A stretch of DNA of 64,000 bases from Spirochaetota bacterium. GTDB lineage: Bacteria; Spirochaetota; JAHITG01; JAFGFC01. The translations under genes were made by a program, and so were the position numbers. Below the pieces are notes generated by a model that ran no database searches, was not told the DNA's origin, and was given only the letters and a program-made list of their open reading frames with translations. Below, in pieces: positions 1 to 64,000 of this stretch; position 1 is the first letter of the stretch; every line of letters begins with the position of its first letter. The stretch is from assembly GCA_016931325.1 (NCBI GenBank), contig JAFGFC010000051.1, positions 12,639 through 76,638 of the forward strand. The letters run 5' to 3'.

Positions 1-1
1 C

Positions 2-364
2 ATCGGGTTGATCATGCTGGGTGGCATTGTGGTGAACAACAGTATTATTCTTGTGGATACCATCAACCAGTTGAAAAAAAACCTTTCTCTTGAAAAAGCC
101 ATTATCCAGGCCTCCTACTCCCGCTTAAGGCCTATCTTTATGACAACCCTGACCACTGTTCTGGGCCTTTTGCCTGTTCTTTTAAATACAGGAGAGGGTA
201 GCAATATCTGGCATCCGTTAGCCCTTACTATTATATCCGGTCTGTTGTTCTCTACCATACTGACATTAGTCATTGTGCCAGCGTTGTATCTGTTCTTTCA
301 CACGTTCGAGGTTCGACTCACAGGAAGTGAGTCGGGTCAAATCCCCAGGAGGGCTGGGATTTGA
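2..364 (+). CDS. RND efflux transporter permease (AcrB/CzcA superfamily), C-terminal fragment; 5' end lies outside the window
   Basis: The translation (IVVNNSIILVDTINQL...RLRPIFMTTLTTVLGLLPVLL...VIVPALYLFF) matches the conserved last transmembrane helices of RND pumps. The frame is open from the window edge. Confidence 0.75.
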   Translation: MGLIMLGGIVVNNSIILVDTINQLKKNLSLEKAIIQASYSRLRPIFMTTLTTVLGLLPVLLNTGEGSNIWHPLALTIISGLLFSTILTLVIVPALYLFFHTFEVRLTGSESGQIPRRAGI

Positions 365-446
365 CCAAGAGGTTAAAACTATAAAATAGAACAACGGTCG
401 AATCCTATTCATCCTTGAAGGATTCGACACTCCCCACATCCTGTCC

Positions 447-578
447 CTAGAAATTTTTCGAAGAAAAATTTCAGGCCCTGTGAAAATTGAAAATTTTCCA
501 GGATAAAGTCCCTGAAATCCTTTCAGGATTTCCAGGGAGATTTGGTCCCTGGAATTGTCTTTGGACAATTCCTAGGGA
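447..578. repeat. Structured intergenic repeat, family 1, copy 1; rich in TCCAGG/CCTGGA palindromes
   Basis: Shares ordered blocks with 21044-21206: caggccNtgtgaaaat, ggaatttcca, ggataaagtccNtgaaat, ttccagggagatt, ggtccctgga. Contains the inverted repeats ttccagga-taaag-tccctgaa and tccaggga-N8-tccctgga. Confidence 0.5.
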
Positions 579-823
579 TGGATCGTCGAACCTGATTTTT
601 TTTGTCACCTTTAGGCCTTTTCCGGTGTTATACAGGTAGTAGTAAGAGAGGAGGTCAAATACGTCAAGGAGGGGTAGGGATGAATGGGAAAAGATTTATT
701 TCCGTTGAACTGGAAAAGACAGAGGCTCTGGCTCTGCCCTTGCCTTATTTTCTTCTTCGAAATTTTTTCTTGAAAATCTATTTCATTTGGATACCTTTTA
801 TACTGATATTGGCTGTTATTCTT

Positions 824-1393
824 ATGGAAAATATACAGGATACAGAAGATATTCATGTTATTGCCAGAATACAGGGGGGACAAAAGGCTGATTTTGAGTT
901 CCTTTACAAGAAATACCTCCCGCAGGTTTTACGATTTGCCAACCGTATGGTCCGCTCCACGGATATCGCTGAAGAGATCGCTCAGGAAAGTTTTATAAAG
1001 CTGTATACCCATATCGACCGATACAGGCCGGGAAAGGCCAAGTTCTCCACTTACCTCTTTCAGATCACTTACAATACCGCTTTGAATTTTATCCGCTCTC
1101 AGAAACGCGAAAGGGAATCCATAAAAAAAATGAAGGAAGAATTCGATGTTCAGCCATCGTATTCTGACCCTTACAAGCAGGTGGAAAGAAAAGAGATCAC
1201 GCAGTACGTGAAAAGCCTTATCGCTGACCTCCCGCCGCCCGAGGATACCATATTCATGTTAAAAACAGAAAAAAATATGAAATACGAAGAGATCGCACAG
1301 GTTTTAAGTATTTCAAGAAGGACGGTCATCAGAAAGATGAACTCGGCCGTCAGTCGGCTGCAAAAGGCCATGAAAAGTTCTCATATTATATAA
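824..1393 (+). CDS. ECF-family RNA polymerase sigma factor (sigma-70 regions 2 and 4)
   Basis: Region 2 motifs (FEFLYKKYLPQVLRFANRMV, SFIKLYTHIDRY) and region 4 helix-turn-helix (MKYEEIAQVLSISRRTVIRKMNSAVSRLQKA). The frame is open from 602; an alternative ATG at 680 has an AGGAGG ribosome-binding site but would add a hydrophobic N-terminal extension. Confidence 0.8.
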   Translation: MENIQDTEDIHVIARIQGGQKADFEFLYKKYLPQVLRFANRMVRSTDIAEEIAQESFIKLYTHIDRYRPGKAKFSTYLFQITYNTALNFIRSQKRERESIKKMKEEFDVQPSYSDPYKQVERKEITQYVKSLIADLPPPEDTIFMLKTEKNMKYEEIAQVLSISRRTVIRKMNSAVSRLQKAMKSSHII

Positions 1394-1400
1394 TAAAATT

Positions 1401-2492
1401 ATGAAAAAGAAACATATAAAACCCAATGATCTGTTCAAATATTTTTTCGAGACACTGCCCGAGAAAAAAGCCAAAAAGATCAAAGAGCATCTCGACGTCT
1501 GTGAAACATGCCGGGGAGAATTTAAAAAACTGGATACAGTCTTTCAACCGGCCTTGAAACCGGAAGAAAAAGAGATCCCGCAGCACAGGATCGATGCCAT
1601 GTATAAATCTTTTCTGGAGAGGCTGGAAGAAAAAGAAAGATCAGATGAAAAAGTCCCTTTCAGGGGTTTGGTTCTTAAGCCTGCTTTGGTTTTTTCCCTG
1701 GCTGCTTTTGTGATCATGATCGGCTTATGGATCATAACCGCTCCTCTGAGAAGGCCTATTCTTATAACCCAATACACCCAGGAAAAAATACTGATCGACG
1801 GAAAAGAATATGACCTGGCTAAAGTCAAACACCTGCCGCTGGACAGAGTGATCAAAACCCGTGGGCAGATGGACCTGACAATAAGAAGATCAGCCCGGCT
1901 GGTGGTTTCACCTGACACGGAATTCAAGGTTATTAAGAAAGACAAGTATATCTGTTCCTTAAAGCAGGGGCAAATGAAATTAAAGACCCTTGAAAGAAAG
2001 AACCTTTATGTTCAGGTGAACCATTATATGATCAAACCTGTAGGCACGATCTATCAGATAAATTTCAGGGAGAATATCCTGAAAGTCTTTCTTTTAAAGG
2101 GAAAACTTGAATTAGAAAATCTGAAGAATAAAGACCGTTCCTATATGACTCCTTTAAAAGATGTCTTTATCTTTGATTTTACCAGGAATAAGCCGGTTAA
2201 GGATCTACCCACGCTTTCTGCCGGGCAGATCGATGCTCTTGATCAGGCCAAAAGATACGAAAAGAACAAAGACTGGAAAAATGCCCTGGAAATGTATGAC
2301 CATTTCCTGAATAGCAAACCGTCAGATCCTGAAATGGAATCAGAGGCTTTATATCATTCGGGTATTATTTTTTATGAACATTTTCAGAACAGTGAAAAGG
2401 CGCAGGAATATTTTGACAGGCTGTTAAAGCTGAAAGTTTACGAAGATTTTTCAGACAGAATACCCCGGGAATTTTTACATGATAAGAAATAA
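1401..2492 (+). CDS. Zinc-finger (HxxxCxxC) anti-sigma factor with one transmembrane segment and a C-terminal TPR-like region
   Basis: N-terminal KEHLDVCETC (ZAS-type HxxxCxxC motif) directly downstream of the ECF sigma gene. A hydrophobic segment (LVFSLAAFVIMIGLWII) is present, and the C-terminus has TPR-like repeats. Confidence 0.7.
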   Translation: MKKKHIKPNDLFKYFFETLPEKKAKKIKEHLDVCETCRGEFKKLDTVFQPALKPEEKEIPQHRIDAMYKSFLERLEEKERSDEKVPFRGLVLKPALVFSLAAFVIMIGLWIITAPLRRPILITQYTQEKILIDGKEYDLAKVKHLPLDRVIKTRGQMDLTIRRSARLVVSPDTEFKVIKKDKYICSLKQGQMKLKTLERKNLYVQVNHYMIKPVGTIYQINFRENILKVFLLKGKLELENLKNKDRSYMTPLKDVFIFDFTRNKPVKDLPTLSAGQIDALDQAKRYEKNKDWKNALEMYDHFLNSKPSDPEMESEALYHSGIIFYEHFQNSEKAQEYFDRLLKLKVYEDFSDRIPREFLHDKK

Positions 2493-3420
2493 GAGTCACA
2501 ACAAGATCGATCAGACTGTAATCATCATTCTTCTGTTACTTGTCCTGTTGGTCCAGCCGGGCCTGACCCAGATCCTTTCAACAGACGCCAGGATGATGAG
2601 TCTGGGTGAGGCTTTTCATTCTCTGTCAGACGATGTGGACAGCGTCTCTTATAATCCGGCCGGTCTGACCCATTTGAAGAACATCATGTTTTCCTGTTCT
2701 TATCTGCCTGTCTGGGACAGCCTGACCACTGTCTATTTCTTTGGTTTTGCTTATCCTCAAGAGACCATACCCTTCGGGATCGGATTTTTCAATGCCTCAA
2801 CAGACGGCATCCTTATCCGGGCTGATTCTCCCGAAGTGCTGCGCAAAACCCGGTATCAGGATATCAGTCTTTTTCTGGCAGGTGGTTATGCCATTGTACC
2901 GGGAATGTCATTGGGATTAAGACTTAATATGAACTATTTAAAAATTGTCAATTACGATCATTTCCGGCTGGGAACGGATCTGGCTTTTTTATGGCGAATG
3001 GAAAATCCTTACGGGTTTACGAAAAGTAAAATTTTGAGGGCCCTCAAACCCTTTTCACTGGGAGTGACCTTGAACAATCTCTTTTCCACACCTTTAAAAT
3101 TGAAGCAGACCAGTGAAACCGATCCTTTGAATATTTTCAGCAGCCTGTCCTATCGCTTTAAACGGATAGGCCGATTTATAGAACCGGAACTGGGGCTGGG
3201 TTTTGACCTTGTACCGGAGTACAGCGAAAGTTCCATTAATGCAGGACTCGAATTAATTCTCTGGAAGGTCTTATTTTTAAGAAGTGCCTATAAGTTCAGG
3301 GAAGGATCATTTACTCTGGGAACCGGTTTTAGAGCCTGGGATATCAAACTTGATCTGGCTTTATCCAACCTTGAGATCGATCAGAATTTTTACAGTTTCA
3401 GTATTAAGGTAAATTTTTAA
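2479..3420 (+). CDS. Outer-membrane beta-barrel protein, FadL/PorV-like
   Basis: Signal peptide present. N-terminal motif SLGEAFHSLSDDVDSVSYNPAGL resembles the NPA(L) motif of FadL/PorV-type barrels. Alternating amphipathic strands run to the C-terminal residue F. Overlaps the anti-sigma gene by 14 nt. Confidence 0.5.
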   Translation: MIRNKSHNKIDQTVIIILLLLVLLVQPGLTQILSTDARMMSLGEAFHSLSDDVDSVSYNPAGLTHLKNIMFSCSYLPVWDSLTTVYFFGFAYPQETIPFGIGFFNASTDGILIRADSPEVLRKTRYQDISLFLAGGYAIVPGMSLGLRLNMNYLKIVNYDHFRLGTDLAFLWRMENPYGFTKSKILRALKPFSLGVTLNNLFSTPLKLKQTSETDPLNIFSSLSYRFKRIGRFIEPELGLGFDLVPEYSESSINAGLELILWKVLFLRSAYKFREGSFTLGTGFRAWDIKLDLALSNLEIDQNFYSFSIKVNF

Positions 3421-3431
3421 CAGGTGATTTC

Positions 3432-5048
3432 ATGATCAATAAATTTATTATTGTACTCTGCCTCTTATGTTCAGGGGGCCAGATGATCTTATCCGCTCCG
3501 GCCGGGTGGGAGGCTGACTCCATCATTCTGGAAAAGGACGGTTACAAACCCTCGTTAACATCCAGCCACGATAAACTGTTCGTCTCTTATATCAAAAAGA
3601 AAAACAATAATGATCACGTGTTTATAACCATATCCACTGACGGAGGGAACCACTGGCTCGAAGAAAAAAAGATAAGCCTTGATTTCCAATGCGATAATCC
3701 CCGGGTCATTTTTCATGACAGGGTTCTTTATGTCTTCTGGACACAATACAGGGAAGATCAGAGTGATATTTATTTCTCTTATTCCCTTGACCCTTCTTTT
3801 TCCAGGTTCAGCCCCCCTTATAATATCACGGATAATCCTTCTGATTCCATCGAACCTGTTGTTTCATCATCAGAGGAAACGATCCATCTTTTATGGTCAG
3901 ATGATTCCTCGGGTGATTACGAGATTTTTATAAAAACTTTTCATCCTCAGGAAAAAACATGGCGCCAGCCAGTTCAGATTACCCGTTTCAGCGGAGGGGC
4001 TATTTACCCTTCTGTTCTGACACTGATGAACGATATTCATCTCAGCTGGCAACAAAGGGACGGCAAGAACTGGAAAGTGATGTATTCTTCCAGCTCTGAT
4101 GCTGAGGACTGGACCGGTCCTGTCTGCATCTCTGAAGGATTGGATAATGCGTATACACCTTATATCAGCACCTCTGTTGACGGGATCCTTGTCCTCTTCC
4201 AGGGGGAGAACGATGCACAGAGCGATTTGTTTTCATGCTTTTATGATCTTTTTTATAACAGATGGTCAACCCCCTTGCCTGTGACACATGATCTTTTTAT
4301 TCAGAGATACCCTGTCTTTATTCCTTCCGGTGCGGTCCAGAACCTTTTCTGGCAGGGTATAGAAAATGACCAATCCACGATCTTTGCTTCTACCAGCTCG
4401 GATAGCGGTCTCACGTGGAGTGAAAAAATCAATATGATCCCCGGCGGGGATAATACTAAATATTTTTCTGCTTTTTATAACACTTTTGATGATACCATTT
4501 ATCTGATATGGGAGGACGAGAAAGGGCAGATCCGTTTAAAAAAACAGGACAAGTATTGTTCCAAACCTTCCATATTTAAATCTTCCCATAAGGAAGATCA
4601 GTGGTCTTTCAGAAAGGATGTCGAGGTCCATTGGAATATTGATGATGATACCTCCGGTATTCAAGATTATGCTTATCTATTAGATCAGAATGAGGATACT
4701 GTTCCTGATTTCTTTTTAATCAAGCATCCCGTGACTCAAGCCCGTTTCTATAATGTAAAAGACGGGATCTGGTATTTCCATCTGCGGGCCAGAGACAAGA
4801 AGGGCAATATCAGCCCGGCTGTCCATTACAAGATCATGATCAATTCAGAGCTTTACGCCTCATCAGAAAAATATTATATCATTAAATATGGAGATACCCT
4901 GTGGGATGTGGCCAAGAGCTTTTATAAAGAACCCACGATGTATAAAACTATAGCTGATTATAATCAGATCGAAGATGAGAATTGGATCTATCCCCATCAA
5001 ATTTTAAAAATACCGCCTAAAGAGGCTGTCGAGACATTACACAGATAA
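3432..5048 (+). CDS. Secreted BNR (Asp-box) repeat protein with a C-terminal LysM domain
   Basis: Signal peptide present. Asp-box motifs (STDGGNHW, SSDSGLTWS). C-terminal LysM (YIIKYGDTLWDVAKSFY...YNQIEDENWIYPHQILKIP). Confidence 0.6.
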   Translation: MINKFIIVLCLLCSGGQMILSAPAGWEADSIILEKDGYKPSLTSSHDKLFVSYIKKKNNNDHVFITISTDGGNHWLEEKKISLDFQCDNPRVIFHDRVLYVFWTQYREDQSDIYFSYSLDPSFSRFSPPYNITDNPSDSIEPVVSSSEETIHLLWSDDSSGDYEIFIKTFHPQEKTWRQPVQITRFSGGAIYPSVLTLMNDIHLSWQQRDGKNWKVMYSSSSDAEDWTGPVCISEGLDNAYTPYISTSVDGILVLFQGENDAQSDLFSCFYDLFYNRWSTPLPVTHDLFIQRYPVFIPSGAVQNLFWQGIENDQSTIFASTSSDSGLTWSEKINMIPGGDNTKYFSAFYNTFDDTIYLIWEDEKGQIRLKKQDKYCSKPSIFKSSHKEDQWSFRKDVEVHWNIDDDTSGIQDYAYLLDQNEDTVPDFFLIKHPVTQARFYNVKDGIWYFHLRARDKKGNISPAVHYKIMINSELYASSEKYYIIKYGDTLWDVAKSFYKEPTMYKTIADYNQIEDENWIYPHQILKIPPKEAVETLHR

Positions 5049-5067
5049 CGATCATACCTATAGCGAA

Positions 5068-7764
5068 ATGAAAAAGAATATCCTTTTCATCATTTATTTA
5101 TTAACTTTAAAAATGTTATGTGCCTATAACGGTTCTATCCAATCAGGGGTAAAGAATGCCGGGATGGGTTTTACCGGCGTTTCCTATTACGCTCATCCTT
5201 CTTCGATGAACTATAATCCCTCTCTTCTTCTGGCTCATCGATTGAACCAGATTTCTATGGAATATACTTTCAATGATAACAGAGCTCTGAACCTTTATAA
5301 TTTAAATTATCTAAAAAATGTTGATAAAAATCTCTCTTTTGGTCTGGATCTTGTCTTTTTTAAACCCAGGAATGAAACGGTCCTGGACTCATCTGGAGGG
5401 ATCTTAACAGAGTCCATTGACAGGCTTCATGTGCTGACAGCGGGAGCGGCCTTTAAAATGGAACAAGGATTGAACGGCGGTTTGAATATCAAGATCCTGA
5501 ATCATGACACGACGGATGGCTCTCTCACCCTGTTGAGCTTGAGCCCCGGATTGTTATACAGCCCTTCTTTTCTGAAAGATCTGAATTGTGGCATCAGTTT
5601 TCAGAATCTTCTTTTAACCAAAGGGGAATTGAACGGCCAGGAAAAAAAAGAGCCTTTTAACATCAAAGCCGGATTAAGCTACAAATGGGATATGGTCCAT
5701 CATGATTTTCTGATAAGCGCGGATTTCAATTCAGATAAGGATGATCTTTCAACTCTGGCGGCCGGTCTGGAATACACATTATACGACCGGTACAGTCTTC
5801 GGATCGGGTATAATGAGCAGAATGAATTCACCATGGGAGCCGGCCTGACCATCGCTTCTTTTCAGATGGGGTATGCCTATCATAAACATAACACTGACGG
5901 CATTAACCACACCATCGGTGTTACTTATCTTTTCCCCTATCAGATGAGCCTGAGTGAAAAGGAATATCATTATCGAAAAGGCATCATGTATTATAATGAT
6001 TTTAATTTTGAGAGATCCTTGAGATTTTTCAAACCCCTGTACGAATCAGACAGGCATTTCAGGGAAACCGCCTATTACTATGATCTTTTAGAAAAACGCC
6101 TGAAGATGGAGCGGATGAAGCAGGCCAGGCGGTTCAAGCAGGCGGAAGAATTGTATCAGGAAGCCATCCTCTATTATAAAGGAGGCGATGAAAAATTAAC
6201 CGTCCGGAAACTGATAGACTGCTTGAAGATCAATCCCAAACATCAGGATGCGAAAGAACTTTTATACCGTATCCGTCAGATTGAAAGAGAAAAAAACAAC
6301 AGAGAAAAAGCCAAGCTGAGAATAAAGGAAGGGGATTCCTATCTTTTAGAATCCAATCTCCCCGCGGCTCTGGTGGAATACCAGCAGGCTCTTATACTGG
6401 ATCCCGAGAACGAAGCCGTTATGAAACGGATAAATAAGGCCAGAACCGAACTCTCCCGGAAAGATGTTCAGGCTATAGCCAGCCGGCTTTTTACAGAAGG
6501 AGAAAATCTCTATCAGAGCGGGCTTTACAGTAAAGCCATCATGAAATGGAAAGAATGCCTGGCTGCCAAACCGGATTTTCTCCAGGCCCGGGAAAAAATT
6601 GATAGAACAGAACTGACCATAAAAGAAGGAGAAGAGAAACGTCTTTTAGACAGGATAACATCCGACCGGATCGATGAGCTCATCAGTATCGTTAAATATC
6701 AGATGGATAAAAAAGAATATGAACAGGCTCTTTTAAATATAGAAGAGCTTTTAGAACTTGATCCGGCCAACTCGCTGGGTAAAGGATTACGATCCCAGAT
6801 CATTCAGTCAAGAACAAGCCGTGATAAAGATCAAAACAATAAAAATAAAGCTCTGGCGAAAAACCATTTTGAAAAAGCCGCAATGTTTCAACGATCAGGC
6901 AAGTGGGAATCAGCCCTTTTTCATCTGGCCAAGGTGGTCTATTATGACCCGTCTCAAGCCCGATCAATAAAAGAATTAAAGAATATCATGAATAAGATAT
7001 CCGGCCTGGAGGCACAGGGGATAAATCAAGACTCTGCTGTTTACCGTATCATCATGATCCATTATCTCAGAGGTATGGAATATTATAAAAATGAAAGATA
7101 TCAACTCGCCGCCGGGGAGTGGAAAAGAGTATTAAAAATGGTACCTTTTCATCCTCAGGTTAACAGCGATCTGTCCGGGCTTGAAAAAAAGATCACATTA
7201 AAAGAAAAGGACAAAGACCTGGAAGGCCTGCTGGAAGTGGCCTATCACTATTTCTCCAGTGAAAATTACAAAAATGCCAGAGAGGTTGTCAACAGGATCC
7301 TCGCTCTGGACCCTGAAAATGCCAAAGCCAGAGAACTGGCTCAGAGGATAGAGGAAAGGGAAGTGGATATGGATCTGGCGCGTGTGGATAAAAAACGGAT
7401 CATCAAACTTTACAGTGAAGGCGTTGATTGTTACGTTAACAGAGATTATGATAAATGCATCACGAGCATGAAAGCCATTATTCAGATCGATCCGGATAAT
7501 ATCAGGGCTATGAAATTCATTGAAAAGGCCAAAGAAAAGATAAAAGAGACATCCCTGGTTGAGGAATCAAAAAAGAAAGAAGAAGAGAAGAAAAAAGTCC
7601 TCTGGCAGCATTATATAAAAGGGATCAATTATTATAAGAATGATCTGCTGGACAGGGCTATAAGAGAATGGGAAAAAGCGCTAAAGATCGATCCCGACAA
7701 TGATAGAATAAAAAATGCTCTGGATAAGGCCAGGGTCAAGCAGGAAATGATCAAAGCGTTTTAG
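5068..7764 (+). CDS. FadL/PorV-like outer-membrane barrel fused to a long C-terminal TPR-repeat domain
   Basis: Signal peptide present. N-terminal GMGFTGVSYYAHPSSMNYNPSLL motif and beta-strand pattern over about 300 aa, followed by about 600 aa of TPR-like repeats (many Y/N/K/A-rich 34-aa units). Confidence 0.55.
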   Translation: MKKNILFIIYLLTLKMLCAYNGSIQSGVKNAGMGFTGVSYYAHPSSMNYNPSLLLAHRLNQISMEYTFNDNRALNLYNLNYLKNVDKNLSFGLDLVFFKPRNETVLDSSGGILTESIDRLHVLTAGAAFKMEQGLNGGLNIKILNHDTTDGSLTLLSLSPGLLYSPSFLKDLNCGISFQNLLLTKGELNGQEKKEPFNIKAGLSYKWDMVHHDFLISADFNSDKDDLSTLAAGLEYTLYDRYSLRIGYNEQNEFTMGAGLTIASFQMGYAYHKHNTDGINHTIGVTYLFPYQMSLSEKEYHYRKGIMYYNDFNFERSLRFFKPLYESDRHFRETAYYYDLLEKRLKMERMKQARRFKQAEELYQEAILYYKGGDEKLTVRKLIDCLKINPKHQDAKELLYRIRQIEREKNNREKAKLRIKEGDSYLLESNLPAALVEYQQALILDPENEAVMKRINKARTELSRKDVQAIASRLFTEGENLYQSGLYSKAIMKWKECLAAKPDFLQAREKIDRTELTIKEGEEKRLLDRITSDRIDELISIVKYQMDKKEYEQALLNIEELLELDPANSLGKGLRSQIIQSRTSRDKDQNNKNKALAKNHFEKAAMFQRSGKWESALFHLAKVVYYDPSQARSIKELKNIMNKISGLEAQGINQDSAVYRIIMIHYLRGMEYYKNERYQLAAGEWKRVLKMVPFHPQVNSDLSGLEKKITLKEKDKDLEGLLEVAYHYFSSENYKNAREVVNRILALDPENAKARELAQRIEEREVDMDLARVDKKRIIKLYSEGVDCYVNRDYDKCITSMKAIIQIDPDNIRAMKFIEKAKEKIKETSLVEESKKKEEEKKKVLWQHYIKGINYYKNDLLDRAIREWEKALKIDPDNDRIKNALDKARVKQEMIKAF

Positions 7765-7857
7765 ACGTCAGCGGTCTGTATCACCCGTCTAACAGTCTTT
7801 TTTGCCCAATCATTCACTATTTTTCCCTGTATACAAACTCCTTTTATAATAAAGGTT

Positions 7858-8925
7858 TTATTGTGCCTTTAATTTCCTCTCCATTTTCTTGATCCTGTTC
7901 AGCATCGCCAGCGCTTCTTTGCCGTATTTGGAGTTTTTATCAAGTTCGATCACCTTGTAAAGCATCTCCTTGGAATCCTCTATCCTCTGCTGGGCATAGT
8001 AGAACTTGGCTTTTTCAAGATAAAATTTCTGATCTTTCAATATATCTTTCTTCGACATGACCTTTTCTTCATCATCTCCCTCCATTATGGTTTCTTTCTC
8101 CTTTTCTCCTTTTTCTGAACTGTAGAAAAGGTTAGGAAAGCGATGGTAATAGGAAAGAATGAGAAGCGTGAATCTTTTCTTCTCTTTATCCCACCGGGAT
8201 GAAAGATAGATATTTTCAAGATCGTAATTAAAATTATACCCCAGCCCGGGTACAAGATATTCTTTCTGCAAGCCGGCCAGCATATAAAGGCCTTTGATAA
8301 GATTTATGTCAAAGGACAAGGAGTAATCCGTTATATCAGACATATCCTTTGGTAATAAAAGACCGGTCAAAAATTTTATATCATCAGTAACTTTAAGGGT
8401 AGATCCCATGTTTATCGTCATGGGCAAAAGATTATGATCTGTGGCATTTTTCAGGCTGGCTCCCAGGTCCCACCATTTTAAAATCCTTAACAGGAATCCC
8501 ATGTCAAAATCGCTGAATTTTATTTTTTTACCGTCCTTGTCTATGATCACATATTTATAGGACAGGCCATATTTAAGAAAACGGATCAATGTTCCCCCTA
8601 TCCCGATTAAAAACTGTTCATAATGATCTTTCTTTTCCATGCCCAGCCCTATATTAAGGGACGTCCAGTAGTATTGGCTTAAGCATGGAAATCGTGTCAG
8701 ATAGTAACCCATATAAAATGATGAAAAAGTAAATTTCTCGGAAGTGGATAAGGCTATCTGGCCCAATGATTTGGATAGATTGAAAAGTGTGGCCGGGTTG
8801 TAAGAAAGCCCTGATATATCTTCACCCAGAGTCACAGATCCATATTTATGGACCTCATTCCTCGCTGAAAAACCCAACAGGGTGTTGATCATCAGCATGA
8901 ATAAGATAAAAACTCTTTTAACCAT
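7858..8925 (-). CDS. FadL/PorV-like outer-membrane barrel with a short C-terminal TPR-like tail
   Basis: Signal peptide present. SVTLGEDISGLSYNPATLFNL motif. The C-terminal EKAKFYYAQQRIEDSKEMLYKVIELDKNSKYGKEA is TPR-like. Its start overlaps the stop of the upstream GGDEF gene by 8 nt. Confidence 0.5.
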   Translation of the reverse strand: MVKRVFILFMLMINTLLGFSARNEVHKYGSVTLGEDISGLSYNPATLFNLSKSLGQIALSTSEKFTFSSFYMGYYLTRFPCLSQYYWTSLNIGLGMEKKDHYEQFLIGIGGTLIRFLKYGLSYKYVIIDKDGKKIKFSDFDMGFLLRILKWWDLGASLKNATDHNLLPMTINMGSTLKVTDDIKFLTGLLLPKDMSDITDYSLSFDINLIKGLYMLAGLQKEYLVPGLGYNFNYDLENIYLSSRWDKEKKRFTLLILSYYHRFPNLFYSSEKGEKEKETIMEGDDEEKVMSKKDILKDQKFYLEKAKFYYAQQRIEDSKEMLYKVIELDKNSKYGKEALAMLNRIKKMERKLKAQ

Positions 8926-10780
8926 ACGTAACCTGGTTCCTTCCTTTCTCCTTAGATTGATATAAGGCTTTATCTGCTCTTTCGATCAACTTTTTAGAAT
9001 CAATTGATGAATCCATGGACGAAGATACCCCTATGGAAATAGTCACCTTTAATTTTTTACCTCTGGATGTGGTAACCGTCATCTGCTGGACCTCTTTTCG
9101 GATCCTTTCGGCTGTATGCAAGGCATTTTCTTTATCGGTATCCGGCAAAAGAATGCCAAATTCTTCGCCGCCATAACGTCCGGCTATGTCATTTCTCACC
9201 CTGTTCTGGCGAATATGGGCCAGGATCACACCGGCCACTCTGGCCAGGACCAGATCCCCTACTTGATGGCCATAGGTGTCATTGAATTGTTTGAAATGAT
9301 CAATATCGGTCATTAACAATGATGTGGATCTTTTTTCCTTTCCGGCATTGGCCAGTTCGCTCTTTAACGTGCCCATAAAATACCGCCTTGCCATCAGTTT
9401 GGTCAGCTGATCCTCTGTGGCCTCTTTATACAATTTTTCATATTTCGATAATTCCTGTGTCAGCTGGTCTGCCAGATGATTGAAGGTATGGGCAAATTTA
9501 CCGAACTCGTCTGTCCTTTTCATCTTGATCCTGAATTTAAGGTCTTTCAATATCTCATCCGCCCCTTTATCCAGTTTATGGATGGGATAAACAATATAAA
9601 AGGCAAGGGCCAGCCCGGCTATAATACTGAATAAAAGGATCGTGGTTGAAGAAAAAATGCCCTGCATGAGAATAGGCGCTATTTTATGGCGTATGGCATC
9701 GTCCGATATGCCGATCTCATAATACCCCACCGTATTGTTGGCCCAGGTGATCTTTCTGAACATCCTGATAATATCAACATTATCATGAACGGGGAAGGCG
9801 CGGGCCTTGAAAAACAGCTTGGCTTCATAAAACTGTTTCAGGTCCTCATCAATCCTTTCAAGATTTTTCATGATATGGTTGATATTCTTCTTTACCTTGA
9901 ATATCAGATTTTGAAAGGGATATATTTCCTGGATGTTCCTCAAAGGCCTGGAAACATTTTTATTCTTTTCAAGGATATTGTCCATCCTTTTCATGCTTTC
10001 ATGCAATGACAGGTTGATCCTGTTAAGTGTTTTGATCCTTCTGTCCTGACTGCGTGATGACAGGTCAGAGTAGATGATGCTCAGCTTTTTTTCGTAGACC
10101 GGAGAACGTTCTTTTACCAGTTCCCGTAATTTATTAATCTGACGGACCTGTTCCGGGAGCAGCCTGTTGGCGTAATGAAAAAGAGCCCTCGCCTGCTTTA
10201 TCCTCTCTTTAATATTCTTAATCTGACCCATGATCTGGTTGGATGAAATGATCTGGTTGTTGATGCTGATAAATCGGTTAAAGTTGCTGTTGATAGAATA
10301 GAACTCCCTCATGTCCCTTTCATATTCTTCTCTGTAATCGTTCACCACATAATATTTTTCATTGACCGTGTCCACTTTTTCAAAGGCTTTTGAGCTCTTC
10401 CTTTTTATGACTCTTTTTCTGGTTTCCACCTCGTTGCGGGTTATTTCCAGTTCTCTTTTCCCCATGTCAAGCAGCACAAGATTCTTTTTATAGATGTACT
10501 CCGCGCGGTTAATAACATCAAGCACCTTAAGATAGATCAGCTCTTCATTGACATCAAACACCTTCAGGAGGATGACATTTAAATTCTCCAGGCCGGCATT
10601 ATTTAAAAGCTGCTCGGCGATGATATTGTTGTTGTTCTCCAGATTCTGGCTTATCCGGTGTATGATCTCGCTCTTTAACCTTGGTTTATACTGGGTATTG
10701 GAAAGATAAAGGATCGTGATACTCAGACTGAGCACGAGGAGGATAGTAAGGAATATAATAACCGTATATTTTATACTCAT
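8918..10780 (-). CDS. Membrane-anchored diguanylate cyclase (GGDEF) with a large coiled-coil-rich periplasmic region and a HAMP-like linker
   Basis: Two transmembrane segments. C-terminal GGDEF domain (DIDHFKQFNDTYGHQVGDLVL...RYGGEEFGILLPDT...KALYQSKEKGRNQV). Confidence 0.85.
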   Translation of the reverse strand: MSIKYTVIIFLTILLVLSLSITILYLSNTQYKPRLKSEIIHRISQNLENNNNIIAEQLLNNAGLENLNVILLKVFDVNEELIYLKVLDVINRAEYIYKKNLVLLDMGKRELEITRNEVETRKRVIKRKSSKAFEKVDTVNEKYYVVNDYREEYERDMREFYSINSNFNRFISINNQIISSNQIMGQIKNIKERIKQARALFHYANRLLPEQVRQINKLRELVKERSPVYEKKLSIIYSDLSSRSQDRRIKTLNRINLSLHESMKRMDNILEKNKNVSRPLRNIQEIYPFQNLIFKVKKNINHIMKNLERIDEDLKQFYEAKLFFKARAFPVHDNVDIIRMFRKITWANNTVGYYEIGISDDAIRHKIAPILMQGIFSSTTILLFSIIAGLALAFYIVYPIHKLDKGADEILKDLKFRIKMKRTDEFGKFAHTFNHLADQLTQELSKYEKLYKEATEDQLTKLMARRYFMGTLKSELANAGKEKRSTSLLMTDIDHFKQFNDTYGHQVGDLVLARVAGVILAHIRQNRVRNDIAGRYGGEEFGILLPDTDKENALHTAERIRKEVQQMTVTTSRGKKLKVTISIGVSSSMDSSIDSKKLIERADKALYQSKEKGRNQVTYG

Positions 10781-10889
10781 TTTGTAAAATGATCCAGGGT
10801 TGACCTTTAATAGTTTATCGCATTTTTAACAATTGTCAAGGATTGTTGAAAAAAATGATGATTTTTCAATTCTTTAGGTTATATTAAAA

Positions 10890-12356
10890 ATGGATATGCC
10901 AAGTAAAAAACCATGGCTTGAGCAAGTATTGTATGTTATGTGGGTGCTAACCGCTTTGATCCTGTCATTTTCATTCCTGTCGGCGGACATTTTTTTAAAC
11001 AAGGCGAAAAAAGTGCTAAACTTATCCGGAGTGGAGGACCGGATAAAGGAATTAAAGAATCCTTCTTCCCCTGCCAACGGGGAAGAAGAACCCATCGATG
11101 CGCGGGTGACAGTAAAGAAAAATCCTGACGGCACATGGCAGCTCTTTGTGGATGATAAACCATTTTTTATAAAGGGGATGATCTTTAACCCGGCCAAGAT
11201 CGGAGAGGACCCGGGGATCCCTAACCTGCGGGACTGGATGCTTTACGATGATAACGCTAACAGCACCAATGATATCGCCTTTGAGACCTGGGTGGACACG
11301 AATCTGAACAATATCAAGGATGCCACAGAACCTCTGGTTGGGGATTTCCAGCTCTTAAAAGATATGGGCTGTAATACCATCCGGCTCTATCATGTTCCGT
11401 CAGACAATCCTATCCTGGGCAATATCTACAAGATCGAACCCGGGGTCCAACTCCAGTATGATCATGCTGTGAATAAATCTCTTTTACGCAAACTCTACAA
11501 TGATTACGGTATTATGGTCATCATGAGCCATTTTCTGGGTTCATGGACCATCGGCGCCGGGGTCAGCTGGGCAGAAGGTTGTGATTATACAAACAGCACG
11601 CATCGGGAAAACATAAAAACTTCGGTCAGGGCCATGGTCCTGGACAATAAAGATGAACCCTATGTTCTCATGTGGCTTCTGGGGAATGAGAATAACATCG
11701 CTGATTTTTCTAAATGCAATGCGGTCCAGCATCCCGTGGCTTATGCCCAGCTTATAGGGGAACTGGCCCGGATGATCAAAGAGATTGACCCTCATCATCC
11801 TGTGGCGGTCTGCGACGGGGACGGATACCGCTGGTTCGCTGACCCCTTTAACACCTTGCGGGAATACCCTGATTACGCCCAGGCTGTTGATATTGTGGCT
11901 TTTAACTCTTACCATGGATCTAACGGTTTTAATCCCTATATCTGTTCCAATGTCAAATATACCTTTGACAGGCCCATCTTTTATTCCGAGTACGGCATGT
12001 TCGCCTATGATAATAATGTGGGATATGATGAGATGCTTCAAAAAAAATATCATACCAATTACTGGAAGGACATTGTTCTCCAGAGCGCCAGCAACCTGAA
12101 CATTCCACAGGAACAGTACGGGAATTGCATCGGCGGAGTGGTCTTTGACTGGTGCGACAGATGGCACATGGACGGCAATCCCTGGGCGCATGACGTCAGC
12201 ACGAACCCGGCCACTTATTCCCCCGATGGGTTAAGGCATGAAGAATGGTTCGGCGTCACCTCCATGGGAATCGGATCAGATACCTTGATGCGGCAGAAGA
12301 GGTCGGCCTATGATTATTATAAGAATGTCTGGAACAGGACCAATCTCACCTATTGA
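10890..12356 (+). CDS. Glycoside hydrolase, TIM-barrel clan GH-A (GH2/GH5-like), N-terminally membrane-anchored
   Basis: N-terminal transmembrane segment. Motif DEPYVLMWLLGNENN resembles the NHPSIIxWSLGNE acid/base region of clan GH-A enzymes. Family assignment is uncertain. Confidence 0.5.
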   Translation: MDMPSKKPWLEQVLYVMWVLTALILSFSFLSADIFLNKAKKVLNLSGVEDRIKELKNPSSPANGEEEPIDARVTVKKNPDGTWQLFVDDKPFFIKGMIFNPAKIGEDPGIPNLRDWMLYDDNANSTNDIAFETWVDTNLNNIKDATEPLVGDFQLLKDMGCNTIRLYHVPSDNPILGNIYKIEPGVQLQYDHAVNKSLLRKLYNDYGIMVIMSHFLGSWTIGAGVSWAEGCDYTNSTHRENIKTSVRAMVLDNKDEPYVLMWLLGNENNIADFSKCNAVQHPVAYAQLIGELARMIKEIDPHHPVAVCDGDGYRWFADPFNTLREYPDYAQAVDIVAFNSYHGSNGFNPYICSNVKYTFDRPIFYSEYGMFAYDNNVGYDEMLQKKYHTNYWKDIVLQSASNLNIPQEQYGNCIGGVVFDWCDRWHMDGNPWAHDVSTNPATYSPDGLRHEEWFGVTSMGIGSDTLMRQKRSAYDYYKNVWNRTNLTY

Positions 12357-12591
12357 CCCGGACATTTGATATCAACAGATATGATCGATCAATGGGGGGA
12401 TTATGGGAAGGTGCTTTTTTCAGGGGAAAATAAAAAACTTCCATTTGTTATGAGTATTTTTCATTCGAAAGGGCAAAAGGAGGTAATTGGGAAAGCCTCT
12501 TAAACGGAAAACACCCATAACAAATGGAAGCTATATGCTAACCTTTTCTCCCTTCAATAATATTATAACGCAATTTTCTGTTTTTATCAAG

Positions 12592-13968
12592 TCACTTTAC
12601 ATTAAAAGATTGAAAAAAATTATTCTTTTTATCCGAGAGCATGTCCCTTATATTGCCATTCACCATAACCTGATAGAAATTTTTATTGATCAGAAAAAGT
12701 TGGCTTTCAATAAGGCCTGTTCCTCCGAAAATACCGACTTTGAACTTGAGTCCCGGTGATCCTTTCATTTTAATAAAGTTCTTTTCGATCAGATGCCCCC
12801 CCACACTGTTAACAGAACCCCAGGCCGCGTTGGTAAGGATCTGGTTATGATCAATCTCCTTCTCCATAAGAGGGGGATAATCCTTGATCCAGCTCAACAT
12901 AAAAGCCATCTCGTCCATCTCACAGATCAGCATGTTCAAGATCATGGGTTTATCGTCTGTTGCCAATTCTGTTTTTTTAAAAACATATTTTCCCGGGAAT
13001 TCAATAGAGAAAGATTTATCGTCCGAGGTGTATTTCTTCCATTTGAATTTTTGCTTTTTAGGCAGCTTGATCCTGGCGATCTTCTTTCCCAGAGCCAAAC
13101 CGATCTTTTCTGCTTCACCTTCCATGGCCTTTAAAAGACCTTCCAGTATATTATTATTGAACCATTGGCCGTGCGGGGTTTTGAGAAACTCGATATACTC
13201 TTCCATCTCGTCATCAGACAGATCCTTGTAGATATACAAAACCGAGGTGACCATAACCGGCTCTATTTGTCTGTTTACAGAGTTTTTGACCTGTTCTGTG
13301 ATCATATTGATGGTCGCGGGAGGTAATTTCCTTTTTTTTGGAAGGCCTTTATTGATCCCTTCGGCCATTTTTTTAAAAATGACCTCGGATTTTTTCACAC
13401 CCCGTTCACTGATATCCAGAACCTTGACCATGGCTTTGGCCAGCTCTTTCCGGTCTTCATCCACAGGGCTGTCCTGTATCTGCATGGTATAGGCTAAAAG
13501 CCCGAAGGCCGCTTCAGGTTTTGAGCCTTCAATCTCCATCTCCGTGATCTTTTTCCCCAGATCGCTTTTCATCCAGGTCAGGCATTTTTCAGCATAGTTT
13601 TGAACATTGTTCTTTTTAAATTCTGCCCCTACGATCTTGAGCATATCATCAACCAGGAAATATTTATCAAAAGCGCTTTGGAAAAATCCCGCGACCTGCG
13701 CGTCACTCCTGACCCCCTGGGCAGCCATCTGTAAAGGAATAAGACCTCTTACCACATTGGGAATCGCTTCTATCTGCTGTGGAGTCCCGGATTCTTCCAA
13801 CAGCTCCCGGATCATTTTATCCTGATCTATATTCTCATCCGCTTTGAGATCAACTGAGAAAAGAAGGGAAAGAATGATTATTATTTTAAAAGCCACTTTA
13901 AAAATAATAATAACAGGCCAATATTTTTTTATGATCTTTTTATATTCTGTCCTTATCTCTTTTATCAT
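12592..13968 (-). CDS. Hypothetical membrane-anchored or secreted protein
   Basis: Long ORF with an N-terminal hydrophobic segment; no family recognised. The ORF extends to 14022; the later Met (MIKEIRTEY) is taken as the start. Confidence 0.4.
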   Translation of the reverse strand: MIKEIRTEYKKIIKKYWPVIIIFKVAFKIIIILSLLFSVDLKADENIDQDKMIRELLEESGTPQQIEAIPNVVRGLIPLQMAAQGVRSDAQVAGFFQSAFDKYFLVDDMLKIVGAEFKKNNVQNYAEKCLTWMKSDLGKKITEMEIEGSKPEAAFGLLAYTMQIQDSPVDEDRKELAKAMVKVLDISERGVKKSEVIFKKMAEGINKGLPKKRKLPPATINMITEQVKNSVNRQIEPVMVTSVLYIYKDLSDDEMEEYIEFLKTPHGQWFNNNILEGLLKAMEGEAEKIGLALGKKIARIKLPKKQKFKWKKYTSDDKSFSIEFPGKYVFKKTELATDDKPMILNMLICEMDEMAFMLSWIKDYPPLMEKEIDHNQILTNAAWGSVNSVGGHLIEKNFIKMKGSPGLKFKVGIFGGTGLIESQLFLINKNFYQVMVNGNIRDMLSDKKNNFFQSFNVK

Positions 13969-14076
13969 ATGATCCCCCGTATTATATTTTTCAAAGTATA
14001 CTATAATTTCTGTTAAAGTCAATAAAATAAACCCGATCTTTCATCCTGTTTTAATGTCTATAATGATATTTTTTTC

Positions 14077-14137
14077 TTGACATTTGATTAAAATATGATA
14101 ATTTTCATCATTGATAATTATTTGATAAGAATTATCA
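14077..14137 (+). promoter_or_regulatory. Sigma-70-like promoter (TTGACA-16-TAATTT) overlapped by three TGATAA(tt) repeats and a TGATAA-gaa-TTATCA palindrome
   Basis: Read directly in the sequence, upstream of the small RHH ORF at 14147. Confidence 0.4.
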
Positions 14138-14146
14138 TACACTGTA

Positions 14147-14347
14147 ATGAGAAAAGGTAAAATTGAAAGCGGTGTTATCCGCTTTGAAATACCGATAAAG
14201 AACAGTTCTACTACTCTTAACTGTCAAGAGTTAGAAGTGTTGCGCCATCTGGCTGAAAAAAACGGACTGAGCCTGAGGCGTTATGTGGCGGTTATTTTAA
14301 AAAAGGCCATCCATGAAGAGACAGAAAAACCAATAAAGATGTTTTAA
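14147..14347 (+). CDS. Small ribbon-helix-helix (CopG/ParD-like) DNA-binding protein
   Basis: 66 aa; the ELEVLRHLAEKNGLSLRRYVAVILKKAI segment has an RHH-like pattern. Directly followed by a second small ORF. Confidence 0.4.
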   Translation: MRKGKIESGVIRFEIPIKNSSTTLNCQELEVLRHLAEKNGLSLRRYVAVILKKAIHEETEKPIKMF

Positions 14348-14563
14348 ATGAAAAGCAGAAATGAAAAATTAATAAAGCTACTTGAGCAATATCATGCTCT
14401 GCCTGTAAAAGAACAGAAGAAATTAAAACCTGTATTTGACAAGACCATTTCAAGGCATCAGGAACTGGGCAAAAATTTCAAGGTGATACAGTATTATTTC
14501 ACAAATTACAGAGTAAGCCTTGAATTGGAACCAAAACAAATAACAACAACACCGATCATTTAA
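14348..14563 (+). CDS. Small hypothetical protein (71 aa), possible partner of the RHH protein
   Basis: Its start codon abuts the stop of the RHH ORF (TAA then ATG). No family recognised. Confidence 0.25.
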   Translation: MKSRNEKLIKLLEQYHALPVKEQKKLKPVFDKTISRHQELGKNFKVIQYYFTNYRVSLELEPKQITTTPII

Positions 14564-14633
14564 TCGCCATCCCGGGAATTCTCTTTGGGAGGGGAGCGTC
14601 CTTTTTTTACTTGATCTCCACCATTTTGTTTAT

Positions 14634-16394
14634 CTATTTTTTGTCATTAAATTCAAAATATTTGTTTTGATCCTTTAATCTCAGAAAGGTCAGGTATTGT
14701 TCCATTTTGCCCTTATAGTCAGACTCGGAAATATGTAAGAGTTCGCATTTGATATCCTCATATTTTGTGACAGGAACACTGTAGCTGATTACACCGGCAT
14801 CAAGAAGCACGGGATAGAATTGTTCAAATGAACTCACTTCGCCGCACAAGCAGACTTCTTTGCCCTGCTGTCTCCCGGAGCGTGTCACCATTTCTATCAT
14901 CCTGACAACGGAAGGGTGCATAATGTGATAGGATTCCTGTGAAGTTAAACTCTCCCTTGAGGCTGCCACAGAATACTGCAACAGATCATTTGTCCCGATA
15001 TTGGCAAAATCCACTTCTCTTAACAGTTGATCGGCCAGCATAACGGATGAGGGTGTCTCGAACATGATCCCCAGAGGGGGTAAGGAAAATTTTTTCCCTT
15101 CCTTTTTAAGCGAGCTGGCGGCTTCATCCACCAGGTTTTTGGCTATATACAGATCATCAATGTCCGCGACCATGGGGAAAAGTATTTTTACCTGGCCATG
15201 GACCGCAGAGCGTAAAATAGAGCGAACCTGAGTTATATAAACATCCTTATACATCGCGATGGCTCTGGCTCCCCTGATGTCTGATGTCTGCTTTCCTTTT
15301 ATCATGGCTTCGATAAAGGCAGGTGTTTTGTCCGGGCTGATATCTAACAGCCGGATAATAACGCTTTTTCCTGATGTTTGCTGAAGGATATTACGGTAAA
15401 TGGATATTTGTTCTTCCTCTGAAGGAACAGACTCTCCTCTCATGAAAATAAATTCGGTTCGTAAAAGTCCGATCCCGTCATAATGGATCCCTTTTGTTTC
15501 TTCTTCAATGACATATTTTTTTAACAGATCGATCTCCCCCATGGTGCTGATATTGACCTTCAGGTTGATCCTCAACCCCTCTTTTGTCTGAACAGGATGT
15601 TTGCGTTTTAACAGGCAAAAGTCTTTCCGTTTCTTCTGCTGTTCCTGTTTTTTTATATAACGATCAAGAGTTTTTTTATCCGGCCAGACATGGACTGTCC
15701 CCACAGTGCCGTCAACGATCATATCAGCATTACAATCTATCTGGTTAATATCGATCCCGAAAACGACCGGGACATCCATGCTCCTGGCTAAAATTGTAGC
15801 ATGGGATGTATACCCACCCTGATGGGTCACAAAAGCCAGCACATTCTCCCGTGGAATATGTAAAAGCATGGAGGGTGTGAGTCTCTCTGATACGACGATG
15901 ATGCCTTCTTTTTTATTCACGGGACAGGTAAACCGGCCCTGGGCCTGGCTGAAACTTTCAATCAAACGGTCACGGACATCTTTCACATCATGAGATATCT
16001 CTTCAAAATGAAGGCCATGACGGGTTAATCTTTTTATATAATCTTCAAAAACATCTTCCAGGGCATGTTCCGCATTAATATGCCTGGATTTGATCATGGC
16101 CTCTATCTTCTCTTTTATATGGGGATCGTTCAAAATCGCCAGATGAGCGGAGATAATACTTTTTCCTTCTTCACCAAAAAGATCCCGGGACCTGTCGACC
16201 ATATTTTCTAATTTTGAAGCCGCCAGAAGAAAGGCATTATTCAACCGTTTCAGCTCATTATCGATCTGACTTTCGGGGATTTTGTAATGCGGTATATTGA
16301 TATAATCGTCTAATGAATAGAGCCCGGCCTTGCCCAACGCGATGCCGACTGAGGCAGAGAGCCCTTTGAGTATTTTCATCTCTGGCGATCTCAT
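14634..16394 (-). CDS. ptsI: Phosphoenolpyruvate-protein phosphotransferase (PTS Enzyme I-like, PEP-utilizing enzyme)
   Basis: N-terminal GLSASVGIALGKAGLY matches the EI N-terminus. Phospho-His motif GGYTSHATILARSMDVPVV. C-terminal PEP-binding motif IGTNDLLQY. No HPr gene lies in the window. The start is set at MKILKGL (the ORF extends to 16457). Confidence 0.75.
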   Translation of the reverse strand: MRSPEMKILKGLSASVGIALGKAGLYSLDDYINIPHYKIPESQIDNELKRLNNAFLLAASKLENMVDRSRDLFGEEGKSIISAHLAILNDPHIKEKIEAMIKSRHINAEHALEDVFEDYIKRLTRHGLHFEEISHDVKDVRDRLIESFSQAQGRFTCPVNKKEGIIVVSERLTPSMLLHIPRENVLAFVTHQGGYTSHATILARSMDVPVVFGIDINQIDCNADMIVDGTVGTVHVWPDKKTLDRYIKKQEQQKKRKDFCLLKRKHPVQTKEGLRINLKVNISTMGEIDLLKKYVIEEETKGIHYDGIGLLRTEFIFMRGESVPSEEEQISIYRNILQQTSGKSVIIRLLDISPDKTPAFIEAMIKGKQTSDIRGARAIAMYKDVYITQVRSILRSAVHGQVKILFPMVADIDDLYIAKNLVDEAASSLKKEGKKFSLPPLGIMFETPSSVMLADQLLREVDFANIGTNDLLQYSVAASRESLTSQESYHIMHPSVVRMIEMVTRSGRQQGKEVCLCGEVSSFEQFYPVLLDAGVISYSVPVTKYEDIKCELLHISESDYKGKMEQYLTFLRLKDQNKYFEFNDKK

Positions 16395-16404
16395 CTTAAA
16401 TATC

Positions 16405-16971
16405 TTACGGCAGGATAATAGGGATGTAACCTCTTTCCATATGCTTTTTAAACGCATCGGCAGCGCCCAGAGAATAGAGGATCTCTATCGTTTGACCTGA
16501 CTGCAGGATCTTGTATTTTTCTCCCTTGATCCTGGCCGGCCTTGAAAATTTAATAAAGGTCCATCCGTCTTTTTCCTCACTGTTCAATAATTTAATATAC
16601 TTTTCTTTTTCCTGGATCGGTTCATGTCTGTATAATCCTGTGCCGTATTCATGTAAAAGAAAAGTTTCTCCATTTTTTACATATCCGAGGATGATCTCTG
16701 AATCTTTCATCTCTTTGCTTCGGCCAAAGCCTAAAGCGATATAGCCGGTGGTCTTGCCTTTCATTTCAACAATATAAAGATCGCTCTTTTTGTTATACTC
16801 TATCACTATTGTAAAATTACCTGTTTTACTCTGAAAGACACCTTTTTCTTTATCAAGCGTATACGTTCCATATTTATTCTTTAAAACTTTCTCTTTGGCT
16901 GTAAGAATAAACGGGAGAACAAAGAGGATCAGGATAAAAAGGGCTATTCTTCTGTTAAAGATTTTGGTCAT
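16405..16971 (-). CDS. Secreted protein, possibly DOMON-like
   Basis: Signal peptide present. The beta-rich pattern (YIALGFG, ILGYVKNG) is reminiscent of DOMON/heme-binding beta-sandwich domains. Weak call. Confidence 0.35.
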   Translation of the reverse strand: MTKIFNRRIALFILILFVLPFILTAKEKVLKNKYGTYTLDKEKGVFQSKTGNFTIVIEYNKKSDLYIVEMKGKTTGYIALGFGRSKEMKDSEIILGYVKNGETFLLHEYGTGLYRHEPIQEKEKYIKLLNSEEKDGWTFIKFSRPARIKGEKYKILQSGQTIEILYSLGAADAFKKHMERGYIPIILP

Positions 16972-17061
16972 GGAAATACCTCCTTATCTGGATTCATACG
17001 CAAATATATATTCATGAAAATTTATTTCAAGTAAAAAAAGGGATATCAGGAGGCCGGAATT

Positions 17062-17289
17062 TTAATATAAAAGTATAACCAGAGCAGCGTGGCAGGAAGC
17101 CAGGACAAAAGAGATGATCCCCAGTATCCGGTGCCATTTGAAGGAATTCTTTACTCTTTTTCTGAATACACCCAGAACAAGCGTCAAGAACACCATAGAA
17201 TAGGTCACGATACCCAGCGGTTTGATCCATTGCATTAATTCCATATTAACCTCACTTTTATTATTCAATGCGCGGTACAGTGGCGTCAA
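17062..17289 (-). CDS. Small two-transmembrane membrane protein with a conserved His in each helix (possible cytochrome b-like or DUF4405-like)
   Basis: Two hydrophobic helices with H residues (WHRILGIISFVLASCHAALVILLY). Overlaps the upstream gene. Confidence 0.3.
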   Translation of the reverse strand: MTPLYRALNNKSEVNMELMQWIKPLGIVTYSMVFLTLVLGVFRKRVKNSFKWHRILGIISFVLASCHAALVILLY

Positions 17290-18841
17290 AAGGGTTCAAA
17301 CCGATCATGGCAAAATATCGCCACAATGTACTGGAAATACAGAAGACAAATCTATATTTTTTCTCTTCACTGAAGGAACCGGCCAGTCCGTTGCCGATCC
17401 TGGATGACCGGGCCAGGGGCCACCAGTCATTAAAGGCGTAGACGAACTGCTTGTCTTTTATGATATGGGAAACATACGGGAGCTCGTTATTTTCCGAACG
17501 GGTTATTAAATCTATATATCGATTCATCTCATCAACATAAAACCTGTACTTTTTTAAGAATGATTCCGCTGCTCTGTTTTCTGATCTGCCCACAGCATAA
17601 TCAGCCAGCATATTGTAATCCAGAGCCATCTGTCCTGTGCCCTCCCACCAGATCATAGGTTGATCCCGCCTCTGGCTGTAGGCCTCTTTAATGGTAAAAT
17701 CAAATCCCCAGAATTTTTCCCCCTGCACCATAACCTCTACCCTGAATTTATCCTCTGCCTGTCTCACCAGTTCTATAGGATCTATGCCCATCCTGTCCAG
17801 GTCTTCAGGCCCGATCCCGCATATGGCCCATGAATTAACATCCAGGGCTTCGAGCGTATCCACAACATACTCCCATTTCCCCTTTACTTTGGTAGGGCCG
17901 TATCCACCCCGGTTAAAGGTTCCCCTCTGGTTCCAGGCTATTCTTTTGAACCAGTTTTGCGTGGCCAACTTTTCTTTCTCGATATCTTTAAAGGAAATAT
18001 CATTCTTTTTCATTATGGCCAGGACCCGGTTGTCTTTCATGTTGACCATGGCCAGACAATTCTTTAAAAAGGCATAATAGTCAATAATGTTCTCAGTGGA
18101 AAATACCTTCTGCCAGTCAGGTCCCCAACCGTATCCCATGCTGGGAGCGCCTCTTTCTCCCTGAGGCAATGTGTAATGCGTAAAATCCCTGGCCCAGTTG
18201 AACATCTTCATCACAAAATCAACAAATAAAAGCGATCGCGTTCTAAAATAATAAAACTGGGCCGCCAGCCCGACCCATATATTAGGACCGATATGGATCC
18301 TGTCCCCGTCAATACCCATAACCAGCTGGTTGTATTTTCCGGGTTTGGTATAAAAATAATGGTCAAACATGGTCACATCATAGGCATTAAAAAGCCCGAG
18401 ACAGTTGTTCTTCCTGAGTGAAAAATTATCCTCGAACAAATGCAGCATGTACTCGGCTTTTTCATAATCCTCCATATCGATCATGGCGATCAAGACCAGG
18501 GCATTGTCATACAAAAAAGCCTGACTGTCAAGGTATCCTTTTTCGGTGCGCATGAGAGGGATCTCAAGGAACCTGACATCTTCGATCCAGTTCGCGGTAC
18601 CGGTAAAACTCTGATAAAGCCCTGTTGTTTTTACCTCTATGGATTGTAAAAATCTTTTCAGCTTTTTTCTTTCATCACTGACACCGGGGAAGACCTTGTG
18701 AGACAAGATCAACAATAACAGGATGATCCAGATTACTTTTTTTGTATAAAGCGTCAGCATGATCTTTTTATTCCCTATCCGTATAATATATTTCATCAAG
18801 ATAGAATACTGATCCCTGGGAGTTATTCTGATAACTGACAA
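17261..18841 (-). CDS. Hypothetical membrane-anchored protein, possibly (alpha/alpha)6 glycosidase-like
   Basis: N-terminal transmembrane segment. Motifs AFLYDNALVLIAM, GYGWGPDW and WWEGTGQ suggest a six-hairpin glycosidase fold. Not firmly assignable. Confidence 0.35.
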   Translation of the reverse strand: MSVIRITPRDQYSILMKYIIRIGNKKIMLTLYTKKVIWIILLLLILSHKVFPGVSDERKKLKRFLQSIEVKTTGLYQSFTGTANWIEDVRFLEIPLMRTEKGYLDSQAFLYDNALVLIAMIDMEDYEKAEYMLHLFEDNFSLRKNNCLGLFNAYDVTMFDHYFYTKPGKYNQLVMGIDGDRIHIGPNIWVGLAAQFYYFRTRSLLFVDFVMKMFNWARDFTHYTLPQGERGAPSMGYGWGPDWQKVFSTENIIDYYAFLKNCLAMVNMKDNRVLAIMKKNDISFKDIEKEKLATQNWFKRIAWNQRGTFNRGGYGPTKVKGKWEYVVDTLEALDVNSWAICGIGPEDLDRMGIDPIELVRQAEDKFRVEVMVQGEKFWGFDFTIKEAYSQRRDQPMIWWEGTGQMALDYNMLADYAVGRSENRAAESFLKKYRFYVDEMNRYIDLITRSENNELPYVSHIIKDKQFVYAFNDWWPLARSSRIGNGLAGSFSEEKKYRFVFCISSTLWRYFAMIGLNPFDATVPRIE

Positions 18842-19451
18842 CCCAGCAGAAGCCGCCTATAATATAGGAAAGGTCAATACCCTTTAATGAGATCTGGTAA
18901 CGTTTCCACTTTTTACTTAAAGTGACAACCATCTCATCGGTACACCCGGAATCAGGATACGGTCCTCTGACACCACCCATGGTAAATCTGACCTCTTCTC
19001 CTCCCTGTTCCCCCCTGGCGTAGAAAACAAGTTTGGTGGCTCCCCTGAGGTCATATCCCTGATGGGGGATAAAGCCCCAGTTATTGGCCGGATTCAACCA
19101 GAAAACCCCGGCCCAGTGTTCTTCGTTCATCTCAGGATCAAAGACAGGGTCATAGACCACTTTAATGCAGCTGATCCCCTGGAAAGGTTTTTGTTTGCAG
19201 TTGCCCCAGAATCGTATGGTCAAATAATCTCCCATCCGGCCTGTCGGAAAATAGTGTACATTACCGATGGAGCCGTAGTTTTTATAGAGATAGAAGGGAA
19301 ATGTAACTTTTTTACCTTTCAGATTCAAGGGAATCTTATTCTCATAAGTTTTATTATTATTATCGCTGTAATCCGGGACATTATAATAAGTAAAAGAAAA
19401 TACCAGTCCCAGAGCCAGAATAATGTATAGTTTATTTCTTCTCGATATCAT
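18768..19451 (-). CDS. Secreted paralog-family protein A (unknown beta-sandwich or CBM-like family)
   Basis: Signal peptide present. Shares FYARGxxGxEVxF, LSKKWKRYxIxL, GGF and YLDEIYY motifs with 19461-20087, 20325-20984 and 32948-33595. Confidence 0.5.
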   Translation of the reverse strand: MISRRNKLYIILALGLVFSFTYYNVPDYSDNNNKTYENKIPLNLKGKKVTFPFYLYKNYGSIGNVHYFPTGRMGDYLTIRFWGNCKQKPFQGISCIKVVYDPVFDPEMNEEHWAGVFWLNPANNWGFIPHQGYDLRGATKLVFYARGEQGGEEVRFTMGGVRGPYPDSGCTDEMVVTLSKKWKRYQISLKGIDLSYIIGGFCWVVSYQNNSQGSVFYLDEIYYTDRE

Positions 19452-19460
19452 CTTATCCCT

Positions 19461-20087
19461 TTATCTCTCGATCTTTATCTCATCAATATAAATGGTGACC
19501 AATTCCTTGCGATACTGTTTATGGTCCATCCATCTCATGGCCAGAGAAAATCCAAGACTGATATGGGTTAGATCCTCTTTATCCAGGAGGATGGTATATT
19601 TTTTCCATTGTCGTGTTAATTTGACCGGCCCATAGAGGATCTCTGTAGAATCAGAGAACGTGCCGTAATTCCCGCCGAATTTAAAAATGACCACTTCATC
19701 TCCCTTCTTTCCCCTGGCATAAAAGGTCAGCTGTCGGGCCCCTGTAAGGTCCAGCCCGCCATCAATATTGCCCCAGTTATAGCTGGGGAAGGTCCAGTTG
19801 ATGCTGATCCAGTTAAATACCGATTGCCGCCTTGTGTTATATTCGAATTTCATGCAGTAATTCCCGGTTTTGGGTTTTTCCGTGCAGAACTGGTTATACT
19901 GAATGCAGAGAACATCACCGCCCCAGCAGGTGGGAGCATAAAATGAACGCTCCGTCCAGATATCACCATCCAGATAAATAACGACAGGATATTTTTGCGG
20001 TTTGTAGGCATAACCATAAAGACTGTTATTTATCAGGCCGACCATGAGAAAAAATATTATAAATACAGGACAGATGCTTCTTCTCAT
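19461..20087 (-). CDS. Secreted paralog-family protein B
   Basis: Signal peptide present. Motifs FYARGKKGDEVVIF, LTRQWKKYTILL and IYIDEI shared with paralogs A, C and D. Confidence 0.5.
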   Translation of the reverse strand: MRRSICPVFIIFFLMVGLINNSLYGYAYKPQKYPVVIYLDGDIWTERSFYAPTCWGGDVLCIQYNQFCTEKPKTGNYCMKFEYNTRRQSVFNWISINWTFPSYNWGNIDGGLDLTGARQLTFYARGKKGDEVVIFKFGGNYGTFSDSTEILYGPVKLTRQWKKYTILLDKEDLTHISLGFSLAMRWMDHKQYRKELVTIYIDEIKIER

Positions 20088-20324
20088 TTCCTTTTTCCCC
20101 AGTTCATTCTAATGTAACGGAAATAATCCAGTTCGTCAACATGAAATCATCAGCCATCCCCCGGAAATGAAGAGGGCCGGTTTGCTTTAGCAAATCCGAC
20201 CCTTTTGTTTTCTTGAGGATGCTTTAGAAGTTTTGGTTGATTTGGTTGATCCGGCAAGAATTATACTCAGTATATATATATTCCTTGCTCATCACACCTT
20301 TTTTAAAAGAACGATCCAAAACTT

Positions 20325-20984
20325 TTAATTTAATTCATTATAAGCGGTTCTCTGTGCAGAGAGACTGGTTGATTCTTCATTATTGGAATAATAGACATCA
20401 TCCACATAGAATGTGCAACCATCAGGATTATCCTTGGCATAAAGGACAAATCCAAAACCACCGGCTATATCCTTCAATTCCAAACAACTCAGGTCTATTT
20501 CATATTTTTTCCATTCTTTGGAAAGAACGATCTTTTTACTGGTCTTTGAATCCTTTGGGTTTTGCTGCCTTGTTCTGTTCATGCTGAATTCAACGACCTC
20601 ATTGCCATGCTTTCCCCTGGCATAGAAATATACTTTTTTAGCGGGAGTCAGATCATATCCGCCACGTATGGAGATCCAGTAATTATTGGGATTGGACTGA
20701 AAATACAGACCGGCCCATCCATCACCTTCACCGGCTGCGGTATAGGTGACTCTCAGAGCAGAAGAGCCGGAGCGGGTATTCTTATCCCATCTGTTGTCCA
20801 TTCGGATGTCCCGGATATCTCCCATCCAGCCGCTCGGAATGCCTCTATCCAATTTGCTTTCAGCATTGGAATAGATATAAAATGGGTAACGCAACACCTT
20901 GTAACTCATAAGAAAATCATCATCTTCAGCTAAAAGGATTGATCCCATTGACAAAACAATTAAAATAAGGAGTAGTCTTTTCAT
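20325..20984 (-). CDS. Secreted paralog-family protein C
   Basis: Start at MKRLLLIL with an AAGGAGG ribosome-binding site. Motifs PSGWMGD, YFYARGKHGNEVVEF, LSKEWKKYEIDL and FYVDDVYY. Closest to paralog D. Confidence 0.55.
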   Translation of the reverse strand: MKRLLLILIVLSMGSILLAEDDDFLMSYKVLRYPFYIYSNAESKLDRGIPSGWMGDIRDIRMDNRWDKNTRSGSSALRVTYTAAGEGDGWAGLYFQSNPNNYWISIRGGYDLTPAKKVYFYARGKHGNEVVEFSMNRTRQQNPKDSKTSKKIVLSKEWKKYEIDLSCLELKDIAGGFGFVLYAKDNPDGCTFYVDDVYYSNNEESTSLSAQRTAYNELN

Positions 20985-21043
20985 GATATTTACCTCCTTT
21001 CCCCTTTTCATTAGTAAGGACAATGGTCAGGGAAAAAAGTGCA

Positions 21044-21206
21044 AGAATTTTTTTTAATATTTGAGGATTCAGGCCGTGTGAAAATCAGCCCTCTGGAATT
21101 TCCAAGAGAAATTCCGAGGATAAAGTCCTGGAAATTTCTCTAGAAATTTCACAGGAAGATCTTCCAGGGAGATTCAAGGGGTCCAGGGTTCCTGGACCCC
21201 TTGAAT
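21044..21206. repeat. Structured intergenic repeat, family 1, copy 2; contains a perfect 16-bp-arm hairpin at 21172-21206
   Basis: Collinear sequence blocks with 447-578. attcaaggggtccagg-gtt-cctggaccccttgaat is a perfect inverted repeat. gaaatttct-ct-agaaatttc is also palindromic. Confidence 0.5.
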
Positions 21207-21339
21207 TCTTATTCGAAATAAAGATATCCGTGTTAATCCGCCATGGGGGCCTTTAGGCTCTGGTTACTCTTAAAAAACTTGACTTGGGGCCTTCGGGGCA
21301 ATATTTTAGAGTTTCAAGCCAAGGTATAGGGAGACAATC

Positions 21340-21765
21340 ATGGGTCATCATCATGAAAAGGAAACGGTGATACGGTTTGGTATCTCTATTGAAGAACATT
21401 TATTGGAATCATTCGACCGGTATTTGAAAAAAAAGCATTATAAGAACCGGTCAGAAGCCATAAGGGATCTGATCCGCGACAGGCTTTCTGACGCAAAGAA
21501 AGAATCAGGGGAAGAGAAGACGGTGGCCATTGTCTCGTACCTCTATAACCATCATATTCCCCAGCTAACGGAAAAGATCGTCCATATGCACCATCATTCT
21601 CACATCAAGATCTACTCCACACAGCATATTCATCTTTCCAGGGAATTGTGCCTTGAGATCACGATCGTGGAAGGGGAAATGGCCAGGGTGAAAGATTTCA
21701 GCAACAGGATACAGTCGCTAAAAGGGGTTCAGCATTTGACCGTCAATCACTACTTCTTGACCTAA
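21340..21765 (+). CDS. nikR: Nickel-responsive transcriptional regulator NikR
   Basis: N-terminal RHH (RFGISIEEHLLESFDRYLKKKHYKNRSEAIRDLIRDRL) and C-terminal His-rich metal-binding domain (HMHHHSH...), typical NikR architecture and length (141 aa). Confidence 0.85.
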   Translation: MGHHHEKETVIRFGISIEEHLLESFDRYLKKKHYKNRSEAIRDLIRDRLSDAKKESGEEKTVAIVSYLYNHHIPQLTEKIVHMHHHSHIKIYSTQHIHLSRELCLEITIVEGEMARVKDFSNRIQSLKGVQHLTVNHYFLT

Positions 21766-22286
21766 AATAGATTAGCTTCCTTGAGGATAAAATTGATCAT
21801 CAGATCAAAGTTTAATTTGTCTTTTTTAATCGGCTCGGGGAACGAGGGAAAGCAGGTGATCTTCTCCAGGGCCTTTTTAACTTCCCTATCCAAAATTTCA
21901 AATCCGGAGCTCTTTTTAATCCTGAAATTCAACAGCCTCCCGTCACAGGCCACTGTGAAATTGATAAGGGCTTTGCCCTCCAATTTTCTTTTCCTGGCCA
22001 TAAAAGGGTACTCGAGATTTTTGTATATCTCAGCTCTCAAAACCTCTCTGAAAGCGATAATGGAATTTTTCTCTGCGGATTGTTGCCCCACATCACTTTC
22101 ATCCTCCAGCCTGGTCCTGTCAGACACCTGATTGACAGGTGTAAGAATGACTTCCACGTACTCCGCTTCCTGGGCAGGGTCATGTTTTATTGAACCGGCT
22201 TTGAACAGACCGGGAATTAAAAGGAACACCGCGTGGACCAGCACAGAACAGATCAGACTAATATAAAATATCCGTTTTGTTTTCAT
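21762..22286 (-). CDS. tonB: TonB family energy transducer (C-terminal TonB domain)
   Basis: N-terminal transmembrane segment. C-terminal YPFMARKRKLEGKALINFTVACDGRLLNFRIKKSSGFEILDREVKKAL matches the TonB_C fold motif. Confidence 0.7.
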   Translation of the reverse strand: MKTKRIFYISLICSVLVHAVFLLIPGLFKAGSIKHDPAQEAEYVEVILTPVNQVSDRTRLEDESDVGQQSAEKNSIIAFREVLRAEIYKNLEYPFMARKRKLEGKALINFTVACDGRLLNFRIKKSSGFEILDREVKKALEKITCFPSFPEPIKKDKLNFDLMINFILKEANLF

Positions 22287-22289
22287 GGG

Positions 22290-22892
22290 TTATATTTTTC
22301 TCGCTTTAACCAGAAAATAACCGTTATTAACATACTTTTCAAGCAAAAATCCGGTTTTTTTCAATATGATGTCAAACCAGGATTTATCCGGAATATGATG
22401 CATTCTCATTTCAAAACCAAATTCTCTGTGCATTTTATTGATATGCTCTCTGTTCTGACTGTGTGATATCACAAGAAGACCTTTCTTCTTTAACAGATGA
22501 TATATATTCTTTAAAGTCCGGGTCTTGTTTTCAAAATGAGGAAAACAGTTAAAGCAGATCACCATATCAATTTTCTGTTCCAACTCCACATTTTCTATAT
22601 TGGCAAGAAGACATCGGGAATTAGAAATATGAACCATTTTGTTCTCGGCAAATTTTAGCATCTTTCCAGAGATATCGACCATCCATAAAAACCCGTCCAG
22701 TCCGATATGTTCAAGAATATAAGGAGAAAAATCCCCCTTGCCGCACCCCGCCTCAACAACTTTCATCCCTTTATCAAGCCCGAATTTTTTAACCAGGCCA
22801 CGTATCTTCTCCACTTCTTTTTTTTTATTGACCCAGTCATTCTGGTAGGTTTCAGCCACTGAATCAAAAATCTCTTTAATCGACCTTTGCAT
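22290..22892 (-). CDS. Class I SAM-dependent methyltransferase
   Basis: Motif I VVEAGCGKGDFSPYIL and methyltransferase-fold spacing. Embedded in the metal-uptake operon. Confidence 0.7.
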   Translation of the reverse strand: MQRSIKEIFDSVAETYQNDWVNKKKEVEKIRGLVKKFGLDKGMKVVEAGCGKGDFSPYILEHIGLDGFLWMVDISGKMLKFAENKMVHISNSRCLLANIENVELEQKIDMVICFNCFPHFENKTRTLKNIYHLLKKKGLLVISHSQNREHINKMHREFGFEMRMHHIPDKSWFDIILKKTGFLLEKYVNNGYFLVKARKI

Positions 22893-23682
22893 AAACTCTC
22901 CTTTTTGGTGAAATTAAATAAACGATCAATAAGATAAAAGAAAGGAAAATAGCCACCGTGGCGCTGACCGGCCAGTTGAAAGTAAAAGAAAATATCACGC
23001 CCCCGGCTCCCCCCAGCGAAGCAAAAAAGGAAGATAGAAAAATAAATTTTTTGATGTCATAGGTTATCTGATAGGCGATAGATGGCGGAATAATGATAAG
23101 ACTGAAAAGCAAAAGCCCGCCGATAATATTCAAATTCACCGTTATCACCGCGCCAACAAAAAAAAGTAAAACGTAAAAAAATAACCGGTCATTGATTCCC
23201 AGGGAAGCGGCGATCTCTCTGTTGAACAAGATCGCCACCAGCTCCTTGAAAAAGGCGGCTATAAACACGCCGAGGGCAAAAAGCAGAAAGATCAGGAAAA
23301 TGATATCCAGAGAATCCACCAGAAGGATGTTACCCCATAACAGATCTAGAATAACTCCTTTCTGTGGTAAAAGGCCCATTCCCAAAAATGCTATTCCCAG
23401 AACAAAAGAAAAAAGAATACTGATGGCGATATTGGGGCTGATCCTGCTTTTTTCTGACAGGGGAGGTATAAAAAGTGAGCTCAAAAGAGAAAATCCCAGG
23501 GCCATGACCCTGGATGGGAGCCCCAGGATCATACCCCATATCCCGCCCGCCATGGCCGAGTGTGACAAGGTTACACCTATAAACGGAATATTTAAAAGAA
23601 AAATAAAAACCCCTATGATCCCGCACTGTATTCCGGTTAATATAATAATGAATAAACTTTTATAAAGGATCGAATCAGTCAT
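22876..23682 (-). CDS. Metal ABC transporter permease (ABC-3 / ZnuB-TroCD-like)
   Basis: About 8 transmembrane helices, 268 aa. Pattern typical of ABC-3 permeases. Overlaps neighbours in operon fashion. Confidence 0.75.
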   Translation of the reverse strand: MTDSILYKSLFIIILTGIQCGIIGVFIFLLNIPFIGVTLSHSAMAGGIWGMILGLPSRVMALGFSLLSSLFIPPLSEKSRISPNIAISILFSFVLGIAFLGMGLLPQKGVILDLLWGNILLVDSLDIIFLIFLLFALGVFIAAFFKELVAILFNREIAASLGINDRLFFYVLLFFVGAVITVNLNIIGGLLLFSLIIIPPSIAYQITYDIKKFIFLSSFFASLGGAGGVIFSFTFNWPVSATVAIFLSFILLIVYLISPKRRVYAKVD

Positions 23683-24403
23683 AAATATAACTCAGGAAAT
23701 CTTTTTTTTCCCAGAGCTCCTTTTTTTGCCCCTGAAAAATGACATGGCCGTTCTTTAAAACAACGATCCTGTTGCTGAATTCCGAAATATGGGTTATCAG
23801 GTGGGTCACGAAAAGGACCGTGAGTCTGTGATCGATGTATATCTTTTCCACCATTTTCAAAAATTTTTTATAAGCCTGAATATCAAGATTGACGTTTGGT
23901 TCATCCAGAAAAAGTATCTCAGGTTTCTGGATCAGGACAAAAGCCAGCATCACCTTCTGCCGTTCTCCTCCGGATATCAGGCCAAAAGGTTTATTCAAAA
24001 GATGATGGATCTTGAACTCTTTTTCTACGGAGCGGATAATATCTCTGTCGTTTTTATCAATTCTTTTAAGTATCCCCTTGCCCGAACGACCCATGACAAG
24101 CACGTCCTTGACTAGAATGGGAAAATACGGATCCATATCCAGCCTCTGAGGCATATAGGCTATATTTTTTCTGATCGAACGTATCTTTGACTTTGTATTT
24201 TCCTGATTAACAAAAATCTCGCCCTGCCCGGCTTTATAAAAACCCAGAATTGTTTTCAAAAGGCTTGTCTTTCCTGACCCGTTCGGTCCCAGGATCGTAA
24301 TAAATTCTCCCTTTTTAACATCCAGATCAATATGATTCAATATGGCATGACCATGACCGGAAAGGCAAACATTTTTAACTCTTATCGCATATCCCTGAGC
24401 CAT
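23675..24403 (-). CDS. Metal ABC transporter ATP-binding protein (ZnuC/TroB-like)
   Basis: Walker A GPNGSGKTSLLK, signature LISGGERQ, Walker B ILFLDEP. Confidence 0.85.
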   Translation of the reverse strand: MAQGYAIRVKNVCLSGHGHAILNHIDLDVKKGEFITILGPNGSGKTSLLKTILGFYKAGQGEIFVNQENTKSKIRSIRKNIAYMPQRLDMDPYFPILVKDVLVMGRSGKGILKRIDKNDRDIIRSVEKEFKIHHLLNKPFGLISGGERQKVMLAFVLIQKPEILFLDEPNVNLDIQAYKKFLKMVEKIYIDHRLTVLFVTHLITHISEFSNRIVVLKNGHVIFQGQKKELWEKKDFLSYIYD

Positions 24404-24409
24404 ATTCGG

Positions 24410-25228
24410 TTATTCCTCCAGACCCTTCTTTAACTGTTCCAAATTGCCTGACCAGAGGTGAAGGAACATGGGATCCCTGGAAAAATCAGGAAAGTTGGCA
24501 AATATAATGATTTTTTTGTTTAGTCGTTTTTCAAAAACCAGGGCTGTGGGATGATGGTCCCCTGTTCTATTGCTGATGATATAATCTATCCCTTCTCTTT
24601 TTGAATCCCTTCTGATCTTTTCTATCTGCTTTAATCCTGAACTTTCCAGACCGGCAAAAGTGGCTATCACCTCCAGGCCCAGATACTCGCAGAATCCTTT
24701 TTGAAAGGCGCTGGCTATCACTTTGATACGTTTCTTCTTTATCCTCTCCAGGAAAGAACGTTCTTTTTCAACAGTCTGCTGAATGGTTTTAATCGTTTGT
24801 TCCCGGTTCGTCTTTATTTTCAGGCTATCATCCGGAAAATAACGGCTCAGGATCGTTTCCATCTCTTTTAACGCGCTGAAATAGTTCTCTGGCACTGTAA
24901 GATCAGGACTGGTAATGATATGAATCTTTATCAACGGATTGATCTTTTGTATTTTTGCCACCAAATATTTCTGAAAAGGATGGATCATTAAAAAAGCGGC
25001 CTTTCGGATGGAGAGGGCATCAGAGGGCTTTAGATCAAAATGTCCCGGACACTGGCCCGGCGGCACAAGATTCATGATAGCCAGATCCGGATCCAGATCC
25101 CTGACCAGTGATATGATCATGGTTGTACCGGCTAGAACGATCCTGCCTTGCGGCCGTTCTTTAGAACAGGATAAAATAAAGGCCAGCAAAAGGAACAGAG
25201 TTATATAATTTTTCATTGTTGTTCGCAC
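24410..25228 (-). CDS. Metal-binding periplasmic or lipoprotein substrate-binding protein (TroA/ZnuA cluster A-I)
   Basis: Lipobox-like LSCS. HFDLKPSD...A motif like the HxyxPSP/D motif of ZnuA/TroA substrate-binding proteins. Confidence 0.65.
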   Translation of the reverse strand: MRTTMKNYITLFLLLAFILSCSKERPQGRIVLAGTTMIISLVRDLDPDLAIMNLVPPGQCPGHFDLKPSDALSIRKAAFLMIHPFQKYLVAKIQKINPLIKIHIITSPDLTVPENYFSALKEMETILSRYFPDDSLKIKTNREQTIKTIQQTVEKERSFLERIKKKRIKVIASAFQKGFCEYLGLEVIATFAGLESSGLKQIEKIRRDSKREGIDYIISNRTGDHHPTALVFEKRLNKKIIIFANFPDFSRDPMFLHLWSGNLEQLKKGLEE

Positions 25229-25244
25229 AGGATGACCATCCGTT

Positions 25245-27113
25245 CTAAATATTTAACAGCACGCCTGTTTTCAAGATCAACCCCGGCGCCGGATAACCTG
25301 ATCTTACTAGATATTTTTCATTAAGGATATTTTCCGCATCCAGATAAAAATGCCATTCTGTATTGCTCATGGTTAGGTCATAGTTGACAGAAGAGTTGAG
25401 AACCATATAATCATCCAGTTTTTCTTTTTTTTCATCTGAATCATACCGGTCCCGGGCAAATTCTGCCTCCACTTTCATCGACAGAGGGGAAGTGATTTGA
25501 ATGATCGTATAGGCTTTGCCATTGAACAAGGCCAGGTGGGCTGTTTTTTTGCCTGGATCAAGATATCCCAAAAGCAAGCCGCTTTTTATCGCCGGGATCG
25601 GTTTGACCCAAGCCTCCAGTTCCAGGCCATTTATGATAATCTTGCCTGAATTTTCAAACGAGGGTGGAAAGGGAGGGGGGCCTACCTGCTGTATCAAATT
25701 TTTTCCTGTTATTTGATAATACGATAATTTGTAGAAAAATCGATTATGAATTTCCTTCAGGCCTGTTTCATACTGCCAGTAATCTTCCGGTTCCGTGACA
25801 TTATATTCAGGAGGGTTTATGATAGCCATGCATTCTCTGCCAAATTCAGGTGTCTTATATCCTCTCTGCGCATTGCCATAAAGATACTGATCAGCCCGGA
25901 TATTGACCTGGATCCCACCTGAAGGAATGATGATCTCATCCCATACGTTATTATAAGCGTACCGGATGCCTCCGGATAAAATTACAATATCCAGCTTTTG
26001 ATCCATCAAGGTGTACGCCGCGTAATCATTTTGAATTTTTTTCAATTCCTGATGACCGCCCGCCGGGTGATCATTATATACACCGCCAAACTGCTGCCAG
26101 TCAAATCCAATCTTTGTCTGATTCCCCTTGAATAATTGCACGGTTTCCATTATCCTGAGGCCATAGTCCTCGAAAATATTATTGCTGTCATTAAAAAATT
26201 TATTCAGCCCGGTATCAGCATACAGGATCACTTTGCCTCTTATATGGTCATACTCATGTTCAACCCTGAAATCAAAATCCCTCTGAATGGTTTTACCGGC
26301 AGCGTCATATCGACCCCAGTCAGCATTCGTGGGACCCGGGTTATAAAAGAGGATATCCGCGTAATCGACATTGGCCCGGACATACCAGTTGGCGTTGATC
26401 TCGTATCCTGCTCCCATATGATAATTCTGTTGATAGGAATCAGAATTTTCTCTGCCTCCCTCTGTGGACTTGTAGCCCACAGACAGGTTATAGTCAAAAG
26501 GTCCTGTCTTGAACCGATTGTTTATAAAATAATCCTGAGAGTTGTAACTGCCGTAAGCCAGGCCAATGGCTGTTCTTATACCGTCTTTTCTCATCCGCTT
26601 GGTTCTGATATCAATGACACCACCCACAGCCTGGTTCCCGTGTTCGACTCCTGAGGGTCCTTTTATCACCTGCACGCTTTCAACAGCATCCAAAGACAGC
26701 GTATCAAGCAGAGGATGCCGCCATATCCCCATGCTCTGCGGCCGGTCATCGACAAAGGTCAGCACCCCTGTATTGGGTATCTCCCCCAGGCCGCGGATCT
26801 TGAATACAGACGGATTCTTGGAACCGACCTGGAAACTGACCGGACCTGTCTTGTTAAAATAAATACCGGAAACATCTTTGGTAAGATCAATCACATTATG
26901 CCGGCTGTTATTTTCAATAGTCTGGGAACGAAAGGTCACAACGGATTGACTCGAACGGTTCAAATCAGAAACAGACTCATCTTTCACGACAGGAACAGTC
27001 TCTTTTTTAACCTTGATCTCGCCCAGGTCAATGGTTTCGGATCCTTTCTGAGCCTGGCCGAAGCCAATGAATCCGGCAAGGAATATAAATATTATTGATA
27101 GATGTTTCATCAA
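25245..27113 (-). CDS. TonB-dependent outer-membrane receptor
   Basis: Signal peptide present. Plug-domain motifs (VFKIRGLGEIPNTGVLTFVDDRPQ, GPSGVEHGNQAVGGVIDIRTK) and a long beta-barrel region. Confidence 0.8.
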   Translation of the reverse strand: MMKHLSIIFIFLAGFIGFGQAQKGSETIDLGEIKVKKETVPVVKDESVSDLNRSSQSVVTFRSQTIENNSRHNVIDLTKDVSGIYFNKTGPVSFQVGSKNPSVFKIRGLGEIPNTGVLTFVDDRPQSMGIWRHPLLDTLSLDAVESVQVIKGPSGVEHGNQAVGGVIDIRTKRMRKDGIRTAIGLAYGSYNSQDYFINNRFKTGPFDYNLSVGYKSTEGGRENSDSYQQNYHMGAGYEINANWYVRANVDYADILFYNPGPTNADWGRYDAAGKTIQRDFDFRVEHEYDHIRGKVILYADTGLNKFFNDSNNIFEDYGLRIMETVQLFKGNQTKIGFDWQQFGGVYNDHPAGGHQELKKIQNDYAAYTLMDQKLDIVILSGGIRYAYNNVWDEIIIPSGGIQVNIRADQYLYGNAQRGYKTPEFGRECMAIINPPEYNVTEPEDYWQYETGLKEIHNRFFYKLSYYQITGKNLIQQVGPPPFPPSFENSGKIIINGLELEAWVKPIPAIKSGLLLGYLDPGKKTAHLALFNGKAYTIIQITSPLSMKVEAEFARDRYDSDEKKEKLDDYMVLNSSVNYDLTMSNTEWHFYLDAENILNEKYLVRSGYPAPGLILKTGVLLNI

Positions 27114-27256
27114 TCATAGTCTCCCTTATTTCGTGTTACTTTTTTATAAAAAATATTACTTTATCAGGAAAAGTCAAGTTAAAAGTAATTTAAACAGTTA
27201 TAATATGGATCAATGAAATAAATTGAAGAATGGCAGACTGATTTTATCTTGAAAAC

Positions 27257-28963
27257 TCAGAGGATTAGATTTAAAATACCGCCTACGATCAGCGTGGACA
27301 GGATCATAACCGCTGTGGCTTTTGCCATATCCAGAATACCCAGCTCTTTAACAAGCACGGTAAAGGTAGCGACACAGGGAAAGTACATGGTAAGGATAAC
27401 ACTGGCGATCACCAGCTGCTTGAGGCTCATTCCCAGAGGGGCCAGCATTCCCACAGCCACATCCTTTCTTAAAAAACCGATGACCAGGGCTCCCACTGAC
27501 TCTTTTGGCAATCCGAGCACTCCTTTGATCACCGGCTCACTCAATTTTCCTAAAAAAGAGATCACACCAAGAACATAAAGCATATTGATAATAAATACTC
27601 CTACAATAACATAAGGAACAGCCTCGGATAAAAAACCTTTGATCCGCATCCAGAGCTTTTTTAAAAGTCCTTTCCAGTAAGGGATACGGTAGGGGGGGAT
27701 CTCCAGAAAGATCTCAGGACTTTCACCTTTTATCAACTTGTTCATGATAACGCCAAGGACAAATCCGACTATAAAAAGAGTGAAAAAGACCACGCCTATC
27801 CCTTTAACGCCATATTGCCCCACAAGACCCATTACCATGGCTATCTGGGCGGTACAGGGCACACAGATGGCCATGACCGTGGCCGCGATAAACCGTTCCT
27901 TCTTGGTTTCCAGAATACGCGTGGCCAGGGCGCCTGGGACATTACAGCCCAGGCCCAGGATCATGGGGATGATGGAAAGCCCGTGTAATCCCAGACGATG
28001 CATAAAATTATCAACCAGCACAGCCAGCCGCGGCAGATATCCGGAATCTTCCAGGAAGGATAGTATAAGATAAAAAGCAAAAATATAGGGTAATACCATG
28101 GCAAAGGGGACAAAAAGACCTGTTGTTAAAAGCCCGAGAGATTCAACAAAGTCAATGCGACCGTTGATCAGCCTTCCTATCAGGATGTCATGGATCATAC
28201 CCGGTTTTAAAAGAGACGATAATTTCAGGATCAGGGGCCCATAAATTTTTTCAAAAAACGGTTCAAATAAATAGGTGATGAGCGATTCCCCGATAAATCG
28301 TATAACAGCAAAGGAAAGTATAAGAACAAGAATAGAAAGCGGGAGACCGGTCATAGGTTTAATGGTAAGATCCAGGACCCTTTCCCAAACGGTATGGTGC
28401 CGATGGCTTATCCTCTGGACATTCTGAATAATATGACCCACTTTGCTCCATCTCTGGTTTTCTCTGAAGGTATAGGATCTGGCTTTGGCCTGGTCTATTC
28501 TTGAAAAAAGGTTTTTTATCCCTTCGCCGGTCAGAGCGCAGGTCGTAACGACCGGCACTCCGATTATTTTCTCAAGTCGATCAACATTAATTGAAATACC
28601 AATATGTTTCACTTCATCCCAAAAGTTTAAAACAACAATAACGGGTTTACCTGATTTTAAAAGCTGCAAAGTTAAATTTAAATTCCTTTCCAGGTTCGTG
28701 GCATCCAGCACATTAATGACCAGGTCCGATGAATGAAAGATCTTAACAGCGACTTCCTCAGCCCGGTTTGTCGCCTTCAGGGAATATGTTCCGGGAGCAT
28801 CGATCAGCTCTGACTTTTCATTCTCTTTTCTGATATACCCCTTCGTGTACTCTACTGTTGTTCCTGTGTAATTGGAAGCGATAACATTCACACCGGTGAG
28901 CCGGGAAAAAATTACGCTCTTCCCTACATTAGGATTTCCCATTAAGACAATTCGTTTCATCAT
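27257..28963 (-). CDS. feoB: Ferrous iron transporter FeoB (G-protein domain plus membrane domain)
   Basis: GNPNVGKSVIFSRLTG (G1 motif), NYTGTTVE, followed by a polytopic membrane domain. Confidence 0.9.
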   Translation of the reverse strand: MMKRIVLMGNPNVGKSVIFSRLTGVNVIASNYTGTTVEYTKGYIRKENEKSELIDAPGTYSLKATNRAEEVAVKIFHSSDLVINVLDATNLERNLNLTLQLLKSGKPVIVVLNFWDEVKHIGISINVDRLEKIIGVPVVTTCALTGEGIKNLFSRIDQAKARSYTFRENQRWSKVGHIIQNVQRISHRHHTVWERVLDLTIKPMTGLPLSILVLILSFAVIRFIGESLITYLFEPFFEKIYGPLILKLSSLLKPGMIHDILIGRLINGRIDFVESLGLLTTGLFVPFAMVLPYIFAFYLILSFLEDSGYLPRLAVLVDNFMHRLGLHGLSIIPMILGLGCNVPGALATRILETKKERFIAATVMAICVPCTAQIAMVMGLVGQYGVKGIGVVFFTLFIVGFVLGVIMNKLIKGESPEIFLEIPPYRIPYWKGLLKKLWMRIKGFLSEAVPYVIVGVFIINMLYVLGVISFLGKLSEPVIKGVLGLPKESVGALVIGFLRKDVAVGMLAPLGMSLKQLVIASVILTMYFPCVATFTVLVKELGILDMAKATAVMILSTLIVGGILNLIL

Positions 28964-29199
28964 TTTCTACCTGTTTCTTTCACGAAAATCCTTCTGGCCA
29001 TCCCAAAACCCAGGGCCACCTGACAGGCACCGATCTTGATACAAACCGGGCCTTTCATGAATTGAGAACTTTTCTTTTCTATTACAACCCCCTTTCTTAT
29101 TCCCAGGGCTTCCAATTTATTTATGAAACCATGACCGCCATCCAACCCGGTTATCAGCCCTTTTTCACCTTCCTTAAGATCAATTAGAGTTTTCATCAT
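28960..29199 (-). CDS. feoA: FeoA family protein
   Basis: SH3-like FeoA pattern (LKEGEKGLITGLDGG...LGIRKGVVIEKK...GPVCIKIGACQVAL). Start at MMKTLIDL; the ORF extends further into the upstream gene. Confidence 0.7.
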   Translation of the reverse strand: MMKTLIDLKEGEKGLITGLDGGHGFINKLEALGIRKGVVIEKKSSQFMKGPVCIKIGACQVALGFGMARRIFVKETGRK

Positions 29200-29200
29200 T

Positions 29201-29635
29201 TCACTCCTTTTTCTTCTGCAGATATCGTTTGAACTCGTTCTTGACTGGGGTTTTCTTTCTCTCAAAAGATTCCATAAAAGAGACAAATTCGACCAGCCTT
29301 TCAAAGGTCTTTTCATGGATGTAGTGCTCGATCCTGCAGGCATCTTCCCTGGCTATCTTTTCATCAACACGCAGGATCTCTTTTAAGAATTTTATCAATA
29401 TTTTATGCTTTTTATATACCTGCCTGGCTTTTCTGACACCCGATGGCGTGAGTTCAATATACCCGTAGTGTTCGTGATTCACGTATCCTTTTTCTGACAG
29501 CACTTTTAACGCCCCTATAACAGAGGAGGTTTTCACGTTCATGGTAGAGGTCAGATCCTTGACCCTTACCACTTTGCGCTTGGTCTGTTCCATAAAGATG
29601 GTTTCAATATAATCTTCCAGGCTGGGTGTCAGCAT
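29201..29635 (-). CDS. DtxR/MntR-family metal-dependent transcriptional repressor
   Basis: LEDYIETIF...VRVKDLTSTMNVKTSSVIGALKVLSEKGYV...ACRIEHYI matches the DtxR helix-turn-helix and metal-site pattern. 144 aa, no SH3 domain. Confidence 0.8.
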   Translation of the reverse strand: MLTPSLEDYIETIFMEQTKRKVVRVKDLTSTMNVKTSSVIGALKVLSEKGYVNHEHYGYIELTPSGVRKARQVYKKHKILIKFLKEILRVDEKIAREDACRIEHYIHEKTFERLVEFVSFMESFERKKTPVKNEFKRYLQKKKE

Positions 29636-29655
29636 AACTCTCCTTTTCTTGGTTT

Positions 29656-29682
29656 GCCTATAAATTATAGGCTTACCTATAA
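29656..29682. promoter_or_regulatory. Candidate DtxR/IdeR-type operator: perfect palindrome gcctataa-a-ttataggc overlapping an IdeR-like core TAGGCTTACCTAT
   Basis: Read in the sequence about 20 bp upstream of the dtxR-family gene start. The IdeR consensus core is TAGGCTAACCTAA. Confidence 0.45.
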
Positions 29683-29769
29683 TATAATATAACTCGTTTT
29701 TTTATTTTGTCAACTATTTTTTATCAGGCTCTTGACTTTTAAAATTATTTTTAATACCTTGTAATACTT

Positions 29770-30219
29770 ATGAATATAGCGATCAACATCCTGATTGCCA
29801 TGCTGGCTTTTTGCTTTATGGAATTTGTAGCCTGGTTCACTCATAAATTTGTCATGCACGGGTTCCTATGGATTTTGCATGAAGACCATCACAGGCCTCA
29901 TAAAGGCCGTTTTGAAAAAAACGACCTGTTTGCTTTTTATTTCGCGGGCATCGCTATTTTGTTTTTTGCGCTGGGGGCTTTTCACGGTCTGATCATCTAT
30001 ACATCGATCGCCATAGGTGTCACATTGTACGGGATCGGTTATTTCCTGTTCCATGACGTGATGTTCCACAGAAGGATAAAAGGGTTCAGGATCAAAGCCT
30101 CAACACCTTATCTGAAACGGATCATACACGCCCACTCCGTGCATCATCAAAGCACAGACAAAAATAAAAGCACAACATTCGGCTTTCTCTATGCCAGTAA
30201 AAAATATGATATCAAATGA
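29770..30219 (+). CDS. crtZ: Beta-carotene hydroxylase (CrtZ-like, fatty-acid hydroxylase superfamily)
   Basis: His boxes HEDHH and HAHSVHH. MHGFLWILHEDHHRPHKGRFEKNDLFA closely matches the CrtZ N-terminal region. Confidence 0.65.
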   Translation: MNIAINILIAMLAFCFMEFVAWFTHKFVMHGFLWILHEDHHRPHKGRFEKNDLFAFYFAGIAILFFALGAFHGLIIYTSIAIGVTLYGIGYFLFHDVMFHRRIKGFRIKASTPYLKRIIHAHSVHHQSTDKNKSTTFGFLYASKKYDIK

Positions 30220-30674
30220 TATTTTCCGTTAAAACAATAACCATCATCTTTCTTGTCATCTGCGCGACTTTTGTCTTTCTTTATTCCTCTGATACAAAAG
30301 AAGGCCATGGGAATGTTATCCTGAGAATAGGGCCGTTGAAAAATAAAAAAGGCACCCTCAACCTTAACATTTTCACTTCAGAAGAAGGATTTCCTGATGA
30401 CCATAAAAAAGCCTACAGGATCATCAGCCAGAACATCACCCATATCACCCAGACCATCATGATGACCAACTGCCCTCACGGTTACTACGCCGTATCCGTG
30501 CTGCATGATGAGAACGATAATAAAAAAATGGACACCGGCCTGTTTGGTATACCCAAAGAAGGGTACGGATTCTCTAAAAATGCAAAGGGATTTTTTGGTC
30601 CGCCTGATTTTGAAGACGCTAAATGTCTGCTCAAGGAAAAGCAGATGACCGTTCATATAAAATTAAACTATTGA
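30216..30674 (+). CDS. DUF2141-like secreted protein
   Basis: N-terminal signal/transmembrane segment. Motif HDENDNKKMDTGLFGIPKEGYGFSKNAKGFFGPPDFEDA matches the DUF2141 signature. Confidence 0.45.
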   Translation: MIFSVKTITIIFLVICATFVFLYSSDTKEGHGNVILRIGPLKNKKGTLNLNIFTSEEGFPDDHKKAYRIISQNITHITQTIMMTNCPHGYYAVSVLHDENDNKKMDTGLFGIPKEGYGFSKNAKGFFGPPDFEDAKCLLKEKQMTVHIKLNY

Positions 30675-30690
30675 ATAAAAAGAGGACCGT

Positions 30691-32166
30691 ATGCAAAAGA
30701 AAAAAGTGATTGTGATCGGGGCCGGCTTTGGAGGCCTGACCACCGCTGCCCTTCTGGCCAGGAATGGATTTAATGTGACCGTAATCGAAAAGAACAGCAT
30801 GCCCGGCGGCCGGGCGATTGTTTATAAAGAAAAAGGATTTGTCTTTGATATGGGCCCGTCCTGGTATCTCATGCCCGAGGCGATGGAACGCTATTTTAAC
30901 CTTTTTGATAAAAGCGCCCGTGATTTTTACAAGCTGGTCAGACTTGATCCTTCCTACCGCGTTTTTTACGGTAAAAAGGAACAGTATGACATCAAGGCCG
31001 GTTTGAAGGATAATTTTAATACCTTTAACCTGATGCAAAAAGACGGCGCCGGAAAATTGAAACGTTACCTGGATCAGGCCGAATATCAGTATGACATCGC
31101 CGTAAAAAAATTTCTTTATCGTGATTATACCAGCTTTTTCGATTTTATGGACCGGGACCTCATCAGGGACGGGCTGAAACTAAAGATCTTTTATAATGTT
31201 GATAAAATGGCTGACCGTTTCGGCCTGGAAGATAAATTAAAAAAAATCATTGGATATACCATGGTCTTTATTGGCGGCAGCCCCAAAAACACGCCGGCTT
31301 TATACAGTCTGATGACGCATATCGACCTTAATCTGGGTGTCTGGTATCCTATGGGAGGGATGGGTGAGATCCCGAAAGCCCTGGAAAAATTAGGCAAAGC
31401 CCTGGGTGTCACATACCTGTATGATCATAATGTGATTAAGATCACGGTTGAAAACCGAATGGCTAAAAATGTGATCACGGATAAAGGGACTTTTCCCGGA
31501 GATATCATCCTTTCGAATGCTGATTATCATCATACAGAAACCAAACTTTTAGAAAAGCGTTACCGCACTTATTCTGACGGTTACTGGAAAAGGAAGGTGA
31601 TCTCACCTTCCTCATTTATCATCTATATGGGCCTGAGTAAAAAATTAAAAAATCTGGTTCACCACAATCTTTATTTCCATAACAACTGGGATGAGCATTT
31701 TCAGACTATTTTTGATAAACCCCAGTGGCCAGATAAATTTTCCTATTATATTTCATGTCCATCCAAAACAGATCCTTCCGTGGCACCCCGCGGGAAAGAA
31801 AACCTTTTCTTTCTCGTGCCGGTGGCAGCGGGCCTGGTCGATACGGATGAGATAAGGGAAAAAGTGTATGAAAAAGTGATCAGCCATTTCGAGGATCTCA
31901 TAGGAGAAAAAGTCTCTGATTCAATTATTCACAGGCGGATATTTTCTCACCGTGACTTTATCGGGCTCTATCACTCCTACAAGGGGTCGGCTTTTTCACT
32001 GGCTCATACCCTGCTCCAGACCGCTTTGTTCCGTTGCGCCCGTAAGAGCAAAAAAGTGAAAAACCTCTATTTTACAGGGCAGTATACCCATCCGGGAGTC
32101 GGTGTCCCCATGAACTTTATCACAGCCGAACTCACGGCTAAGAGCATCATTGAGGATTTTTCCTGA
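30691..32166 (+). CDS. crtI: Phytoene desaturase family FAD-dependent oxidoreductase (CrtI/CrtD-like)
   Basis: N-terminal Rossmann motif VIVIGAGFGGLTTAALLARNGFNVTVIEKNSMPGGRA. Length 491 aa. Confidence 0.75.
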   Translation: MQKKKVIVIGAGFGGLTTAALLARNGFNVTVIEKNSMPGGRAIVYKEKGFVFDMGPSWYLMPEAMERYFNLFDKSARDFYKLVRLDPSYRVFYGKKEQYDIKAGLKDNFNTFNLMQKDGAGKLKRYLDQAEYQYDIAVKKFLYRDYTSFFDFMDRDLIRDGLKLKIFYNVDKMADRFGLEDKLKKIIGYTMVFIGGSPKNTPALYSLMTHIDLNLGVWYPMGGMGEIPKALEKLGKALGVTYLYDHNVIKITVENRMAKNVITDKGTFPGDIILSNADYHHTETKLLEKRYRTYSDGYWKRKVISPSSFIIYMGLSKKLKNLVHHNLYFHNNWDEHFQTIFDKPQWPDKFSYYISCPSKTDPSVAPRGKENLFFLVPVAAGLVDTDEIREKVYEKVISHFEDLIGEKVSDSIIHRRIFSHRDFIGLYHSYKGSAFSLAHTLLQTALFRCARKSKKVKNLYFTGQYTHPGVGVPMNFITAELTAKSIIEDFS

Positions 32167-32174
32167 CCGCAGCC

Positions 32175-32855
32175 ATGAGCACGTACCTGATCATCAATAT
32201 CATTATTATCGCTTTCCCTCTCACCTTCAGTTTCTGGCCGCGTATCCGTTACTACAAGAAATGGCCATTTTTATTTTTATCCATTCTCATCACCGGCCCC
32301 ATTTATATCTTCTGGGACGTTCTGGTCACCCTCAGGGGTGATTGGAGTTTCAACAAATCTCATGTGGGGTCGTTCAACCTCTTTCACCTGCCCGTGGAAG
32401 AAATACTTTTTTTTATCACAGCCCCCTACAGCTGTATCTTTATCTATGAATCCTTAAATACGTTTATTAAAGATAAAAAAGTAGCATATAACCCGTACAT
32501 CTATTACGGGGTTATCGTGCTTTTGCTCGGCCTGGCTTTTTTTTATCGCGCTCAGGATTATACCCTGCTGGCTTTGCTCTCCTGCGCCTTTTTTTTAATA
32601 ACAGCCCTCATCATCCGGCCGGCCATGCTCTCTTCCAGGCTTTACTGGGGTTATATTCTGATCAGCTTTGTCGCTTTTTTCATCTTTAATTATGTTTTAA
32701 CCTCTTATCCCGTGGTCATCTATAATCCCAAAGCCATTTGGGGATTAAGGATCACTACAATACCGCTGGAGGATTTCTTTTATAATTATTCCATGCTTTC
32801 TTTTTATCTCTTCTTCTATCAGTTCTTTCAGAAAAACAAAAAAAAGGCAGGATAA
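32175..32855 (+). CDS. Lycopene cyclase domain protein (CrtYcd-type, two fused repeats)
   Basis: 226-aa polytopic membrane protein with the hLPVEEILFF motif characteristic of the heterodimeric-type lycopene cyclase domain. Confidence 0.55.
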   Translation: MSTYLIINIIIIAFPLTFSFWPRIRYYKKWPFLFLSILITGPIYIFWDVLVTLRGDWSFNKSHVGSFNLFHLPVEEILFFITAPYSCIFIYESLNTFIKDKKVAYNPYIYYGVIVLLLGLAFFYRAQDYTLLALLSCAFFLITALIIRPAMLSSRLYWGYILISFVAFFIFNYVLTSYPVVIYNPKAIWGLRITTIPLEDFFYNYSMLSFYLFFYQFFQKNKKKAG

Positions 32856-32947
32856 AATACCAGGCCTTACGGGCGGTATCTATCCTGCCCCGGGCTCAAG
32901 GGGTTGAATGGTTAAATTCAACCCTTGAGCGCATCGAGGGGACAATT

Positions 32948-33595
32948 TTAATTGATTTTATTTTTTGTTGCGCTTACCCTTCCTACTGTATCAATCATCT
33001 CATCCTGATTGGTGTAGTAAATCTCATCAATATAGAATGTCACTGTGCCTGAATTATCGCTGGCTTTTACCAGGACCGAGAATCCACCGGCCATATCCTC
33101 AAACTTGTTGTTTAATTCGAGTTCGTATTTCTTCCACTCTTTTGAGAGTTCAATTCTTTTAGAGATCTTTGCCTGCTGCCCTTTCAGAGGGGCCATTCTG
33201 AATTCAACAACTTCATCACCTTTGTTACCTCTGGCATAGAAATAAATCTTTTTGGCTGTAGAGAGGTCATATCCGCCTCTTATCGATGTCCAGTGGTTAT
33301 AAGGATTCTGCGCAAAATTCAATGAAGCCCATTTTGCTCCGACTGTTTCAGCGCTGTATTCGATCTTCATACAGCTTGTTCCTTTCTTGGGATTGATCGT
33401 CCATTTGTGGTCGATCTTCAGATCCCTGAAATCTCCTGCCCACCCGCTGGGTATACAATTATTAATACGGCTCGTACCGTCTTTGTAGACCTGGAAGGGG
33501 TAACGCAGAACCTTAAAGCATTTTAAATGTTCAGTATAAAGATTGAGAACCATTAACCCGACGATCAAAATGACAACAACCATTAACTTTTTCAT
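32948..33595 (-). CDS. Secreted paralog-family protein D
   Basis: KVLRYPFQVYKDG...PSGWAGD...YFYARGNKGDEVVEF...LSKEWKKYELEL...FYIDEIYY; about 45-50% identical to paralog C by eye. Confidence 0.55.
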   Translation of the reverse strand: MKKLMVVVILIVGLMVLNLYTEHLKCFKVLRYPFQVYKDGTSRINNCIPSGWAGDFRDLKIDHKWTINPKKGTSCMKIEYSAETVGAKWASLNFAQNPYNHWTSIRGGYDLSTAKKIYFYARGNKGDEVVEFRMAPLKGQQAKISKRIELSKEWKKYELELNNKFEDMAGGFSVLVKASDNSGTVTFYIDEIYYTNQDEMIDTVGRVSATKNKIN

Positions 33596-33675
33596 GGCTT
33601 TTTACCTCCTTTTCCCTTTTCATTAGTAAGGACAATGAAAAGATAAAAAAGTGCAAGAATTTTTTAGAAAAAATC

Positions 33676-33837
33676 AACCACTGAAGGCTCTGAAAACAGA
33701 GCGAAGCCTGCCCGAAGGGTGGAGCAAAGCCTCCCGTAGGGACTGAAAATTCATATTATAATTTGAAAAAATATGAAATCTGCTGTTACTTGAAAATCTT
33801 ATTAATCTCTGTGAATTCAGTGAAGATCAGTGGTTTT
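33676..33837. repeat. MITE-like repeat, family 2 (termini aaccactgaa ... cagtggtt)
   Basis: Terminal inverted repeats plus internal ctcccgtagggactgaa and gtgaattcag blocks, shared with 58237-58283 and 63371-63480. Confidence 0.45.
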
Positions 33838-33854
33838 CCGAAGTTCTCTGTGGT

Positions 33855-36800
33855 TCAGGTCTGGACGCAGTTGCGGCCTTTTTCTTTGGCCTTATACAGG
33901 GCTTTATCAGAACGGACAACCAGTTCCTGCCATTCTTCGCCCGGTTCCAGCTCGGCCACTCCAATGGAAGCGGTGATCCTGAGCTGAATATCTTTCTTCC
34001 CCATTCGATAAGAGACCCTGTTGCTTTCAATGATCTTGCGAAGTTTTTCAGCCAGTATTTTAGCCCCATCCAGTCCTGTTTCAGGGATAATAACAGCGAA
34101 TTCCTCTCCCCCGTATCGGGCAGCCGAATCGCTTTTTCTGATATTCTTCTTTATTATCAGAGCTATCTTCTTCAGGACCAGATCCCCGGCCCTATGGCCG
34201 TATTTATCGTTAAAATTCTTAAAATGATCGATATCAAGCATAAGCAGGCTTAACTTGTTCTTATACCGTGTAGCCAGTTCCACGCTTTTCGATAGAAAAT
34301 TTTCAAAAAAATTATGTGTATAAAGTTCTGTCAGGCCGTCGGTTATGGCTTTTTTATAGAGAATGGCATTCTCAATAGAAATCCCGGCCTGACGTGAAAT
34401 AACTTCCAGGACCCTCAGATCTTCTTCTGTAAATACTCCGCTCACCAGCCGATTATCCAGATAGATCACACCCAGCATCTCTTCCCGGCCCATAATAGGC
34501 AGGCTGAGAGCCGACTTTATCCCGAACCGCACAATACTGGCTTCATCCTTAAAATCTTTGTCCAGGGTAGCATCATCCACGATCAAAGGCTTTTTTCCCT
34601 GTTCGACTCTGTTAATGATACCACTGGATGTATGGAACAACTCCCCTTCCAGTTCCACATCTTTTACGTTCTTGGCTACTTTGACTTCCAGAATTTTATC
34701 CTTTTTTTCTTCCACGGGATATAAAAGCAGAATACCGCGTTCCGCCCCCACCAGCTGGATCGCCTTTTCAATAATCTTCTCCAGCAGTTCCTCAAGGTCC
34801 AGAATACTGGAAAAATAACGGCTGGTTTCCAGGACCGTGGTCATTTCCCGCTCGATCTGCAAACGTTCTTTGGGGCTCTCTTTGGCTACCTGCACTTTGA
34901 GATCCAACCCCAGCACGGAGGCGCACCTTTTTATGTATTCCCTGGACCCGATCTCCTGAAAGACCTTAAAAGCCTGCTGCCAGTAGTGATGGGCGCTTTC
35001 GATCTTATTTCCAGCTTCATAAAAGTAGCCCATTTCAAAAAGCGTCTTGCCCAGCTCGAATTTTCTGCCTAATTTCCTGGCCAGTTCCATACTTTTAAAA
35101 AATAAAATTTCCGCTTTTTTTCTTTTATTAATTAAGATATGATATTTGGCATACGACCGCAACGCGGACATATAATGAGTGACCCAGGGGGCGGCCTTTT
35201 TCAAAGCGTCACGGCAAAGGGAACGGATCAGTTTTAAATGGCCTCTGTCCTTCTTTTTCTTCTTTTTGTAATTTTCTATATGAGCATCAGCCAGAACAAA
35301 GTAGAGATTGGCCGTATAATTTTTTAAAAAATCATGGGTTTCATTAATTTCCCTGGCCAGCTGGGCGTACTTGATGGCATCCGCATAATTTCCTTTTTCA
35401 TAAGATAAAATAGACATGCCGATATGCATCCCCAGCAGCGGAAACGGTAATTTTTTAGCCTGGACAATGGAATATCCTCTCCTTAAAGCTTTTTCGGCGG
35501 TATCAATCTCTCCCTGTTCCAGATAGACTTCGATCAGATAACCTAAACAGCTGGTAATGCCAAAGTCATCTTTAATCTCCTCGCTGATCTTTAAATATTC
35601 AAGCAAATGGCCGACCGCTTCTCTGAAGTCACCGGAATAAAGATAATCAATTCCAATCCCCTGAAGCGTCATGCCCAGATTCCAGATATCCTCCACCAGC
35701 CTGTATTTTTCAGCGGCCTGACCCAGATAATCCCGGCTTTTAGCATATTCGCCTTTAAATTGATAGTAATAACCGATGAATTGAAGTGACTGCGCCAGTT
35801 CCCGCTCGTCACCCAGTTCCCTTCGAATTTCCAGAGCCTTAAAATGATATTTTTCAGCTCCCTTGAACATGGGAATTGACATAAGGAGCGAAGCGTAGGC
35901 CCCGATACTGGCGGCCAGCTCTTTTGAACGACCAAGCCTTGATTGAGCGATATGTAATCCTCGAAGGACAGAATGAATAAACTTGCTGATATCCGTCAGG
36001 ATATACATCCAGTCCAGGCTATGATGTGTCACAATGATCGTTATATCCTGGGGATCCTTATGCTTGACCTGTTTTTTTAAATAATAGCGGTTTAAAAAAG
36101 AATGAAAGAAATGCACCGCGGCTTCTCTTACCAGGGCCATCATGACCTCGCTTTTCCTGCGAGGCACTTTCTCGCCTAAAAGAGACAAGCCCCTGGCAAT
36201 GACCTCTTCTGACTCCACCCAGCTGCCCATGTTCAAGTGAGCCTGACCCATATGGATATACAACTTGGCTTTTTCAAATGGGTTCCTCTTTAAAGGAAGG
36301 ATCTCTTTACACAGGTTGATCACTTCATTGGACTTGCCGGCGCTCAGATAGACTTCGATCAACCCTTCTTTTGCCTGCATCCATCTCTTATCCTTTGTTT
36401 TCTCCTTCTCCAGAATGTTCAGCACAATATTATAATATCGTATGGCTTCCTCATTGGCATAATTCTCTTTAGCCCTGTCAGCGGCCCTGATCCCGTATTG
36501 AAGCGATCTGTGTTTATCTCCCCCTTCAATAAAATGATGCGCCAGGTCAAAAATAACCTCTTCGATATTCTGTTTATTTCTTTCTTCCAGGGCCGTCCCG
36601 ATCATAAGATGATATTTTACCCTCTCTTTTTTTGTCATCCGGGCATAAAAAGCGTCCCTGACGCGATCGTGTACGAACATCAACGCGCCTTTTCTGGAAC
36701 TTTTTTCTAAGAGTTGTTTTTCTATTGTAGAATCGATCAGATGAACCAGAATATCCCTGCTCTCTTTCATCAGATCCTGTATCATATCGATCTGAAATTC

Positions 36801-38900
36801 CCTCCCGATAACAGAACTGATGGATAACAATTTCGCCTCTTTTTCCGGAAGGTCCTTGATCCGTAAAAGGAGCATATCCACAATATTTGAACTGACAGGC
36901 AATTTATTGATCTTGGACCAGTTCTCTTTCCAGGACCCTTCTTCCCAGATAAGGGCTTTTCTTTCTACCAGCTCTCTCAATATCGTAATGGCAAAAAAGG
37001 GATTCCCTTTTGTTTTATCAATAAGATAACGGGCAATTTTATCAGCCTTGGATTCACGCTCCCCGAGGACCTCGGCAGCGAGCCTTCGCATACGGCCAAA
37101 ATTAAAATGGCTCAGCTTGATCTCCTCCAGGGGATAATGCATGGCCTTGGACTCTTTTTTTATCCTGTGAATACTATGATCCCGGCCGATCTCATCATCC
37201 CTGTAGGTAGCCAGAAGAAAAAGATTGTTCGTTCTTGACTTTCTTAAAAGCTCTTCTATGAGGCTTAAACTTCCCTCATCAGCCCACTGTATATCATCAA
37301 TGAAAAGAACAACATTCTGCTTCCTGCCGGACAGGGAGGTCAAGAACTTGACATATTCCATTAGATATCTCTTGTTCTCTTTTTCCGGGTCATCAAGCGG
37401 CGTGATCTCGCTCACCTGGCCCAGAATTTCGCTCATATTGGAATTGAATTTCAAAATGATCCCGGTCAGATCCCCGAATATCTTCTTTAACCGTTTCCCT
37501 TCCTGTTTTTTTAACTCCTGGCCTTCCCGTTTTATCCTCCGGATATAATCATCGGTAATATCTTTGAACGGGTGGAACGGCATCTTGTTTTCCTGATTAA
37601 AACACCGTCCCATAAAAAACATGCCTCCCTGCTCGTAGACATAACCCCTTAATTCCTCAACCAGCCGGCTTTTCCCGATACCGGCTTCTCCGGCAATAAA
37701 ACAGAGGCTTCCGGAATGAGCTTTGGCTTTATCATAAAGTTCTTTAAGATCATTGAATTCTTTAGCCCGCCCCACCAGCCTGGACCTGTAAGTCAGCTTT
37801 TTTTTCTGATCCATCTCCCCGATAACGAATGTCTTTTCCCCTTTTTCGAACCGGGCGATATCATGCAAGAATCCTATGGCACTCTGATAACGGATCTCCG
37901 GTTCTTTATCCAGAAGCTTCATGATCATATCTTCCAGGGCTTTTGGTATATTGACATTAACCTTACCGGGTCTGACAGGAATAGCCGCTACCTGCTTGTG
38001 CAGGATCTGGCTTATCTCTTTTCCCACAAAGGGCATCTCCCCTGTTAAAAGTCGGTAAAAGATTATTCCCAGAGAATAAAGGTCACTTCTCTCATCCACC
38101 GGTTTGTTGATAATCCCTGTGGCTTCCGGAGACATATAACCAAACGTTCCTATTATCTCGGCCATTTCTTTGATCTGCCTCAGTTCCATCACGTGGGCCA
38201 GGCCAAAGTCCAAAATCTTTATCTTTTTTGCCTGATCAATGATCACGTTACCCGGCTTGAGGTCGCGGTGCAGGATATTACGGCTGTGAACATAATCAAG
38301 GGCCTCGGTTATCTGTTTTATGATCCTGACCGATTCCTTTATGGTGAATCTTTTTCCTTTCAGTAAAAGATCATAAAGGCTGTCTCCCTTCAACAATTCC
38401 ATCACGATATAGGGGATATTATCATACTCGCCCAAGCCAAATATTTTAACAATACCGGGATGATTAAATTTGGAGACGATCTCGACTTCTTTTTTAAATC
38501 TGATCTTATCCTCCAAAAAAGAAGAGATCCTGTTCTTTTTAAGGAATTTTATAGCCACTTCCTTTTTGGCCTTGTTATCAAAAGCTCTGTAGACAGAGGC
38601 CATTCCCCCTTCACCCAGTTTCGCTTTGATCTTATACTGTCCACTTATGATTGTTGATGATTTCAGTTCCAAGAACTCTCCCCTGACCTTTACCTCGTCT
38701 GTATTAGTATCGCCTAAAATGATTCTCTTCTTAAGGAGCAAAAGGTTATTTTCAATTATACTAAATAAATTACCAAGGGCAAGCAATTTCTGGCCACCAA
38801 TGCAAGAGAAACCACCCTTAGGAATCGCTATGCGATTCCTAAGGGTGGTTTCTCTTGTAAAAGTTAATTGACTTTGGCATTTTTTACCTGTATATTTCAT
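33855..38900 (-). CDS. Multidomain signalling protein: Ser/Thr kinase – STAND (AAA_16) NTPase – TPR repeats – GAF – GGDEF
   Basis: Kinase motifs (LGEGGMASVY, AIK, HRDLKPGNVII, DFGLA, SPE). P-loop GEAGIGKSRLVEEL. Long TPR-like region. GAF domain (VGAERGILLLY...GVIYLDNR). GGDEF domain (RYGGEEFAVIIPETG, KALYKAKEKGRNCV). The N-terminal 100 aa and the exact start are uncertain. Confidence 0.8.
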   Translation of the reverse strand: MKYTGKKCQSQLTFTRETTLRNRIAIPKGGFSCIGGQKLLALGNLFSIIENNLLLLKKRIILGDTNTDEVKVRGEFLELKSSTIISGQYKIKAKLGEGGMASVYRAFDNKAKKEVAIKFLKKNRISSFLEDKIRFKKEVEIVSKFNHPGIVKIFGLGEYDNIPYIVMELLKGDSLYDLLLKGKRFTIKESVRIIKQITEALDYVHSRNILHRDLKPGNVIIDQAKKIKILDFGLAHVMELRQIKEMAEIIGTFGYMSPEATGIINKPVDERSDLYSLGIIFYRLLTGEMPFVGKEISQILHKQVAAIPVRPGKVNVNIPKALEDMIMKLLDKEPEIRYQSAIGFLHDIARFEKGEKTFVIGEMDQKKKLTYRSRLVGRAKEFNDLKELYDKAKAHSGSLCFIAGEAGIGKSRLVEELRGYVYEQGGMFFMGRCFNQENKMPFHPFKDITDDYIRRIKREGQELKKQEGKRLKKIFGDLTGIILKFNSNMSEILGQVSEITPLDDPEKENKRYLMEYVKFLTSLSGRKQNVVLFIDDIQWADEGSLSLIEELLRKSRTNNLFLLATYRDDEIGRDHSIHRIKKESKAMHYPLEEIKLSHFNFGRMRRLAAEVLGERESKADKIARYLIDKTKGNPFFAITILRELVERKALIWEEGSWKENWSKINKLPVSSNIVDMLLLRIKDLPEKEAKLLSISSVIGREFQIDMIQDLMKESRDILVHLIDSTIEKQLLEKSSRKGALMFVHDRVRDAFYARMTKKERVKYHLMIGTALEERNKQNIEEVIFDLAHHFIEGGDKHRSLQYGIRAADRAKENYANEEAIRYYNIVLNILEKEKTKDKRWMQAKEGLIEVYLSAGKSNEVINLCKEILPLKRNPFEKAKLYIHMGQAHLNMGSWVESEEVIARGLSLLGEKVPRRKSEVMMALVREAAVHFFHSFLNRYYLKKQVKHKDPQDITIIVTHHSLDWMYILTDISKFIHSVLRGLHIAQSRLGRSKELAASIGAYASLLMSIPMFKGAEKYHFKALEIRRELGDERELAQSLQFIGYYYQFKGEYAKSRDYLGQAAEKYRLVEDIWNLGMTLQGIGIDYLYSGDFREAVGHLLEYLKISEEIKDDFGITSCLGYLIEVYLEQGEIDTAEKALRRGYSIVQAKKLPFPLLGMHIGMSILSYEKGNYADAIKYAQLAREINETHDFLKNYTANLYFVLADAHIENYKKKKKKDRGHLKLIRSLCRDALKKAAPWVTHYMSALRSYAKYHILINKRKKAEILFFKSMELARKLGRKFELGKTLFEMGYFYEAGNKIESAHHYWQQAFKVFQEIGSREYIKRCASVLGLDLKVQVAKESPKERLQIEREMTTVLETSRYFSSILDLEELLEKIIEKAIQLVGAERGILLLYPVEEKKDKILEVKVAKNVKDVELEGELFHTSSGIINRVEQGKKPLIVDDATLDKDFKDEASIVRFGIKSALSLPIMGREEMLGVIYLDNRLVSGVFTEEDLRVLEVISRQAGISIENAILYKKAITDGLTELYTHNFFENFLSKSVELATRYKNKLSLLMLDIDHFKNFNDKYGHRAGDLVLKKIALIIKKNIRKSDSAARYGGEEFAVIIPETGLDGAKILAEKLRKIIESNRVSYRMGKKDIQLRITASIGVAELEPGEEWQELVVRSDKALYKAKEKGRNCVQT
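38803..38857. repeat. Perfect 26-bp-arm inverted repeat with a 3-nt loop (caagagaaaccacccttaggaatcgc-tat-gcgattcctaagggtggtttctcttg)
   Basis: Read directly. Lies within the first ~100 nt of the annotated kinase ORF, 45-100 nt from the divergent gene at 38946. Confidence 0.7.
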
Positions 38901-38945
38901 CGCATATTACAGAAAGCACAGAAACAGAAAGCAGGGAGGTAAAAC

Positions 38946-39707
38946 ATGAAAAAGATCTCTATTTTATCCATTTTGATATCCTTATTTCTAGCCGCTGTCT
39001 TGATAGCAGGTGAGGTAGAGGACCTTGTTGAAAAAGGCAATACCGCCTTTGACAAATGGGATTACAGCAAGGCCATTGAATATTACAAAGAAGCCCTTAA
39101 AAAAGATGAAAAGAATTTTACCGCCTTATGGAAGACAGCTAATGCATATATCAATCTCGGCGTACTGGAACAGGAGGATGATGACAAAAAAGAATCCCTT
39201 TTTAATCAGGGATCTTTATTTGCTCAAAAGGCGGTCAAAGAACATCCTCAAAAAGCGGACGGCTATGCCATGCTCTCCATTGCGGAAGGCCGACTGGCTA
39301 TGTTCGCCGGTGGTAAAAGAAAGGTCGAATTATCCAAGAGTGTCAAAAAAAATGCGCAACTCGCTTTGAAATATGACCCTAACCATGACGGAGCCCTGCA
39401 TGTACTGGGGGCCTGGCATAGAGAAGTGGCCACACTAGGCGGATTTCTAAAATTCTTTGCCAAAGTCCTTTATGGCGGCTTGCCCGATGCAAATATGAAA
39501 GATTCCATAAAATATCTGGAAAAAGCTGTAAAAGTAAAACCATCTAATATCGAACACCATCTGGACCTGGCTAAAAGCTATATTGAAGAAGACATGGAAG
39601 ATAAAGCCAGAAAGGAGTTAAAACTGGCTATTGAACTTCCTCCCACAGAGGGTTATGATAAATTAAATAAAGCAGAAGCCAAAGAACTATTAGAAGATCT
39701 TGATTAA
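38946..39707 (+). CDS. Secreted TPR-like repeat protein
   Basis: Signal peptide present. Helical repeats (AIEYYKEALKKDEKN, ALWKTANAYINLG...). Confidence 0.45.
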   Translation: MKKISILSILISLFLAAVLIAGEVEDLVEKGNTAFDKWDYSKAIEYYKEALKKDEKNFTALWKTANAYINLGVLEQEDDDKKESLFNQGSLFAQKAVKEHPQKADGYAMLSIAEGRLAMFAGGKRKVELSKSVKKNAQLALKYDPNHDGALHVLGAWHREVATLGGFLKFFAKVLYGGLPDANMKDSIKYLEKAVKVKPSNIEHHLDLAKSYIEEDMEDKARKELKLAIELPPTEGYDKLNKAEAKELLEDLD

Positions 39708-39751
39708 AAAAAAGGGACGGTTCTTTCAACACAAAGAACCGTCCCTTTTTT

Positions 39752-40210
39752 TCACTGCACCCTTTTTATTATCTCTTTTGCAATTTCCCCAGCCCTTTTA
39801 AAATCTCTTTTATCAGGCCTTCCCTTGTTCAGCCCGCCAAAGACCCTGAATGGCCCGGCTGTATCCCAGCATTTAAAACTAAAATCATGAACCACTTTAA
39901 AATTTCGCGTCTTCAACTGCCTTCTCAGTACCCTGTGATAATACCACAGCGGACCTATTCCCCTGGTAGAAAAGATAAAAGCCTTTTTGTTTTTTACCTT
40001 TGGTACTTGGTCAACGAAATCGATCAGGTACTTGTGATGCTTCCAGTAATAGATGCCGGCACCGAATCCGATCAGATCATATTTTATAACATCCCGGGGT
40101 TTTATTTCTCTGTGATCAACCACCCTGGCCTTTAACACCTTGCCCATATACCTTGAGATCTTTTCTGTGTTCTTATGATGATAGGAAACATAGATAATAA
40201 GCGTCTTCAT
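39752..40210 (-). CDS. Flavodoxin-like protein
   Basis: MKTLIIYVSYHHKNTEKISRYMGKVL...YDLIGFGAGIY...AFIFSTRG matches the flavodoxin-fold FMN-binding pattern. Confidence 0.55.
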   Translation of the reverse strand: MKTLIIYVSYHHKNTEKISRYMGKVLKARVVDHREIKPRDVIKYDLIGFGAGIYYWKHHKYLIDFVDQVPKVKNKKAFIFSTRGIGPLWYYHRVLRRQLKTRNFKVVHDFSFKCWDTAGPFRVFGGLNKGRPDKRDFKRAGEIAKEIIKRVQ

Positions 40211-40232
40211 TTTTTGTCGCGCAGACATGCCC

Positions 40233-41264
40233 TTACTCTATCCTGTTCATTATCTCTTTTACATTGACCTTTTCATCCTCGCTGGACTGGCTGTTCATGT
40301 ATAAAAGAAAAATGTCGTCGCCCTCTTTTTTAAACCCATACAGATTTCCTGCTTTATGGCCTATTACTTCCGGATCGATCATTTTCTGTAAACCCGCATG
40401 ATATAGCCGGTACTCGGTTTCTGACCGACCCTGGGCTCCCGCATCCGCATCCATCCTGATCACGATCACCCATTGTTTATCCGGACTGGTCTCAATGATC
40501 TGAAAAACTGACGAGGGATCCTGCTCCAGGACTATTTTTTCACCCTGCATGGTCTCAATAATAACAGCATCCTGCTTTTCATTCGCATAAATATCTTTTA
40601 TCTCGCCCTCCACATCAAAAAAGATATCAGACAAACAGGTATCATTATACTGAGCTCCCTTATAGATATCCTTTATTTGGAATCTGAGGATATAACGGGT
40701 ATTGATCGAATCCGGTGCCTGACTCCCCTTGTCTGACCCTTTGGCCTTTTTAATCTCGTCTTTGAAAAGTTTCAGTTTGTTCCAATCAAAGGGAAAGGGG
40801 ATCTTCTGTACATCCATGGTGTCTTTTAAAAGCAGGTTACGCTCCTCATTATATTTGTAAATATCAAAAAGGACCTGAGTCTCTGTGGCATGACCTGATC
40901 TTTCTATTCCGAGATAGAGGGATAAACGTAACACCTTGACCCTGTTATTCTTCTCAAAAATATCTTTTGACCGCGCGTATCCATTCACAATGTTAATATT
41001 CTTTACCCCTTCTTTTATAGCCAGATAGACGGATTGCCCTTTGCCTTCGTCTTCAGTCCCTTCCACCCAGGCTGTTGAACTGTTTTTATCAAAAAGATTA
41101 TGCGCCCCATAAGGACCCAGTTCGAAAGAAGAAGACGGTTTTTTCATTTCCGATGTGGCCAGGAAAAGATTACCCCCGATATCATATAAAAATAAAGTCT
41201 CTGGTTTCCTTCCGCAGCCCAATAAAAGTAAAGAGATCATAATAAGAATACTGATCGCTTTCAT
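40233..41264 (-). CDS. Hypothetical lipoprotein
   Basis: Signal peptide with lipobox LLGCG. No family recognised. Confidence 0.4.
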   Translation of the reverse strand: MKAISILIMISLLLLGCGRKPETLFLYDIGGNLFLATSEMKKPSSSFELGPYGAHNLFDKNSSTAWVEGTEDEGKGQSVYLAIKEGVKNINIVNGYARSKDIFEKNNRVKVLRLSLYLGIERSGHATETQVLFDIYKYNEERNLLLKDTMDVQKIPFPFDWNKLKLFKDEIKKAKGSDKGSQAPDSINTRYILRFQIKDIYKGAQYNDTCLSDIFFDVEGEIKDIYANEKQDAVIIETMQGEKIVLEQDPSSVFQIIETSPDKQWVIVIRMDADAGAQGRSETEYRLYHAGLQKMIDPEVIGHKAGNLYGFKKEGDDIFLLYMNSQSSEDEKVNVKEIMNRIE

Positions 41265-41480
41265 TATTCTCCTCCTTTAATAAATTGGCTGATGCATCTT
41301 AAAATATATAATTAAAATTCCTTGTCACTATAAATTTTTACCGCTGAAAACACAGAGGCGGAGATCATGCTGTTTTTTTTAAATATTCAAGCCTCTGCCT
41401 GCTCTATAGCACTTTTTTCATTTGATAAAATTACTTGATTTGCAAGATAAATTTACTATAGTATAGAAAAGAGGAACTTC

Positions 41481-43685
41481 GTGACATTGAAAAAAATCTT
41501 AAAAAATGAGCAAAAACTTTTATTTGTCTCCAATCGTCTGCCCATTACCATTCAAAGACGCAAAAAAGATATAAAATTTATTCCGAGTATTGGGGGTCTG
41601 GCGACCGGACTCGGATCATTCTATAAAACATATAACAGCCTCTGGATCGGATGGTGCGGAATAACCAAGGACGATCTGGATAAAAAATCAAAAGATTTTA
41701 TCGCTGCCCGGTTACGCGCGGATTTTAAAAGCCATACCCTGTATTTGACAAAAAAAGATATTGACCAGTATTATTATGGATTCTGCAACAAGACGATCTG
41801 GCCTCTTTTTCATTATTTTACTCATCACGCGATCTATGATAAGGATTTCTGGGGATCCTATCAAAAGATCAATCAGTATTTCTGCAAAGAAATACTGAAA
41901 ATCGCCTCTGACAACGATATTATATGGATCCATGATTATCACCTTATGCTGCTTCCCCACATGCTGCGTGAAAAGTTACCTGAGTCCCAGATAGGATTCT
42001 ATCTTCATATTCCTTTCCCCTCTTTTGAGATCTTTCGTCTGTTACCATGGCGAAAAGAGATCCTGGAAGGATTGTTGGGTTCTGATCTGATCGGCTTTCA
42101 TACCTATGATTATGTGCGCCATTTTTTAAGTAGTGTCAGAAGACTTTTAGGCTGCGAACATACACTGGGTCAAGTCTCTGTTGAAAACCGCCTGGTAAAA
42201 GTTGATGCGTTTCCCATGGGAATCGATTATGACCGTTTCTCCAAGAGCCTCCAGAAAAAAAATATCATAAAAGAGATCAACAAAAGAAAAAAACAGTTCG
42301 CTGATAAAAAGATCATCCTGTCACTGGATCGCATGGATTATACAAAAGGCATCCTGGAACGTCTGGAAGCGTTTGATCTCTTTCTTGAAACCTACCCTGA
42401 TTATAAAGAAAAGATCACTCTCATCCTTATCGCCGTGCCTTCCCGTACTGAAGTCCAGACCTATATGGAATTAAAAAGTCAAGTGGATGAAATGGTCGGG
42501 AGGATCAATGGGAAATACGGGTCCATAGACTGGATCCCGGTCCGGTATATGAACCGCTCTTTTCCTTTTGAAAAGCTGATCCCTTTCTATAATATGGCTG
42601 ATATCGCTCTGATCACACCCCTCAGGGATGGGATGAACCTGATCGCCAAAGAATACATTGCCACAAAAACGGATAAAAAGGGTGTTTTGATCCTGAGCGA
42701 AATGGCAGGGGCCGCTCGCGAGCTGGGAGAATCACTGATCGTTAACCCGAACAATAAGCAGGAAGTCGCGCAGGCTATCTTTCAAGCCATCAACATGACA
42801 TCCGAGGATCAAAAAGAAAGAAACGCCATTATGCAGAACAGGCTCGAGCGTTATCATGTCAAGGCCTGGGCTCAAGACTTTTTAGACCGTCTTATCCGCA
42901 TAAAAAAGATCCAGGGAGAATTGTACGCCAAGGTCATAACTCCGGAATTAAAGGATCATCTGATCCATTCTTACCGCTCAAAAAGGAAACGGCTCATCCT
43001 TCTGGATTATGACGGTACGCTAACGCCTTTCTTTGAAAAACCGGAACAGGCGCGTCCTAATATTGAGATCCTTGAGCTCTTAAAAAAATTGGCTCGAGAC
43101 CCGAAAAATGAACTTGTCATTCTCAGCGGTCGCGAAAAAGAGATCCTTGACAACTGGTTCAGTAAAATTCCCCTTGGGATGAGCGCTGAGCACGGGGTCT
43201 GGATCAAAGGAAGAGGGAAAAAATGGCATTTGATAGAGCAGCTCAGAAATGAATGGAAAAATGAGATACGCTCCCTTATGGAACTTTACGTCAATCGCAC
43301 ACCCGGGTCTTTTCTGGAAGAAAAAGATTATTCCCTGGTCTGGCATTACAGAAAGGCTGATCCTGAATTCGCCATGTTACGCCTTTTAGAATTAAAAGAT
43401 GACCTTTTGCATTTTACTCATAATCTGAATATTGGACTTTTAGAAGGGACCAAAACACTTGAAGTCAAAAATGCCGGAATTAATAAAGGACGGGCTGCCA
43501 TGCACTGGATTTCCGGCAATAAATGGGATTTTATCATGGCTATAGGAGATGACTGGACCGATGAAGACATCTTCATCTCTCTTCCTGAATCCGCTTTTTC
43601 CATCAGAGTGGGGCTTTATCCTACCCGTGCCAAATATACCATAGATTCGGTTACAAAAGTGTTATCTCTATTGAAAAAGTTATGA
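41481..43685 (+). CDS. otsAB: Bifunctional trehalose-6-phosphate synthase / trehalose-6-phosphate phosphatase (OtsA-OtsB fusion)
   Basis: GT20 motifs (FVSNRLP, GFYLHIPFPSFEIFRLLPWR, LIGFHTYDY). C-terminal HAD phosphatase (LILLDYDGTLTPF). GTG start. Confidence 0.85.
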   Translation: MTLKKILKNEQKLLFVSNRLPITIQRRKKDIKFIPSIGGLATGLGSFYKTYNSLWIGWCGITKDDLDKKSKDFIAARLRADFKSHTLYLTKKDIDQYYYGFCNKTIWPLFHYFTHHAIYDKDFWGSYQKINQYFCKEILKIASDNDIIWIHDYHLMLLPHMLREKLPESQIGFYLHIPFPSFEIFRLLPWRKEILEGLLGSDLIGFHTYDYVRHFLSSVRRLLGCEHTLGQVSVENRLVKVDAFPMGIDYDRFSKSLQKKNIIKEINKRKKQFADKKIILSLDRMDYTKGILERLEAFDLFLETYPDYKEKITLILIAVPSRTEVQTYMELKSQVDEMVGRINGKYGSIDWIPVRYMNRSFPFEKLIPFYNMADIALITPLRDGMNLIAKEYIATKTDKKGVLILSEMAGAARELGESLIVNPNNKQEVAQAIFQAINMTSEDQKERNAIMQNRLERYHVKAWAQDFLDRLIRIKKIQGELYAKVITPELKDHLIHSYRSKRKRLILLDYDGTLTPFFEKPEQARPNIEILELLKKLARDPKNELVILSGREKEILDNWFSKIPLGMSAEHGVWIKGRGKKWHLIEQLRNEWKNEIRSLMELYVNRTPGSFLEEKDYSLVWHYRKADPEFAMLRLLELKDDLLHFTHNLNIGLLEGTKTLEVKNAGINKGRAAMHWISGNKWDFIMAIGDDWTDEDIFISLPESAFSIRVGLYPTRAKYTIDSVTKVLSLLKKL

Positions 43686-43835
43686 ATTTGGGGACAGGAC
43701 TTGACAATGTGACATTTTTTAATTATTATTATCTCCAATTTATAAAAGTCTAAATGTCAAATGATCAAGCCCTGCACCCTTGCGGGTACTGATGCACCCT
43801 TGCGGGTACTGGGGTCCTCAGGAGGAATAAGCGAC

Positions 43836-45074
43836 ATGAAGGTGAAAGAGCCTCAAAAAGGAGAAATCGTAAATTTTAAAAAAGGCGAGATGAATGTTCC
43901 CGATAAGGTTATTATTCCTTATATTGAAGGGGACGGTATCGGTACTGACATCATGAAAGCCACCCTGCCTGTTGTTAATACAGCGGTGCAAAAAGCGTTT
44001 CGAGGTAAAAAAGAGATCATTTTTTTCGAGATCTATGCCGGAGAAAAAGCACTGGCAAAATATGGTAACGTTATGCCTGAAGAAACTCTTGTCCTTATCA
44101 ATAAATACAAGCTGTCCTTAAAAGGACCATTGACGACTCCTGTGGGAGAAGGGTATCGCAGTCTGAATGTGTTCTTAAGACAATATTTTAATCTTTACGC
44201 CTGCGTCCGCCCGGTCAAGTACTACCCCGGAGTGCCTTCACCGGTAAAAACGCCTGAGAAAATGGATGTGGTTATTTTCAGAGAGAACACAGAAGACGTG
44301 TATGCCGGCATAGAATGGGAGGAAGGTTCTAAAGAGGCTCGAAAGATGATAGATTTTCTTGAAAATAATTTTAAAATCAAAGTCCGCAGGGATTCAGGCC
44401 TGGGTTTGAAACCCATAAGTGAAACAGGCACCAAAAGATTAGTCCGTGCCGCTATTAAATACGCGATAAAAAATAATAGAAAAAATGTAACGCTGGTTCA
44501 TAAAGGCAATATTATGAAATTCACTGAAGGAGCCTTTAGGAATTGGGGCTATGAACTGGCCAAAGACGAATTCCCGAAGTCGGTCATTACAGAAGAAGCG
44601 GTCTTGAAAAAACATAACCATCATATCCCTAAAGGAAAAATCGTTATAAAAGACAGAATTGCTGACAGTATGTTCCAGCAGGTTCTGACCCGGGCAGATG
44701 AATATGATGTGATCGCCCTGCCCAATCTGAATGGGGATTATCTTTCGGATGCCTGCGCCGCTCAGGTGGGCGGACTGGGGATGGCGCCGGGAGCCAATAT
44801 AGGAGATGAGATCGCTATTTTTGAAGCCACTCACGGGACAGCCCCGAAATATGCCGGACAGAACAAGGTCAACCCATCTTCCCTGATCCTTTCTGCCAAG
44901 CTCATGCTGGATTATCTGGGATGGGATCAGGCTTCTCAGCTTGTCGAAAAGGGGATCGCGAGAGCCATACAACAAAAAAGAGTGACATATGACCTTGCCC
45001 GATTGATGGGGGCTGTAACCCCGGTTAAAACCTCTGAATTCGCTGAAATAATCTGTGACAACATGGGACAATAG
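43836..45074 (+). CDS. icd: NADP-dependent isocitrate dehydrogenase
   Basis: [42 protein letters not shown]. Start at MKVKEPQ with a GGAGGA ribosome-binding site; the ORF is open further upstream. Confidence 0.9.
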
Positions 45075-45206
45075 TACCAATGGCTTGTTTTTTTTCCTTG
45101 TTAGCTATGCTTTCTGAAGCCAGGGTCATAATAAAGCTAAAATGGGCCATTTAAAATGATTGACATTTCTATAAAATATTATATCTTCTCACATTAAGCC
45201 ATATAT

Positions 45207-46211
45207 ATGAAAGGTTATCAGCATCATTATAAAAGAAAAAACATAAGATTAAGAAGAATCCTCCTGGTTCTGGTTTTGGCGGGTATTGTTTATATCATTG
45301 CCCGAAATGCGGGGAAATTGTTCCTTTTTGGTTCTATCAGAATCGAAAAATTGAGGGCGATTGAGGATATTCTTAAAAAATCGGATATTGAAAAGGACAG
45401 GATGAAAAAAAGGATCCTGATCCAGAAAGCCGTGAAAAAGCTGAATGATCTTGTGGATGATGCCCAGGTCCCCAATGCCAGGGTTTTGATCATGCTGGGA
45501 CAATCCTATTTGCGAAAAGGACTATTAGAATATAATAAGGATCTGAGAAATATGTATCTTGACAAATCCATCTATTATTTCAGGAAGGCTCTGGCGGTGG
45601 CCGGCGGCAAAGACCTTTCCGGGAAAATATATTATGAGCTGGCCAAAGCTTATTTTTACAAAGGCGAGTATTATTATTTTGAGAGCCTTACGGAATTGAA
45701 TAAAGCCAAGAAACTGGGTTTTGAAGATGAAAATATGGAAAAATTGATCGATTTCATTAAAAATAAAAAAGGAAATATTAATCAAATCTCTCAGCTGATT
45801 CAGAATTTTAAAGAGAGCCGCCCGGATAGCGTAGAAAATTATTTTTACCTGGCTTATCAATTAAAGGATCAGAAAAGATATGATGAATCCATGGAATATT
45901 TTAACAAGATACTTGAATATTTTCAAACAGCGGATGTTGATTCTGAAGAGCAGAAATATATCCTGACAAAGACATACTATGCCATGGGCTGGCTTTCATT
46001 CAATATGAAGAGATACGATCAGGCCTTGAATTTCTATAATAAATCACTGGAGTTGGACGAATCAGCCATGACGTATTACTGGTTAGGCAAGGTCTATGAA
46101 TCATTGAATAAAATCCATCAGGCGAAAAAAATGTGGAAAAACGCTTTAAATATCAATCCCAATTTCAATTTCGCCAAGAATAAATTAAATAAAACAAGTA
46201 AAAGGAGATAA
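45207..46211 (+). CDS. Membrane-anchored TPR-repeat protein
   Basis: N-terminal transmembrane segment followed by TPR-like repeats ([16 protein letters not shown]..., [27 protein letters not shown]...). Confidence 0.5.
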
Positions 46212-46215
46212 AATA

Positions 46216-47262
46216 ATGTTTTTTCTGAACAAATTGTACGGACTTTTCTCGAATGATCTCGGAATCGATCTTGGGACTGCCAATACATTGGTCCATGTTC
46301 GGGGACAGGGAATTGTACTGAGTGAACCTTCCGTTGTGGCTGTACAGGAAGGAACAAATAAAGTACTGGCTGTTGGTCAGGAAGCTAAAAAAATGCTGGG
46401 AAGGACACCGAGTGATATCAAGGCCGTAAGGCCGCTGCGAGACGGTGTTATTGCGGATTTTGAGATCGTGGAAAGAATGATACGATATTTTATAGAAAAA
46501 GTCCATAATCGAAGGACTTTTGTCAGGCCCCGTGTTGTTATCGGTGTGCCTGGTAGTATCACTGAAGTTGAGAAAAGAGCGGTAAGAGAATCTGTTGAGC
46601 AGGCGGGAGCGCGGGAGATCTATCTTATAGAAGAATCTCTGGCAGCGGCTATTGGTTCTGATCTACCCATCCAGGAGCCTTCCGGAAATATGATCGTCGA
46701 TATCGGCGGCGGCACAACCGAGATTGCTGTGATCTCTCTGGGCGGAATCGTGACAAGTAACTCTATCAGGGTCGGAGGCGATGAGTTCGATGAAGCCCTT
46801 ATCAATCATTTAAAGAAAAAATTTCACCTGGTTATTGGAGAAACAACAGCTGAAGATGTCAAGATCAGGATCGGGAATGTCTATCCTGAAAAGAACGAAA
46901 AGAAAAACAAACTGGACGTTAAAGGAAGGGATTCTGTTACGGGGCTTCCCAAAACCATCATTCTGGACCCCGCTGAAATGAGGAGAGCCTATCAGGAACC
47001 GCTTAATACAGTGGTTGAAGCGATAAAAATAACCCTCGATCAAACCCCTCCGGAACTGGCCGCTGATATCTGTGAACGCGGCATCGTTTTAAGCGGCGGA
47101 GGTTCCCTTTTAAGAGGTTTTGATACCTTATTATCCAAGATCGCCAATGTCCCTGTCATTCTCGCAGAGAACCCGTTGATCACCGTGGCTTTGGGTACCG
47201 GGCGATTCCTGGATGAGATAAAATTTATCAATCAGAAGATTTACAAATCAGAATTTAAATAA
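46216..47262 (+). CDS. mreB: Rod shape-determining protein MreB
   Basis: [13 protein letters not shown], actin-fold ATPase motifs throughout. Confidence 0.95.
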
Positions 47263-47297
47263 AGAATCAATCGTCGATACCCCTGACAGGATGAAAT

Positions 47298-48161
47298 ATG
47301 TTCCTATCTTTTCTATACCAGTACAGACAATACCTTGTCCTTGGCGTGTATGTCCTGATCTCTGTGGCTTTTATGATCGCAAAAAGCGACAGGGTGAACG
47401 TTAATTTAAAATCAGCGGCTATAAGTCTGATCTCTCCCCTGCAGAAAGTGGTCAACAATGTCTCTGAAGCCAGTGAAAATTTCTGGAACAGTATTGAAGA
47501 GCTGAAAAAAGTGAAAAAAGAGCTGGTCCGTTCACGGGAAGAGCTGGAAAAACTGAAAGGGGCCAATATTGAAATTGAGGAATTAAAAAAAGAAAATGAA
47601 CGTCTGAAGTTTACTCTGGAGAACCAGAAAAAAATAGAATTCCAGACAGCCTATGCTGAGATCATTGCCAAGGACCCATCCAACTATTATTCCTCCTTTA
47701 TTATAAATAAAGGAAAATCTCAGGGGATCAAGATCAATATGCCGGTGATCGCTTACCAGGGGAATCAAAAAGGCCTTGTAGGCAAGATCATTGAAGTGTC
47801 AGCCGGTTCTTCCAAAGTGCTCCCTGTAACAGGCGTGGGCAGCTTTGTGGGTGCCATGATGGCGGATTTGCGTTATACCGGTATTATCAAAGGGATGGGA
47901 AAAACATCGGACCATGTTGTTCTGGAATATATCAATAAGGATGCTACCATTAACTTTGGAGATCTTGTTGTCACGTCCGGGCAGGGGGGGATCTTTCCCA
48001 AGGGTATAAAGATCGGTATCGTACTGGGATTTCAAAAAGTAAAATACGGCCTGTTCTACAAGGATATTAAAGTAAAACCCATCATTGACTTTTCTCAGCT
48101 GGAAGATGTTTATGTGATCTTTAAACAGAGCGAAGAGACTTTTTATCAAGAGGGAGATTGA
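47298..48161 (+). CDS. mreC: Rod shape-determining protein MreC
   Basis: N-terminal transmembrane segment, coiled coil, C-terminal beta domain. Located after mreB. Confidence 0.8.
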   Translation: MFLSFLYQYRQYLVLGVYVLISVAFMIAKSDRVNVNLKSAAISLISPLQKVVNNVSEASENFWNSIEELKKVKKELVRSREELEKLKGANIEIEELKKENERLKFTLENQKKIEFQTAYAEIIAKDPSNYYSSFIINKGKSQGIKINMPVIAYQGNQKGLVGKIIEVSAGSSKVLPVTGVGSFVGAMMADLRYTGIIKGMGKTSDHVVLEYINKDATINFGDLVVTSGQGGIFPKGIKIGIVLGFQKVKYGLFYKDIKVKPIIDFSQLEDVYVIFKQSEETFYQEGD

Positions 48162-48167
48162 ACAAGT

Positions 48168-48671
48168 TTGAAGAAAAAGATAACGATCATCCTGGTTTTG
48201 ATACTGGTGATAGTCCTTCAGAGCTCGAATGTCATTGATCGGTTAAAGATAGGCAATATCAAGCCTAACCTGATCATGCTCTTTATTATCTATATCAGCC
48301 TCACGACTAATATCCTGACGTCTGAAACCACCGGGTTCTTTGTGGGATTTTTAGAAGACATCCTATCCCAGAGCCTAATCGGCGTTAATGCTCTTACAAA
48401 AACGCTATTGGCTTTCTTTCTGAACCATTTTAAAACCAGGCTTTTTACAGAAAAGATCATTTCTGTTTTTTTTGTTGTCTTCTTAACCACGATCGTCACC
48501 AAGCTCTTTTACTTTCTTCTTATCCTGTTATTTGTTAATAAAGTCAATTTTTATCACGCGATCTTAAAGATCATCATTCCTGAGGCGTTTTACAACGCTC
48601 TTTTTTCTATTGTTGTCTTTCCCCTTTTTCGTTTAATTTTGGAGAGAAAAAGATTATGGCAAAAACCATAG
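48168..48671 (+). CDS. mreD: Rod shape-determining protein MreD
   Basis: Small polytopic membrane protein between mreC and mrdA. Confidence 0.6.
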   Translation: MKKKITIILVLILVIVLQSSNVIDRLKIGNIKPNLIMLFIIYISLTTNILTSETTGFFVGFLEDILSQSLIGVNALTKTLLAFFLNHFKTRLFTEKIISVFFVVFLTTIVTKLFYFLLILLFVNKVNFYHAILKIIIPEAFYNALFSIVVFPLFRLILERKRLWQKP

Positions 48672-50590
48672 TAAGCCCAAGGCAGTTTTTCTTTTTCAGA
48701 AAACGCTTTGTTTTTTTACGCTATTTTGTTTCAGCCCTGTTTATCATCCTTTTCATTCAAACGTCCTATCTCCAGATCATTGAGGGCGATAAATATGAGA
48801 AACTGGCTTTAAATAATAAAGAACAATATATTCCCATTCCCACACATCGAGGTGAAATATTTGACCGGAGCTATGATCCATCATCAGAAATCAATGCTCC
48901 GCTGGTGACCAATGAAGAAAAAATGGGGATCTATATCCTTCCGGTCCATTTGACCCTGAAGGACATTAAAAAAACATTGTATCATCTATCCCACATCATG
49001 GAAATTGATTATAATGAAAAACTTGGTCAATTTACTAACCGGGCTAATTTCTATGAGCCTTTCCTGGTAAAGGATGATGTTCCCATAAGGATCATTGCCC
49101 AGATCGGAGAAAAGATCCAGGACCTTCCCGGCGTGTACTGGGAACCTATCTATTACCGAAAATACCCTCTGGGTCATTTTGCCAGTCATATCCTTGGTTT
49201 TGTAGGAAAGATCAACAAACATGAACTGACTGATCGCTCTGAAGATATGGAATATCATCTGAACAGCATGATAGGCAAGATCGGTATTGAAAAATATTAT
49301 GACAGAGAACTAAGAGGTGAGGAAGGCCGTCTTTTAAGGATCGTTGATGCCCTCAACAGGATAAAAGATACCCATGTCGTTAAAAAACCTGTCCCCGGGT
49401 ACAACCTGGTCCTGACGCTCGATAAACGGATACAGGATATCCTTGAAAAGGTCATGACAAGAGAGAAAGGCGCGGCTATTGTTATAAAACCGGATACAGG
49501 AGAAATCCTGGGTATGGTATCCAAACCCGATTTTGATCCCAATATTTTTATAAAAGAACCTGATGTGGAAAAAATCCTGAAATTGACCGGTGATCCTGAC
49601 AAACCCTTCTTGAACCGGGCCATACAGGCTAAATATCCACCGGGATCGGTATTCAAGATCGTTACAGCCACAGCCGGTCTGGAAGAAGAAGCTATCTCAC
49701 GTAATGATACATTTCTCTGCAGGGGTTACTTTCGATTTGAACATGATGACCGGGTCTTTCACTGTACAGGTATCCATGGATATATGAACATTTTAACAGG
49801 AGTTGAGTTCTCCTGCAATGTCTTCTTTTTTAATGTCAGTTACAAACTGGGCTCCAGAAAGATCACAAAATACGCTAAATGGTATGGCTTTGGAGAAAGA
49901 ACGGGAATCGATCTGCCGGGCGAGCAGCCTGGATTTCTACCCACCCATAAATGGAAGAAAAAAATATTCGGTGAAAACTGGTATGACGGTGATACCATCA
50001 ATTATGGTATCGGGCAGGGGTTTTTACTATCCACCGTTCTGCAGGTGGCTAATATGACCTGTGGCATTGCCAATGACGGACTCATCTATCAGCCTCATAT
50101 ACTGCAATCAGCCTATTCAGCGGAAACAGGGGATCTGATCTTTAAGAAACATAAAAAACTGTTACATAATATCCCGATAAGAGAAGAAAAATTATCGATC
50201 CTCCGAAACGGCCTGCATCTGGTCTGCACCTATGGGACGGCCAACGTAGCAGGTCAATTCAGTAAAATCTCTATGGCCGGGAAAACCAGCACTGCTCAGA
50301 ACACCTTTGGGGAACCTCATGCCTGGTTCTCCTGTTATGCCCCTTATAATAGAACAGATGACAGGATCGTGGTCTGTGTTTTTATTGAAAACGGGGGTGG
50401 CGGTGGAGAAGTGGCCGCCCCCGTGGCTGTGGCCATTTTGAACGCTATTTTTAAAGACGCCGATCCTGTGTCAGAGAAAAAGAAGATAAGGGCGACTGTC
50501 GAAAAAGAACGTTATAAAAAGTTCTTGCGCCGCATGCAGGACAGAGGATTTCTGGAGGATAGTATTGAAAAAACAGATATTCAGTTTTGA
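48656..50590 (+). CDS. mrdA: Penicillin-binding protein 2 (transpeptidase)
   Basis: SxxK (SVFK), SxN (SCN) and KTG-like (KTSTA) motifs. N-terminal transmembrane segment and dimerisation domain. Confidence 0.85.
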   Translation: MAKTIVSPRQFFFFRKRFVFLRYFVSALFIILFIQTSYLQIIEGDKYEKLALNNKEQYIPIPTHRGEIFDRSYDPSSEINAPLVTNEEKMGIYILPVHLTLKDIKKTLYHLSHIMEIDYNEKLGQFTNRANFYEPFLVKDDVPIRIIAQIGEKIQDLPGVYWEPIYYRKYPLGHFASHILGFVGKINKHELTDRSEDMEYHLNSMIGKIGIEKYYDRELRGEEGRLLRIVDALNRIKDTHVVKKPVPGYNLVLTLDKRIQDILEKVMTREKGAAIVIKPDTGEILGMVSKPDFDPNIFIKEPDVEKILKLTGDPDKPFLNRAIQAKYPPGSVFKIVTATAGLEEEAISRNDTFLCRGYFRFEHDDRVFHCTGIHGYMNILTGVEFSCNVFFFNVSYKLGSRKITKYAKWYGFGERTGIDLPGEQPGFLPTHKWKKKIFGENWYDGDTINYGIGQGFLLSTVLQVANMTCGIANDGLIYQPHILQSAYSAETGDLIFKKHKKLLHNIPIREEKLSILRNGLHLVCTYGTANVAGQFSKISMAGKTSTAQNTFGEPHAWFSCYAPYNRTDDRIVVCVFIENGGGGGEVAAPVAVAILNAIFKDADPVSEKKKIRATVEKERYKKFLRRMQDRGFLEDSIEKTDIQF

Positions 50591-51869
50591 CCTGACCCTG
50601 TTTGTCTTAATGGTCCTCATGATCGCTGTCGGTATCCTGGCCCAATATAGCAGCGGGTATACAAAACCCGAACTGAGTGATCTGTATTTAAAGCAATTCC
50701 TATGGTTCGGCCTTGGTCTGGTTATCGTTCTTTTCATCTTCTCCATGCATCTGAAGGCTATCCATGCCTATTCTGTATGGTTCTATTTTATTATTGCCTT
50801 TATGCTTATTTTGACCCTTGTCTTCGGGAAAACAGTGAGGGGAACAAGGGGCTGGCTTGTCTTCGGTCCTTTGAATTTTCAGTTCTCTGAAATAGCCAAG
50901 ATCTCTACTATCCTGGTCCTCGCGCGATACCTGGAATATCATTTCAAAGAACTGACCCAGCTCAGAGACTTTTTTATCCCTTTTATTATTGTACTGTTCC
51001 CGGTTTTACTCATTCTCCTTCAGCCTGACCTCGGGTCTACCCTGGCCTTTTTCCCGGTTATTATCATTATGCTTTTCTTGGCCGGAGCTGATCTAAAAAA
51101 TATCATCTATCTTATTGTTATTGGCACCATTTCCATCGGAGTCCCTTTGACCTTGAGCTATTATGAATTCAAAGGGATCCTGTCAGAAAATTTCTGGCTA
51201 AAGACTTTGCTCTCTTCCTCTGTCTTAACCTATATCATTGTGCTCATGTTATTTGCCTGGTCTGTTTTAAAGATCATCCTGATATTTTATCCCGCTTATA
51301 CGCTTTTAAATAAGATCAATGCTGTTATTATTATCCTTGTGATCAGTCTCGCGTTTTCTTTTACCATCACACATTCTCTTAAACCCTATCAAAAGAAAAG
51401 ACTTCTGGTCTTTATCGATCCATCTATCGATCCTTATGGGACAGGATATAATATCGTCCAGTCCAAAATTTCCATTGGCTCCGGTGGTTTTGCCGGCAAA
51501 GGTTTCTTGCAGGGGTCCCAGACCCAGCTGGGATTCTTACCGGAGCAAACAACTGACTTTATTGTCTCTGTTGTCGGAGAGGAATTCGGCTGGATCGGTA
51601 TCATCACTGTCCTGGGACTTTATCTGGCTTTTATCGTTCAGGGATTAAAGATCACTTTTACCGCCAGAGATTCTTTTTCTGCACTTGTGGCAGGAGGTAT
51701 CACAGGCATGTTTGCTTTTGCTATTTTTATCAATATCGGCATGACACTGGGGATCATGCCTGTCACCGGGGTTCCTGTCCCCTTCCTGAGTTACGGGGGA
51801 TCATCTTTGATCTCATCGATGGTCGGAGCCGCTTTGTTGATCAATATAAAGTCACATCGATTTGTCTGA
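50565..51869 (+). CDS. rodA: Peptidoglycan glycosyltransferase RodA (SEDS family)
   Basis: Polytopic FtsW/RodA/SpoVE pattern; follows mrdA. Confidence 0.85.
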   Translation: MKKQIFSFDLTLFVLMVLMIAVGILAQYSSGYTKPELSDLYLKQFLWFGLGLVIVLFIFSMHLKAIHAYSVWFYFIIAFMLILTLVFGKTVRGTRGWLVFGPLNFQFSEIAKISTILVLARYLEYHFKELTQLRDFFIPFIIVLFPVLLILLQPDLGSTLAFFPVIIIMLFLAGADLKNIIYLIVIGTISIGVPLTLSYYEFKGILSENFWLKTLLSSSVLTYIIVLMLFAWSVLKIILIFYPAYTLLNKINAVIIILVISLAFSFTITHSLKPYQKKRLLVFIDPSIDPYGTGYNIVQSKISIGSGGFAGKGFLQGSQTQLGFLPEQTTDFIVSVVGEEFGWIGIITVLGLYLAFIVQGLKITFTARDSFSALVAGGITGMFAFAIFINIGMTLGIMPVTGVPVPFLSYGGSSLISSMVGAALLINIKSHRFV

Positions 51870-54240
51870 AATAACTATGCCTTTATCGATCAAAAAACTT
51901 GAAGGCCTTCTGCCTTTTGTACAGAAACCAGGGCGTTATCTTGGACTGGAGAAAAACAGGGTTGTAAAAAAATTCTCTAAAAAAAGGCTGAATATCGTTC
52001 TGGGGTATCCGGATCTCTATGAGATCGGTATGTCAAATTTCTCTCTCAAGATCCTTTATGAGATCATCAACCGGCATAATGAACTCTGGGCTCAAAGGGT
52101 CTTTCTCCCGGATACGGATATGCAAGAGATCCTGTTGAGCCAGGATATCGAACTTTTCTCTCTTGAAAGCCGGCATTTCATCACGGAGTTTGATATTCTG
52201 GGCGTTACGATCCAGACAGAACTGAATTTTATACATTTTCTTCAAATGCTGCGGTTGAGCCATATCCCTTTGTATTCCAGCAAACGAAAAGGCTTTCCTC
52301 TGGTTATAGCCGGAGGCCCGGGCCTGGTCAATCCAAAACCTTTGGCCTCTTTTACAGATTTTTTCTTTATCGGGGAAACCGAAGACATCCTTGTCCCTGT
52401 TCTGAAAAAGATCCTGGAATGGAAAAAAAAAGGCCTTGGCCGCCATGAAATACTCCAAAGGGTTGATCAATACCCTTATATATACGTTCCTTCTTTAAAA
52501 GGCAAAAAAAGTATTAAATATGCTGTGCTTGACCTGAATAAGACCTATCATCCCATGAAACCTCCCGTTCCCTTTCTATCCGCTGTGCATGACCGTGGCG
52601 TTATTGAAGTGAGCCGCGGTTGTCTGCAGGGTTGCCGGTTCTGTCAGGCCGGCTATTTTTACCGGCCTTATCGAGAACGTGATCCGGAAAAAATACTGGC
52701 TGTTGCTAAAAAGCTTTATAAACATACGGGATATGATGTTTATACCCTTCTCTCCCTTAACATTACAGATTACTCCAGGTTACAGGTCCTTTTAAATCAA
52801 TTAAACGATCATTTTGCTCCTTACCATGTCTCTTTTGCCCTGCCCTCTCTCAGGATCAATGAATTCACGTTGAACCTTCTTGACTCCATCAAGTGCATCA
52901 GAAAAAGCGGGTTGACCTTTGCTCTTGAAACAGCTGACGAGGTCCTTCAAAAAGGTATCAATAAACCGATCAACTCTGATAAATTTATCACAACCATACT
53001 TACCGTGGCTAAAAAAGGCTGGAAAAGGATCAAGATCTATCTTATTTATGGTTTTTCTCATGATGATCAGGAAATCTTTGCCCTTAAAAAATTAATGGAT
53101 AAGACGATCGATGCATTGAAAAAGAACCGTCTTTATATAAAAATGACTTTGCATTTCAATCCTCTTTATAAGAAACCCCTCACGGTTCTGGAACAGGAAA
53201 GCCAGATTCCCATGGCAAAGATCCAGCAGAAATTAAACATGATAAAAGAGATCTTTCTGGCAAAAAATTATAAAACATGGATCGACCTGAAATGGCAGGA
53301 CCTCCAAAGCGCTTTTTTAACCATGGTTCTGGCCAGGGGTGATGAGAGACTATCGGAAGTGATGCTCCATGTTTTGCAAACAAGCAAGACCATTCCCAGC
53401 GATTCTCAGGCCTATCATGTTGAGACATGGATGCCGGCGTTCAAGGGATCAAACCTTGATCCGGGAACATTCCTTTCTCAAAAAAAAGATCAAATAAGCG
53501 ATGATATAGATTATGGATTCCGGAAAGATTTCTTCACGGAGGAACACTGGCATTTCAGGAATGCGGTAACAACATTGAACTGTATCAAACATAAATGTTA
53601 TAACTGCGGTATCTGCAAAGGAAAGATAAAGAATATCCTTGCCCGCGACATTAAATCCCATAAGCCGAAAAAATCAACAAGCCGGAATGATCGTCACTAT
53701 CGCTATAAATTGATCTTTGAGAAAAAAGGATTAATGAAATTCATATCACACCGGGATATTTTGGATTATTTCAACCGTCTATTCCGTATGGCCGGCCTTT
53801 CCCTCAGATATTCAAAAGGATATAACCCCAGACCCAAAATCAGTATCAGTTTTTCTCTTCCTCTCATTGTGGAAGGAACAAATGAATTTGTGGAATTTTA
53901 TACCTGTCGCCCTGTAAGAACAGGTAAAACCGTTGAAAAGATGAATCACATCCTTAACAATCCCTTCTTCAGGATAAAAACGATCATACCGTTATCTGCC
54001 GGAGATGAGAAATCCCTGAGTAAAATACAGCACAGTGAATACAGGATCGCAACAAACGATAAAACCCTGATAAATAAATTACGGTCATCAGAAGGATACA
54101 GATCCGATGTGCGAGGGGGAGTGAAAATTTGGGTCGTCAGGGACAGGTCGGTCTTGAAATTATTAGAGCGGTTAACAGGTGATAAATTCCCTCATTTATG
54201 GAAAAAGGTGTTAAGGATCACAAGGACTAACTTTTGCTAA
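51862..54240 (+). CDS. B12-binding-like radical SAM protein fused to a DUF2344 C-terminal domain (TIGR03960/TIGR03936-type)
   Basis: CxxxCxxC at GCLQGCRFCQAG. Long N-terminal B12-like region and a C-terminal DUF2344-like tail. Overlaps the rodA stop. Confidence 0.65.
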   Translation: MSEITMPLSIKKLEGLLPFVQKPGRYLGLEKNRVVKKFSKKRLNIVLGYPDLYEIGMSNFSLKILYEIINRHNELWAQRVFLPDTDMQEILLSQDIELFSLESRHFITEFDILGVTIQTELNFIHFLQMLRLSHIPLYSSKRKGFPLVIAGGPGLVNPKPLASFTDFFFIGETEDILVPVLKKILEWKKKGLGRHEILQRVDQYPYIYVPSLKGKKSIKYAVLDLNKTYHPMKPPVPFLSAVHDRGVIEVSRGCLQGCRFCQAGYFYRPYRERDPEKILAVAKKLYKHTGYDVYTLLSLNITDYSRLQVLLNQLNDHFAPYHVSFALPSLRINEFTLNLLDSIKCIRKSGLTFALETADEVLQKGINKPINSDKFITTILTVAKKGWKRIKIYLIYGFSHDDQEIFALKKLMDKTIDALKKNRLYIKMTLHFNPLYKKPLTVLEQESQIPMAKIQQKLNMIKEIFLAKNYKTWIDLKWQDLQSAFLTMVLARGDERLSEVMLHVLQTSKTIPSDSQAYHVETWMPAFKGSNLDPGTFLSQKKDQISDDIDYGFRKDFFTEEHWHFRNAVTTLNCIKHKCYNCGICKGKIKNILARDIKSHKPKKSTSRNDRHYRYKLIFEKKGLMKFISHRDILDYFNRLFRMAGLSLRYSKGYNPRPKISISFSLPLIVEGTNEFVEFYTCRPVRTGKTVEKMNHILNNPFFRIKTIIPLSAGDEKSLSKIQHSEYRIATNDKTLINKLRSSEGYRSDVRGGVKIWVVRDRSVLKLLERLTGDKFPHLWKKVLRITRTNFC

Positions 54241-54435
54241 ATTTATTATTTTTTAATAGTACCGCCTTATATAAAACTACAGGACTAAAGAATCAGTAGT
54301 AAACACAACCAAATCCTTAAAACTCGTTTACTTATTTCTTTCATGGTTAATCATTCTTTTCCCTTGGTTTTCTTTAAACTATAAACCAAGAATAAAGAAC
54401 CATCAGATGGTGGTCAGACCATCAATAGATTTACC

Positions 54436-54464
54436 TTGACTTTTCATGTACGATATTTTATATT
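54436..54464 (+). promoter_or_regulatory. Sigma-70-like promoter (TTGACT-17-TATATT) for the downstream Yip1-like gene
   Basis: Read in the sequence. About 135-nt leader before an AAAGGAGG ribosome-binding site. Confidence 0.35.
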
Positions 54465-54599
54465 AATAATTCTAACTATGATAAAACCATTATTTCTATT
54501 GTTTTACAACTCTCTTAATCAAGACACCACAGTTCGATCTAAATAGATTTTGAATTTTTTATATCTGTGGTCAAATACCATATTAAAAGGAGGTAAACA

Positions 54600-55280
54600 A
54601 TGGCAGGTTCAGGTTTTAATCTTAACAAGCTGATTGATGAATCCAAGCAGACTTTGCTGGCGCCAAAAGCGTATTTTTCTGCCATGGCAAAAACAGGTGG
54701 GCTGGTTGACCCCATTATCAAAGCGGTTGTCTATGGTCTGGTCGCCGGGATCATAACTCTCATCTTAGGATTAATAGGTATTGGAGCGGCTGGTGTGAGT
54801 ACAATCATAATGACTCCTATAATGGCTCTTATTGGGCTCTTTATTGGGGGTATCATTATTCTTATCATCTCCGCTATTTGTGGTGGCAGTACGGATTTTG
54901 AAGCGAATATAAGAGTGACCGCATCTATTTCAGTTCTACTACCCATTCAATCTCTTCTTATAGTTTTTAATTCCATTAATTTCTATTTAGGAGCGATAGT
55001 GGGATTAGCTGTTTCACTTTATGGATTGTGGCTACTTTATCTTGCTCTTACAAAATCTCTTTCAGCTAAAGACAATATTGCAAAAATAATCGTAGGTATT
55101 TTTGCAATTCTCTCCATCATACTAACTGTTCTTTCATTCGGTGCTACGAGAGTGGCCTCTCATTTATCGAATGAAGCAACACAAAATGCTGAAGAGATGC
55201 AGAAAAAAGCAGAACAAATGATGGAAAAATTCATGAAGGAAAACAAATCTTCAGAAGGATCATCTGAATCATCTGAATAA
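54600..55280 (+). CDS. Yip1-domain membrane protein
   Basis: N-terminal soluble segment, then 5 transmembrane helices and an acidic C-terminus. Topology is Yip1-like. Confidence 0.45.
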   Translation: MAGSGFNLNKLIDESKQTLLAPKAYFSAMAKTGGLVDPIIKAVVYGLVAGIITLILGLIGIGAAGVSTIIMTPIMALIGLFIGGIIILIISAICGGSTDFEANIRVTASISVLLPIQSLLIVFNSINFYLGAIVGLAVSLYGLWLLYLALTKSLSAKDNIAKIIVGIFAILSIILTVLSFGATRVASHLSNEATQNAEEMQKKAEQMMEKFMKENKSSEGSSESSE

Positions 55281-55317
55281 TATACAAAGCCCCTAATCCT
55301 AGGGGCTTTGTATATCC

Positions 55318-55716
55318 TTAATTATGCAGGATCTTTTTAGCAAATAAAGCCGCGTTAAAAGCTCCGGATTCTCCTATTCCCATAGTCGCCACAGGATTCC
55401 CCTTTGGCATCTGAACAATAGCCAGAAGTGAATCAACCCCGTTCAGAACAGAAGTGGGAAGAGGAACGCCGATCACTGGCAATGGCGTTAGCGCCGCTAC
55501 CATTCCCGGCAAAGCAGCCGCATACCCGGCTGCCGTGATGATCACCTTAACTCCCCTGTCCTGTAATCCCTTTACATACTCTACCAGTTCCAGTATATTC
55601 CTGTGAGCGGAAAGGATCCTTACCTCATGAGAGATCTTTGCCTCTTTTAATAACTGGACGCATTTCTTAATATATGACTCATCACTTTTACTTCCGATAA
55701 TAATACTGATATCCAT
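55318..55716 (-). CDS. purE: N5-carboxyaminoimidazole ribonucleotide mutase PurE
   Basis: IIGSKSD...VRILSAHR...KVIITAAGYAAALPGMVAALTPLPVIGVP...SLLAIVQMPKGNPVATMGIG matches PurE almost motif-for-motif. Confidence 0.85.
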   Translation of the reverse strand: MDISIIIGSKSDESYIKKCVQLLKEAKISHEVRILSAHRNILELVEYVKGLQDRGVKVIITAAGYAAALPGMVAALTPLPVIGVPLPTSVLNGVDSLLAIVQMPKGNPVATMGIGESGAFNAALFAKKILHN

Positions 55717-55839
55717 GTTTAACTCCCTCAATTATATATTAGGTTAATAAGATATTAAATAAAGCAGAAATGTCAAATATAATATTAATGTTCATTTTCC
55801 ATTATCCAGGACACCGGACAATGGGCTAAAAGCAAAAAA

Positions 55840-56253
55840 TTATGTAATGATGGTCACATAGAGGATGCGGTTTCGCGGGCGGGTATCGAAATCTATAAAA
55901 ACGATCTGCTGCCATGTCCCAAGGATAGGCCTTTTGTTCTCAAAAGGCACGGTAAACGTCGGTTGAATAAAAGCCGACCTCAGATGAGAAGAGCCATTAT
56001 CATCATGCCATGTATTATGATGAGCGTAAGACTCTTTATAAGGGAGATATTTTTCCAGACAGGTCGCAATGTCCTTGATCAAGCCCGGCTCATATTCAAT
56101 GGTCGTTATACCTCCTGTCGATCCGGGACAGGATATATTAACCAGTCCTTTTGTGGCTTTTGTCCTAGTCAGGATATTTTCTACATATTGTGTGATATCA
56201 ATAATATCCGTATACCCATTCGTCTTTACAGAAAATTTTTCGATAACCGTCAT
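55840..56253 (-). CDS. YjbQ/UPF0047 family protein
   Basis: HTWHDDNGSSHLRSAFIQPTFTVPFENKRPILGTWQQIVFIDFD matches the YjbQ signature. Start at MTVIEKF with an AGGAGAG ribosome-binding site. Confidence 0.7.
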   Translation of the reverse strand: MTVIEKFSVKTNGYTDIIDITQYVENILTRTKATKGLVNISCPGSTGGITTIEYEPGLIKDIATCLEKYLPYKESYAHHNTWHDDNGSSHLRSAFIQPTFTVPFENKRPILGTWQQIVFIDFDTRPRNRILYVTIIT

Positions 56254-56434
56254 TTTCTCTCTCCTGTTTTTTAAGATTTGATTAAATATATTTTTATTAA
56301 AATCGATTTTCAAGCCATGATGCCTTTTTTTGTGGGCAGTGGATAATAAAAATAATATATTTGATATAATCATGACTTTATGGAACGGATCATGATTCAC
56401 ACAAACCAGAGATCAATAACCAGAGGAGGTTTTC

Positions 56435-57745
56435 ATGCTCCAATTAACAAAAAATATCAGTGATGTTCTATGGGGATACCTTTTGGCCCCCTTGCTTCTG
56501 GGAACAGGTTTATTCCTTTTCATCCGACTCCGTCTGTTGAGCATCCGTAAAATAGGACAGGGGTTTAAACTCACTTTTACCAAACGAACCACTTCAGAAG
56601 GCAAAGGCGAGATCTCAAAATTTGAAGCCCTTTGCGCAGGGCTGGCTTCTACTATTGGTATTGGCAATATTGCCGGGGTGGCAACAGCTATCTCCCTGGG
56701 CGGCCCGGGCGCTCTTTTCTGGATGTGGGTCACAGCCTTTTTAGGCATGGCCACACGATATACCAGCGGTTTCTTAGGAGCCCGCTACAGAAGGATCAGC
56801 CGGGACGGCACTGTTTCAGGTGGCCCGATGTATTACCTTACGGACGGATTGAACCTGAAATGGCTGGCTGTCATTTTTTCTCTCTTCACTGTCATAGCCA
56901 CTTTAGGGATTGGGAATATGGTACAGACCAATACAGTCGCCCGAGAGCTGAAAGATGCCTTTGGGATCCCCCATCTTATGTCAGGCCTTGTGATCGGTCT
57001 TCTGGTTGGACTGGTCATTATCGGGGGGATCAAGCGTATCGGGAAAGTGGCTTCTCTGTTAACCCCTGTTATGTCACTGGTTTATATCGGCGGAGCTTTG
57101 ATCGTTCTGGGAATCAATTATCAAAATATCATCCCGTCTTTCAAACTCATTTTTTACCATGCCTTTAATCCGACAGCCGCAGCAGGAGGATTTGCCGGTT
57201 CTGTTGTGCTTTTTACCATGCGGATGGGCGTGGCCAGAGGCCTTTTCTCCAATGAGGCGGGCCTGGGCTCAACACCTATGATCTACGCCGCCTCCAAATC
57301 CGACAAGCCGATGAACACAGGTCTGGTTTCCATGCTGGGACCTTTTATTGATACGATCATCGTCTGTACCATGACAGGCCTGGTTATCATTACCTCGGGA
57401 TTATGGCAAAGCGGTGATACAGGAGCCGTTCTCACCGCCAGATCATTCCAATCCGCTTTTGCCCTGGGAAGATATTTTGTCACATTTGGCATCATCCTTT
57501 TTGCGCTTTCCTCCAGTATCGGCTGGTCTTATTACGGCGATAAAAGTATAGAATTCCTTTTCGGAAGAAAAGGGATCCTTCCCTACCGTATCATTTATAT
57601 TACTGCCTTACCTGTAGGAGCTGTGTTTCAATTAAAGCTGGTCTGGAATTTTGCCGACATTGCTAACGCCCTCATGGCCTTGCCCAATCTTGTCGGTCTT
57701 TTGCTTCTCAGTCATCTGGTGGTAAGTTATACCTTTAAAAAGTAA
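56435..57745 (+). CDS. Alanine/glycine:cation symporter (AGCS family)
   Basis: FEALCAGLASTIGIGNIAGVATAISLGGPGALFWMWVTAFLGM is the AGCS family signature region. Confidence 0.85.
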   Translation: MLQLTKNISDVLWGYLLAPLLLGTGLFLFIRLRLLSIRKIGQGFKLTFTKRTTSEGKGEISKFEALCAGLASTIGIGNIAGVATAISLGGPGALFWMWVTAFLGMATRYTSGFLGARYRRISRDGTVSGGPMYYLTDGLNLKWLAVIFSLFTVIATLGIGNMVQTNTVARELKDAFGIPHLMSGLVIGLLVGLVIIGGIKRIGKVASLLTPVMSLVYIGGALIVLGINYQNIIPSFKLIFYHAFNPTAAAGGFAGSVVLFTMRMGVARGLFSNEAGLGSTPMIYAASKSDKPMNTGLVSMLGPFIDTIIVCTMTGLVIITSGLWQSGDTGAVLTARSFQSAFALGRYFVTFGIILFALSSSIGWSYYGDKSIEFLFGRKGILPYRIIYITALPVGAVFQLKLVWNFADIANALMALPNLVGLLLLSHLVVSYTFKK

Positions 57746-57748
57746 GAG

Positions 57749-58072
57749 TTATTCTTTTACCCTGACCTGATAGGTCAGCTGACAGAGATGATCATTGATG
57801 AAGACCGTCTTCAGGATCAGTCCGGAATTAAGTATCTTTGGATCCTTTCCCAATTCTTCATGCACCTGTTTCTGCGCGTAGATCAGAGCGGCTTCTTTCG
57901 CCATATTACGGCTTTTCACCTTGTTCTCCACCTCGTCAGCAGATCGTCCGTAAGAAATAACCTGATAATATCGGCCATCATCAATATAAAAACCTTTTGT
58001 CTCATAATCTTCCTCACAGGCAGAAAGCGTGAATAAAAAAAGTAAAATGATTATGATATTTGTAATTTTCAT
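57749..58072 (-). CDS. Small hypothetical lipoprotein
   Basis: Lipobox LSAC. No family recognised. Confidence 0.35.
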   Translation of the reverse strand: MKITNIIIILLFLFTLSACEEDYETKGFYIDDGRYYQVISYGRSADEVENKVKSRNMAKEAALIYAQKQVHEELGKDPKILNSGLILKTVFINDHLCQLTYQVRVKE

Positions 58073-58236
58073 GATACAAACATAGCAACTTTGAATTAAA
58101 TTTCAATAACTTTTTTATCGAGATATATCACAACAGAGGACACTGAATCCACAGAATCTTTGAAAAATGAGAATAGTGAAATTCGTCCATTACGATTTTT
58201 TATATTTAAAATAATATCTTTTTAATTTCTTAATAT

Positions 58237-58283
58237 TTCAGAGCCTTCAGTCCCTGCGGGAGACTTGGCTCTGAATTCAGTGG
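58237..58283. repeat. Short copy of repeat family 2 (cagagcc...ctcccgcagggactgaa (reverse strand)...ggctctgaattcagtgg)
   Basis: Shares ctcccg(c/t)agggactgaa and gaattcagtgg blocks with 33676-33837 and 63371-63480. Carries a 7-bp inverted repeat cagagcc/ggctctg. Confidence 0.4.
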
Positions 58284-58334
58284 TAAAAAATAAGAGTATT
58301 AAATATTACCAGATATTCTCCGATAATTACACAG

Positions 58335-59303
58335 ATGAGACGAAAAGCTTTTATACTGGGACTATTGTTCGTGTTTTCTATCCTGCTGTTTAAGAATACC
58401 ATCATTTATCCCTTTTTTCAGGAAATTATACCGGATTATTTCAAACATATCATTTCATCCCCCGGAGATAACAATGCCATCAATAATTTTTCCTTTGATA
58501 TTGAGGATCTGATCTATGTTCCTCCTGTAAAAGACCTGAAAAAAATTTCCGTTGACCACATCATTAACGATCGCTATATCGAGATCACCATCCCGGAAAA
58601 TATACTCCGATTTTATATCCGGGATCCCCGTACACAAGAATTCGTCTTGAAAAATGAATACCCTGTTTCCGTGGGAAAACCAAGAACTCCCAGCCAGATC
58701 GGAGACGGCTTCATCTATTCAAAAGGTCGGATTGTTTTTAAATACAGTTATGGCGTGAACCAGGGAAAGACAGTTGAATACAGCCATCTGCCTGATGGCG
58801 AACGGATCAAGATGCCTTATTCCAGAATGCGCGGGCTGTATATGTTCCTGAATGGCACAGAAAAGTATATTATCCATTCAACTACAGAGGATTGGCTCAT
58901 AGGGCAGGCCGTATCAGGAGGATGTGTCAGGATGCTTATCGATGATATGCTGGAATTGTACACCATGGTAAAACCTGTTATGAAAGTACGGATCATCTAT
59001 CGCCTTTTTTATTTAGAAGATGATCTTTTAACCGTTTATAAGGATATCTATAGCAAAAGCATACATTACCAGAAAGATCTCTTGAATTTTCTGCTGTCTC
59101 AGGATATTAATCCATTAATGTTCGATGCGGACAAGATAAACCGGTTTCTCAGTCAACCGCTTCCGGCTACGATCTCCTTGAACGAACTGTTAGATGATTA
59201 TTTCATCTCAAAGGGACTTTGCTATGACAAAATTACAATTGACCCGATACGATCTCTGAAAAAACCTGTCCTCAGCCTTGATTTCTTCCAAATCCATGAG
59301 TAA
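58335..59303 (+). CDS. L,D-transpeptidase (YkuD domain)
   Basis: Catalytic motif HSTTEDWLIGQAVSGGCVRM (His...Ser-x-Gly-Cys). Confidence 0.7.
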   Translation: MRRKAFILGLLFVFSILLFKNTIIYPFFQEIIPDYFKHIISSPGDNNAINNFSFDIEDLIYVPPVKDLKKISVDHIINDRYIEITIPENILRFYIRDPRTQEFVLKNEYPVSVGKPRTPSQIGDGFIYSKGRIVFKYSYGVNQGKTVEYSHLPDGERIKMPYSRMRGLYMFLNGTEKYIIHSTTEDWLIGQAVSGGCVRMLIDDMLELYTMVKPVMKVRIIYRLFYLEDDLLTVYKDIYSKSIHYQKDLLNFLLSQDINPLMFDADKINRFLSQPLPATISLNELLDDYFISKGLCYDKITIDPIRSLKKPVLSLDFFQIHE

Positions 59304-60000
59304 ATCGTTTCAATTAAAACAGAAAGATTTTTTACTGATAGATGATCCTGTTCTGCACAGCGGATCGTTCAATATGGAATTTGACGAATGGCTGTTTGAC
59401 CTTTCCCGTAAAAAAAAATCACCTCCTGTTTTTCGCCTTTACGGCTGGCGGGAGCCGGCCTTGACCATTGGCAAGTTTCAAACGATCGAAAAAGAGATCG
59501 ATCTGGCAAAATGCCGGAAAGAAAATATCCCAATATTAAAAAGGCCGACAGGAGGCCGGGCTATCCTGCACCAGGTCGATGAAGTAACCCTCTCCTTTAT
59601 CATCCCCCGGTATGTGATCCGTCCCTATGATTTCAGAACGGTTTTTCTTTTTGTAGCGGAGCATCTCTGCCAGGGTTTTGGCCATCTCAATATCAAAGCC
59701 CGCATCAATCAAACCCCGACTCATTATGAAAATTCTCCACATTGCTTCCAATCAGTATCCCGGTATGAAGTGGTGGATGAAAACGGGAATAAACTCGTAG
59801 GTCTGGCTCAGCTATTCAAGCCGGAATCCTCCCTGATCCAGGGCAGCATCCCTCTTGGGGCACCGGATAACCATATGTCTATTTTTAAAAGAAAATCCTC
59901 ATTTCTTAACGAGATAATGAAAAAAGATCTGGATGTTCCATCTGTCCGTAAAGCCGTTATTAAAGGGTTCAAAGACCTTCGTTTTCAACGTTTTTTTTGA
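59278..60000 (+). CDS. Lipoate-protein ligase / octanoyltransferase family protein (BPL_LplA_LipB domain)
   Basis: FRLYGWREPALTIGKFQ...ILKRPTGGRAILH pattern of the LplA/LipM catalytic domain. Confidence 0.55.
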   Translation: MISSKSMSKSFQLKQKDFLLIDDPVLHSGSFNMEFDEWLFDLSRKKKSPPVFRLYGWREPALTIGKFQTIEKEIDLAKCRKENIPILKRPTGGRAILHQVDEVTLSFIIPRYVIRPYDFRTVFLFVAEHLCQGFGHLNIKARINQTPTHYENSPHCFQSVSRYEVVDENGNKLVGLAQLFKPESSLIQGSIPLGAPDNHMSIFKRKSSFLNEIMKKDLDVPSVRKAVIKGFKDLRFQRFF

Positions 60001-60062
60001 AAAACAATCACAAATCCTTCAGAAATTAAATAAGATTCCGAAAATTATTAAAAAGGAAAGAT

Positions 60063-60698
60063 ATGTCAAAACTCAGACGCCCCTATCAGATGTATGTTCT
60101 GAACCTTGATGCCGGACGAATATTCTGGTTAACAATGATCCTGTTGCTTCTTTTGGCCTTCAGCTTTTTCGCCGGGCTTCTGGTCGGGAAAGTAAAAACG
60201 GACATTAACGCCGGTCTTGTCTCTCAAAAAAATAGACAGACAGTGGATGAATTGATCAACCGTCTTGATGATAAAAAGAGCGAGGAATCAGATTATGAAT
60301 TTTATGATCTGATGAAGCCTGATGATAAAAAAAATATTAGTGTCTCTGTACCACCGGAATTTGAAAGAAACAATGAGAGCCAAGGAGAGAATGTATCCCG
60401 ATCAGAATCTAAACCCATGGAACCCTCTATTTCGCTGGGAGACAGTAAAATATCTTCCTCCCGGCCCTTTACCATTCAGGTCGCTTCCTATGAAAAATAT
60501 TCCAATGCCAGGAAATTAAATGACCAGTTGAATGAAGAACAATTCCCGGCTTATATCATCAGATCCAGAGTGAATGGAAAATTATTTTATCGCATCAGGG
60601 TAGGGCCTTTTGCCAGTAAGGCTTTGAGCATTAAAGTGCTGGAACAGCTCCGATACAAAAAAGGGTGCCAAAACAGCTTTATTACACAAAGCAAATAA
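60063..60698 (+). CDS. SPOR-domain (septal peptidoglycan-binding) membrane protein
   Basis: N-terminal transmembrane segment. C-terminal FTIQVASYEKYSNARKLNDQL...YRIRVGPFASKA matches SPOR. Confidence 0.65.
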   Translation: MSKLRRPYQMYVLNLDAGRIFWLTMILLLLLAFSFFAGLLVGKVKTDINAGLVSQKNRQTVDELINRLDDKKSEESDYEFYDLMKPDDKKNISVSVPPEFERNNESQGENVSRSESKPMEPSISLGDSKISSSRPFTIQVASYEKYSNARKLNDQLNEEQFPAYIIRSRVNGKLFYRIRVGPFASKALSIKVLEQLRYKKGCQNSFITQSK

Positions 60699-60706
60699 AA
60701 GAAAAC

Positions 60707-61219
60707 CTACTTTTGGGTCTTTACCATCTTCCAGAGCAATATATCTTTGATCTTATCCCCGGAAGCGCGAATTCTCTCTGCCAGTATCCTGGCCACATTG
60801 TATAACATTTTCACGCCGATCCTGGGTTCTCTATCAATAAATTCCTGTAACGATGCCCGATAAAGTTCAAGCATTTTAACTTTACTGATAGCATACACGG
60901 AAGCGGACCGCGGGGAACCATCCAGCAGGGCCATATCACCAAAAAAATCGCCATCAACAAGATTGGCCAGAACCTGTTCTTTTGATTTGGAAAGGGATTT
61001 GGCCACTTTAACCGCTCCTTCACGGATAACGTACATCCTGTCGCCTGACTGGCCTTCCTTTACGATCATTTCACCGGGATTATATTCACGCTTTCTGAAA
61101 TATCTGGAGATCTTGGCCCTTTCAAAAGGGGTCAGCCCCTTGAAAATATTTATCCTGGTCAGGATTTTGGCGATCTCTTCATCTTCCTTGGTAAACATTA
61201 CATTTGAAAAAAGTCCCAT
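60707..61219 (-). CDS. Cyclic-nucleotide-binding domain protein (CAP effector domain only, no DNA-binding domain)
   Basis: GEMIVKEGQSGDRMYVIREGAVKV...GDFFGDMALLDGSPRSASVYA. Confidence 0.75.
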   Translation of the reverse strand: MGLFSNVMFTKEDEEIAKILTRINIFKGLTPFERAKISRYFRKREYNPGEMIVKEGQSGDRMYVIREGAVKVAKSLSKSKEQVLANLVDGDFFGDMALLDGSPRSASVYAISKVKMLELYRASLQEFIDREPRIGVKMLYNVARILAERIRASGDKIKDILLWKMVKTQK

Positions 61220-61233
61220 ATTCTTATCCTCCC

Positions 61234-62067
61234 TTATATTTTTCTCTTGATGATCTTTCGGGCCAGAGAAGAATTGGGTATATTAATGATCCCTTTCTGA
61301 GTATAAACAAGAGAATCAAACCAGCCTACTTCTTTTAAAACACCTTTTACATTATCATATTCCACTTCTGAGCCTTTAGGATAGAGCTGTCTGAGCTTGA
61401 ACGAAGCGATCACATCAGATGCCATGTACCTTCCGCCTAATCCAAAAGCAATGGCCAGACCTAAAAAGATAAATCTCAGGGCATTTTCAATGACGATGGC
61501 TATCACATCATCCTTCACCTTGAGTTGAGTCAGCCCCAGAAGAAGGGCAAAAACAGCGATAAAACCAAAAAGGAGCATCTGTAAAAATCCGGCGACTCTT
61601 TCTCTTATCCCTGCTCTGACAATAGCCCCCTGAAGGATCCTTGATAGAAAAACAGCAATGGCCATACCGATAATAAAAATAAAAAGGGCCAAAAGAGCAT
61701 GGGGTATATAAAGGATCAATCTATCAACGATCTGAAAGGCGGATTGAGCTGTAAAAATATTGACCGCTACTGTAAATCCAACAAACATGATGATCCAGTA
61801 AAACAGATTTCCAATCGTTGTGGAGGGTATATTATGCAATCCTCCATGTTCAAGGAATTTGGTAAATCCTGTTTTATCTGAGAATTTGTCGAAATGGATG
61901 ATCCTCAGGAAAATCCTGATAATGATCTGGACGATCTTGGCGACGATCCAGGTGGCAATAATAATAGCGATAGCCATTAAAAATTGCAGGATCAGTTCTT
62001 TGTAATTCACTAAATTCTCTAATAAAGGATTCAGTATCCCTTCCTGTAAAAATTCTTTTGTAAACAT
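61234..62067 (-). CDS. MscS-like mechanosensitive channel, C-terminally truncated (lacks the alpha-beta cytoplasmic domain)
   Basis: Transmembrane helices, then SFKLRQLYPKGSEVEYDNVKGVLKEVGWFDSLVYTQKGIINIPNSSL, which matches the MscS TM3b/beta-domain LRTLDG..V.IPNS motif. The protein ends about 100 aa earlier than canonical MscS. Confidence 0.5.
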   Translation of the reverse strand: MFTKEFLQEGILNPLLENLVNYKELILQFLMAIAIIIATWIVAKIVQIIIRIFLRIIHFDKFSDKTGFTKFLEHGGLHNIPSTTIGNLFYWIIMFVGFTVAVNIFTAQSAFQIVDRLILYIPHALLALFIFIIGMAIAVFLSRILQGAIVRAGIRERVAGFLQMLLFGFIAVFALLLGLTQLKVKDDVIAIVIENALRFIFLGLAIAFGLGGRYMASDVIASFKLRQLYPKGSEVEYDNVKGVLKEVGWFDSLVYTQKGIINIPNSSLARKIIKRKI

Positions 62068-62114
62068 AATGTTCCTCCTTCAAAATAGTCTAAGGGTCCA
62101 GGAGTCCTGGAATT

Positions 62115-63314
62115 TTATTGTGTTGTAATTTTAGTTTTTATCTTGTCCAGGATCGCTTTATTGATCCCCGGAACTTTTATCAGATCATCAATTGATTTAT
62201 AATCACCATGCTTGTTCCTGTATTTTATGATCATCTGAGCCTTAAAAGCGCCGATCCCGGGCAGGGAAACCAATTCAGAGGCTGTCGCGGCATTGATATT
62301 CATTTTTGGCTCTTTAACATATTGATTGACAGGGGTTTCCGTTGTTTTCTTTTCATAAACCTGTGCCAGGATCTTGGCTTCCGGTGTCTCGTTTTCCGGT
62401 TGTATCTCTAAAGAATTGCCATCTGTTGTTAAGATAATGGTTCCGTTCAGATCTGTCCTGTAAATCTTTACGCCCTGATCGTTATACCTCTGGAGAACAC
62501 CGGCGGAAGGGTATCCGAATGGATTTTTTTTACCAACCGAGATAAACGCGAATTCAGGCTGTACTTTATTAAGAAATATTGATCCTGAAGAAAAAGCCGC
62601 TCCAAAATTGGGCACTTTGACGATCTTTGATTTGATCTTCGGACCCTGGGCGATCAGACTGATCTCTGCCTCCTCTTCAATATCACCTGTAAAAAGAAAA
62701 TCATATTTGCCATAGGTCAGTTTGACCACAATAGAATTATTATTGGGATCAGAGCGTGTGTTATGGAACAGTTTCCTCGGGCCCATGACAACCGCTTCCA
62801 CATCAGGACCCCAGTCAAGCACTTCGCCGGCGCGGGGATTAAAATATTCATAATGATGCTTGGCGGCCAGAATATCAGAAAGCCTTTTCTCTTCTTCTGT
62901 TCCCTTGGCCGATGCCATTTGATCCTGCTTGGTCATGATGGTCTCTAAAAATCTTTCATAAACATAGGTCGAAAAAGGCATCCCGGGATCATAGATAAAC
63001 CCGACATCATAGTTTTGGACAATATCCACAAGACCGTTAACATTGATGATCTGAGGATTAGAAAGGATGATCGCATCGATCCTTTTTGTTACTCCTAAAC
63101 GGGATAGATACTTTTTAATGATGGGTTCAGACCCCTTTGGCCCGCCGTCAATAAGGATGGAATAACCGGAAGGTGTGACAATGATCTGAGAATTCCCCTG
63201 ACCGACATCCAAAAAGGCGATCTTCAGTTCACCTCTTTTACCGCTGAAAACAGGAGAACCGGAAGAAAAAATAAAAAGAATAAAAACTATTATTAATTTG
63301 ATTTTATGCATCAA
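62115..63314 (-). CDS. Secreted MBL-fold hydrolase (ComEC C-terminal-like lactamase_B domain) fused to a ComEA-type helix-hairpin-helix DNA-binding domain
   Basis: Signal peptide present. IAFLDVGQGNSQIIVTPSGYSILIDGG resembles the ComEC MBL domain. C-terminal ASELVSLPGIGAFKAQMIIKYRNKHGDYKSIDDLIKVPGINKAILDKI matches the ComEA HhH. Confidence 0.6.
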   Translation of the reverse strand: MMHKIKLIIVFILFIFSSGSPVFSGKRGELKIAFLDVGQGNSQIIVTPSGYSILIDGGPKGSEPIIKKYLSRLGVTKRIDAIILSNPQIINVNGLVDIVQNYDVGFIYDPGMPFSTYVYERFLETIMTKQDQMASAKGTEEEKRLSDILAAKHHYEYFNPRAGEVLDWGPDVEAVVMGPRKLFHNTRSDPNNNSIVVKLTYGKYDFLFTGDIEEEAEISLIAQGPKIKSKIVKVPNFGAAFSSGSIFLNKVQPEFAFISVGKKNPFGYPSAGVLQRYNDQGVKIYRTDLNGTIILTTDGNSLEIQPENETPEAKILAQVYEKKTTETPVNQYVKEPKMNINAATASELVSLPGIGAFKAQMIIKYRNKHGDYKSIDDLIKVPGINKAILDKIKTKITTQ

Positions 63315-63370
63315 TAAAAAAATATATTCTTTGCTATTTTAATGTCAAGCATTTTTTGATGCCAGAATTT

Positions 63371-63480
63371 AACCACTGAACTCCGGCGCAGAGGTCACTG
63401 AATGAGGTACCCTTTATTAATCGAATCTATAAGTCTCTGCCTTTCCAGTAACCCCGGTGAATTCAGAGTTTTCAGTGGTT
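63371..63480. repeat. MITE-like repeat, family 2, with perfect 10-bp terminal inverted repeats (aaccactgaa / ttcagtggtt)
   Basis: Read directly. Internal blocks ctccggcgcagagg and gtgaattcagag are shared with the other copies. Confidence 0.5.
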
Positions 63481-63556
63481 TAATCTTAATGCTCTCTTCC
63501 GGTTGTTCCCTAATAAAACTTGACATTAAATTTGTATGATGATACATTTAAATCCT

Positions 63557-63943
63557 ATGAAAAAAAAGATATCGACAAAACAAGCCCCCTCTCCTGTCGG
63601 TCCCTACTCTCAGGCTGTCTGGACCAGCTGCGGTAACCTTATTTTTATTTCAGGTCAGATCGGTATTGATCCCAAAACGAACAAGATGGTAGAAGGTGGC
63701 ATCAAAGAACAGACAAATCAGGTTATGAAAAATATACTGTCCATATTAAACAAACAGGACCTAACCATTGATCATCTTATCCGTTGTGAAGTCTATCTGA
63801 CAAATATGGAAGATTTTAATGACTTTAATGAGGAATACGGCAAATTTTTTCCACAGGATACTTTTCCTGCCAGAAGTGCAGTGGAAGTATCAAAACTCCC
63901 CAAAGGATCTTTAATAGAAATCTCCGCCATTGCGGGAGTCTAA
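63557..63943 (+). CDS. ridA: RidA/YjgF family reactive-intermediate deaminase
   Basis: APSPVGPYSQAV...ISGQIGIDP...PARSAVEVSKLPKGSLIEI matches the RidA family. Start at MKKKIST. Confidence 0.85.
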   Translation: MKKKISTKQAPSPVGPYSQAVWTSCGNLIFISGQIGIDPKTNKMVEGGIKEQTNQVMKNILSILNKQDLTIDHLIRCEVYLTNMEDFNDFNEEYGKFFPQDTFPARSAVEVSKLPKGSLIEISAIAGV

Positions 63944-63961
63944 AATGAAATTTTTCCTGAC

Positions 63962-64000
63962 ATGATCAAAATTATTGTCGTGGATGATGACCAATTAATT
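63962..64000 (+). CDS. Response regulator receiver domain, N-terminal fragment only (truncated by the window end)
   Basis: MIKIIVVDDDQLI is a typical receiver-domain start. Confidence 0.3.
   Translation, partial: MIKIIVVDDDQLI

What the first reader, a model, noticed from the sequence alone, without database searches (positions are those of the whole stretch)
21340..27113. NikR adjacent to a TonB-dependent receptor + TroA-type ABC + methyltransferase + TonB operon: candidate NikR-controlled, TonB-powered nickel or metal import system
nikR (+) converges on a six-gene minus-strand operon: TonB-dependent receptor (25245-27113), TroA/ZnuA-like substrate-binding protein, ABC ATPase, ABC-3 permease, SAM methyltransferase and TonB. 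All have overlapping or short junctions. NikR-regulated, TonB-dependent nickel uptake is established in Helicobacter (FrpB4/FecA3). The combination with a dedicated TroA-type transporter and an in-operon methyltransferase is unusual and could indicate a metallophore-related pathway. A possible operator (attacttt-N19-aaagtaat) lies upstream of the receptor gene at about 27160-27210.
Basis: partly seen in the sequence, partly recalled or inferred. Interest (0 to 1): 0.55.

Follow-up and report, generated by a model that had tools for sequence, protein, structure and literature searches.

The report
NikR-controlled nickel importer with methyltransferase partner
The gene cluster is real and most likely a nickel-repressed, TonB-powered nickel uptake system; its inner-membrane pump belongs to a widespread clade now labelled "zinc transporter", and it nearly always comes with a methyltransferase whose role is unknown.

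Summary
nikR (+) converges on a tightly packed minus-strand operon: TonB-dependent receptor, ZnuA-fold binding protein, ABC ATPase, ABC-3 permease, class I SAM methyltransferase, TonB.

NikR keeps all four nickel ligands. The binding protein has the ZnuA/PsaA fold but lacks the canonical Zn/Mn ligands. It carries an invariant Cys-Pro-Gly-His-Phe-Asp loop instead.

The module is not a one-off. Binding protein, ATPase and permease recur in 47 non-redundant loci across about 15 phyla. The methyltransferase is adjacent in 34 of 43 assessable loci, the receptor in 22, and nikR in 17.

A published NikR box (GTGTTAC-N13/14-GTAACAC) lies in the upstream zone in 20 loci, with 8 perfect pairs against 0.02 expected. 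In the window the box is GTGTTAC-N13-ATATTAC at 27133-27159, across the -10/start of the receptor promoter.

The best reading is NikR-repressed high-affinity Ni(II) import by a new variant of the Mn/Zn/Fe ABC family. Substrate specificity and the methyltransferase's function are inferred, not shown. I found no support for a metallophore pathway.

The parts
21340..21765 (+). nikR: nickel-responsive ribbon-helix-helix repressor, 141 aa, convergent with the operon
   Evidence: Pfam NikR_C 7.7e-21 and RHH_1. NCBIfam NF003381 134.5 bits, cut-off 105. The gap-free alignment to E. coli NikR puts H85, H96, H98 and C104 on H76, H87, H89 and C95. These four are invariant in 17 of 17 cassette-linked NikRs. 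NCBI names it NikR, MBN1897766.1.
21279..21307 (+). promoter-like site of nikR (TTGACT-17-TATTTT); no NikR box here
   Evidence: Consensus scan, 9 of 12. No box with up to 3 mismatches upstream of nikR.
21762..22286 (-). tonB: last gene of the operon, 174 aa
   Evidence: Pfam TonB_C 9.7e-13. 3-nt gap after the methyltransferase gene. No exbB or exbD in the window.
22290..22892 (-). class I SAM-dependent methyltransferase, 200 aa; start overlaps the permease stop by 17 nt
   Evidence: Pfam Methyltransf_31/25/11. Every specific NCBIfam model is below its cut-off. AF2 pLDDT 95.8. Family-invariant residues: G49, G51, G53, D73, F117-P118-H119, H144, N152, H155, P168. Adjacent to the cassette in 34 of 43 assessable loci.
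22876..23682 (-). ABC-3 (Mn/Zn/Fe-chelate family) permease, 268 aa
   Evidence: Pfam ABC-3 5.4e-37. 32-56% identical in the related loci.
23675..24403 (-). ABC transporter ATPase, 242 aa
   Evidence: Pfam ABC_tran 6.1e-30.
24410..25228 (-). substrate-binding lipoprotein with cluster A-I (ZnuA/PsaA) fold and signature C60-P61-G62-H63-F64-D65; the likely start is the ATG at 25216 (268 aa as in NCBI)
   Evidence: Pfam ZnuA 46.7 bits over the C-terminal half only, and no NCBIfam hit. AF2 pLDDT 87.8. Foldseek matches YfeA, ZnuA, MntC and PsaA at TM about 0.75 with 12-15% identity. Invariant C60, P61, G62, F64, N220, P247; H63 in 45 of 46; H83, Q176 and N245 in at least 40 of 46. Canonical ligands are not kept. 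NCBI calls it a zinc ABC transporter SBP, MBN1897771.1.
25245..27113 (-). TonB-dependent outer-membrane receptor, about 621 aa; the likely start is the ATG at 27110
   Evidence: Pfam Plug 3.3e-15 and barrel 3.8e-22. All specific NCBIfam receptor models are far below cut-off. Homologous receptor directly upstream of the binding-protein gene in 22 of 41 assessable loci.
27133..27159 (.). candidate NikR operator GTGTTAC-ttttttataaaaa-ATATTAC (gene orientation GTAATAT-N13-GTAACAC)
   Evidence: The only pair in the 64-kb window with up to 2 mismatches. Matches the published consensus GTGTTAC-[N13/14]-GTAACAC (PMC545781). The closest relatives carry GTGTTAC-N14-GTGTTAC at the same promoter position. 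My estimate of the chance of such a hit in this 146-bp spacer is about 0.003-0.004, from the rates.
27150..27177 (-). promoter-like site of the operon (TTGACT-16-TATTTT); its -10 overlaps the left half-site of the NikR box
   Evidence: Consensus scan, 9 of 12. Sequence read.
   Evidence: Exact match. Chance expectation is about 1 per window at up to 3 mismatches. Not present in L001 or L008.

Best explanation
This is a nickel-repressed, high-affinity nickel uptake system.

When nickel is plentiful, Ni-NikR binds the two GTGTTAC-type half-sites at 27133-27159. These cover the -10 and start region of the promoter in front of the receptor gene, so the six-gene operon is shut off.

When nickel is scarce, the operon is transcribed. 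The outer-membrane receptor, energised by the operon's own TonB (ExbB and ExbD must be encoded elsewhere), brings nickel into the periplasm. A lipoprotein binding protein with the ZnuA/PsaA fold captures it. Its site is different from the usual one and is built around an invariant Cys-Pro-Gly-His loop. It hands the metal to an ABC-3 permease and ATPase for import.

The methyltransferase is translationally coupled to the permease and works on the cytoplasmic side. My best guess is that it is a small-molecule methyltransferase whose conserved His119/His144/Asn152/His155 cluster binds the incoming metal or a metal-bound ligand.

Shown: gene order, domain identities, NikR ligand conservation, loss of the canonical Zn/Mn site, conservation of the module, and enrichment of NikR boxes. 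Inferred: that nickel is the substrate, that NikR binds the site, and everything about what the methyltransferase does.
For: - Gene calls, domains and tight junctions.
- NikR has all four Ni ligands, and they are invariant in 17 cassette-linked NikRs.
- The binding protein has the cluster A-I fold. However, PsaA ligand H67 aligns to Gly62, flanked by Cys60 and His63; E205 aligns to a non-conserved position; D280 aligns to invariant Asn245; the H139 region has no counterpart.
- Cys-Pro is invariant in the top 149 family representatives.
- Synteny with nikR holds in different gene orders. L001: nikR-tonB-receptor-SBP-ATPase-permease-MTase. L008 (Goldiibacteriota): nikR-exbB-exbD-tonB-receptor-SBP-ATPase-permease-MTase.
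- Across 47 non-redundant loci: MTase in 34 of 43 assessable, receptor in 22 of 41, nikR in 17, NikR box upstream in 20, nikR or box in 25.
- The NikR box consensus is published (PMC545781). Perfect pairs: 8 observed against 0.02 expected. One-mismatch pairs: 3 against 0.8. By my reading, 11 of 13 non-redundant two-mismatch pairs fall in the upstream zones, which I estimate at about 3% of the sequence.
- No cobalamin riboswitch or other Rfam element sits in front of any cassette examined.
Against: - No experiment exists on any member, so substrate identity rests on regulator linkage and site chemistry.
- The window's box has two mismatches, and its half-sites are in direct rather than inverted orientation.
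- The raw count of two-mismatch pairs is at chance level (16 against 14). Only their position is non-random.
- Eight CPGHFD cassettes, seven of them in Dehalococcoidia genomes, are next to a Fur-family regulator instead of NikR. That could mean zinc or another metal in those lineages.
- Five loci with nikR adjacent show no box at up to 2 mismatches.
- I could not read the model coordinates, so the proposed ligand set (Cys60, His63, perhaps His83 and Asn245) has not been checked in 3D.
- No nickel enzyme is encoded in the window.
- There is no terminator between feoB and the receptor gene, so read-through from the upstream DtxR-feoAB promoter is possible.
Confidence: 0.7

Rival explanations
1. 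It is a zinc (or Mn/Fe) importer, as annotated. The adjacent NikR homologue is either unrelated or senses zinc, as was suggested for Methanothermobacter MTH603-606.
For: NCBI names the binding protein a zinc ABC transporter SBP. The Pfam family is ZnuA and the permease is ABC-3. Kaster 2011 noted a ZnuABC cluster next to a NikR homologue and proposed a zinc-responsive NikR (PMC3087415). CPGHFD cassettes in Dehalococcoidia and in L062 sit next to Fur-family regulators. A sister subtype with HPGDFD is also Fur-linked.
Against: The canonical His/His/His-or-Glu/Asp ligand set is absent. An invariant Cys is unusual for cluster A-I Zn/Mn sites (my knowledge of the family). All four Ni ligands of NikR are invariant in the linked regulators. 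NikR boxes of the type published for nickel transporter operons sit on the cassette promoters. Fur-family regulators include the nickel sensor Nur (my knowledge), so Fur linkage does not prove zinc.
Confidence: 0.12
2. It imports a nickel chelate (metallophore), and the methyltransferase makes, matures or dismantles the chelator.
For: TonB-dependent receptors usually carry chelates (general knowledge). The methyltransferase is conserved and translationally coupled to the permease. Its structural neighbours are small-molecule N-, S- and O-methyltransferases.
Against: No metallophore synthesis genes (nicotianamine-synthase-like, opine dehydrogenase, NRPS) and no exporter appear in any of the neighbourhoods clustered. 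ABC-3 permeases and cluster A-I binding proteins handle bare ions, whereas chelates use FecCD-type systems (family knowledge). The cassette with the methyltransferase occurs without a receptor in Clostridia, Moorellaceae and Dehalococcoidia, and without a receptor or the methyltransferase in archaea. The same methyltransferase family also accompanies Fur-regulated cassettes and an Opp/NikABCDE-like transporter.
Confidence: 0.15
3. It is a cobalt or dual nickel/cobalt importer. This would parallel the Nik/CbiMNQO and NiCoT families, where close relatives differ in metal.
For: One CPGHFD cassette with the methyltransferase (L060) lies directly upstream of a corrinoid salvage cluster (BtuF-like, FecCD, CbiA, CobD). 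The hosts include heavy corrinoid users such as Dehalococcoidia, acetogens and methanogens.
Against: The cobalamin riboswitch in L060 lies after the methyltransferase gene and controls the next operon, not the cassette. No cobalamin riboswitch precedes any of the 26 related loci searched or occurs anywhere in the window. The window's regulator is a NikR with an intact Ni site.
Confidence: 0.1

Closest known systems
Helicobacter NikR regulon for nickel uptake: FrpB4/FecA3 receptors, ExbB-ExbD-TonB, and the NiuBDE ABC importer (PMC5140060, PMC3856676)
   Same: Nickel-responsive NikR represses a TonB-dependent outer-membrane receptor, the TonB machinery and a periplasmic-binding-protein ABC importer.
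   Different: NiuB is a CeuE-like cluster A-II protein that binds a Ni-histidine complex and works with FecCD-type permeases. That is my knowledge of the literature; I did not test it here. In this locus the binding protein has the cluster A-I fold with a Cys-Pro-Gly-His site and the permease is ABC-3. All parts are in one operon, and a methyltransferase is included. The operator is of the GTGTTAC type, not the Helicobacter type.
Predicted NikR-controlled receptor plus NikMNQO loci, for example Caldithrix abyssi Cabys_1316-1319 (PMC5317091), and the delta-proteobacterial NikR regulons (PMC545781)
   Same: nikR, a TonB-dependent receptor and an inner-membrane nickel transporter are clustered behind a GTGTTAC-type NikR box.
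   Different: There the inner-membrane transporter is an ECF-type NikMNQO. Here it is a binding-protein-dependent ABC-3 system with a methyltransferase.
ZnuABC, TroABCD, PsaABC and YfeABCD (Mn/Zn/Fe ABC family, cluster A-I binding proteins), with ZnuD-type receptors under Zur
   Same: Same fold for the binding protein (TM about 0.75), same ABC-3 permease family, and the same receptor-plus-ABC logic.
   Different: Only 12-15% identity. The canonical His/His/His-or-Glu/Asp site is replaced. The regulator is NikR, not Zur, MntR or TroR. A methyltransferase is conserved in the operon.
Methanothermobacter MTH603-606 (MTBMA_c09830-09860): a 'ZnuABC' cluster next to a NikR homologue (PMC3087415)
   Same: A Methanobacterium locus (L031) does carry the CPGHFD motif.
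   Different: The authors read it as zinc transport with a possibly zinc-responsive NikR. I could not verify that MTH604 itself has the CPGHFD motif. The archaeal loci seen here lack the receptor and the methyltransferase.
E. coli NikABCDE-NikR
   Same: An adjacent nikR represses an ABC nickel importer through a two-half-site operator with 13-16 bp spacing.
   Different: NikA is a cluster C (Opp-like) binding protein with different permease families, no receptor and no methyltransferase.

Membership tests
NikR (nickel-responsive ribbon-helix-helix regulators) | N-terminal ribbon-helix-helix domain plus C-terminal NikR_C (ACT-like) tetramerisation domain | tested here: met
   Pfam RHH_1 1.1e-05 and NikR_C 7.7e-21. 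NCBIfam NF003381 134.5 bits against a cut-off of 105. PDB NikR chains at 1e-24 to 1e-21.
NikR (nickel-responsive ribbon-helix-helix regulators) | High-affinity square-planar Ni site: three His and one Cys (E. coli H76', H87, H89, C95) | tested here: met
   The gap-free alignment to 1q5v gives H85, H96, H98 and C104. These are invariant in 17 of 17 cassette-linked NikRs.
NikR (nickel-responsive ribbon-helix-helix regulators) | Nickel-dependent binding to a two-half-site operator on a target promoter | not testable with these tools
   There is a candidate site at 27133-27159 matching the published consensus. Binding itself needs EMSA or footprinting.
TonB-dependent transporters | N-terminal plug domain inside a C-terminal beta-barrel | tested here: met
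   Pfam Plug 3.3e-15 and TonB_dep_Rec_b-barrel 3.8e-22. No specific subfamily model reaches its cut-off.
Cluster A-I metal binding proteins (ZnuA/TroA/PsaA) | Two alpha/beta lobes joined by one long rigid helix | tested here: met
   AF2 model with pLDDT 87.8 and helices 113-130 and 132-155 between the lobes. Foldseek matches YfeA, ZnuA, MntC and PsaA at E 6e-13 and TM 0.75-0.77.
Cluster A-I metal binding proteins (ZnuA/TroA/PsaA) | Four-residue metal site: His, His, His or Glu, Asp (PsaA H67, H139, E205, D280) | tested here: not met
   In the profile alignment to PsaA, H67 aligns to Gly62, E205 to a non-conserved residue, D280 to Asn245, and the H139 region is not aligned. The conserved residues are instead C60, H63, H83, Q176, N220 and N245.
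Mn/Zn/Fe-chelate ABC importers (ABC-3 permease family) | ABC-3 permease with a cognate ATPase in one operon with the binding protein | tested here: met
   Pfam ABC-3 5.4e-37 and ABC_tran 6.1e-30. All equivalog models (ZnuB, AztB, SloB) are below their cut-offs.
Known nickel ABC/ECF importers (NikABCDE, NikMNQO, NiuBDE/NikZ) | Opp-like SBP_bac_5 binding protein, or ECF S-component NikM, or CeuE-like binding protein with FecCD permease | tested here: not met
   None of these domains is found in the operon's proteins.
Class I SAM-dependent methyltransferases | Rossmann-like fold with the GxGxG SAM motif and an acidic residue after strand 2 | tested here: met
Named methyltransferase subfamilies (UbiE/MenG, BioC, ArsM, DVU_1556, CpaM) | Score above the curated NCBIfam cut-off | tested here: not met
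   The best is BioC at 54.3 bits against 185. UbiE scores 45.9 against 216, DVU_1556 40.1 against 155 and ArsM 30.8 against 263.

The most novel reading that the evidence does not exclude
The methyltransferase may be a working part of metal import: an unrecognised fourth component of a large clade of ABC-3 metal importers in anaerobes. It could use SAM to methylate a thiol, imidazole or carboxylate ligand that arrives with the metal or receives it, so releasing or trapping the metal. Alternatively it could act as a His-rich metal acceptor docked on the transporter. If so, the Cys-Pro-Gly-His binding proteins would define a new nickel-selective site within the ZnuA fold. That would fill part of the gap of nickel-using organisms with no known nickel transporter.
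Probability: 0.25. Interest if true: 0.8.

Novelty: new variant of a known kind. Interest (0 to 1): 0.62.

Why it matters
Many anaerobes depend on nickel enzymes such as hydrogenases and CO dehydrogenase/acetyl-CoA synthase. A 2009 census found 62 bacteria with nickel enzymes but no recognisable nickel transporter (PMC2667541).

This family has about 500 clusters at 50% identity (E up to 1e-30). It is spread over Spirochaetota, Planctomycetota including anammox bacteria, Chloroflexota, Clostridia, Acidobacteriota, several candidate phyla, and archaea. Where a source names these proteins, the name is "zinc" transporter.

If it carries nickel, three things follow. Genome-based metal budgets for these groups are wrong. 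The ZnuA fold gains a new Cys/His nickel site. NikR regulons gain a new standard member.

The near-obligate methyltransferase is the most intriguing part. I found no description in the searched literature of a metal ABC importer that needs a SAM-dependent enzyme (my inference). The question is directly testable in cultivated carriers of the methyltransferase family, such as Thermanaeromonas toyohensis.

Tried and rejected
- **Regulatory RNA.** I looked for a cobalamin or other riboswitch in front of the receptor gene. Rfam finds nothing in the window and nothing before the cassette in 26 related loci. The only cobalamin riboswitch (L060) controls the next operon.
It is exact but not above chance, and it is absent from L001 and L008. 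Its centre-to-centre spacing of about 30 bp, measured on the GTAAT cores, does not fit known NikR sites. I replaced it with the GTGTTAC-type box.
- **Literature.** I searched for a NikR-linked ZnuA-like nickel transporter. I found only the Methanothermobacter remark and a general note that FmdE genes sit next to metal transporters.
- **3D check of the metal site.** Model coordinates are not exposed to the sandbox. The AFDB library is not installed.
- **Other searches of the window.** I found no second NikR box and no autoregulatory box upstream of nikR, no exbBD, and no nickel enzymes.
- **Box statistics.** A simple count of two-mismatch boxes turned out to be at chance level. For that class I rely only on zero- and one-mismatch counts and on position.

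Full report
**1. The observation**

| Gene | Coordinates | Strand |
|---|---|---|
| nikR | 21340-21765 | + |
| tonB | 21762-22286 | - |
| class I SAM methyltransferase | 22290-22892 | - |
| ABC-3 permease | 22876-23682 | - |
| ABC ATPase | 23675-24403 | - |
| ZnuA-like binding protein | 24410-25228 | - |
| TonB-dependent receptor | 25245-27113 | - |

The junctions between the operon genes are 16, 6, -8, -17 and 3 nt. nikR and tonB overlap tail to tail by 4 nt. The source is a Spirochaetota MAG. NCBI names the proteins NikR, TonB, class I SAM-dependent methyltransferase and "zinc ABC transporter substrate-binding protein".

That class of pattern is expected about once per window by chance.

**2. 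The individual parts**

*NikR.* It aligns without gaps to E. coli NikR. H85, H96, H98 and C104 fall on the four high-affinity nickel ligands H76, H87, H89 and C95 (the E. coli numbering is from my knowledge of the protein). It passes the NCBIfam NikR equivalog cut-off.

*Binding protein.* Its Pfam ZnuA match is weak and partial, it hits no NCBIfam model, and phmmer finds no significant PDB homologue. An AlphaFold model (pLDDT 87.8) nevertheless has the cluster A-I fold. Foldseek matches YfeA, ZnuA, MntC and PsaA at TM about 0.75 with 12-15% identity.

A family profile aligned to PsaA shows that the canonical site is gone:
- Ligand H67 falls on Gly62, flanked by Cys60 and His63.
- E205 falls on a non-conserved position.
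- D280 falls on the invariant Asn245 of an N-F-P motif.
- The H139 region has no counterpart.

Across 46 family members, P56, C60, P61, G62, F64, P113, N220 and P247 are invariant. H63 is present in 45 of 46. H83, Q176 and N245 are present in at least 40 of 46.

*Methyltransferase.* It is a confident class I fold (pLDDT 95.8). It has intact SAM motifs (G49, G51, G53, D73) and family-specific invariant residues F117-P118-H119, H144, N152, H155 and P168. No named subfamily model reaches its cut-off. Structural neighbours are generic small-molecule methyltransferases.

**3. Relatives elsewhere**

A word-indexed search found only 8 binding-protein homologues. A full HMMER scan found 504 representatives at E up to 1e-30 and 1360 at 1e-10. 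In the best 149, Cys-Pro is invariant and CPGHFD is present in 104. The rest are close variants such as CPGHYD and CPAHFD.

Scanning one genome per species for the motif gave 42 loci. They come from Brocadiaceae, Victivallales, BRC1, Armatimonadota, Clostridia, Moorellaceae, Thermacetogenium, Phycisphaerae and other Planctomycetota, Latescibacterota, WOR-3, Aminicenantes, Acidobacteriota, Dehalococcoidia, Methanobacterium and Hadarchaeota.

Together with the metagenome loci, 47 non-redundant loci were compared by tblastn:

| Feature | Loci |
|---|---|
| Binding protein, ATPase and permease together | all loci whose contig extends far enough |
| Methyltransferase adjacent | 34 of 43 assessable |
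| Homologous receptor directly upstream | 22 of 41 assessable |
| nikR nearby | 17 |
| Fur-family regulator | 7, all Dehalococcoidia |

Gene order differs between lineages while the gene content is kept:
- L001: nikR-tonB-receptor-SBP-ATPase-permease-MTase.
- L008, Goldiibacteriota: nikR-exbB-exbD-tonB-receptor-SBP-ATPase-permease-MTase.
- Phycisphaerae: the methyltransferase is divergent and nikR follows the permease.

This pattern is what a functional module looks like. Unsupervised clustering of all neighbouring ORFs found no further genuine conserved protein family beyond these and the Fur-type regulator. The remaining multi-locus clusters were opposite-strand ORFs overlapping the cassette genes or small lineage-specific groups.

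Starting instead from the methyltransferase, a profile search found 2404 proteins at E up to 1e-10. In 7 of 9 context look-ups the gene lies directly after an ABC-3 permease. The other two are a gene followed by an FmdE-domain gene at a contig end, and a methyltransferase-TrmO_N fusion beside an Opp/NikABCDE-like transporter and two FmdE genes. FmdE genes have been noted to sit beside metal-ion transporters (PMC2954224).

**4. Regulation**

Rodionov and colleagues derived the NikR signal GTGTTAC-[N13/14]-GTAACAC for nickel transporter operons in delta-proteobacteria. They also saw the reversed orientation (PMC545781).

I scanned all 795 kb held (55 loci plus the window) for two such half-sites, in any orientation, at N13 or N14:

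| Total mismatches | Observed | Expected in shuffles |
|---|---|---|
| 0 | 8 | 0.02 |
| 1 | 3 | 0.8 |
| 2 | 16 | 14 |

The two-mismatch count alone is not significant. By my reading, 11 of 13 non-redundant two-mismatch pairs lie in the zone just upstream of the first cassette gene, which I estimate at about 3% of the sequence. Only L032:16652 and L055:18119 lie clearly elsewhere.

In total, 20 of 47 loci have a box in the upstream zone and 25 have nikR or a box.

The window has exactly one pair with up to 2 mismatches: GTGTTAC-ttttttataaaaa-ATATTAC at 27133-27159. From the rates, I estimate the chance of such a hit in the 146-bp feoB-receptor spacer at about 0.003-0.004. It overlaps the -10 of the promoter-like TTGACT-16-TATTTT (27177-27150) and the expected transcription start.

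The two closest relatives, L001 and L008, carry GTGTTAC-N14-GTGTTAC at the same place relative to TTGACT-17-TACGAT. The direct-repeat arrangement is therefore a shared feature of this subclade. The outer GT...AC of the half-site is itself palindromic, which may explain why orientation is tolerated; that is my inference.

nikR has its own promoter-like site (21279-21307) and no box.

**5. Mechanism and how sure each step is**

Shown by sequence and comparison:
- There is a six-gene operon with a convergent nikR.
- NikR has an intact nickel site.
- The binding protein has a ZnuA fold with a non-canonical Cys/His signature.
- The module is conserved with NikR genes and NikR boxes across phyla.

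Inferred:
- Ni-NikR represses the operon by occluding the -10 and start.
- Nickel is the substrate.
- The receptor with TonB carries nickel across the outer membrane. ExbBD must be supplied from elsewhere.
- Cys60 and His63, perhaps with His83 and Asn245, form the site.

The methyltransferase's role is open. Its translational coupling to the permease and its His119/His144/Asn152/His155 cluster make a cytoplasmic metal-handling role my best guess, at about 0.3.

**6. What argues for caution**

Eight CPGHFD cassettes, seven of them in Dehalococcoidia genomes, are Fur-linked. A sister subtype, in which Cys becomes His and His becomes Asp (HPGDFD), is also Fur-linked and also has the methyltransferase. 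That swap at exactly positions 60 and 63 supports their role as specificity-determining ligands.

It also shows two other things. The methyltransferase is not nickel-specific, and CPGHFD is not exclusively NikR-linked.

No cobalamin riboswitch precedes any cassette, which argues against a cobalt assignment.

No terminator separates feoB from the receptor gene, so the upstream DtxR-feoAB promoter (29713-29686) may add iron- or manganese-dependent read-through.

**7. Comparison with known systems and novelty**

The logic of NikR, receptor, TonB and ABC importer is that of the Helicobacter nickel regulon and of predicted receptor-plus-NikMNQO loci. The inner-membrane machine belongs by fold and permease family to the ZnuABC/PsaABC group, but it fails that group's defining metal-site test.

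The only earlier mention I found of a NikR gene beside a ZnuABC-like cluster read it as zinc transport (PMC3087415). I found no description of this clade as a nickel transporter, and none of its methyltransferase partner.

I therefore rate it a new variant of a known kind. It is interesting mainly for three reasons: the probable mis-annotation of a widespread family, the new site chemistry, and the unexplained methyltransferase.

Noticed in passing
window 27257-29713: A DtxR/MntR-like regulator (29201-29635), feoA (Pfam domain in residues 52-122 of ORF 28960-29343, so the true start is probably near 29200) and feoB (27257-28963) form an operon on the same strand, directly upstream of the receptor gene. 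It has a strong promoter-like site (TTGACA-16-TATATT, 29713-29686). No terminator-like hairpin separates feoB from the receptor gene, so read-through into the nickel operon is possible. L024 also has DtxR and feoB next to its cassette.
   Followed up: partly
window 21060-21260: The nikR upstream region is unusually structured. It has a perfect 13-bp stem hairpin (caaggggtccagg-gtt-cctggaccccttg, 21175-21203) followed by a T-rich tail, yet there is no plus-strand gene before it. Several GGAAATTTC / GAAATTTC inverted repeats lie at about 21100-21155. This could be a small RNA, a protein-binding array or a bidirectional terminator.
   Followed up: no
window 17261-21023: Three tandem paralogous secreted proteins (18768-19451, 19461-20087, 20325-21023; shared motifs such as YFYARG and FYxDxIYY) and a 526-aa neighbour (17261-18841) have no Pfam match at all.
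   Followed up: no
L059 5384-6232 and L061 3504-4349: This is a sister subtype of the binding protein. The signature reads (S/Q)HPGDFD instead of QCPGHFD, with Cys60 replaced by His and His63 by Asp. It has a Fur-family regulator upstream and the same methyltransferase downstream. The swap at exactly these two positions looks like a metal-specificity switch.
   Followed up: partly
L057 2215-10465: A methyltransferase of this family is fused to a TrmO_N (PF01980) domain. It is followed by an AhpD/CMD-like protein, an unknown protein, an Opp/NikABCDE-type ABC transporter and two FmdE-domain proteins. In L056 (Thermanaeromonas toyohensis) the methyltransferase is followed by an FmdE protein. This suggests a wider methyltransferase/FmdE/metal-transporter association in anaerobes.
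   Followed up: partly
L060 7500-7686 and L026 1980-2116: In L060 a cobalamin riboswitch lies just after the cassette's methyltransferase gene and heads a BtuF-like/FecCD/CbiA/CobD cluster. In L026 a Moco riboswitch lies 8 kb upstream of the cassette. Neither controls the cassette.
   Followed up: yes
window 29770-32855: Divergent from the DtxR-like gene is a cluster of a small membrane protein with His-rich motifs (29770-30219), a DUF2141 protein, an amine-oxidase/phytoene-desaturase-like flavoprotein (30691-32166) and a lycopene cyclase domain protein (32175-32855). This is probably a carotenoid pathway.
   Followed up: no
window 33855-38900: There is a very large ORF (1681 aa, minus strand) that I did not examine.
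   Followed up: no
L005 3187-3213 and L055 18119-18145: The same two-mismatch NikR-like pair (TTGTTCC-N13-GTGTTAC) occurs in two unrelated loci. In L005 it overlaps a pilin-like gene just upstream of the cassette. In L055 it is 8 kb away from it. This may be coincidence or a conserved element of another kind.
   Followed up: no

Follow-up and report, generated by a model that had tools for sequence, protein, structure and literature searches.

The product of a long minus-strand gene in this Spirochaetota bacterium joins an N-terminal Hanks-type Ser/Thr kinase, a STAND NTPase core, a long TPR solenoid, a GAF domain, and a C-terminal GGDEF domain, with intact and conserved catalytic motifs. We read it, with reasonable though not high confidence, as a STAND-gated transducer with effectors at both ends, the Hanks kinase at the N-terminus and a GAF–GGDEF cyclase at the C-terminus. 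The kinase, AAA_16/STAND, TPR, GAF, and GGDEF domains named in an earlier note on this DNA were all confirmed with high significance by Pfam. The architecture is widespread and already present in databases and in the literature, and the gene is an ordinary member of a known family.

Reading frame, start codon, and upstream DNA

An uninterrupted open reading frame occupies 33855..38900 on the minus strand of the window (the whole 64-kb stretch of DNA that was analyzed), with 1681 codons plus a stop when counted from its first ATG. The earlier note took this maximal frame as the protein; the frame stands, but the length of 1681 aa is probably an over-extension in which codons 1 to 53–76 are not translated. 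In the 29 closest homologues inspected, the protein starts 16–32 residues ahead of the G-loop, mostly 17–22, and a Shine–Dalgarno sequence, AGGGGAG at 38678–38684, lies 5 nt upstream of a TTG codon at 38672. Because both the homologue N-termini and this strong Shine–Dalgarno sequence fit it, the TTG at 38672 is favored over longer starts, and the most probable coding sequence is 33855..38672 (minus strand, 1605 aa). The identical protein is deposited in GenBank as a “diguanylate cyclase” (MBN1897781.1, our P0001) that starts at a TTG at 38741 and has 1628 aa. The gene is real, and its product is a large, soluble, cytoplasmic, stand-alone signaling protein. Domain and residue numbers below follow the 1681-aa frame.

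The dropped N-terminal codons hold both a promoter candidate and a palindrome. The sigma-70-like candidate (TTGCCC-16-TATAAT; 38755..38782, minus strand) lies within the 1681-codon frame, yet upstream of both TTG starts (38672 and 38741); it matches the consensus at 10 of 12 positions, and sigma-70-like sites in the region are no more numerous than expected from shuffled sequence. In the palindrome (38804..38856), perfect inverted-repeat arms of 25 bp flank a 3-nt loop. None of this kind is expected by chance, and it is placed between divergent promoter candidates for the kinase–GGDEF gene and for a TPR gene at 38946..39707. An operator or a 5′ structure is a possible role. The repeat was absent upstream of relatives at the three related loci searched, and is thus not a family feature.

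Catalytic domains and the predicted STAND core

The kinase domain (aa 89–339; 37884..38636, minus strand) matches Pfam Pkinase with E 3e-58, and among solved structures M. tuberculosis PknB is nearest to it (E 1e-48). Its motifs are all canonical (G-loop GEGGMASV, VAIK, HRDLKPGN, DFG, and GTFGYMSPE) and cover the whole signature of G-loop, β3 Lys, HRDxKxxN, DFG, and (S/T)PE, by which the domain would be a Hanks-type Ser/Thr kinase. At the other end of the protein, a GAF domain (aa 1368–1509; 34374..34799, minus strand; Pfam GAF E 5e-17, GAF_2 E 1e-15) lies immediately N-terminal to the GGDEF domain (aa 1518–1677; 33870..34349, minus strand; Pfam GGDEF E 5e-47). The latter scores 160 bits with PF00990 (cut-off 23.8) and 177 bits with TIGR00254 (cut-off 37.4), and its closest solved structures are 3ign, WspR, and PleD. 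The A-site GGEEF (34098–34112, minus strand), the metal and base site LDIDHFKNFND, GHRAGD, and the KxxGRN segment are canonical. An RxxD I-site, RKSD (34128–34139, minus strand), is found five residues upstream of the A-site (RKSD-SAARY-GGEEF), as in the feedback-inhibited subclass. The A-site, the metal and guanine residues, and the curated cut-offs all point to a diguanylate cyclase. The GAF–GGDEF pair also resembles the DgcA equivalog NF041606, which was rejected as an assignment, since 190 bits falls short of the curated cut-off (370), and amounts to a resemblance of the cassette. The earlier note's view that the GGDEF domain looks intact was thus borne out, and the kinase residues are not degenerate either. 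The hub proposed there, in which phospho-signaling by the Ser/Thr kinase and a STAND NTPase switch feed into c-di-GMP synthesis, is retained as the best functional hypothesis, since every catalytic residue is intact and conserved.

Between the two enzymatic domains lies a STAND core of NBD, HD, and WHD (aa ~379–744; 36669..37766, minus strand); AAA_16 matches at aa 374–562 (Pfam E 1e-28). Walker A GEAGIGKS (37668–37691) and Walker B VLFIDDIQWAD (37278–37310), both on the minus strand, predict the P-loop NBD of a STAND NTPase; further core motifs are a sensor-1-like R in ATYRDDE, GNPFF, and the WHD motif FVHDR (36663–36677, minus strand). A helical arm and a long TPR/SUPR-like solenoid, the presumed sensor, follow at aa ~745–1330 (34911..36668, minus strand), with Pfam TPR_12 and TPR_MalT matches at about aa 1014–1205. 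In 54 diverse homologues, the G/G/K of Walker A, the D of Walker B, the W and D of DDxQWAD, the R of TYRD, the G-N of GNPFF, and the F-x-H of FVHD are invariant, and the P-F-F of GNPFF is nearly so.

A NOD profile (alignment A2) searched against PDB sequences found no solved STAND protein and only generic P-loop matches (ClpC, RadA, and NtrC). Because this profile could not assign a clade, placement was based on fold comparison. An AlphaFold2 model of the central part of the protein (aa 341–1361, 1021 aa; pLDDT 87.3, pTM 0.81) consists of an NBD–HD–WHD STAND core and a TPR solenoid, such that the core, arm, and repeat sensor of a STAND-like fold can all be recognized in the prediction. GNPFF falls in the HD and FVHD in the WHD of this model, which holds no nucleotide, and by position they may be the counterparts of the GLPL and MHD motifs of the ADP clamp. 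Foldseek against the PDB returned the STAND–TPR protein PH0952 as the best match (6mfv, E 4e-15), followed by Apaf-1, CED-4, and MalT (8bob), with no Avs structure among the top structural matches. The predicted fold therefore places the protein beside MalT and PH0952, and suggests that it belongs to the MalT/PknK-like branch of STAND NTPases. The STAND switch model and the presence of Ser/Thr kinases such as PknK within the MalT subfamily have been described (PMC4381067, PMC6468293).

A common chassis with exchangeable outputs

The earlier note had held that a common architecture already described in relatives would speak against its reading, and this is what was found: besides the GenBank entry MBN1897781.1, the full kinase–AAA_16–TPR–GAF–GGDEF architecture is present in 40 of the 120 best database matches, the NTPase–TPR module matched 10,465 clusters (50% identity) at E≤1e-30, and a 2005 catalogue lists a similar protein. 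That catalogue (Krupa & Srinivasan 2005, PMC1262709) describes a 1826-aa “Kinase + 6 TPR + GGDEF” protein of Clostridium thermocellum, which probably belongs among these siblings. In the literature searched, this exact architecture appeared at the level of such catalogue mentions alone, and no biochemical study of a member was found. The database siblings, annotated “diguanylate cyclase” in MAGs of Spirochaetota, Omnitrophota, Bacillota, and Desulfobacterota, have the identical full architecture at about 1605–1660 aa, with 37–61% identity over 95% of the protein, shared catalytic motifs, and no architectural difference.

The closest relatives share a common kinase–STAND–TPR–GAF chassis on which the output is swapped, the outputs being GGDEF, histidine kinase, SpoIIE phosphatase, and AraC, LuxR, or LytTR DNA-binding domains. 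For 134 extra representatives, output classes were assigned with domain-specific HMMs that agreed exactly with Pfam labeling for the first 120 matches. There are 64 members with a GGDEF output. DFG is retained in 52 of 62 aligned kinase domains and GG[DE]EF in 59 of 66 aligned GGDEF stretches (degenerate in the other 7), while RxxD is kept in the common tally variants and in 52 of the 57 tails that bear GG[DE]EF. As some members have a degenerate DFG or GGDEF motif, not every member uses both activities. A scan of genome contigs in which the GGDEF peptide pattern prevailed returned mostly unrelated GAF–GGDEF genes and few full-length relatives (L005, L032, and L039). Two family proteins, P0008 and P0013, are encoded on one contig and are suspected tandem paralogues.

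Several known systems share parts of this design. MalT, PH0952, and PknK likewise combine an NBD–HD–WHD core, an arm, and a TPR/SUPR sensor, and the predicted fold is nearest to 6mfv and MalT (8bob and 1hz4), whereas sequence similarity between solved STAND proteins and the present NOD is below detection. The MalT of E. coli and the PH0952 of P. horikoshii have a DNA-binding effector, whereas the present protein carries an enzymatic effector at either end. M. tuberculosis PknK also begins with a Ser/Thr kinase (PMC4381067), but lacks a GAF–GGDEF cassette. In the cyanobacterial cbSTKIII/HstK dual protein kinases, a Ser/Thr kinase is joined via GAF to a second output (PMC2176072), which is HisKA/HATPase rather than GGDEF; the present protein has no Pfam match to HisKA or HATPase. 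Non-cyanobacterial proteins with a histidine kinase output are 39–51% identical to it over about 85% of its length, and cyanobacterial plasmid genes annotated “multi-sensor hybrid multi-kinase” show ~24% identity in the NTPase part. The TOMM kinase/cyclase fusion TIGR03903, the NCBIfam model that fits the NTPase region best, likewise unites a kinase, a nucleotide cyclase, and an AAA_16–TPR part; its cyclase, however, is a class III adenylate/guanylate cyclase located N-terminal to the NTPase, and the present locus has no TOMM gene context. Assignment to this equivalog was rejected, as its 289 bits are far short of the curated cut-off (705.75) and the NTPase region alone aligned.

Proposed mechanism and rival explanations

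In the STAND-gated transducer that we favor, the NOD (NBD–HD–WHD) would rest in an ADP-bound form locked by the arm and the TPR sensor. Binding of an inducer (a small molecule, peptide, or partner protein) to the TPR solenoid, possibly with a second input via the GAF domain, would release this lock, allow exchange of ADP for ATP, and cause the NOD to multimerize. Kinase domains brought together in this way could trans-autophosphorylate their activation loops (Thr in GTFGYMSPE), and the same multimerization would let the GAF–GGDEF segments dimerize and synthesize c-di-GMP; a GGDEF enzyme needs a dimer because each protomer holds one GTP. The RxxD I-site would then mediate feedback inhibition by the product. 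We infer the ligand-gated ADP/ATP switch, the oligomerization, and the proximity activation of both enzymes by analogy with established knowledge of STAND proteins, Hanks kinases, and GGDEF enzymes. Histidine kinase, SpoIIE, AraC, LuxR, and LytTR outputs all act as dimers or oligomers, and this dependence across the family fits activation by induced proximity.

The kinase need not be co-activated: its main substrates could be other proteins, or it could control the cyclase in cis. In the cis arrangement it would chiefly autophosphorylate its own linker, GAF, or GGDEF domain, or obey c-di-GMP, while the NTPase sensed nucleotide or formed a fixed scaffold instead of acting as an oligomerization switch. 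All 64 members carry their kinase and GGDEF domains on one polypeptide, and the cassette resembles stand-alone GAF–GGDEF cyclases (NF041606), which work without a STAND module; both facts are consistent with such regulation. In 54 homologues, the STAND residues that would bind and hydrolyze nucleotide and form the putative ADP clamp are invariant, which argues instead for a working switch, and the chassis also drives DNA-binding outputs, where cis-phosphorylation of a GGDEF domain is irrelevant, so that we consider this explanation unlikely. It is still less probable, in our judgment, that the GGDEF domain serves chiefly to bind c-di-GMP at its I-site or to dimerize and that the real output is protein phosphorylation. 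The intact RKSD I-site and the degenerate GGDEF motifs in 7 of 66 relatives would suit a receptor, but in the present protein GGEEF, DIDHFKNFND, GHRAGD, and KxxGRN are all canonical, and 59 of 66 relatives keep GG[DE]EF.

The earlier note had also left room for a defense-related role, given the layout of Avs proteins. On such a reading, the TPR region would detect a protein of the phage, and growth arrest or abortive infection would follow from the kinase, from c-di-GMP, or from both. The order of effector, STAND, and sensor is generally Avs-like, Avs1–4 having the same tripartite logic with a TPR-like sensor, and the PADLOC kinase models PD-T4-6, mad6, and MkoA match the kinase domain strongly. 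However, the 25 PADLOC matches listed (of 38) for the whole protein are all confined to the generic Hanks kinase domain, and aa 341–1361 matched no Avs model, only one generic TPR model and, marginally, two non-Avs models. The structural neighbors are PH0952, MalT, and Apaf-1. Pfam revealed no cell-killing effector (nuclease, protease, Sir2, TIR, and similar) in the protein, the effectors being the Hanks kinase and GAF–GGDEF, and the sister outputs (histidine kinase, SpoIIE, AraC, LuxR, and LytTR) are signaling rather than toxic modules. The neighboring genes in the window are housekeeping genes (FeoAB, carotenoid genes, OtsAB, IDH, and MreBCD/PBP2/RodA), with no defense or mobile genes around the locus. 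In three relatives the neighbors are unrelated housekeeping genes (S15/PNPase/FtsK, a phosphate transporter, and a nitroreductase), and neither there nor in the window is the gene located in a defense island or mobile element. A search of 50,697 phage genomes gave a single weak match. HMM, fold, context, and family outputs are thus all contrary to the defense reading, which we reject as hardly credible. Comparison of the three relatives' loci also revealed no conserved partner gene, as befits a self-contained one-component transducer.

The favored transducer can be extended to a bolder proposal: a diguanylate cyclase gated by STAND oligomerization and a kinase fired by the same event, such that one sensing step gives two outputs of different chemistry, on a chassis that acts as a universal induced-proximity driver for at least six dimerization-dependent outputs. 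We advance this tentatively, thinking it somewhat more apt to fail than to hold. No STAND-controlled GGDEF enzyme was found in the literature searched, and STAND gating would, if true, be a new regulatory mode for c-di-GMP signaling, even if databases already contain the gene family. The significance of this gene is modest, since it holds nothing beyond hundreds of database siblings and is not a new defense system. It exemplifies a large, widespread, and experimentally untouched class in which a MalT/PknK-type STAND module is flanked by a Ser/Thr kinase and an exchangeable output, and characterization of one member would reveal whether STAND oligomerization gates a diguanylate cyclase and how phospho-signaling and c-di-GMP are coupled.

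Domain architecture and the central NTPase-TPR module

The megaprotein gene is a single unbroken minus-strand ORF in the window (33855..38900; 1681 codons counted from the first ATG, on which residue numbers are based). Five Pfam domain matches, to Pkinase (aa 89-339, E 3e-58), AAA_16 (aa 374-562, E 1e-28), TPR_12/TPR_MalT (about aa 1014-1205), GAF (aa 1368-1509, E 5e-17) and GGDEF (aa 1518-1677, E 5e-47), indicate that the kinase/STAND NTPase/TPR/GAF/GGDEF layout proposed in an earlier note is real. The GGDEF domain (GGEEF), which had also been described as intact-looking, carries canonical motifs (LDIDHFKNFND, GHRAGD, I-site RKSD, A-site GGEEF), as do the kinase (GEGGMASV, VAIK, HRDLKPGN, DFG, GTFGYMSPE) and the NTPase (Walker A GEAGIGKS, Walker B VLFIDDIQWAD). 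The nearest solved structures are M. tuberculosis PknB for the kinase domain (E 1e-48) and 3ign, WspR and PleD for the GGDEF domain.

The structure of aa 341-1361 was predicted from an alignment of 54 homologues (A1; mean pLDDT 87.3, pTM 0.81); in the model a Rossmann-like NBD leads into a helical and a winged-helix domain and then into a predicted TPR solenoid of ~30 helices. Its top Foldseek match in the PDB was the STAND-TPR protein PH0952 (6mfv, E 4e-15), followed by Apaf-1, CED-4 and MalT (8bob); Avs structures were absent from both top lists of fold matches. A sequence profile of the NOD (the NBD-HD-WHD core) reached no solved STAND, so the suggested placement beside MalT/PH0952 rests on the predicted fold. 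The Walker A G/G/K, the D, W and D of DDxQWAD, the TYRD R, the GNPFF G-N and the FVHD F and H are invariant in 54/54 homologues, and this conservation of STAND signature residues argues for a functioning nucleotide switch.

Gene start and genomic neighborhood

The 1681-aa length given earlier is an over-extension; the GenBank start, the homologue N-termini and an SD site all lie further downstream. The identical GenBank entry (MBN1897781.1) has 1628 aa and a TTG start at 38741. Homologue N-termini lie 16-32 residues, mostly 17-22, ahead of the glycine-rich loop (29 closest homologues inspected), which points to an in-frame TTG at 38672 with AGGGGAG upstream (spacer 5 nt). This start yields 1605 aa, and the two nearest relatives have 1607-1608 aa. 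Judged from these N-termini and the strong SD, even the start in the deposited annotation may lie 23 aa too far upstream, and the first 53-76 ORF codons (38672..38900) are probably non-coding. The codons so dropped share their DNA with a sigma-70-like promoter candidate (38782..38755) and with a perfect 25-bp inverted repeat (38804..38856; AAGAGAAACCACCCTTAGGAATCGC-ATA-GCGATTCCTAAGGGTGGTTTCTCTT, 3-nt loop), which occurs once in the window and was not found upstream of three relatives' genes. Two divergent promoter candidates, one for the megaprotein gene (-35 at 38782) and one for a TPR gene (-35 at 38868), have the repeat exactly between them; it could serve a dimeric regulator as operator, or form a cruciform or an RNA hairpin.

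This divergent TPR gene (38946..39707, plus strand; 253 aa, RMD1-3-like match) adjoins the megaprotein gene and is the sole recurring neighbor: the relative at 61% identity has, ~850 bp downstream, a gene for a 254-aa protein of like Pfam pattern (L001, 7868..8632), and the gene is absent from the loci of more distant relatives. Either functional partnership or shared synteny is possible. The relatives' neighborhoods are otherwise housekeeping and unrelated (nitroreductase and TPR in L001; phosphate transporter and Rex-like regulator in L002; UvrD-like helicase, S15, PNPase and FtsK in L003/L004). Since, in addition, the gene downstream of the megaprotein (215 aa) lies 260 nt off with an SD of its own, the megaprotein has the look of a stand-alone one-component transducer.

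Defence, integrase and transposase genes are absent from the 64-kb window, which is ordinary chromosome. The window encodes a sigma factor, PTS enzyme I, TonB, a metal ABC transporter, a TonB-dependent receptor, FeoAB, a flavodoxin-like protein, isocitrate dehydrogenase, MreBCD, PBP2, RodA, a radical-SAM protein, an alanine symporter and YkuD. A second diguanylate cyclase, a 620-aa HAMP-GGDEF protein (8918..10780, minus strand; GGDEF E 4e-48), indicates several c-di-GMP synthases in the genome. A 491-aa flavin amine-oxidase/phytoene-desaturase-like gene followed by a 226-aa lycopene cyclase domain protein (30691..32855, plus strand), with a DUF2141 protein upstream, forms a small carotenoid-type cluster in this GenBank-labelled Spirochaetes MAG. 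Also present are a fused OtsA-OtsB trehalose-6-phosphate synthase/phosphatase (41481..43685, plus strand; Glyco_transf_20 + Trehalose_PPase, 734 aa, GTG start) and a 343-aa protein (40233..41264, minus strand) without a PADLOC match, in which Pfam recognizes only an NAD glycohydrolase translocation F5/8 type C domain (PF25302, E 2e-22).

A widespread family with exchangeable outputs

When 8,000 candidates were scored against the full megaprotein, >7,000 matched significantly. The top 120 (identity 37-61%, query coverage 72-96%, lowest for truncated entries) come from Spirochaetota, Omnitrophota, Bacillota/Clostridia, Desulfobacterota and others, and end in GGDEF (40), HisKA/HATPase (59) or SpoIIE (13), with 8 truncated; this split was reproduced with purpose-made HMMs. 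With the NTPase-TPR part alone, 10,465 clusters (50% identity) were matched at E<=1e-30, a number that rose to 59,020 at E<=1e-10, and most of the best 150 matches aligned over ~1000 residues from about residue 265-275, right behind a kinase domain. Among 134 additional representatives, classified with these HMMs in place of a BLAST scheme flawed by GAF cross-matches, outputs were GGDEF (24), SpoIIE (23) and His kinase (15), and about 40 further full-length proteins end otherwise, four of them by Pfam in GerE/LuxR, HTH_18/AraC, LytTR and PAS+GerE. Across 64 GGDEF-output members, 52/62 aligned kinase domains retain DFG and 59/66 aligned GGDEF stretches retain GG[DE]EF. In four homologue pairs (P0008/P0013, P0044/P0059, P0067/P0085, P0093/P0107) the longest contigs are equal in size (for example, 26,434 bp, 135,409 bp and 83,879 bp), which suggests that a single contig carries paralogous copies of the chassis, like those reported for Anabaena alr0709/alr0710.

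The earlier note had counted a common, already described layout against its reading, and the architecture is indeed common, already annotated (GenBank title 'MAG: diguanylate cyclase [Spirochaetes bacterium]') and already catalogued: a 1826-aa Clostridium thermocellum protein is listed as 'Kinase + 6 TPR repeats + GGDEF', with the comment that it implies a Ser/Thr kinase link to c-di-GMP (Krupa & Srinivasan 2005, PMC1262709). The cyanobacterial dual kinases HstK and Pkn40/41 are Ser/Thr kinase–GAF–His kinase proteins (PMC2176072). The literature searched yielded no experimental work on a kinase–STAND–GGDEF protein.

A role as an Avs-like defence protein, which the same note had left open, found no support and is very unlikely. 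PADLOC matches of the whole megaprotein (25 listed of 38) are confined to the kinase domain (PD-T4-6, mad6, MkoA), and the NTPase-TPR part alone matches no Avs model; its fold neighbors are those named above. The context here and in L001-L004 is housekeeping, the alternative outputs of the chassis are of signaling type, and 50,697 phage genomes held one weak match only.

A proposed proximity-driven mechanism

MalT-type STANDs, which include Ser/Thr kinases such as PknK, use an ADP/ATP switch driven by inducer (PMC4381067, PMC6468293). By analogy with MalT/PH0952-type STANDs, a mechanism is proposed where an inducer on the TPR solenoid would open the NOD, ADP would be exchanged for ATP and the megaprotein would multimerize. 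GGDEF enzymes act with two domains face to face, one GTP each, and Hanks kinases are switched on by trans-autophosphorylation in dimers; because both need proximity, multimerization would activate the kinase and cyclase ends simultaneously, and the RxxD I-site would then restrain c-di-GMP output. The kinase could in addition act on the cyclase in cis. To our knowledge, every alternative output on the chassis acts as a dimer or oligomer, which fits induced proximity. A hub of phospho-signaling, STAND and c-di-GMP, as earlier suggested, is a reasonable reading: its domains and intact motifs stand, while the activities and oligomerization would follow by analogy. New value would come only from biochemical characterization of the STAND-gated cyclase mechanism that we infer for this family.

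Follow-up and report, generated by a model that had tools for sequence, protein, structure and literature searches.

What is a flawless 55-nt palindrome doing between two genes of an uncultured spirochaete, and is it more than an accident of copying? The window, a stretch of 64 kb analysed at its full length, carries at 38803-38857 an inverted repeat whose arms are complementary at 26 of 26 positions and enclose a loop of 3 nt (Table 1), exactly as the sequence-only reading of this DNA had claimed. The same reading held that a repeat so long and so perfect is rarely accidental. With the base composition of the window, loops of 0-10 nt and perfect 26-bp arms, about 3e-10 such repeats are expected by chance in 64 kb. 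The palindrome is the longest perfect inverted repeat of the window, the runners-up having arms of 20, 16 and 16 bp, and its hairpin is calculated at -47.1 kcal/mol for RNA of either strand and at -30.9 kcal/mol for DNA. Its edges are sharp: the g at 38802 stands opposite the t at 38858, and positions 38800-38798 are unpaired with 38860-38862. The flawless arms and the sharp edges point to a recent origin by local inverted duplication. With a GC content of 47%, against 36% in the remainder of the spacer, the palindrome is also compositionally distinct from its surroundings; at the scale of 200 nt there is no compositional island.

Table 1. Features of the palindrome locus, in window coordinates
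Feature	Coordinates	Strand	Details	Source
Left arm of the perfect inverted repeat	38803..38828	.	CAAGAGAAACCACCCTTAGGAATCGC	repeat search
Central spacer	38829..38831	.	TAT, 3 nt; symmetry centre 38830	
Right arm	38832..38857	.	GCGATTCCTAAGGGTGGTTTCTCTTG; exact reverse complement of the left arm	
Non-coding spacer between the two divergent genes	38673..38945	.	273 bp	
Predicted sigma70-type promoter, kinase-GGDEF gene	38755..38782	-	-35 TTGCCC 38782-38777; 16-nt spacer; -10 TATAAT 38760-38755	
Predicted sigma70-type promoter, TPR gene	38868..38896	+	-35 TTGACT 38868-38873; 17-nt spacer; -10 TATATT 38891-38896	
Most probable true start, kinase-GGDEF gene	38670..38684	-	SD AGGGGAG 38684-38678; 5-nt spacer; TTG 38672-38670	
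Start of the divergent TPR gene	38934..38948	+	SD GGGAGG 38934-38939; ATG 38946-38948	

Chimeric reads can yield perfect palindromes, and an assembly or library artefact, either a fold-back chimera or an adapter, would be one way to account for such a sequence. It is a very improbable one here and has already been largely refuted. Run SRR13394437 was assembled separately by Logan, and a contig of that assembly (L001) carries the same 55 nt with identical flanks; 8 of its 6,525 positions depart from the window, all of them within 37236-37473. The palindrome is thus no error private to one assembly, and two different assembly pipelines, both probably fed by the same population, gave the identical sequence. 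Moreover, the flanks are unique, neither being an inverted copy of the other, and the 26-nt arms are shorter than typical assembly k-mers.

The palindrome falls within the first part of a 1681-aa open reading frame for a kinase-GGDEF protein, which is open without interruption from the ATG at 38900, and it could in principle be translated within an N-terminal extension of the kinase. The homologs, 2,300 in number, argue against this: they cover only about 95% of the frame, and its first ~76 residues are covered by none of them. An exhaustive search with this 76-aa extension among 1.84 billion representative proteins gave no credible relative, its sole matches (P0184 and P0185) being spurious, tandem-repeat proteins that match by chance. 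The N-termini of the homologs align instead at the TTG listed in Table 1 (MELK...), which is preceded by a good SD. Read from there, the product has 1605 aa and an N-terminus (MELKSSTIISGQY... / MELKSSTIISGQYKIKAKLGEGG) that agrees with those of the homologs, matching the MELKFK...RY beginnings of P0007, P0009 and P0010 and fitting the lead of 12-17 residues that all homologs have ahead of the kinase motif. The NCBI model of the identical protein (1628 aa) begins at the TTG at 38741, past the palindrome, and so does the Logan gene call; judging from the sequence, the NCBI model probably begins 69 nt too early and TTG 38672 is the most likely start. The suspicion of the sequence-only reading that the real start lies downstream of the palindrome is thereby supported by the homolog N-termini, by their coverage and by the NCBI start. 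It had noted a TTG preceded by AGGGGAG, and this motif does lie 5 nt upstream of a TTG, but at 38672-38670 and not at about 38689; its remark that kinase homology is missing before about residue 100 holds in substance, although the Pfam kinase domain begins at residue 89. Since the extension is unconserved in homologs and the peptide is without real relatives, a coding role for the palindrome is rejected as scarcely credible, and with the kinase start downstream of it the palindrome belongs to the divergent intergenic region.

On the other side of this spacer lies a gene for a TPR protein of 253 aa, RMD1-3-like and with an apparent signal peptide at its N-terminus; NCBI and Logan both have an annotation for a protein identical to it. 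A promoter of sigma70 type is predicted for each gene. Both predictions match the consensus at 10 of 12 positions, face outward and flank the palindrome, which lies upstream of both -35 boxes, 10 bp from that of one promoter and 20 bp from that of the other. Sites of this quality occur in the window at 0.30 per kb per strand, and the chance of a correctly oriented 10/12 match on both flanks is about 0.001-0.005. The predicted transcription start sites (TSSs), at ~38748 for the kinase and ~38903 for the TPR gene, put the palindrome at about -55 to -109 and -46 to -100, respectively, with its centre ~82 and ~73 bp upstream. With these predicted promoters, the palindrome shows the dyad symmetry in a promoter region that is expected of an operator, and its location suits the operator between divergent genes that the sequence-only reading had put forward. 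Because the best predicted promoters lie downstream of it and point outward, it is probably untranscribed. A sigma54 promoter beside the palindrome was also considered and rejected: TGGCCAGAAATTGC (38796-38783, minus strand), only ~6 nt away, reads GG-N9-GC and is off by one from the GG-N10-GC that is needed.

The spacer itself is peculiar to this lineage, as relatives carry the kinase, nitroreductase and TPR genes co-directionally whereas kinase and TPR stand head-to-head in the window. Kinase and TPR (or flavodoxin) genes are adjacent in at least four distant relatives; at locus L007 they are co-directional with gaps of 25-38 nt. The conservation of this adjacency over such distances speaks for a functional tie between the genes, and in the window such a tie could be maintained only via a common control region. 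The kinase-AAA-TPR-GAF-GGDEF protein and its conserved TPR partner would constitute a c-di-GMP signalling module. A simple inversion, in which kinase and nitroreductase were flipped together, is unsupported: the gene that follows the kinase encodes 215 aa and has no relationship to the nitroreductase of the relatives, and no nitroreductase gene is found in the window. No inverted repeat comparable to the palindrome is found upstream of the orthologs, whose loci are non-syntenic, and protein identity to even the closest relatives is no more than 56-61%, so that the ancestral state of the palindrome is unavailable. No gene for a DNA-binding regulator is adjacent to it; the only such regulators of the window (ECF sigma, NikR and DtxR-type) are encoded at least 9 kb away.

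In all the data accessible, the palindrome occurs once. The window holds no second copy of an arm at up to 3 mismatches, nor at up to 9, no part of an arm of 10 nt or more recurs there as a true copy, and neither does any sub-palindrome; mismatch, sub-palindrome and gapped short-word searches of the window and the loci returned only chance 8-13-mers. Sub-palindromes recur neither in the window nor in the orthologous loci, and therefore no regulon is visible. There is no second copy in L001/L006, the exact inner and outer 20-mers are absent from 185,579 species-representative genomes, JGI metagenomes and IMG/VR, and blastn against plasmids and phages gave nothing significant (chance matches with E >= 2). 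Genes for transposases, integrases, resolvases or RAYT (Y1 transposase) are missing among those of the window, and the flanks, ...CCACCAATG and TAAAAGTTAA..., contain no direct repeat that could represent a target-site duplication. The suggestion that the palindrome is a remnant of a mobile element therefore finds no evidence in the window or in the public collections, and the hallmarks of a MITE or IS remnant are missing, namely a target-site duplication, similarity to transposon ends among the plasmids and phages, and further copies in the collections searched. Two specialised sites were rejected. Integron attC sites consist of R/L boxes (GTTRRRY) with extrahelical bases, and here the arms pair without bulges and GTTRRRY is absent; targets of telomere resolvases are even-centred palindromes accompanied by a resolvase gene, and here the centre is odd, owing to the 3-nt spacer, and the window has no resolvase gene.

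Several explanations remain to be weighed. The palindrome might belong to a low-copy, genome-specific family of dispersed repeats, REP/BIME-like or minimal MITEs, one member of which landed between both promoters by chance. It stands out as a sharply bounded unit whose composition differs from that of its flanks, and its 55 bp are within the size range of REPs; the part of the genome searched comprises 64 kb and overlapping contigs, and by our estimate a family of ~20-50 copies per genome would often leave no second copy in 64 kb. We nevertheless consider this unlikely, given the empty searches for arms, parts and 20-mers and the lack of a flanking direct repeat and of any window gene for a transposase, integrase or Y1 transposase; REPs are, in addition, usually imperfect and located at the 3' ends of genes. 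A poorer candidate is an element acting as RNA, a hairpin of great stability carried by a small RNA or by an extended 5' leader of the mRNA for the kinase or the TPR protein, with effects on stability, processing or translation. Its folding energy on either strand would suit such a role, the spacer folds far better than its shuffles (z = -5.8 and -7.8), and weak 9/12 promoter-like sites farther out, in the opposite coding regions, could read through it. But the best promoter-like sites on both strands begin past the palindrome and face outward, which disfavours the 5' leader hairpin or RNA thermometer that had been envisaged. The hairpin is also 131 nt from the start codon of the kinase and 88 nt from that of the TPR gene, so that neither SD would be occluded, and thermometers and riboswitches do not typically consist of a perfect, bulge-free helix of 26 bp. 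The stem is followed by TAAAAGTTAA on the plus strand and CATTGGTGGC on the minus strand, with a U-tract on neither, and nothing in the window matches Rfam at the gathering score; in evalue mode all matches are sub-threshold generic miRNA hairpins, the best being mir-5681 (41.6 bits, threshold 88). The window has no tRNA or tmRNA. A rho-independent terminator was rejected, there being no U-tract, a site between divergent 5' ends and no call by the terminator scan.

Two explanations carry most weight. Tentatively, we favour an element that acts as DNA, is present once and is not transcribed, either a symmetric binding site or a cruciform, and that is common to both divergent promoters; a young inverted duplication without function is nearly as likely. 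The DNA-level element is suggested by a perfect repeat beyond chance, non-coding and set between two outward 10/12 promoter matches, by its distinct GC content, by the lack of a U-tract and of an Rfam family, and by the kinase-TPR adjacency in relatives. It would have arisen by a recent local inverted duplication, through a template switch of replication, in a spacer new to the lineage, upstream of the kinase-GGDEF promoter leftward and of the TPR promoter rightward, and the position of its centre would place it in the zone of upstream activators and architectural proteins. Either a symmetric protein, dimeric or tetrameric, would sit on the dyad, or the negative supercoiling between the two divergent polymerases would extrude the 26-bp arms as a cruciform; in both cases the effect would be to couple the two promoters or to damp their activity, and this could stand in for the co-transcription of kinase and TPR genes in relatives. 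In bacteria, the DNA upstream of TSSs is enriched in perfect inverted repeats (PMC13155455), and the intergenic promoter region of exsBA in Vibrio parahaemolyticus offers a documented case of a cruciform modulated by a regulator (PMC10325908). On the other hand, 55 perfectly symmetric bp far exceed the needs of any single regulator. Classical operators are imperfect and measure 14-40 bp. The palindrome also has no adjacent regulator gene, no visible regulon and no comparable repeat upstream of orthologs. By its arms, its 3-nt loop and its folding energy as DNA it is competent to form a cruciform; the surroundings of the loop, CGC-TAT-GCG, are not AT-rich, and a loop region of this kind slows extrusion. 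The functionless alternative would be a selectively neutral mutation, in which fold-back copying at a template switch either made an inverted copy of 26 bp of the spacer or completed the symmetry of a pre-existing quasi-palindrome, and which will decay or be deleted. Arms complementary at all positions, with pairing lost abruptly at both edges, are the mark of a copying event and not of long-term selection; the palindrome is found in none of the collections searched outside its own locus, and the spacer that hosts it is a junction of recent date, confined to this lineage. For E. coli and yeast there is ample documentation of mutations in which a template switch generates an inverted repeat or makes an imperfect one perfect (PMC7202029, PMC8604942). 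Against neutrality stand the GC content, higher than in the surrounding spacer, the neat placement between two -35 boxes with neither disrupted, which is convenient for a random event, and the missing ancestral state. Nothing in the analysis tells a functional element apart from a young duplication that is neutral. A bolder form of the DNA-level element, a supercoil-sensing cruciform switch or insulator born de novo at a rearrangement junction, which would couple the two divergent promoters of the c-di-GMP signalling module and replace ancestral co-transcription, is a long shot.

Known systems resemble this palindrome in part only. Like the exsBA cruciform of V. parahaemolyticus (HlyU; PMC10325908), it places an inverted repeat between genes, in promoter DNA; the Vibrio element acts at the DNA level, the cruciform and protein binding at or near it controlling transcription, but its sequence is rich in AT, its stems are short and imperfect and its loops long, it overlaps a defined HlyU site, and it has been demonstrated by experiment, whereas the palindrome of the window has perfect 26-bp arms, a GC content of 47% and a 3-nt loop and is known from its sequence. 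The quasi-palindrome products of template switching at hotspots of E. coli and yeast (PMC7202029, PMC8604942) resemble it in the perfection of their arms, in their short spacer and sharp edges and in having arisen locally, from neighbouring sequence; they arise from a known imperfect ancestor and their arms are usually shorter, while no ancestor is available here. REP/BIME units and minimal MITEs are likewise short (~20-65 nt) extragenic palindromes that form discrete units with a composition of their own, but they occur in many imperfect copies, mostly at the 3' ends of genes, and go together with RAYT or transposases, in contrast to a perfect palindrome that is single-copy in accessible data and lies between divergent 5' ends. 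Bidirectional intrinsic terminators, such as the hairpin at 39707-39752 of the window, are also long perfect hairpins in a spacer; that hairpin has A8/T7 tails and lies between convergent 3' ends, and the palindrome lacks U/A tracts and lies between divergent 5' ends. Dyad-symmetric sites that control both transcripts of a bidirectional promoter region are represented by bioO of the E. coli bio operon and by tetO. These shared operators are imperfect sites of 15-40 bp that overlap the -10/-35 elements, and their repressors are known; the palindrome is perfect, extends over 55 bp upstream of both -35 boxes and has no known protein.

The practical outcome is a correction of the annotation, in which the 1681-aa frame is over-extended and the palindrome intergenic. 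For the biology of this uncultured spirochaete the palindrome is a modest curiosity, a possible common control site or a recent copying accident, and no new kind of element; as a single orphan element in such an organism it opens no larger question at present. The locus would, at the same time, be a clean natural test case of how a long perfect palindrome fares between divergent promoters, whether as a tolerated, a neutral or a regulatory element, and of the way in which an operon, once rearranged, regains a bidirectional control region.

The sequence CAAGAGAAACCACCCTTAGGAATCGC TAT GCGATTCCTAAGGGTGGTTTCTCTTG occupies positions 38803-38857 of the window, and its description in the sequence-only reading as a flawless 26-bp inverted repeat is borne out: an inverted-repeat search placed arms of 26 nt each at 38803-38828 and 38832-38857, 3 nt apart and 100% complementary, with complementarity breaking off sharply at both edges. 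At the window's base composition, 64 kb would be expected to contain about 3e-10 perfect inverted repeats of 26 bp with loops of 0-10 nt. No other perfect inverted repeat in the window is as long; those that follow it in length have arms of 20, 16 and 16 bp. Its hairpin energy is -47.1 kcal/mol as RNA (either strand) and -30.9 kcal/mol as DNA. In Escherichia coli few inverted repeats have arms of at least 13 bp, and those of at least 8 bp are mostly terminators (PMC6060812); against this background a 26-bp repeat that is no terminator is unusual, although the class has precedents. A contig of the Logan assembly of run SRR13394437 (L001), which is the same population with another consensus and assembler, carries an identical spacer including the palindrome and agrees with the window at all but 8 of 6,525 positions, so that an assembly artefact is very unlikely indeed. 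All 8 differences cluster in 37236-37473 (238 bp of the kinase coding region), the remainder of the 6.5 kb being identical, which points to microdiversity among strains, a patch of recombination or cross-assembly with a paralog.

The longest mechanical ORF of the kinase-GGDEF gene (33855..38900, - strand, 1681 aa) would translate the palindrome. The Pfam kinase domain begins at residue 89 of this ORF, the best homologs each cover only ~95% of it, and the nearest full-length orthologs have 1607 and 1608 aa. The N-termini of the homologs lie 12-17 residues ahead of the kinase Y/RY motif (MVLRAGEIINKRY, MEYRSGDIINRKY and MELKFKKNEIIDSRY, among others). A start at TTG 38672-38670, preceded by AGGGGAG at 38684-38678 with a 5-nt spacer, gives a protein beginning MELKSSTIISGQY, in register with the homologs and with MELK as in P0007, P0009 and P0010. 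The identical NCBI protein (P0001, 'MAG: Spirochaetes bacterium', 1628 aa) is modelled from TTG 38741, also past the palindrome. When the 76-aa extension was searched exhaustively with phmmer against 1.84 billion representatives, the only two hits were tandem-repeat proteins that match by chance; in P0184 the repeated 'PSGAFSCIG' happens to resemble 'PKGGFSCIG'. The position of the kinase domain, the coverage and N-termini of the homologs, the SD motif, the NCBI start and the extension search therefore place the palindrome in the spacer between the divergent genes, and a coding role within a kinase N-terminal extension is scarcely credible. The ORF from ATG 38900 is over-extended by 76 codons, and the NCBI start probably still adds 23 codons too many; the N-termini of the homologs, together with the SD motif, point to TTG 38672 as the putative start, which agrees with the downstream re-annotation already proposed and amends its coordinate.

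Spacer, divergent gene, predicted promoters and inverted repeats upstream of the NikR-like gene
Feature	Position	Strand	Details
Spacer	38673-38945		273 bp, between the kinase-GGDEF gene and the divergent TPR gene
TPR (RMD1-3-like) gene	ATG 38946	+	253 aa, GGGAGG ahead of start
Predicted sigma70-like promoter, kinase side	38782..38755	-	TTGCCC-N16-TATAAT, 10/12 consensus
Predicted sigma70-like promoter, TPR side	38868..38896	+	TTGACT-N17-TATATT, 10/12 consensus
Inverted repeat	21096-21150		25-nt arms, 80% complementary; spacer upstream of NikR-like gene
Inverted repeat	21145-21174		Spacer upstream of NikR-like gene
Perfect 16-bp inverted repeat	21172-21206		3-nt loop, ATTCAAGGGGTCCAGG-GTT-CCTGGACCCCTTGAAT; spacer upstream of NikR-like gene

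A consensus scan found one sigma70-like site on each side of the palindrome, both pointing outward. Only 39 sites of this quality occur in 128 kb (both strands together), and the chance of a correctly oriented site on both flanks is ~0.001, or ~0.005 at the rate of AT-rich stretches. The transcription starts, predicted rather than mapped, would be at ~38748 (kinase) and ~38903 (TPR), with the palindrome at about -55 to -109 and -46 to -100, respectively. Given these promoters the palindrome would not be transcribed; lying upstream of both predicted starts, it is quite improbable as an RNA leader hairpin, and the 5' leader suggested earlier is disfavoured. No match to Rfam reached the gathering score, only generic miRNA-hairpin matches below threshold being found. 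A sigma54 -24/-12-like element (TGGCCAGAAATTGC, 38783-38796, - strand) has GG-N9-GC rather than N10 and is probably a coincidence.

Other hairpins are present in the window. The convergent TPR and flavodoxin_5 genes have one placed precisely between their stop codons, at 39707-39752 (perfect 20 bp, 6-nt loop); with its A8 and T7 flanks it is a classic intrinsic terminator for both directions, whereas the palindrome is followed by no U-tract on either strand. A perfect 16-bp hairpin at 55280-55315 (ATATACAAAGCCCCTA-ATCC-TAGGGGCTTTGTATAT), between convergent Yip1-domain and AIR carboxylase (AIRC, PF00731) genes, is probably a terminator, though without a clean T-run. The divergent spacer 21024-21339, upstream of the NikR-like gene (21340..21765, PF08753), is dense in inverted repeats, which have no sequence likeness to the palindrome and may represent operators, or else a small RNA or terminator that is not annotated.

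With up to 3 mismatches allowed, the arm matches nowhere else in the window, where the closest other 26-mer differs from it at 7 positions; no arm segment of 10 nt or longer recurs there, and no sub-palindrome at the same spacing recurs in the window or in the related loci L002-L005. Gapped short-word BLAST gave chance 8-13-mers only, exact scans with inner and outer 20-mers gave 0 matches in 185,579 species-representative genomes, JGI metagenomes and IMG/VR, and blastn against phages and plasmids gave nothing below E 2. No direct repeat flanks the palindrome. The window lacks genes for a transposase, integrase or Y1 transposase, and what it encodes is ordinary for a chromosome (MreBCD, PBP2/RodA, isocitrate dehydrogenase, trehalose-phosphate synthase/phosphatase, carotenoid genes, FeoAB, a TonB system, NikR, a DtxR-type repressor and an ECF sigma factor). 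The search for a dispersed repeat, which the sequence-only reading had proposed as a check, thus yielded no further copy in the window, which was the 64 kb of the source genome covered, or in the collections. Within that scope the mobile-element remnant suggested by the same reading is unsupported, and a low-copy REP/MITE-like repeat whose family is confined to the source genome is unlikely.

Even the nearest relatives are remote, with 61% identity in the kinase and 57% in the TPR protein. Kinase, nitroreductase and TPR genes follow each other co-directionally in L002 and L007/L008. In L007 the gaps are just 25 and 38 nt, and an 808-aa gene there has 61% identity to the window kinase; L004 has kinase, nitroreductase and flavodoxin_5. 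In the window the kinase and TPR genes stand head-to-head and the flavodoxin ortholog (54% identity) follows the latter, so that within 32948-40228 the TPR and flavodoxin genes lie on the opposite side of the kinase gene compared with L002, L004, L007 and L008. There is no nitroreductase anywhere in the window, and this genome appears to have lost it from the neighbourhood. The conserved neighbourhood suggests a functional link among the kinase and TPR genes; the head-to-head spacer carrying the palindrome is specific to the source lineage, and upstream of the orthologs there is no inverted repeat comparable to it. The TPR homolog of L009 and L011 adjoins a gene for PilZ, a c-di-GMP receptor, a hint that the TPR protein is part of c-di-GMP signalling. 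The window also encodes a second diguanylate cyclase (8918-10780, - strand, HAMP-GGDEF, 620 aa); its GGDEF domain and that of the kinase ortholog in L007 share 44% identity. The source genome appears rich in c-di-GMP signalling genes.

The data put the palindrome among DNA-level elements, within a bidirectional promoter region of recent formation, and the support for two readings of it is nearly equal. Of these, a young neutral inverted duplication formed by template switching is the slightly less likely; it is consistent with the 26/26 perfect arms with sharp edges, with the uniqueness of the palindrome in the searched data and with the novelty of the spacer itself, and quasi-palindrome template-switch mutagenesis is a precedent (PMC7202029, PMC8604942). 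Tentatively, the palindrome may instead be a functional cis element, either a symmetric protein-binding site or a cruciform, because of its position, its distinct GC content (47% against 36% for the rest of the spacer) and the conserved kinase-TPR linkage. Precedents for such a function are the enrichment of perfect inverted repeats upstream of TSSs (PMC13155455) and the Vibrio exsBA cruciform, modulated by HlyU (PMC10325908). No regulator or regulon is visible; an operator between the divergent genes is possible, and a classical operator would hardly require 55 perfect base pairs. Among the promoter-proximal perfect inverted repeats, which are a known class, the palindrome is an orphan. As a functional cis element it could couple or damp both promoters when occupied by a symmetric protein; alternatively, negative supercoiling between diverging polymerases could drive cruciform extrusion, with the same consequence for the promoters of the kinase and TPR genes.
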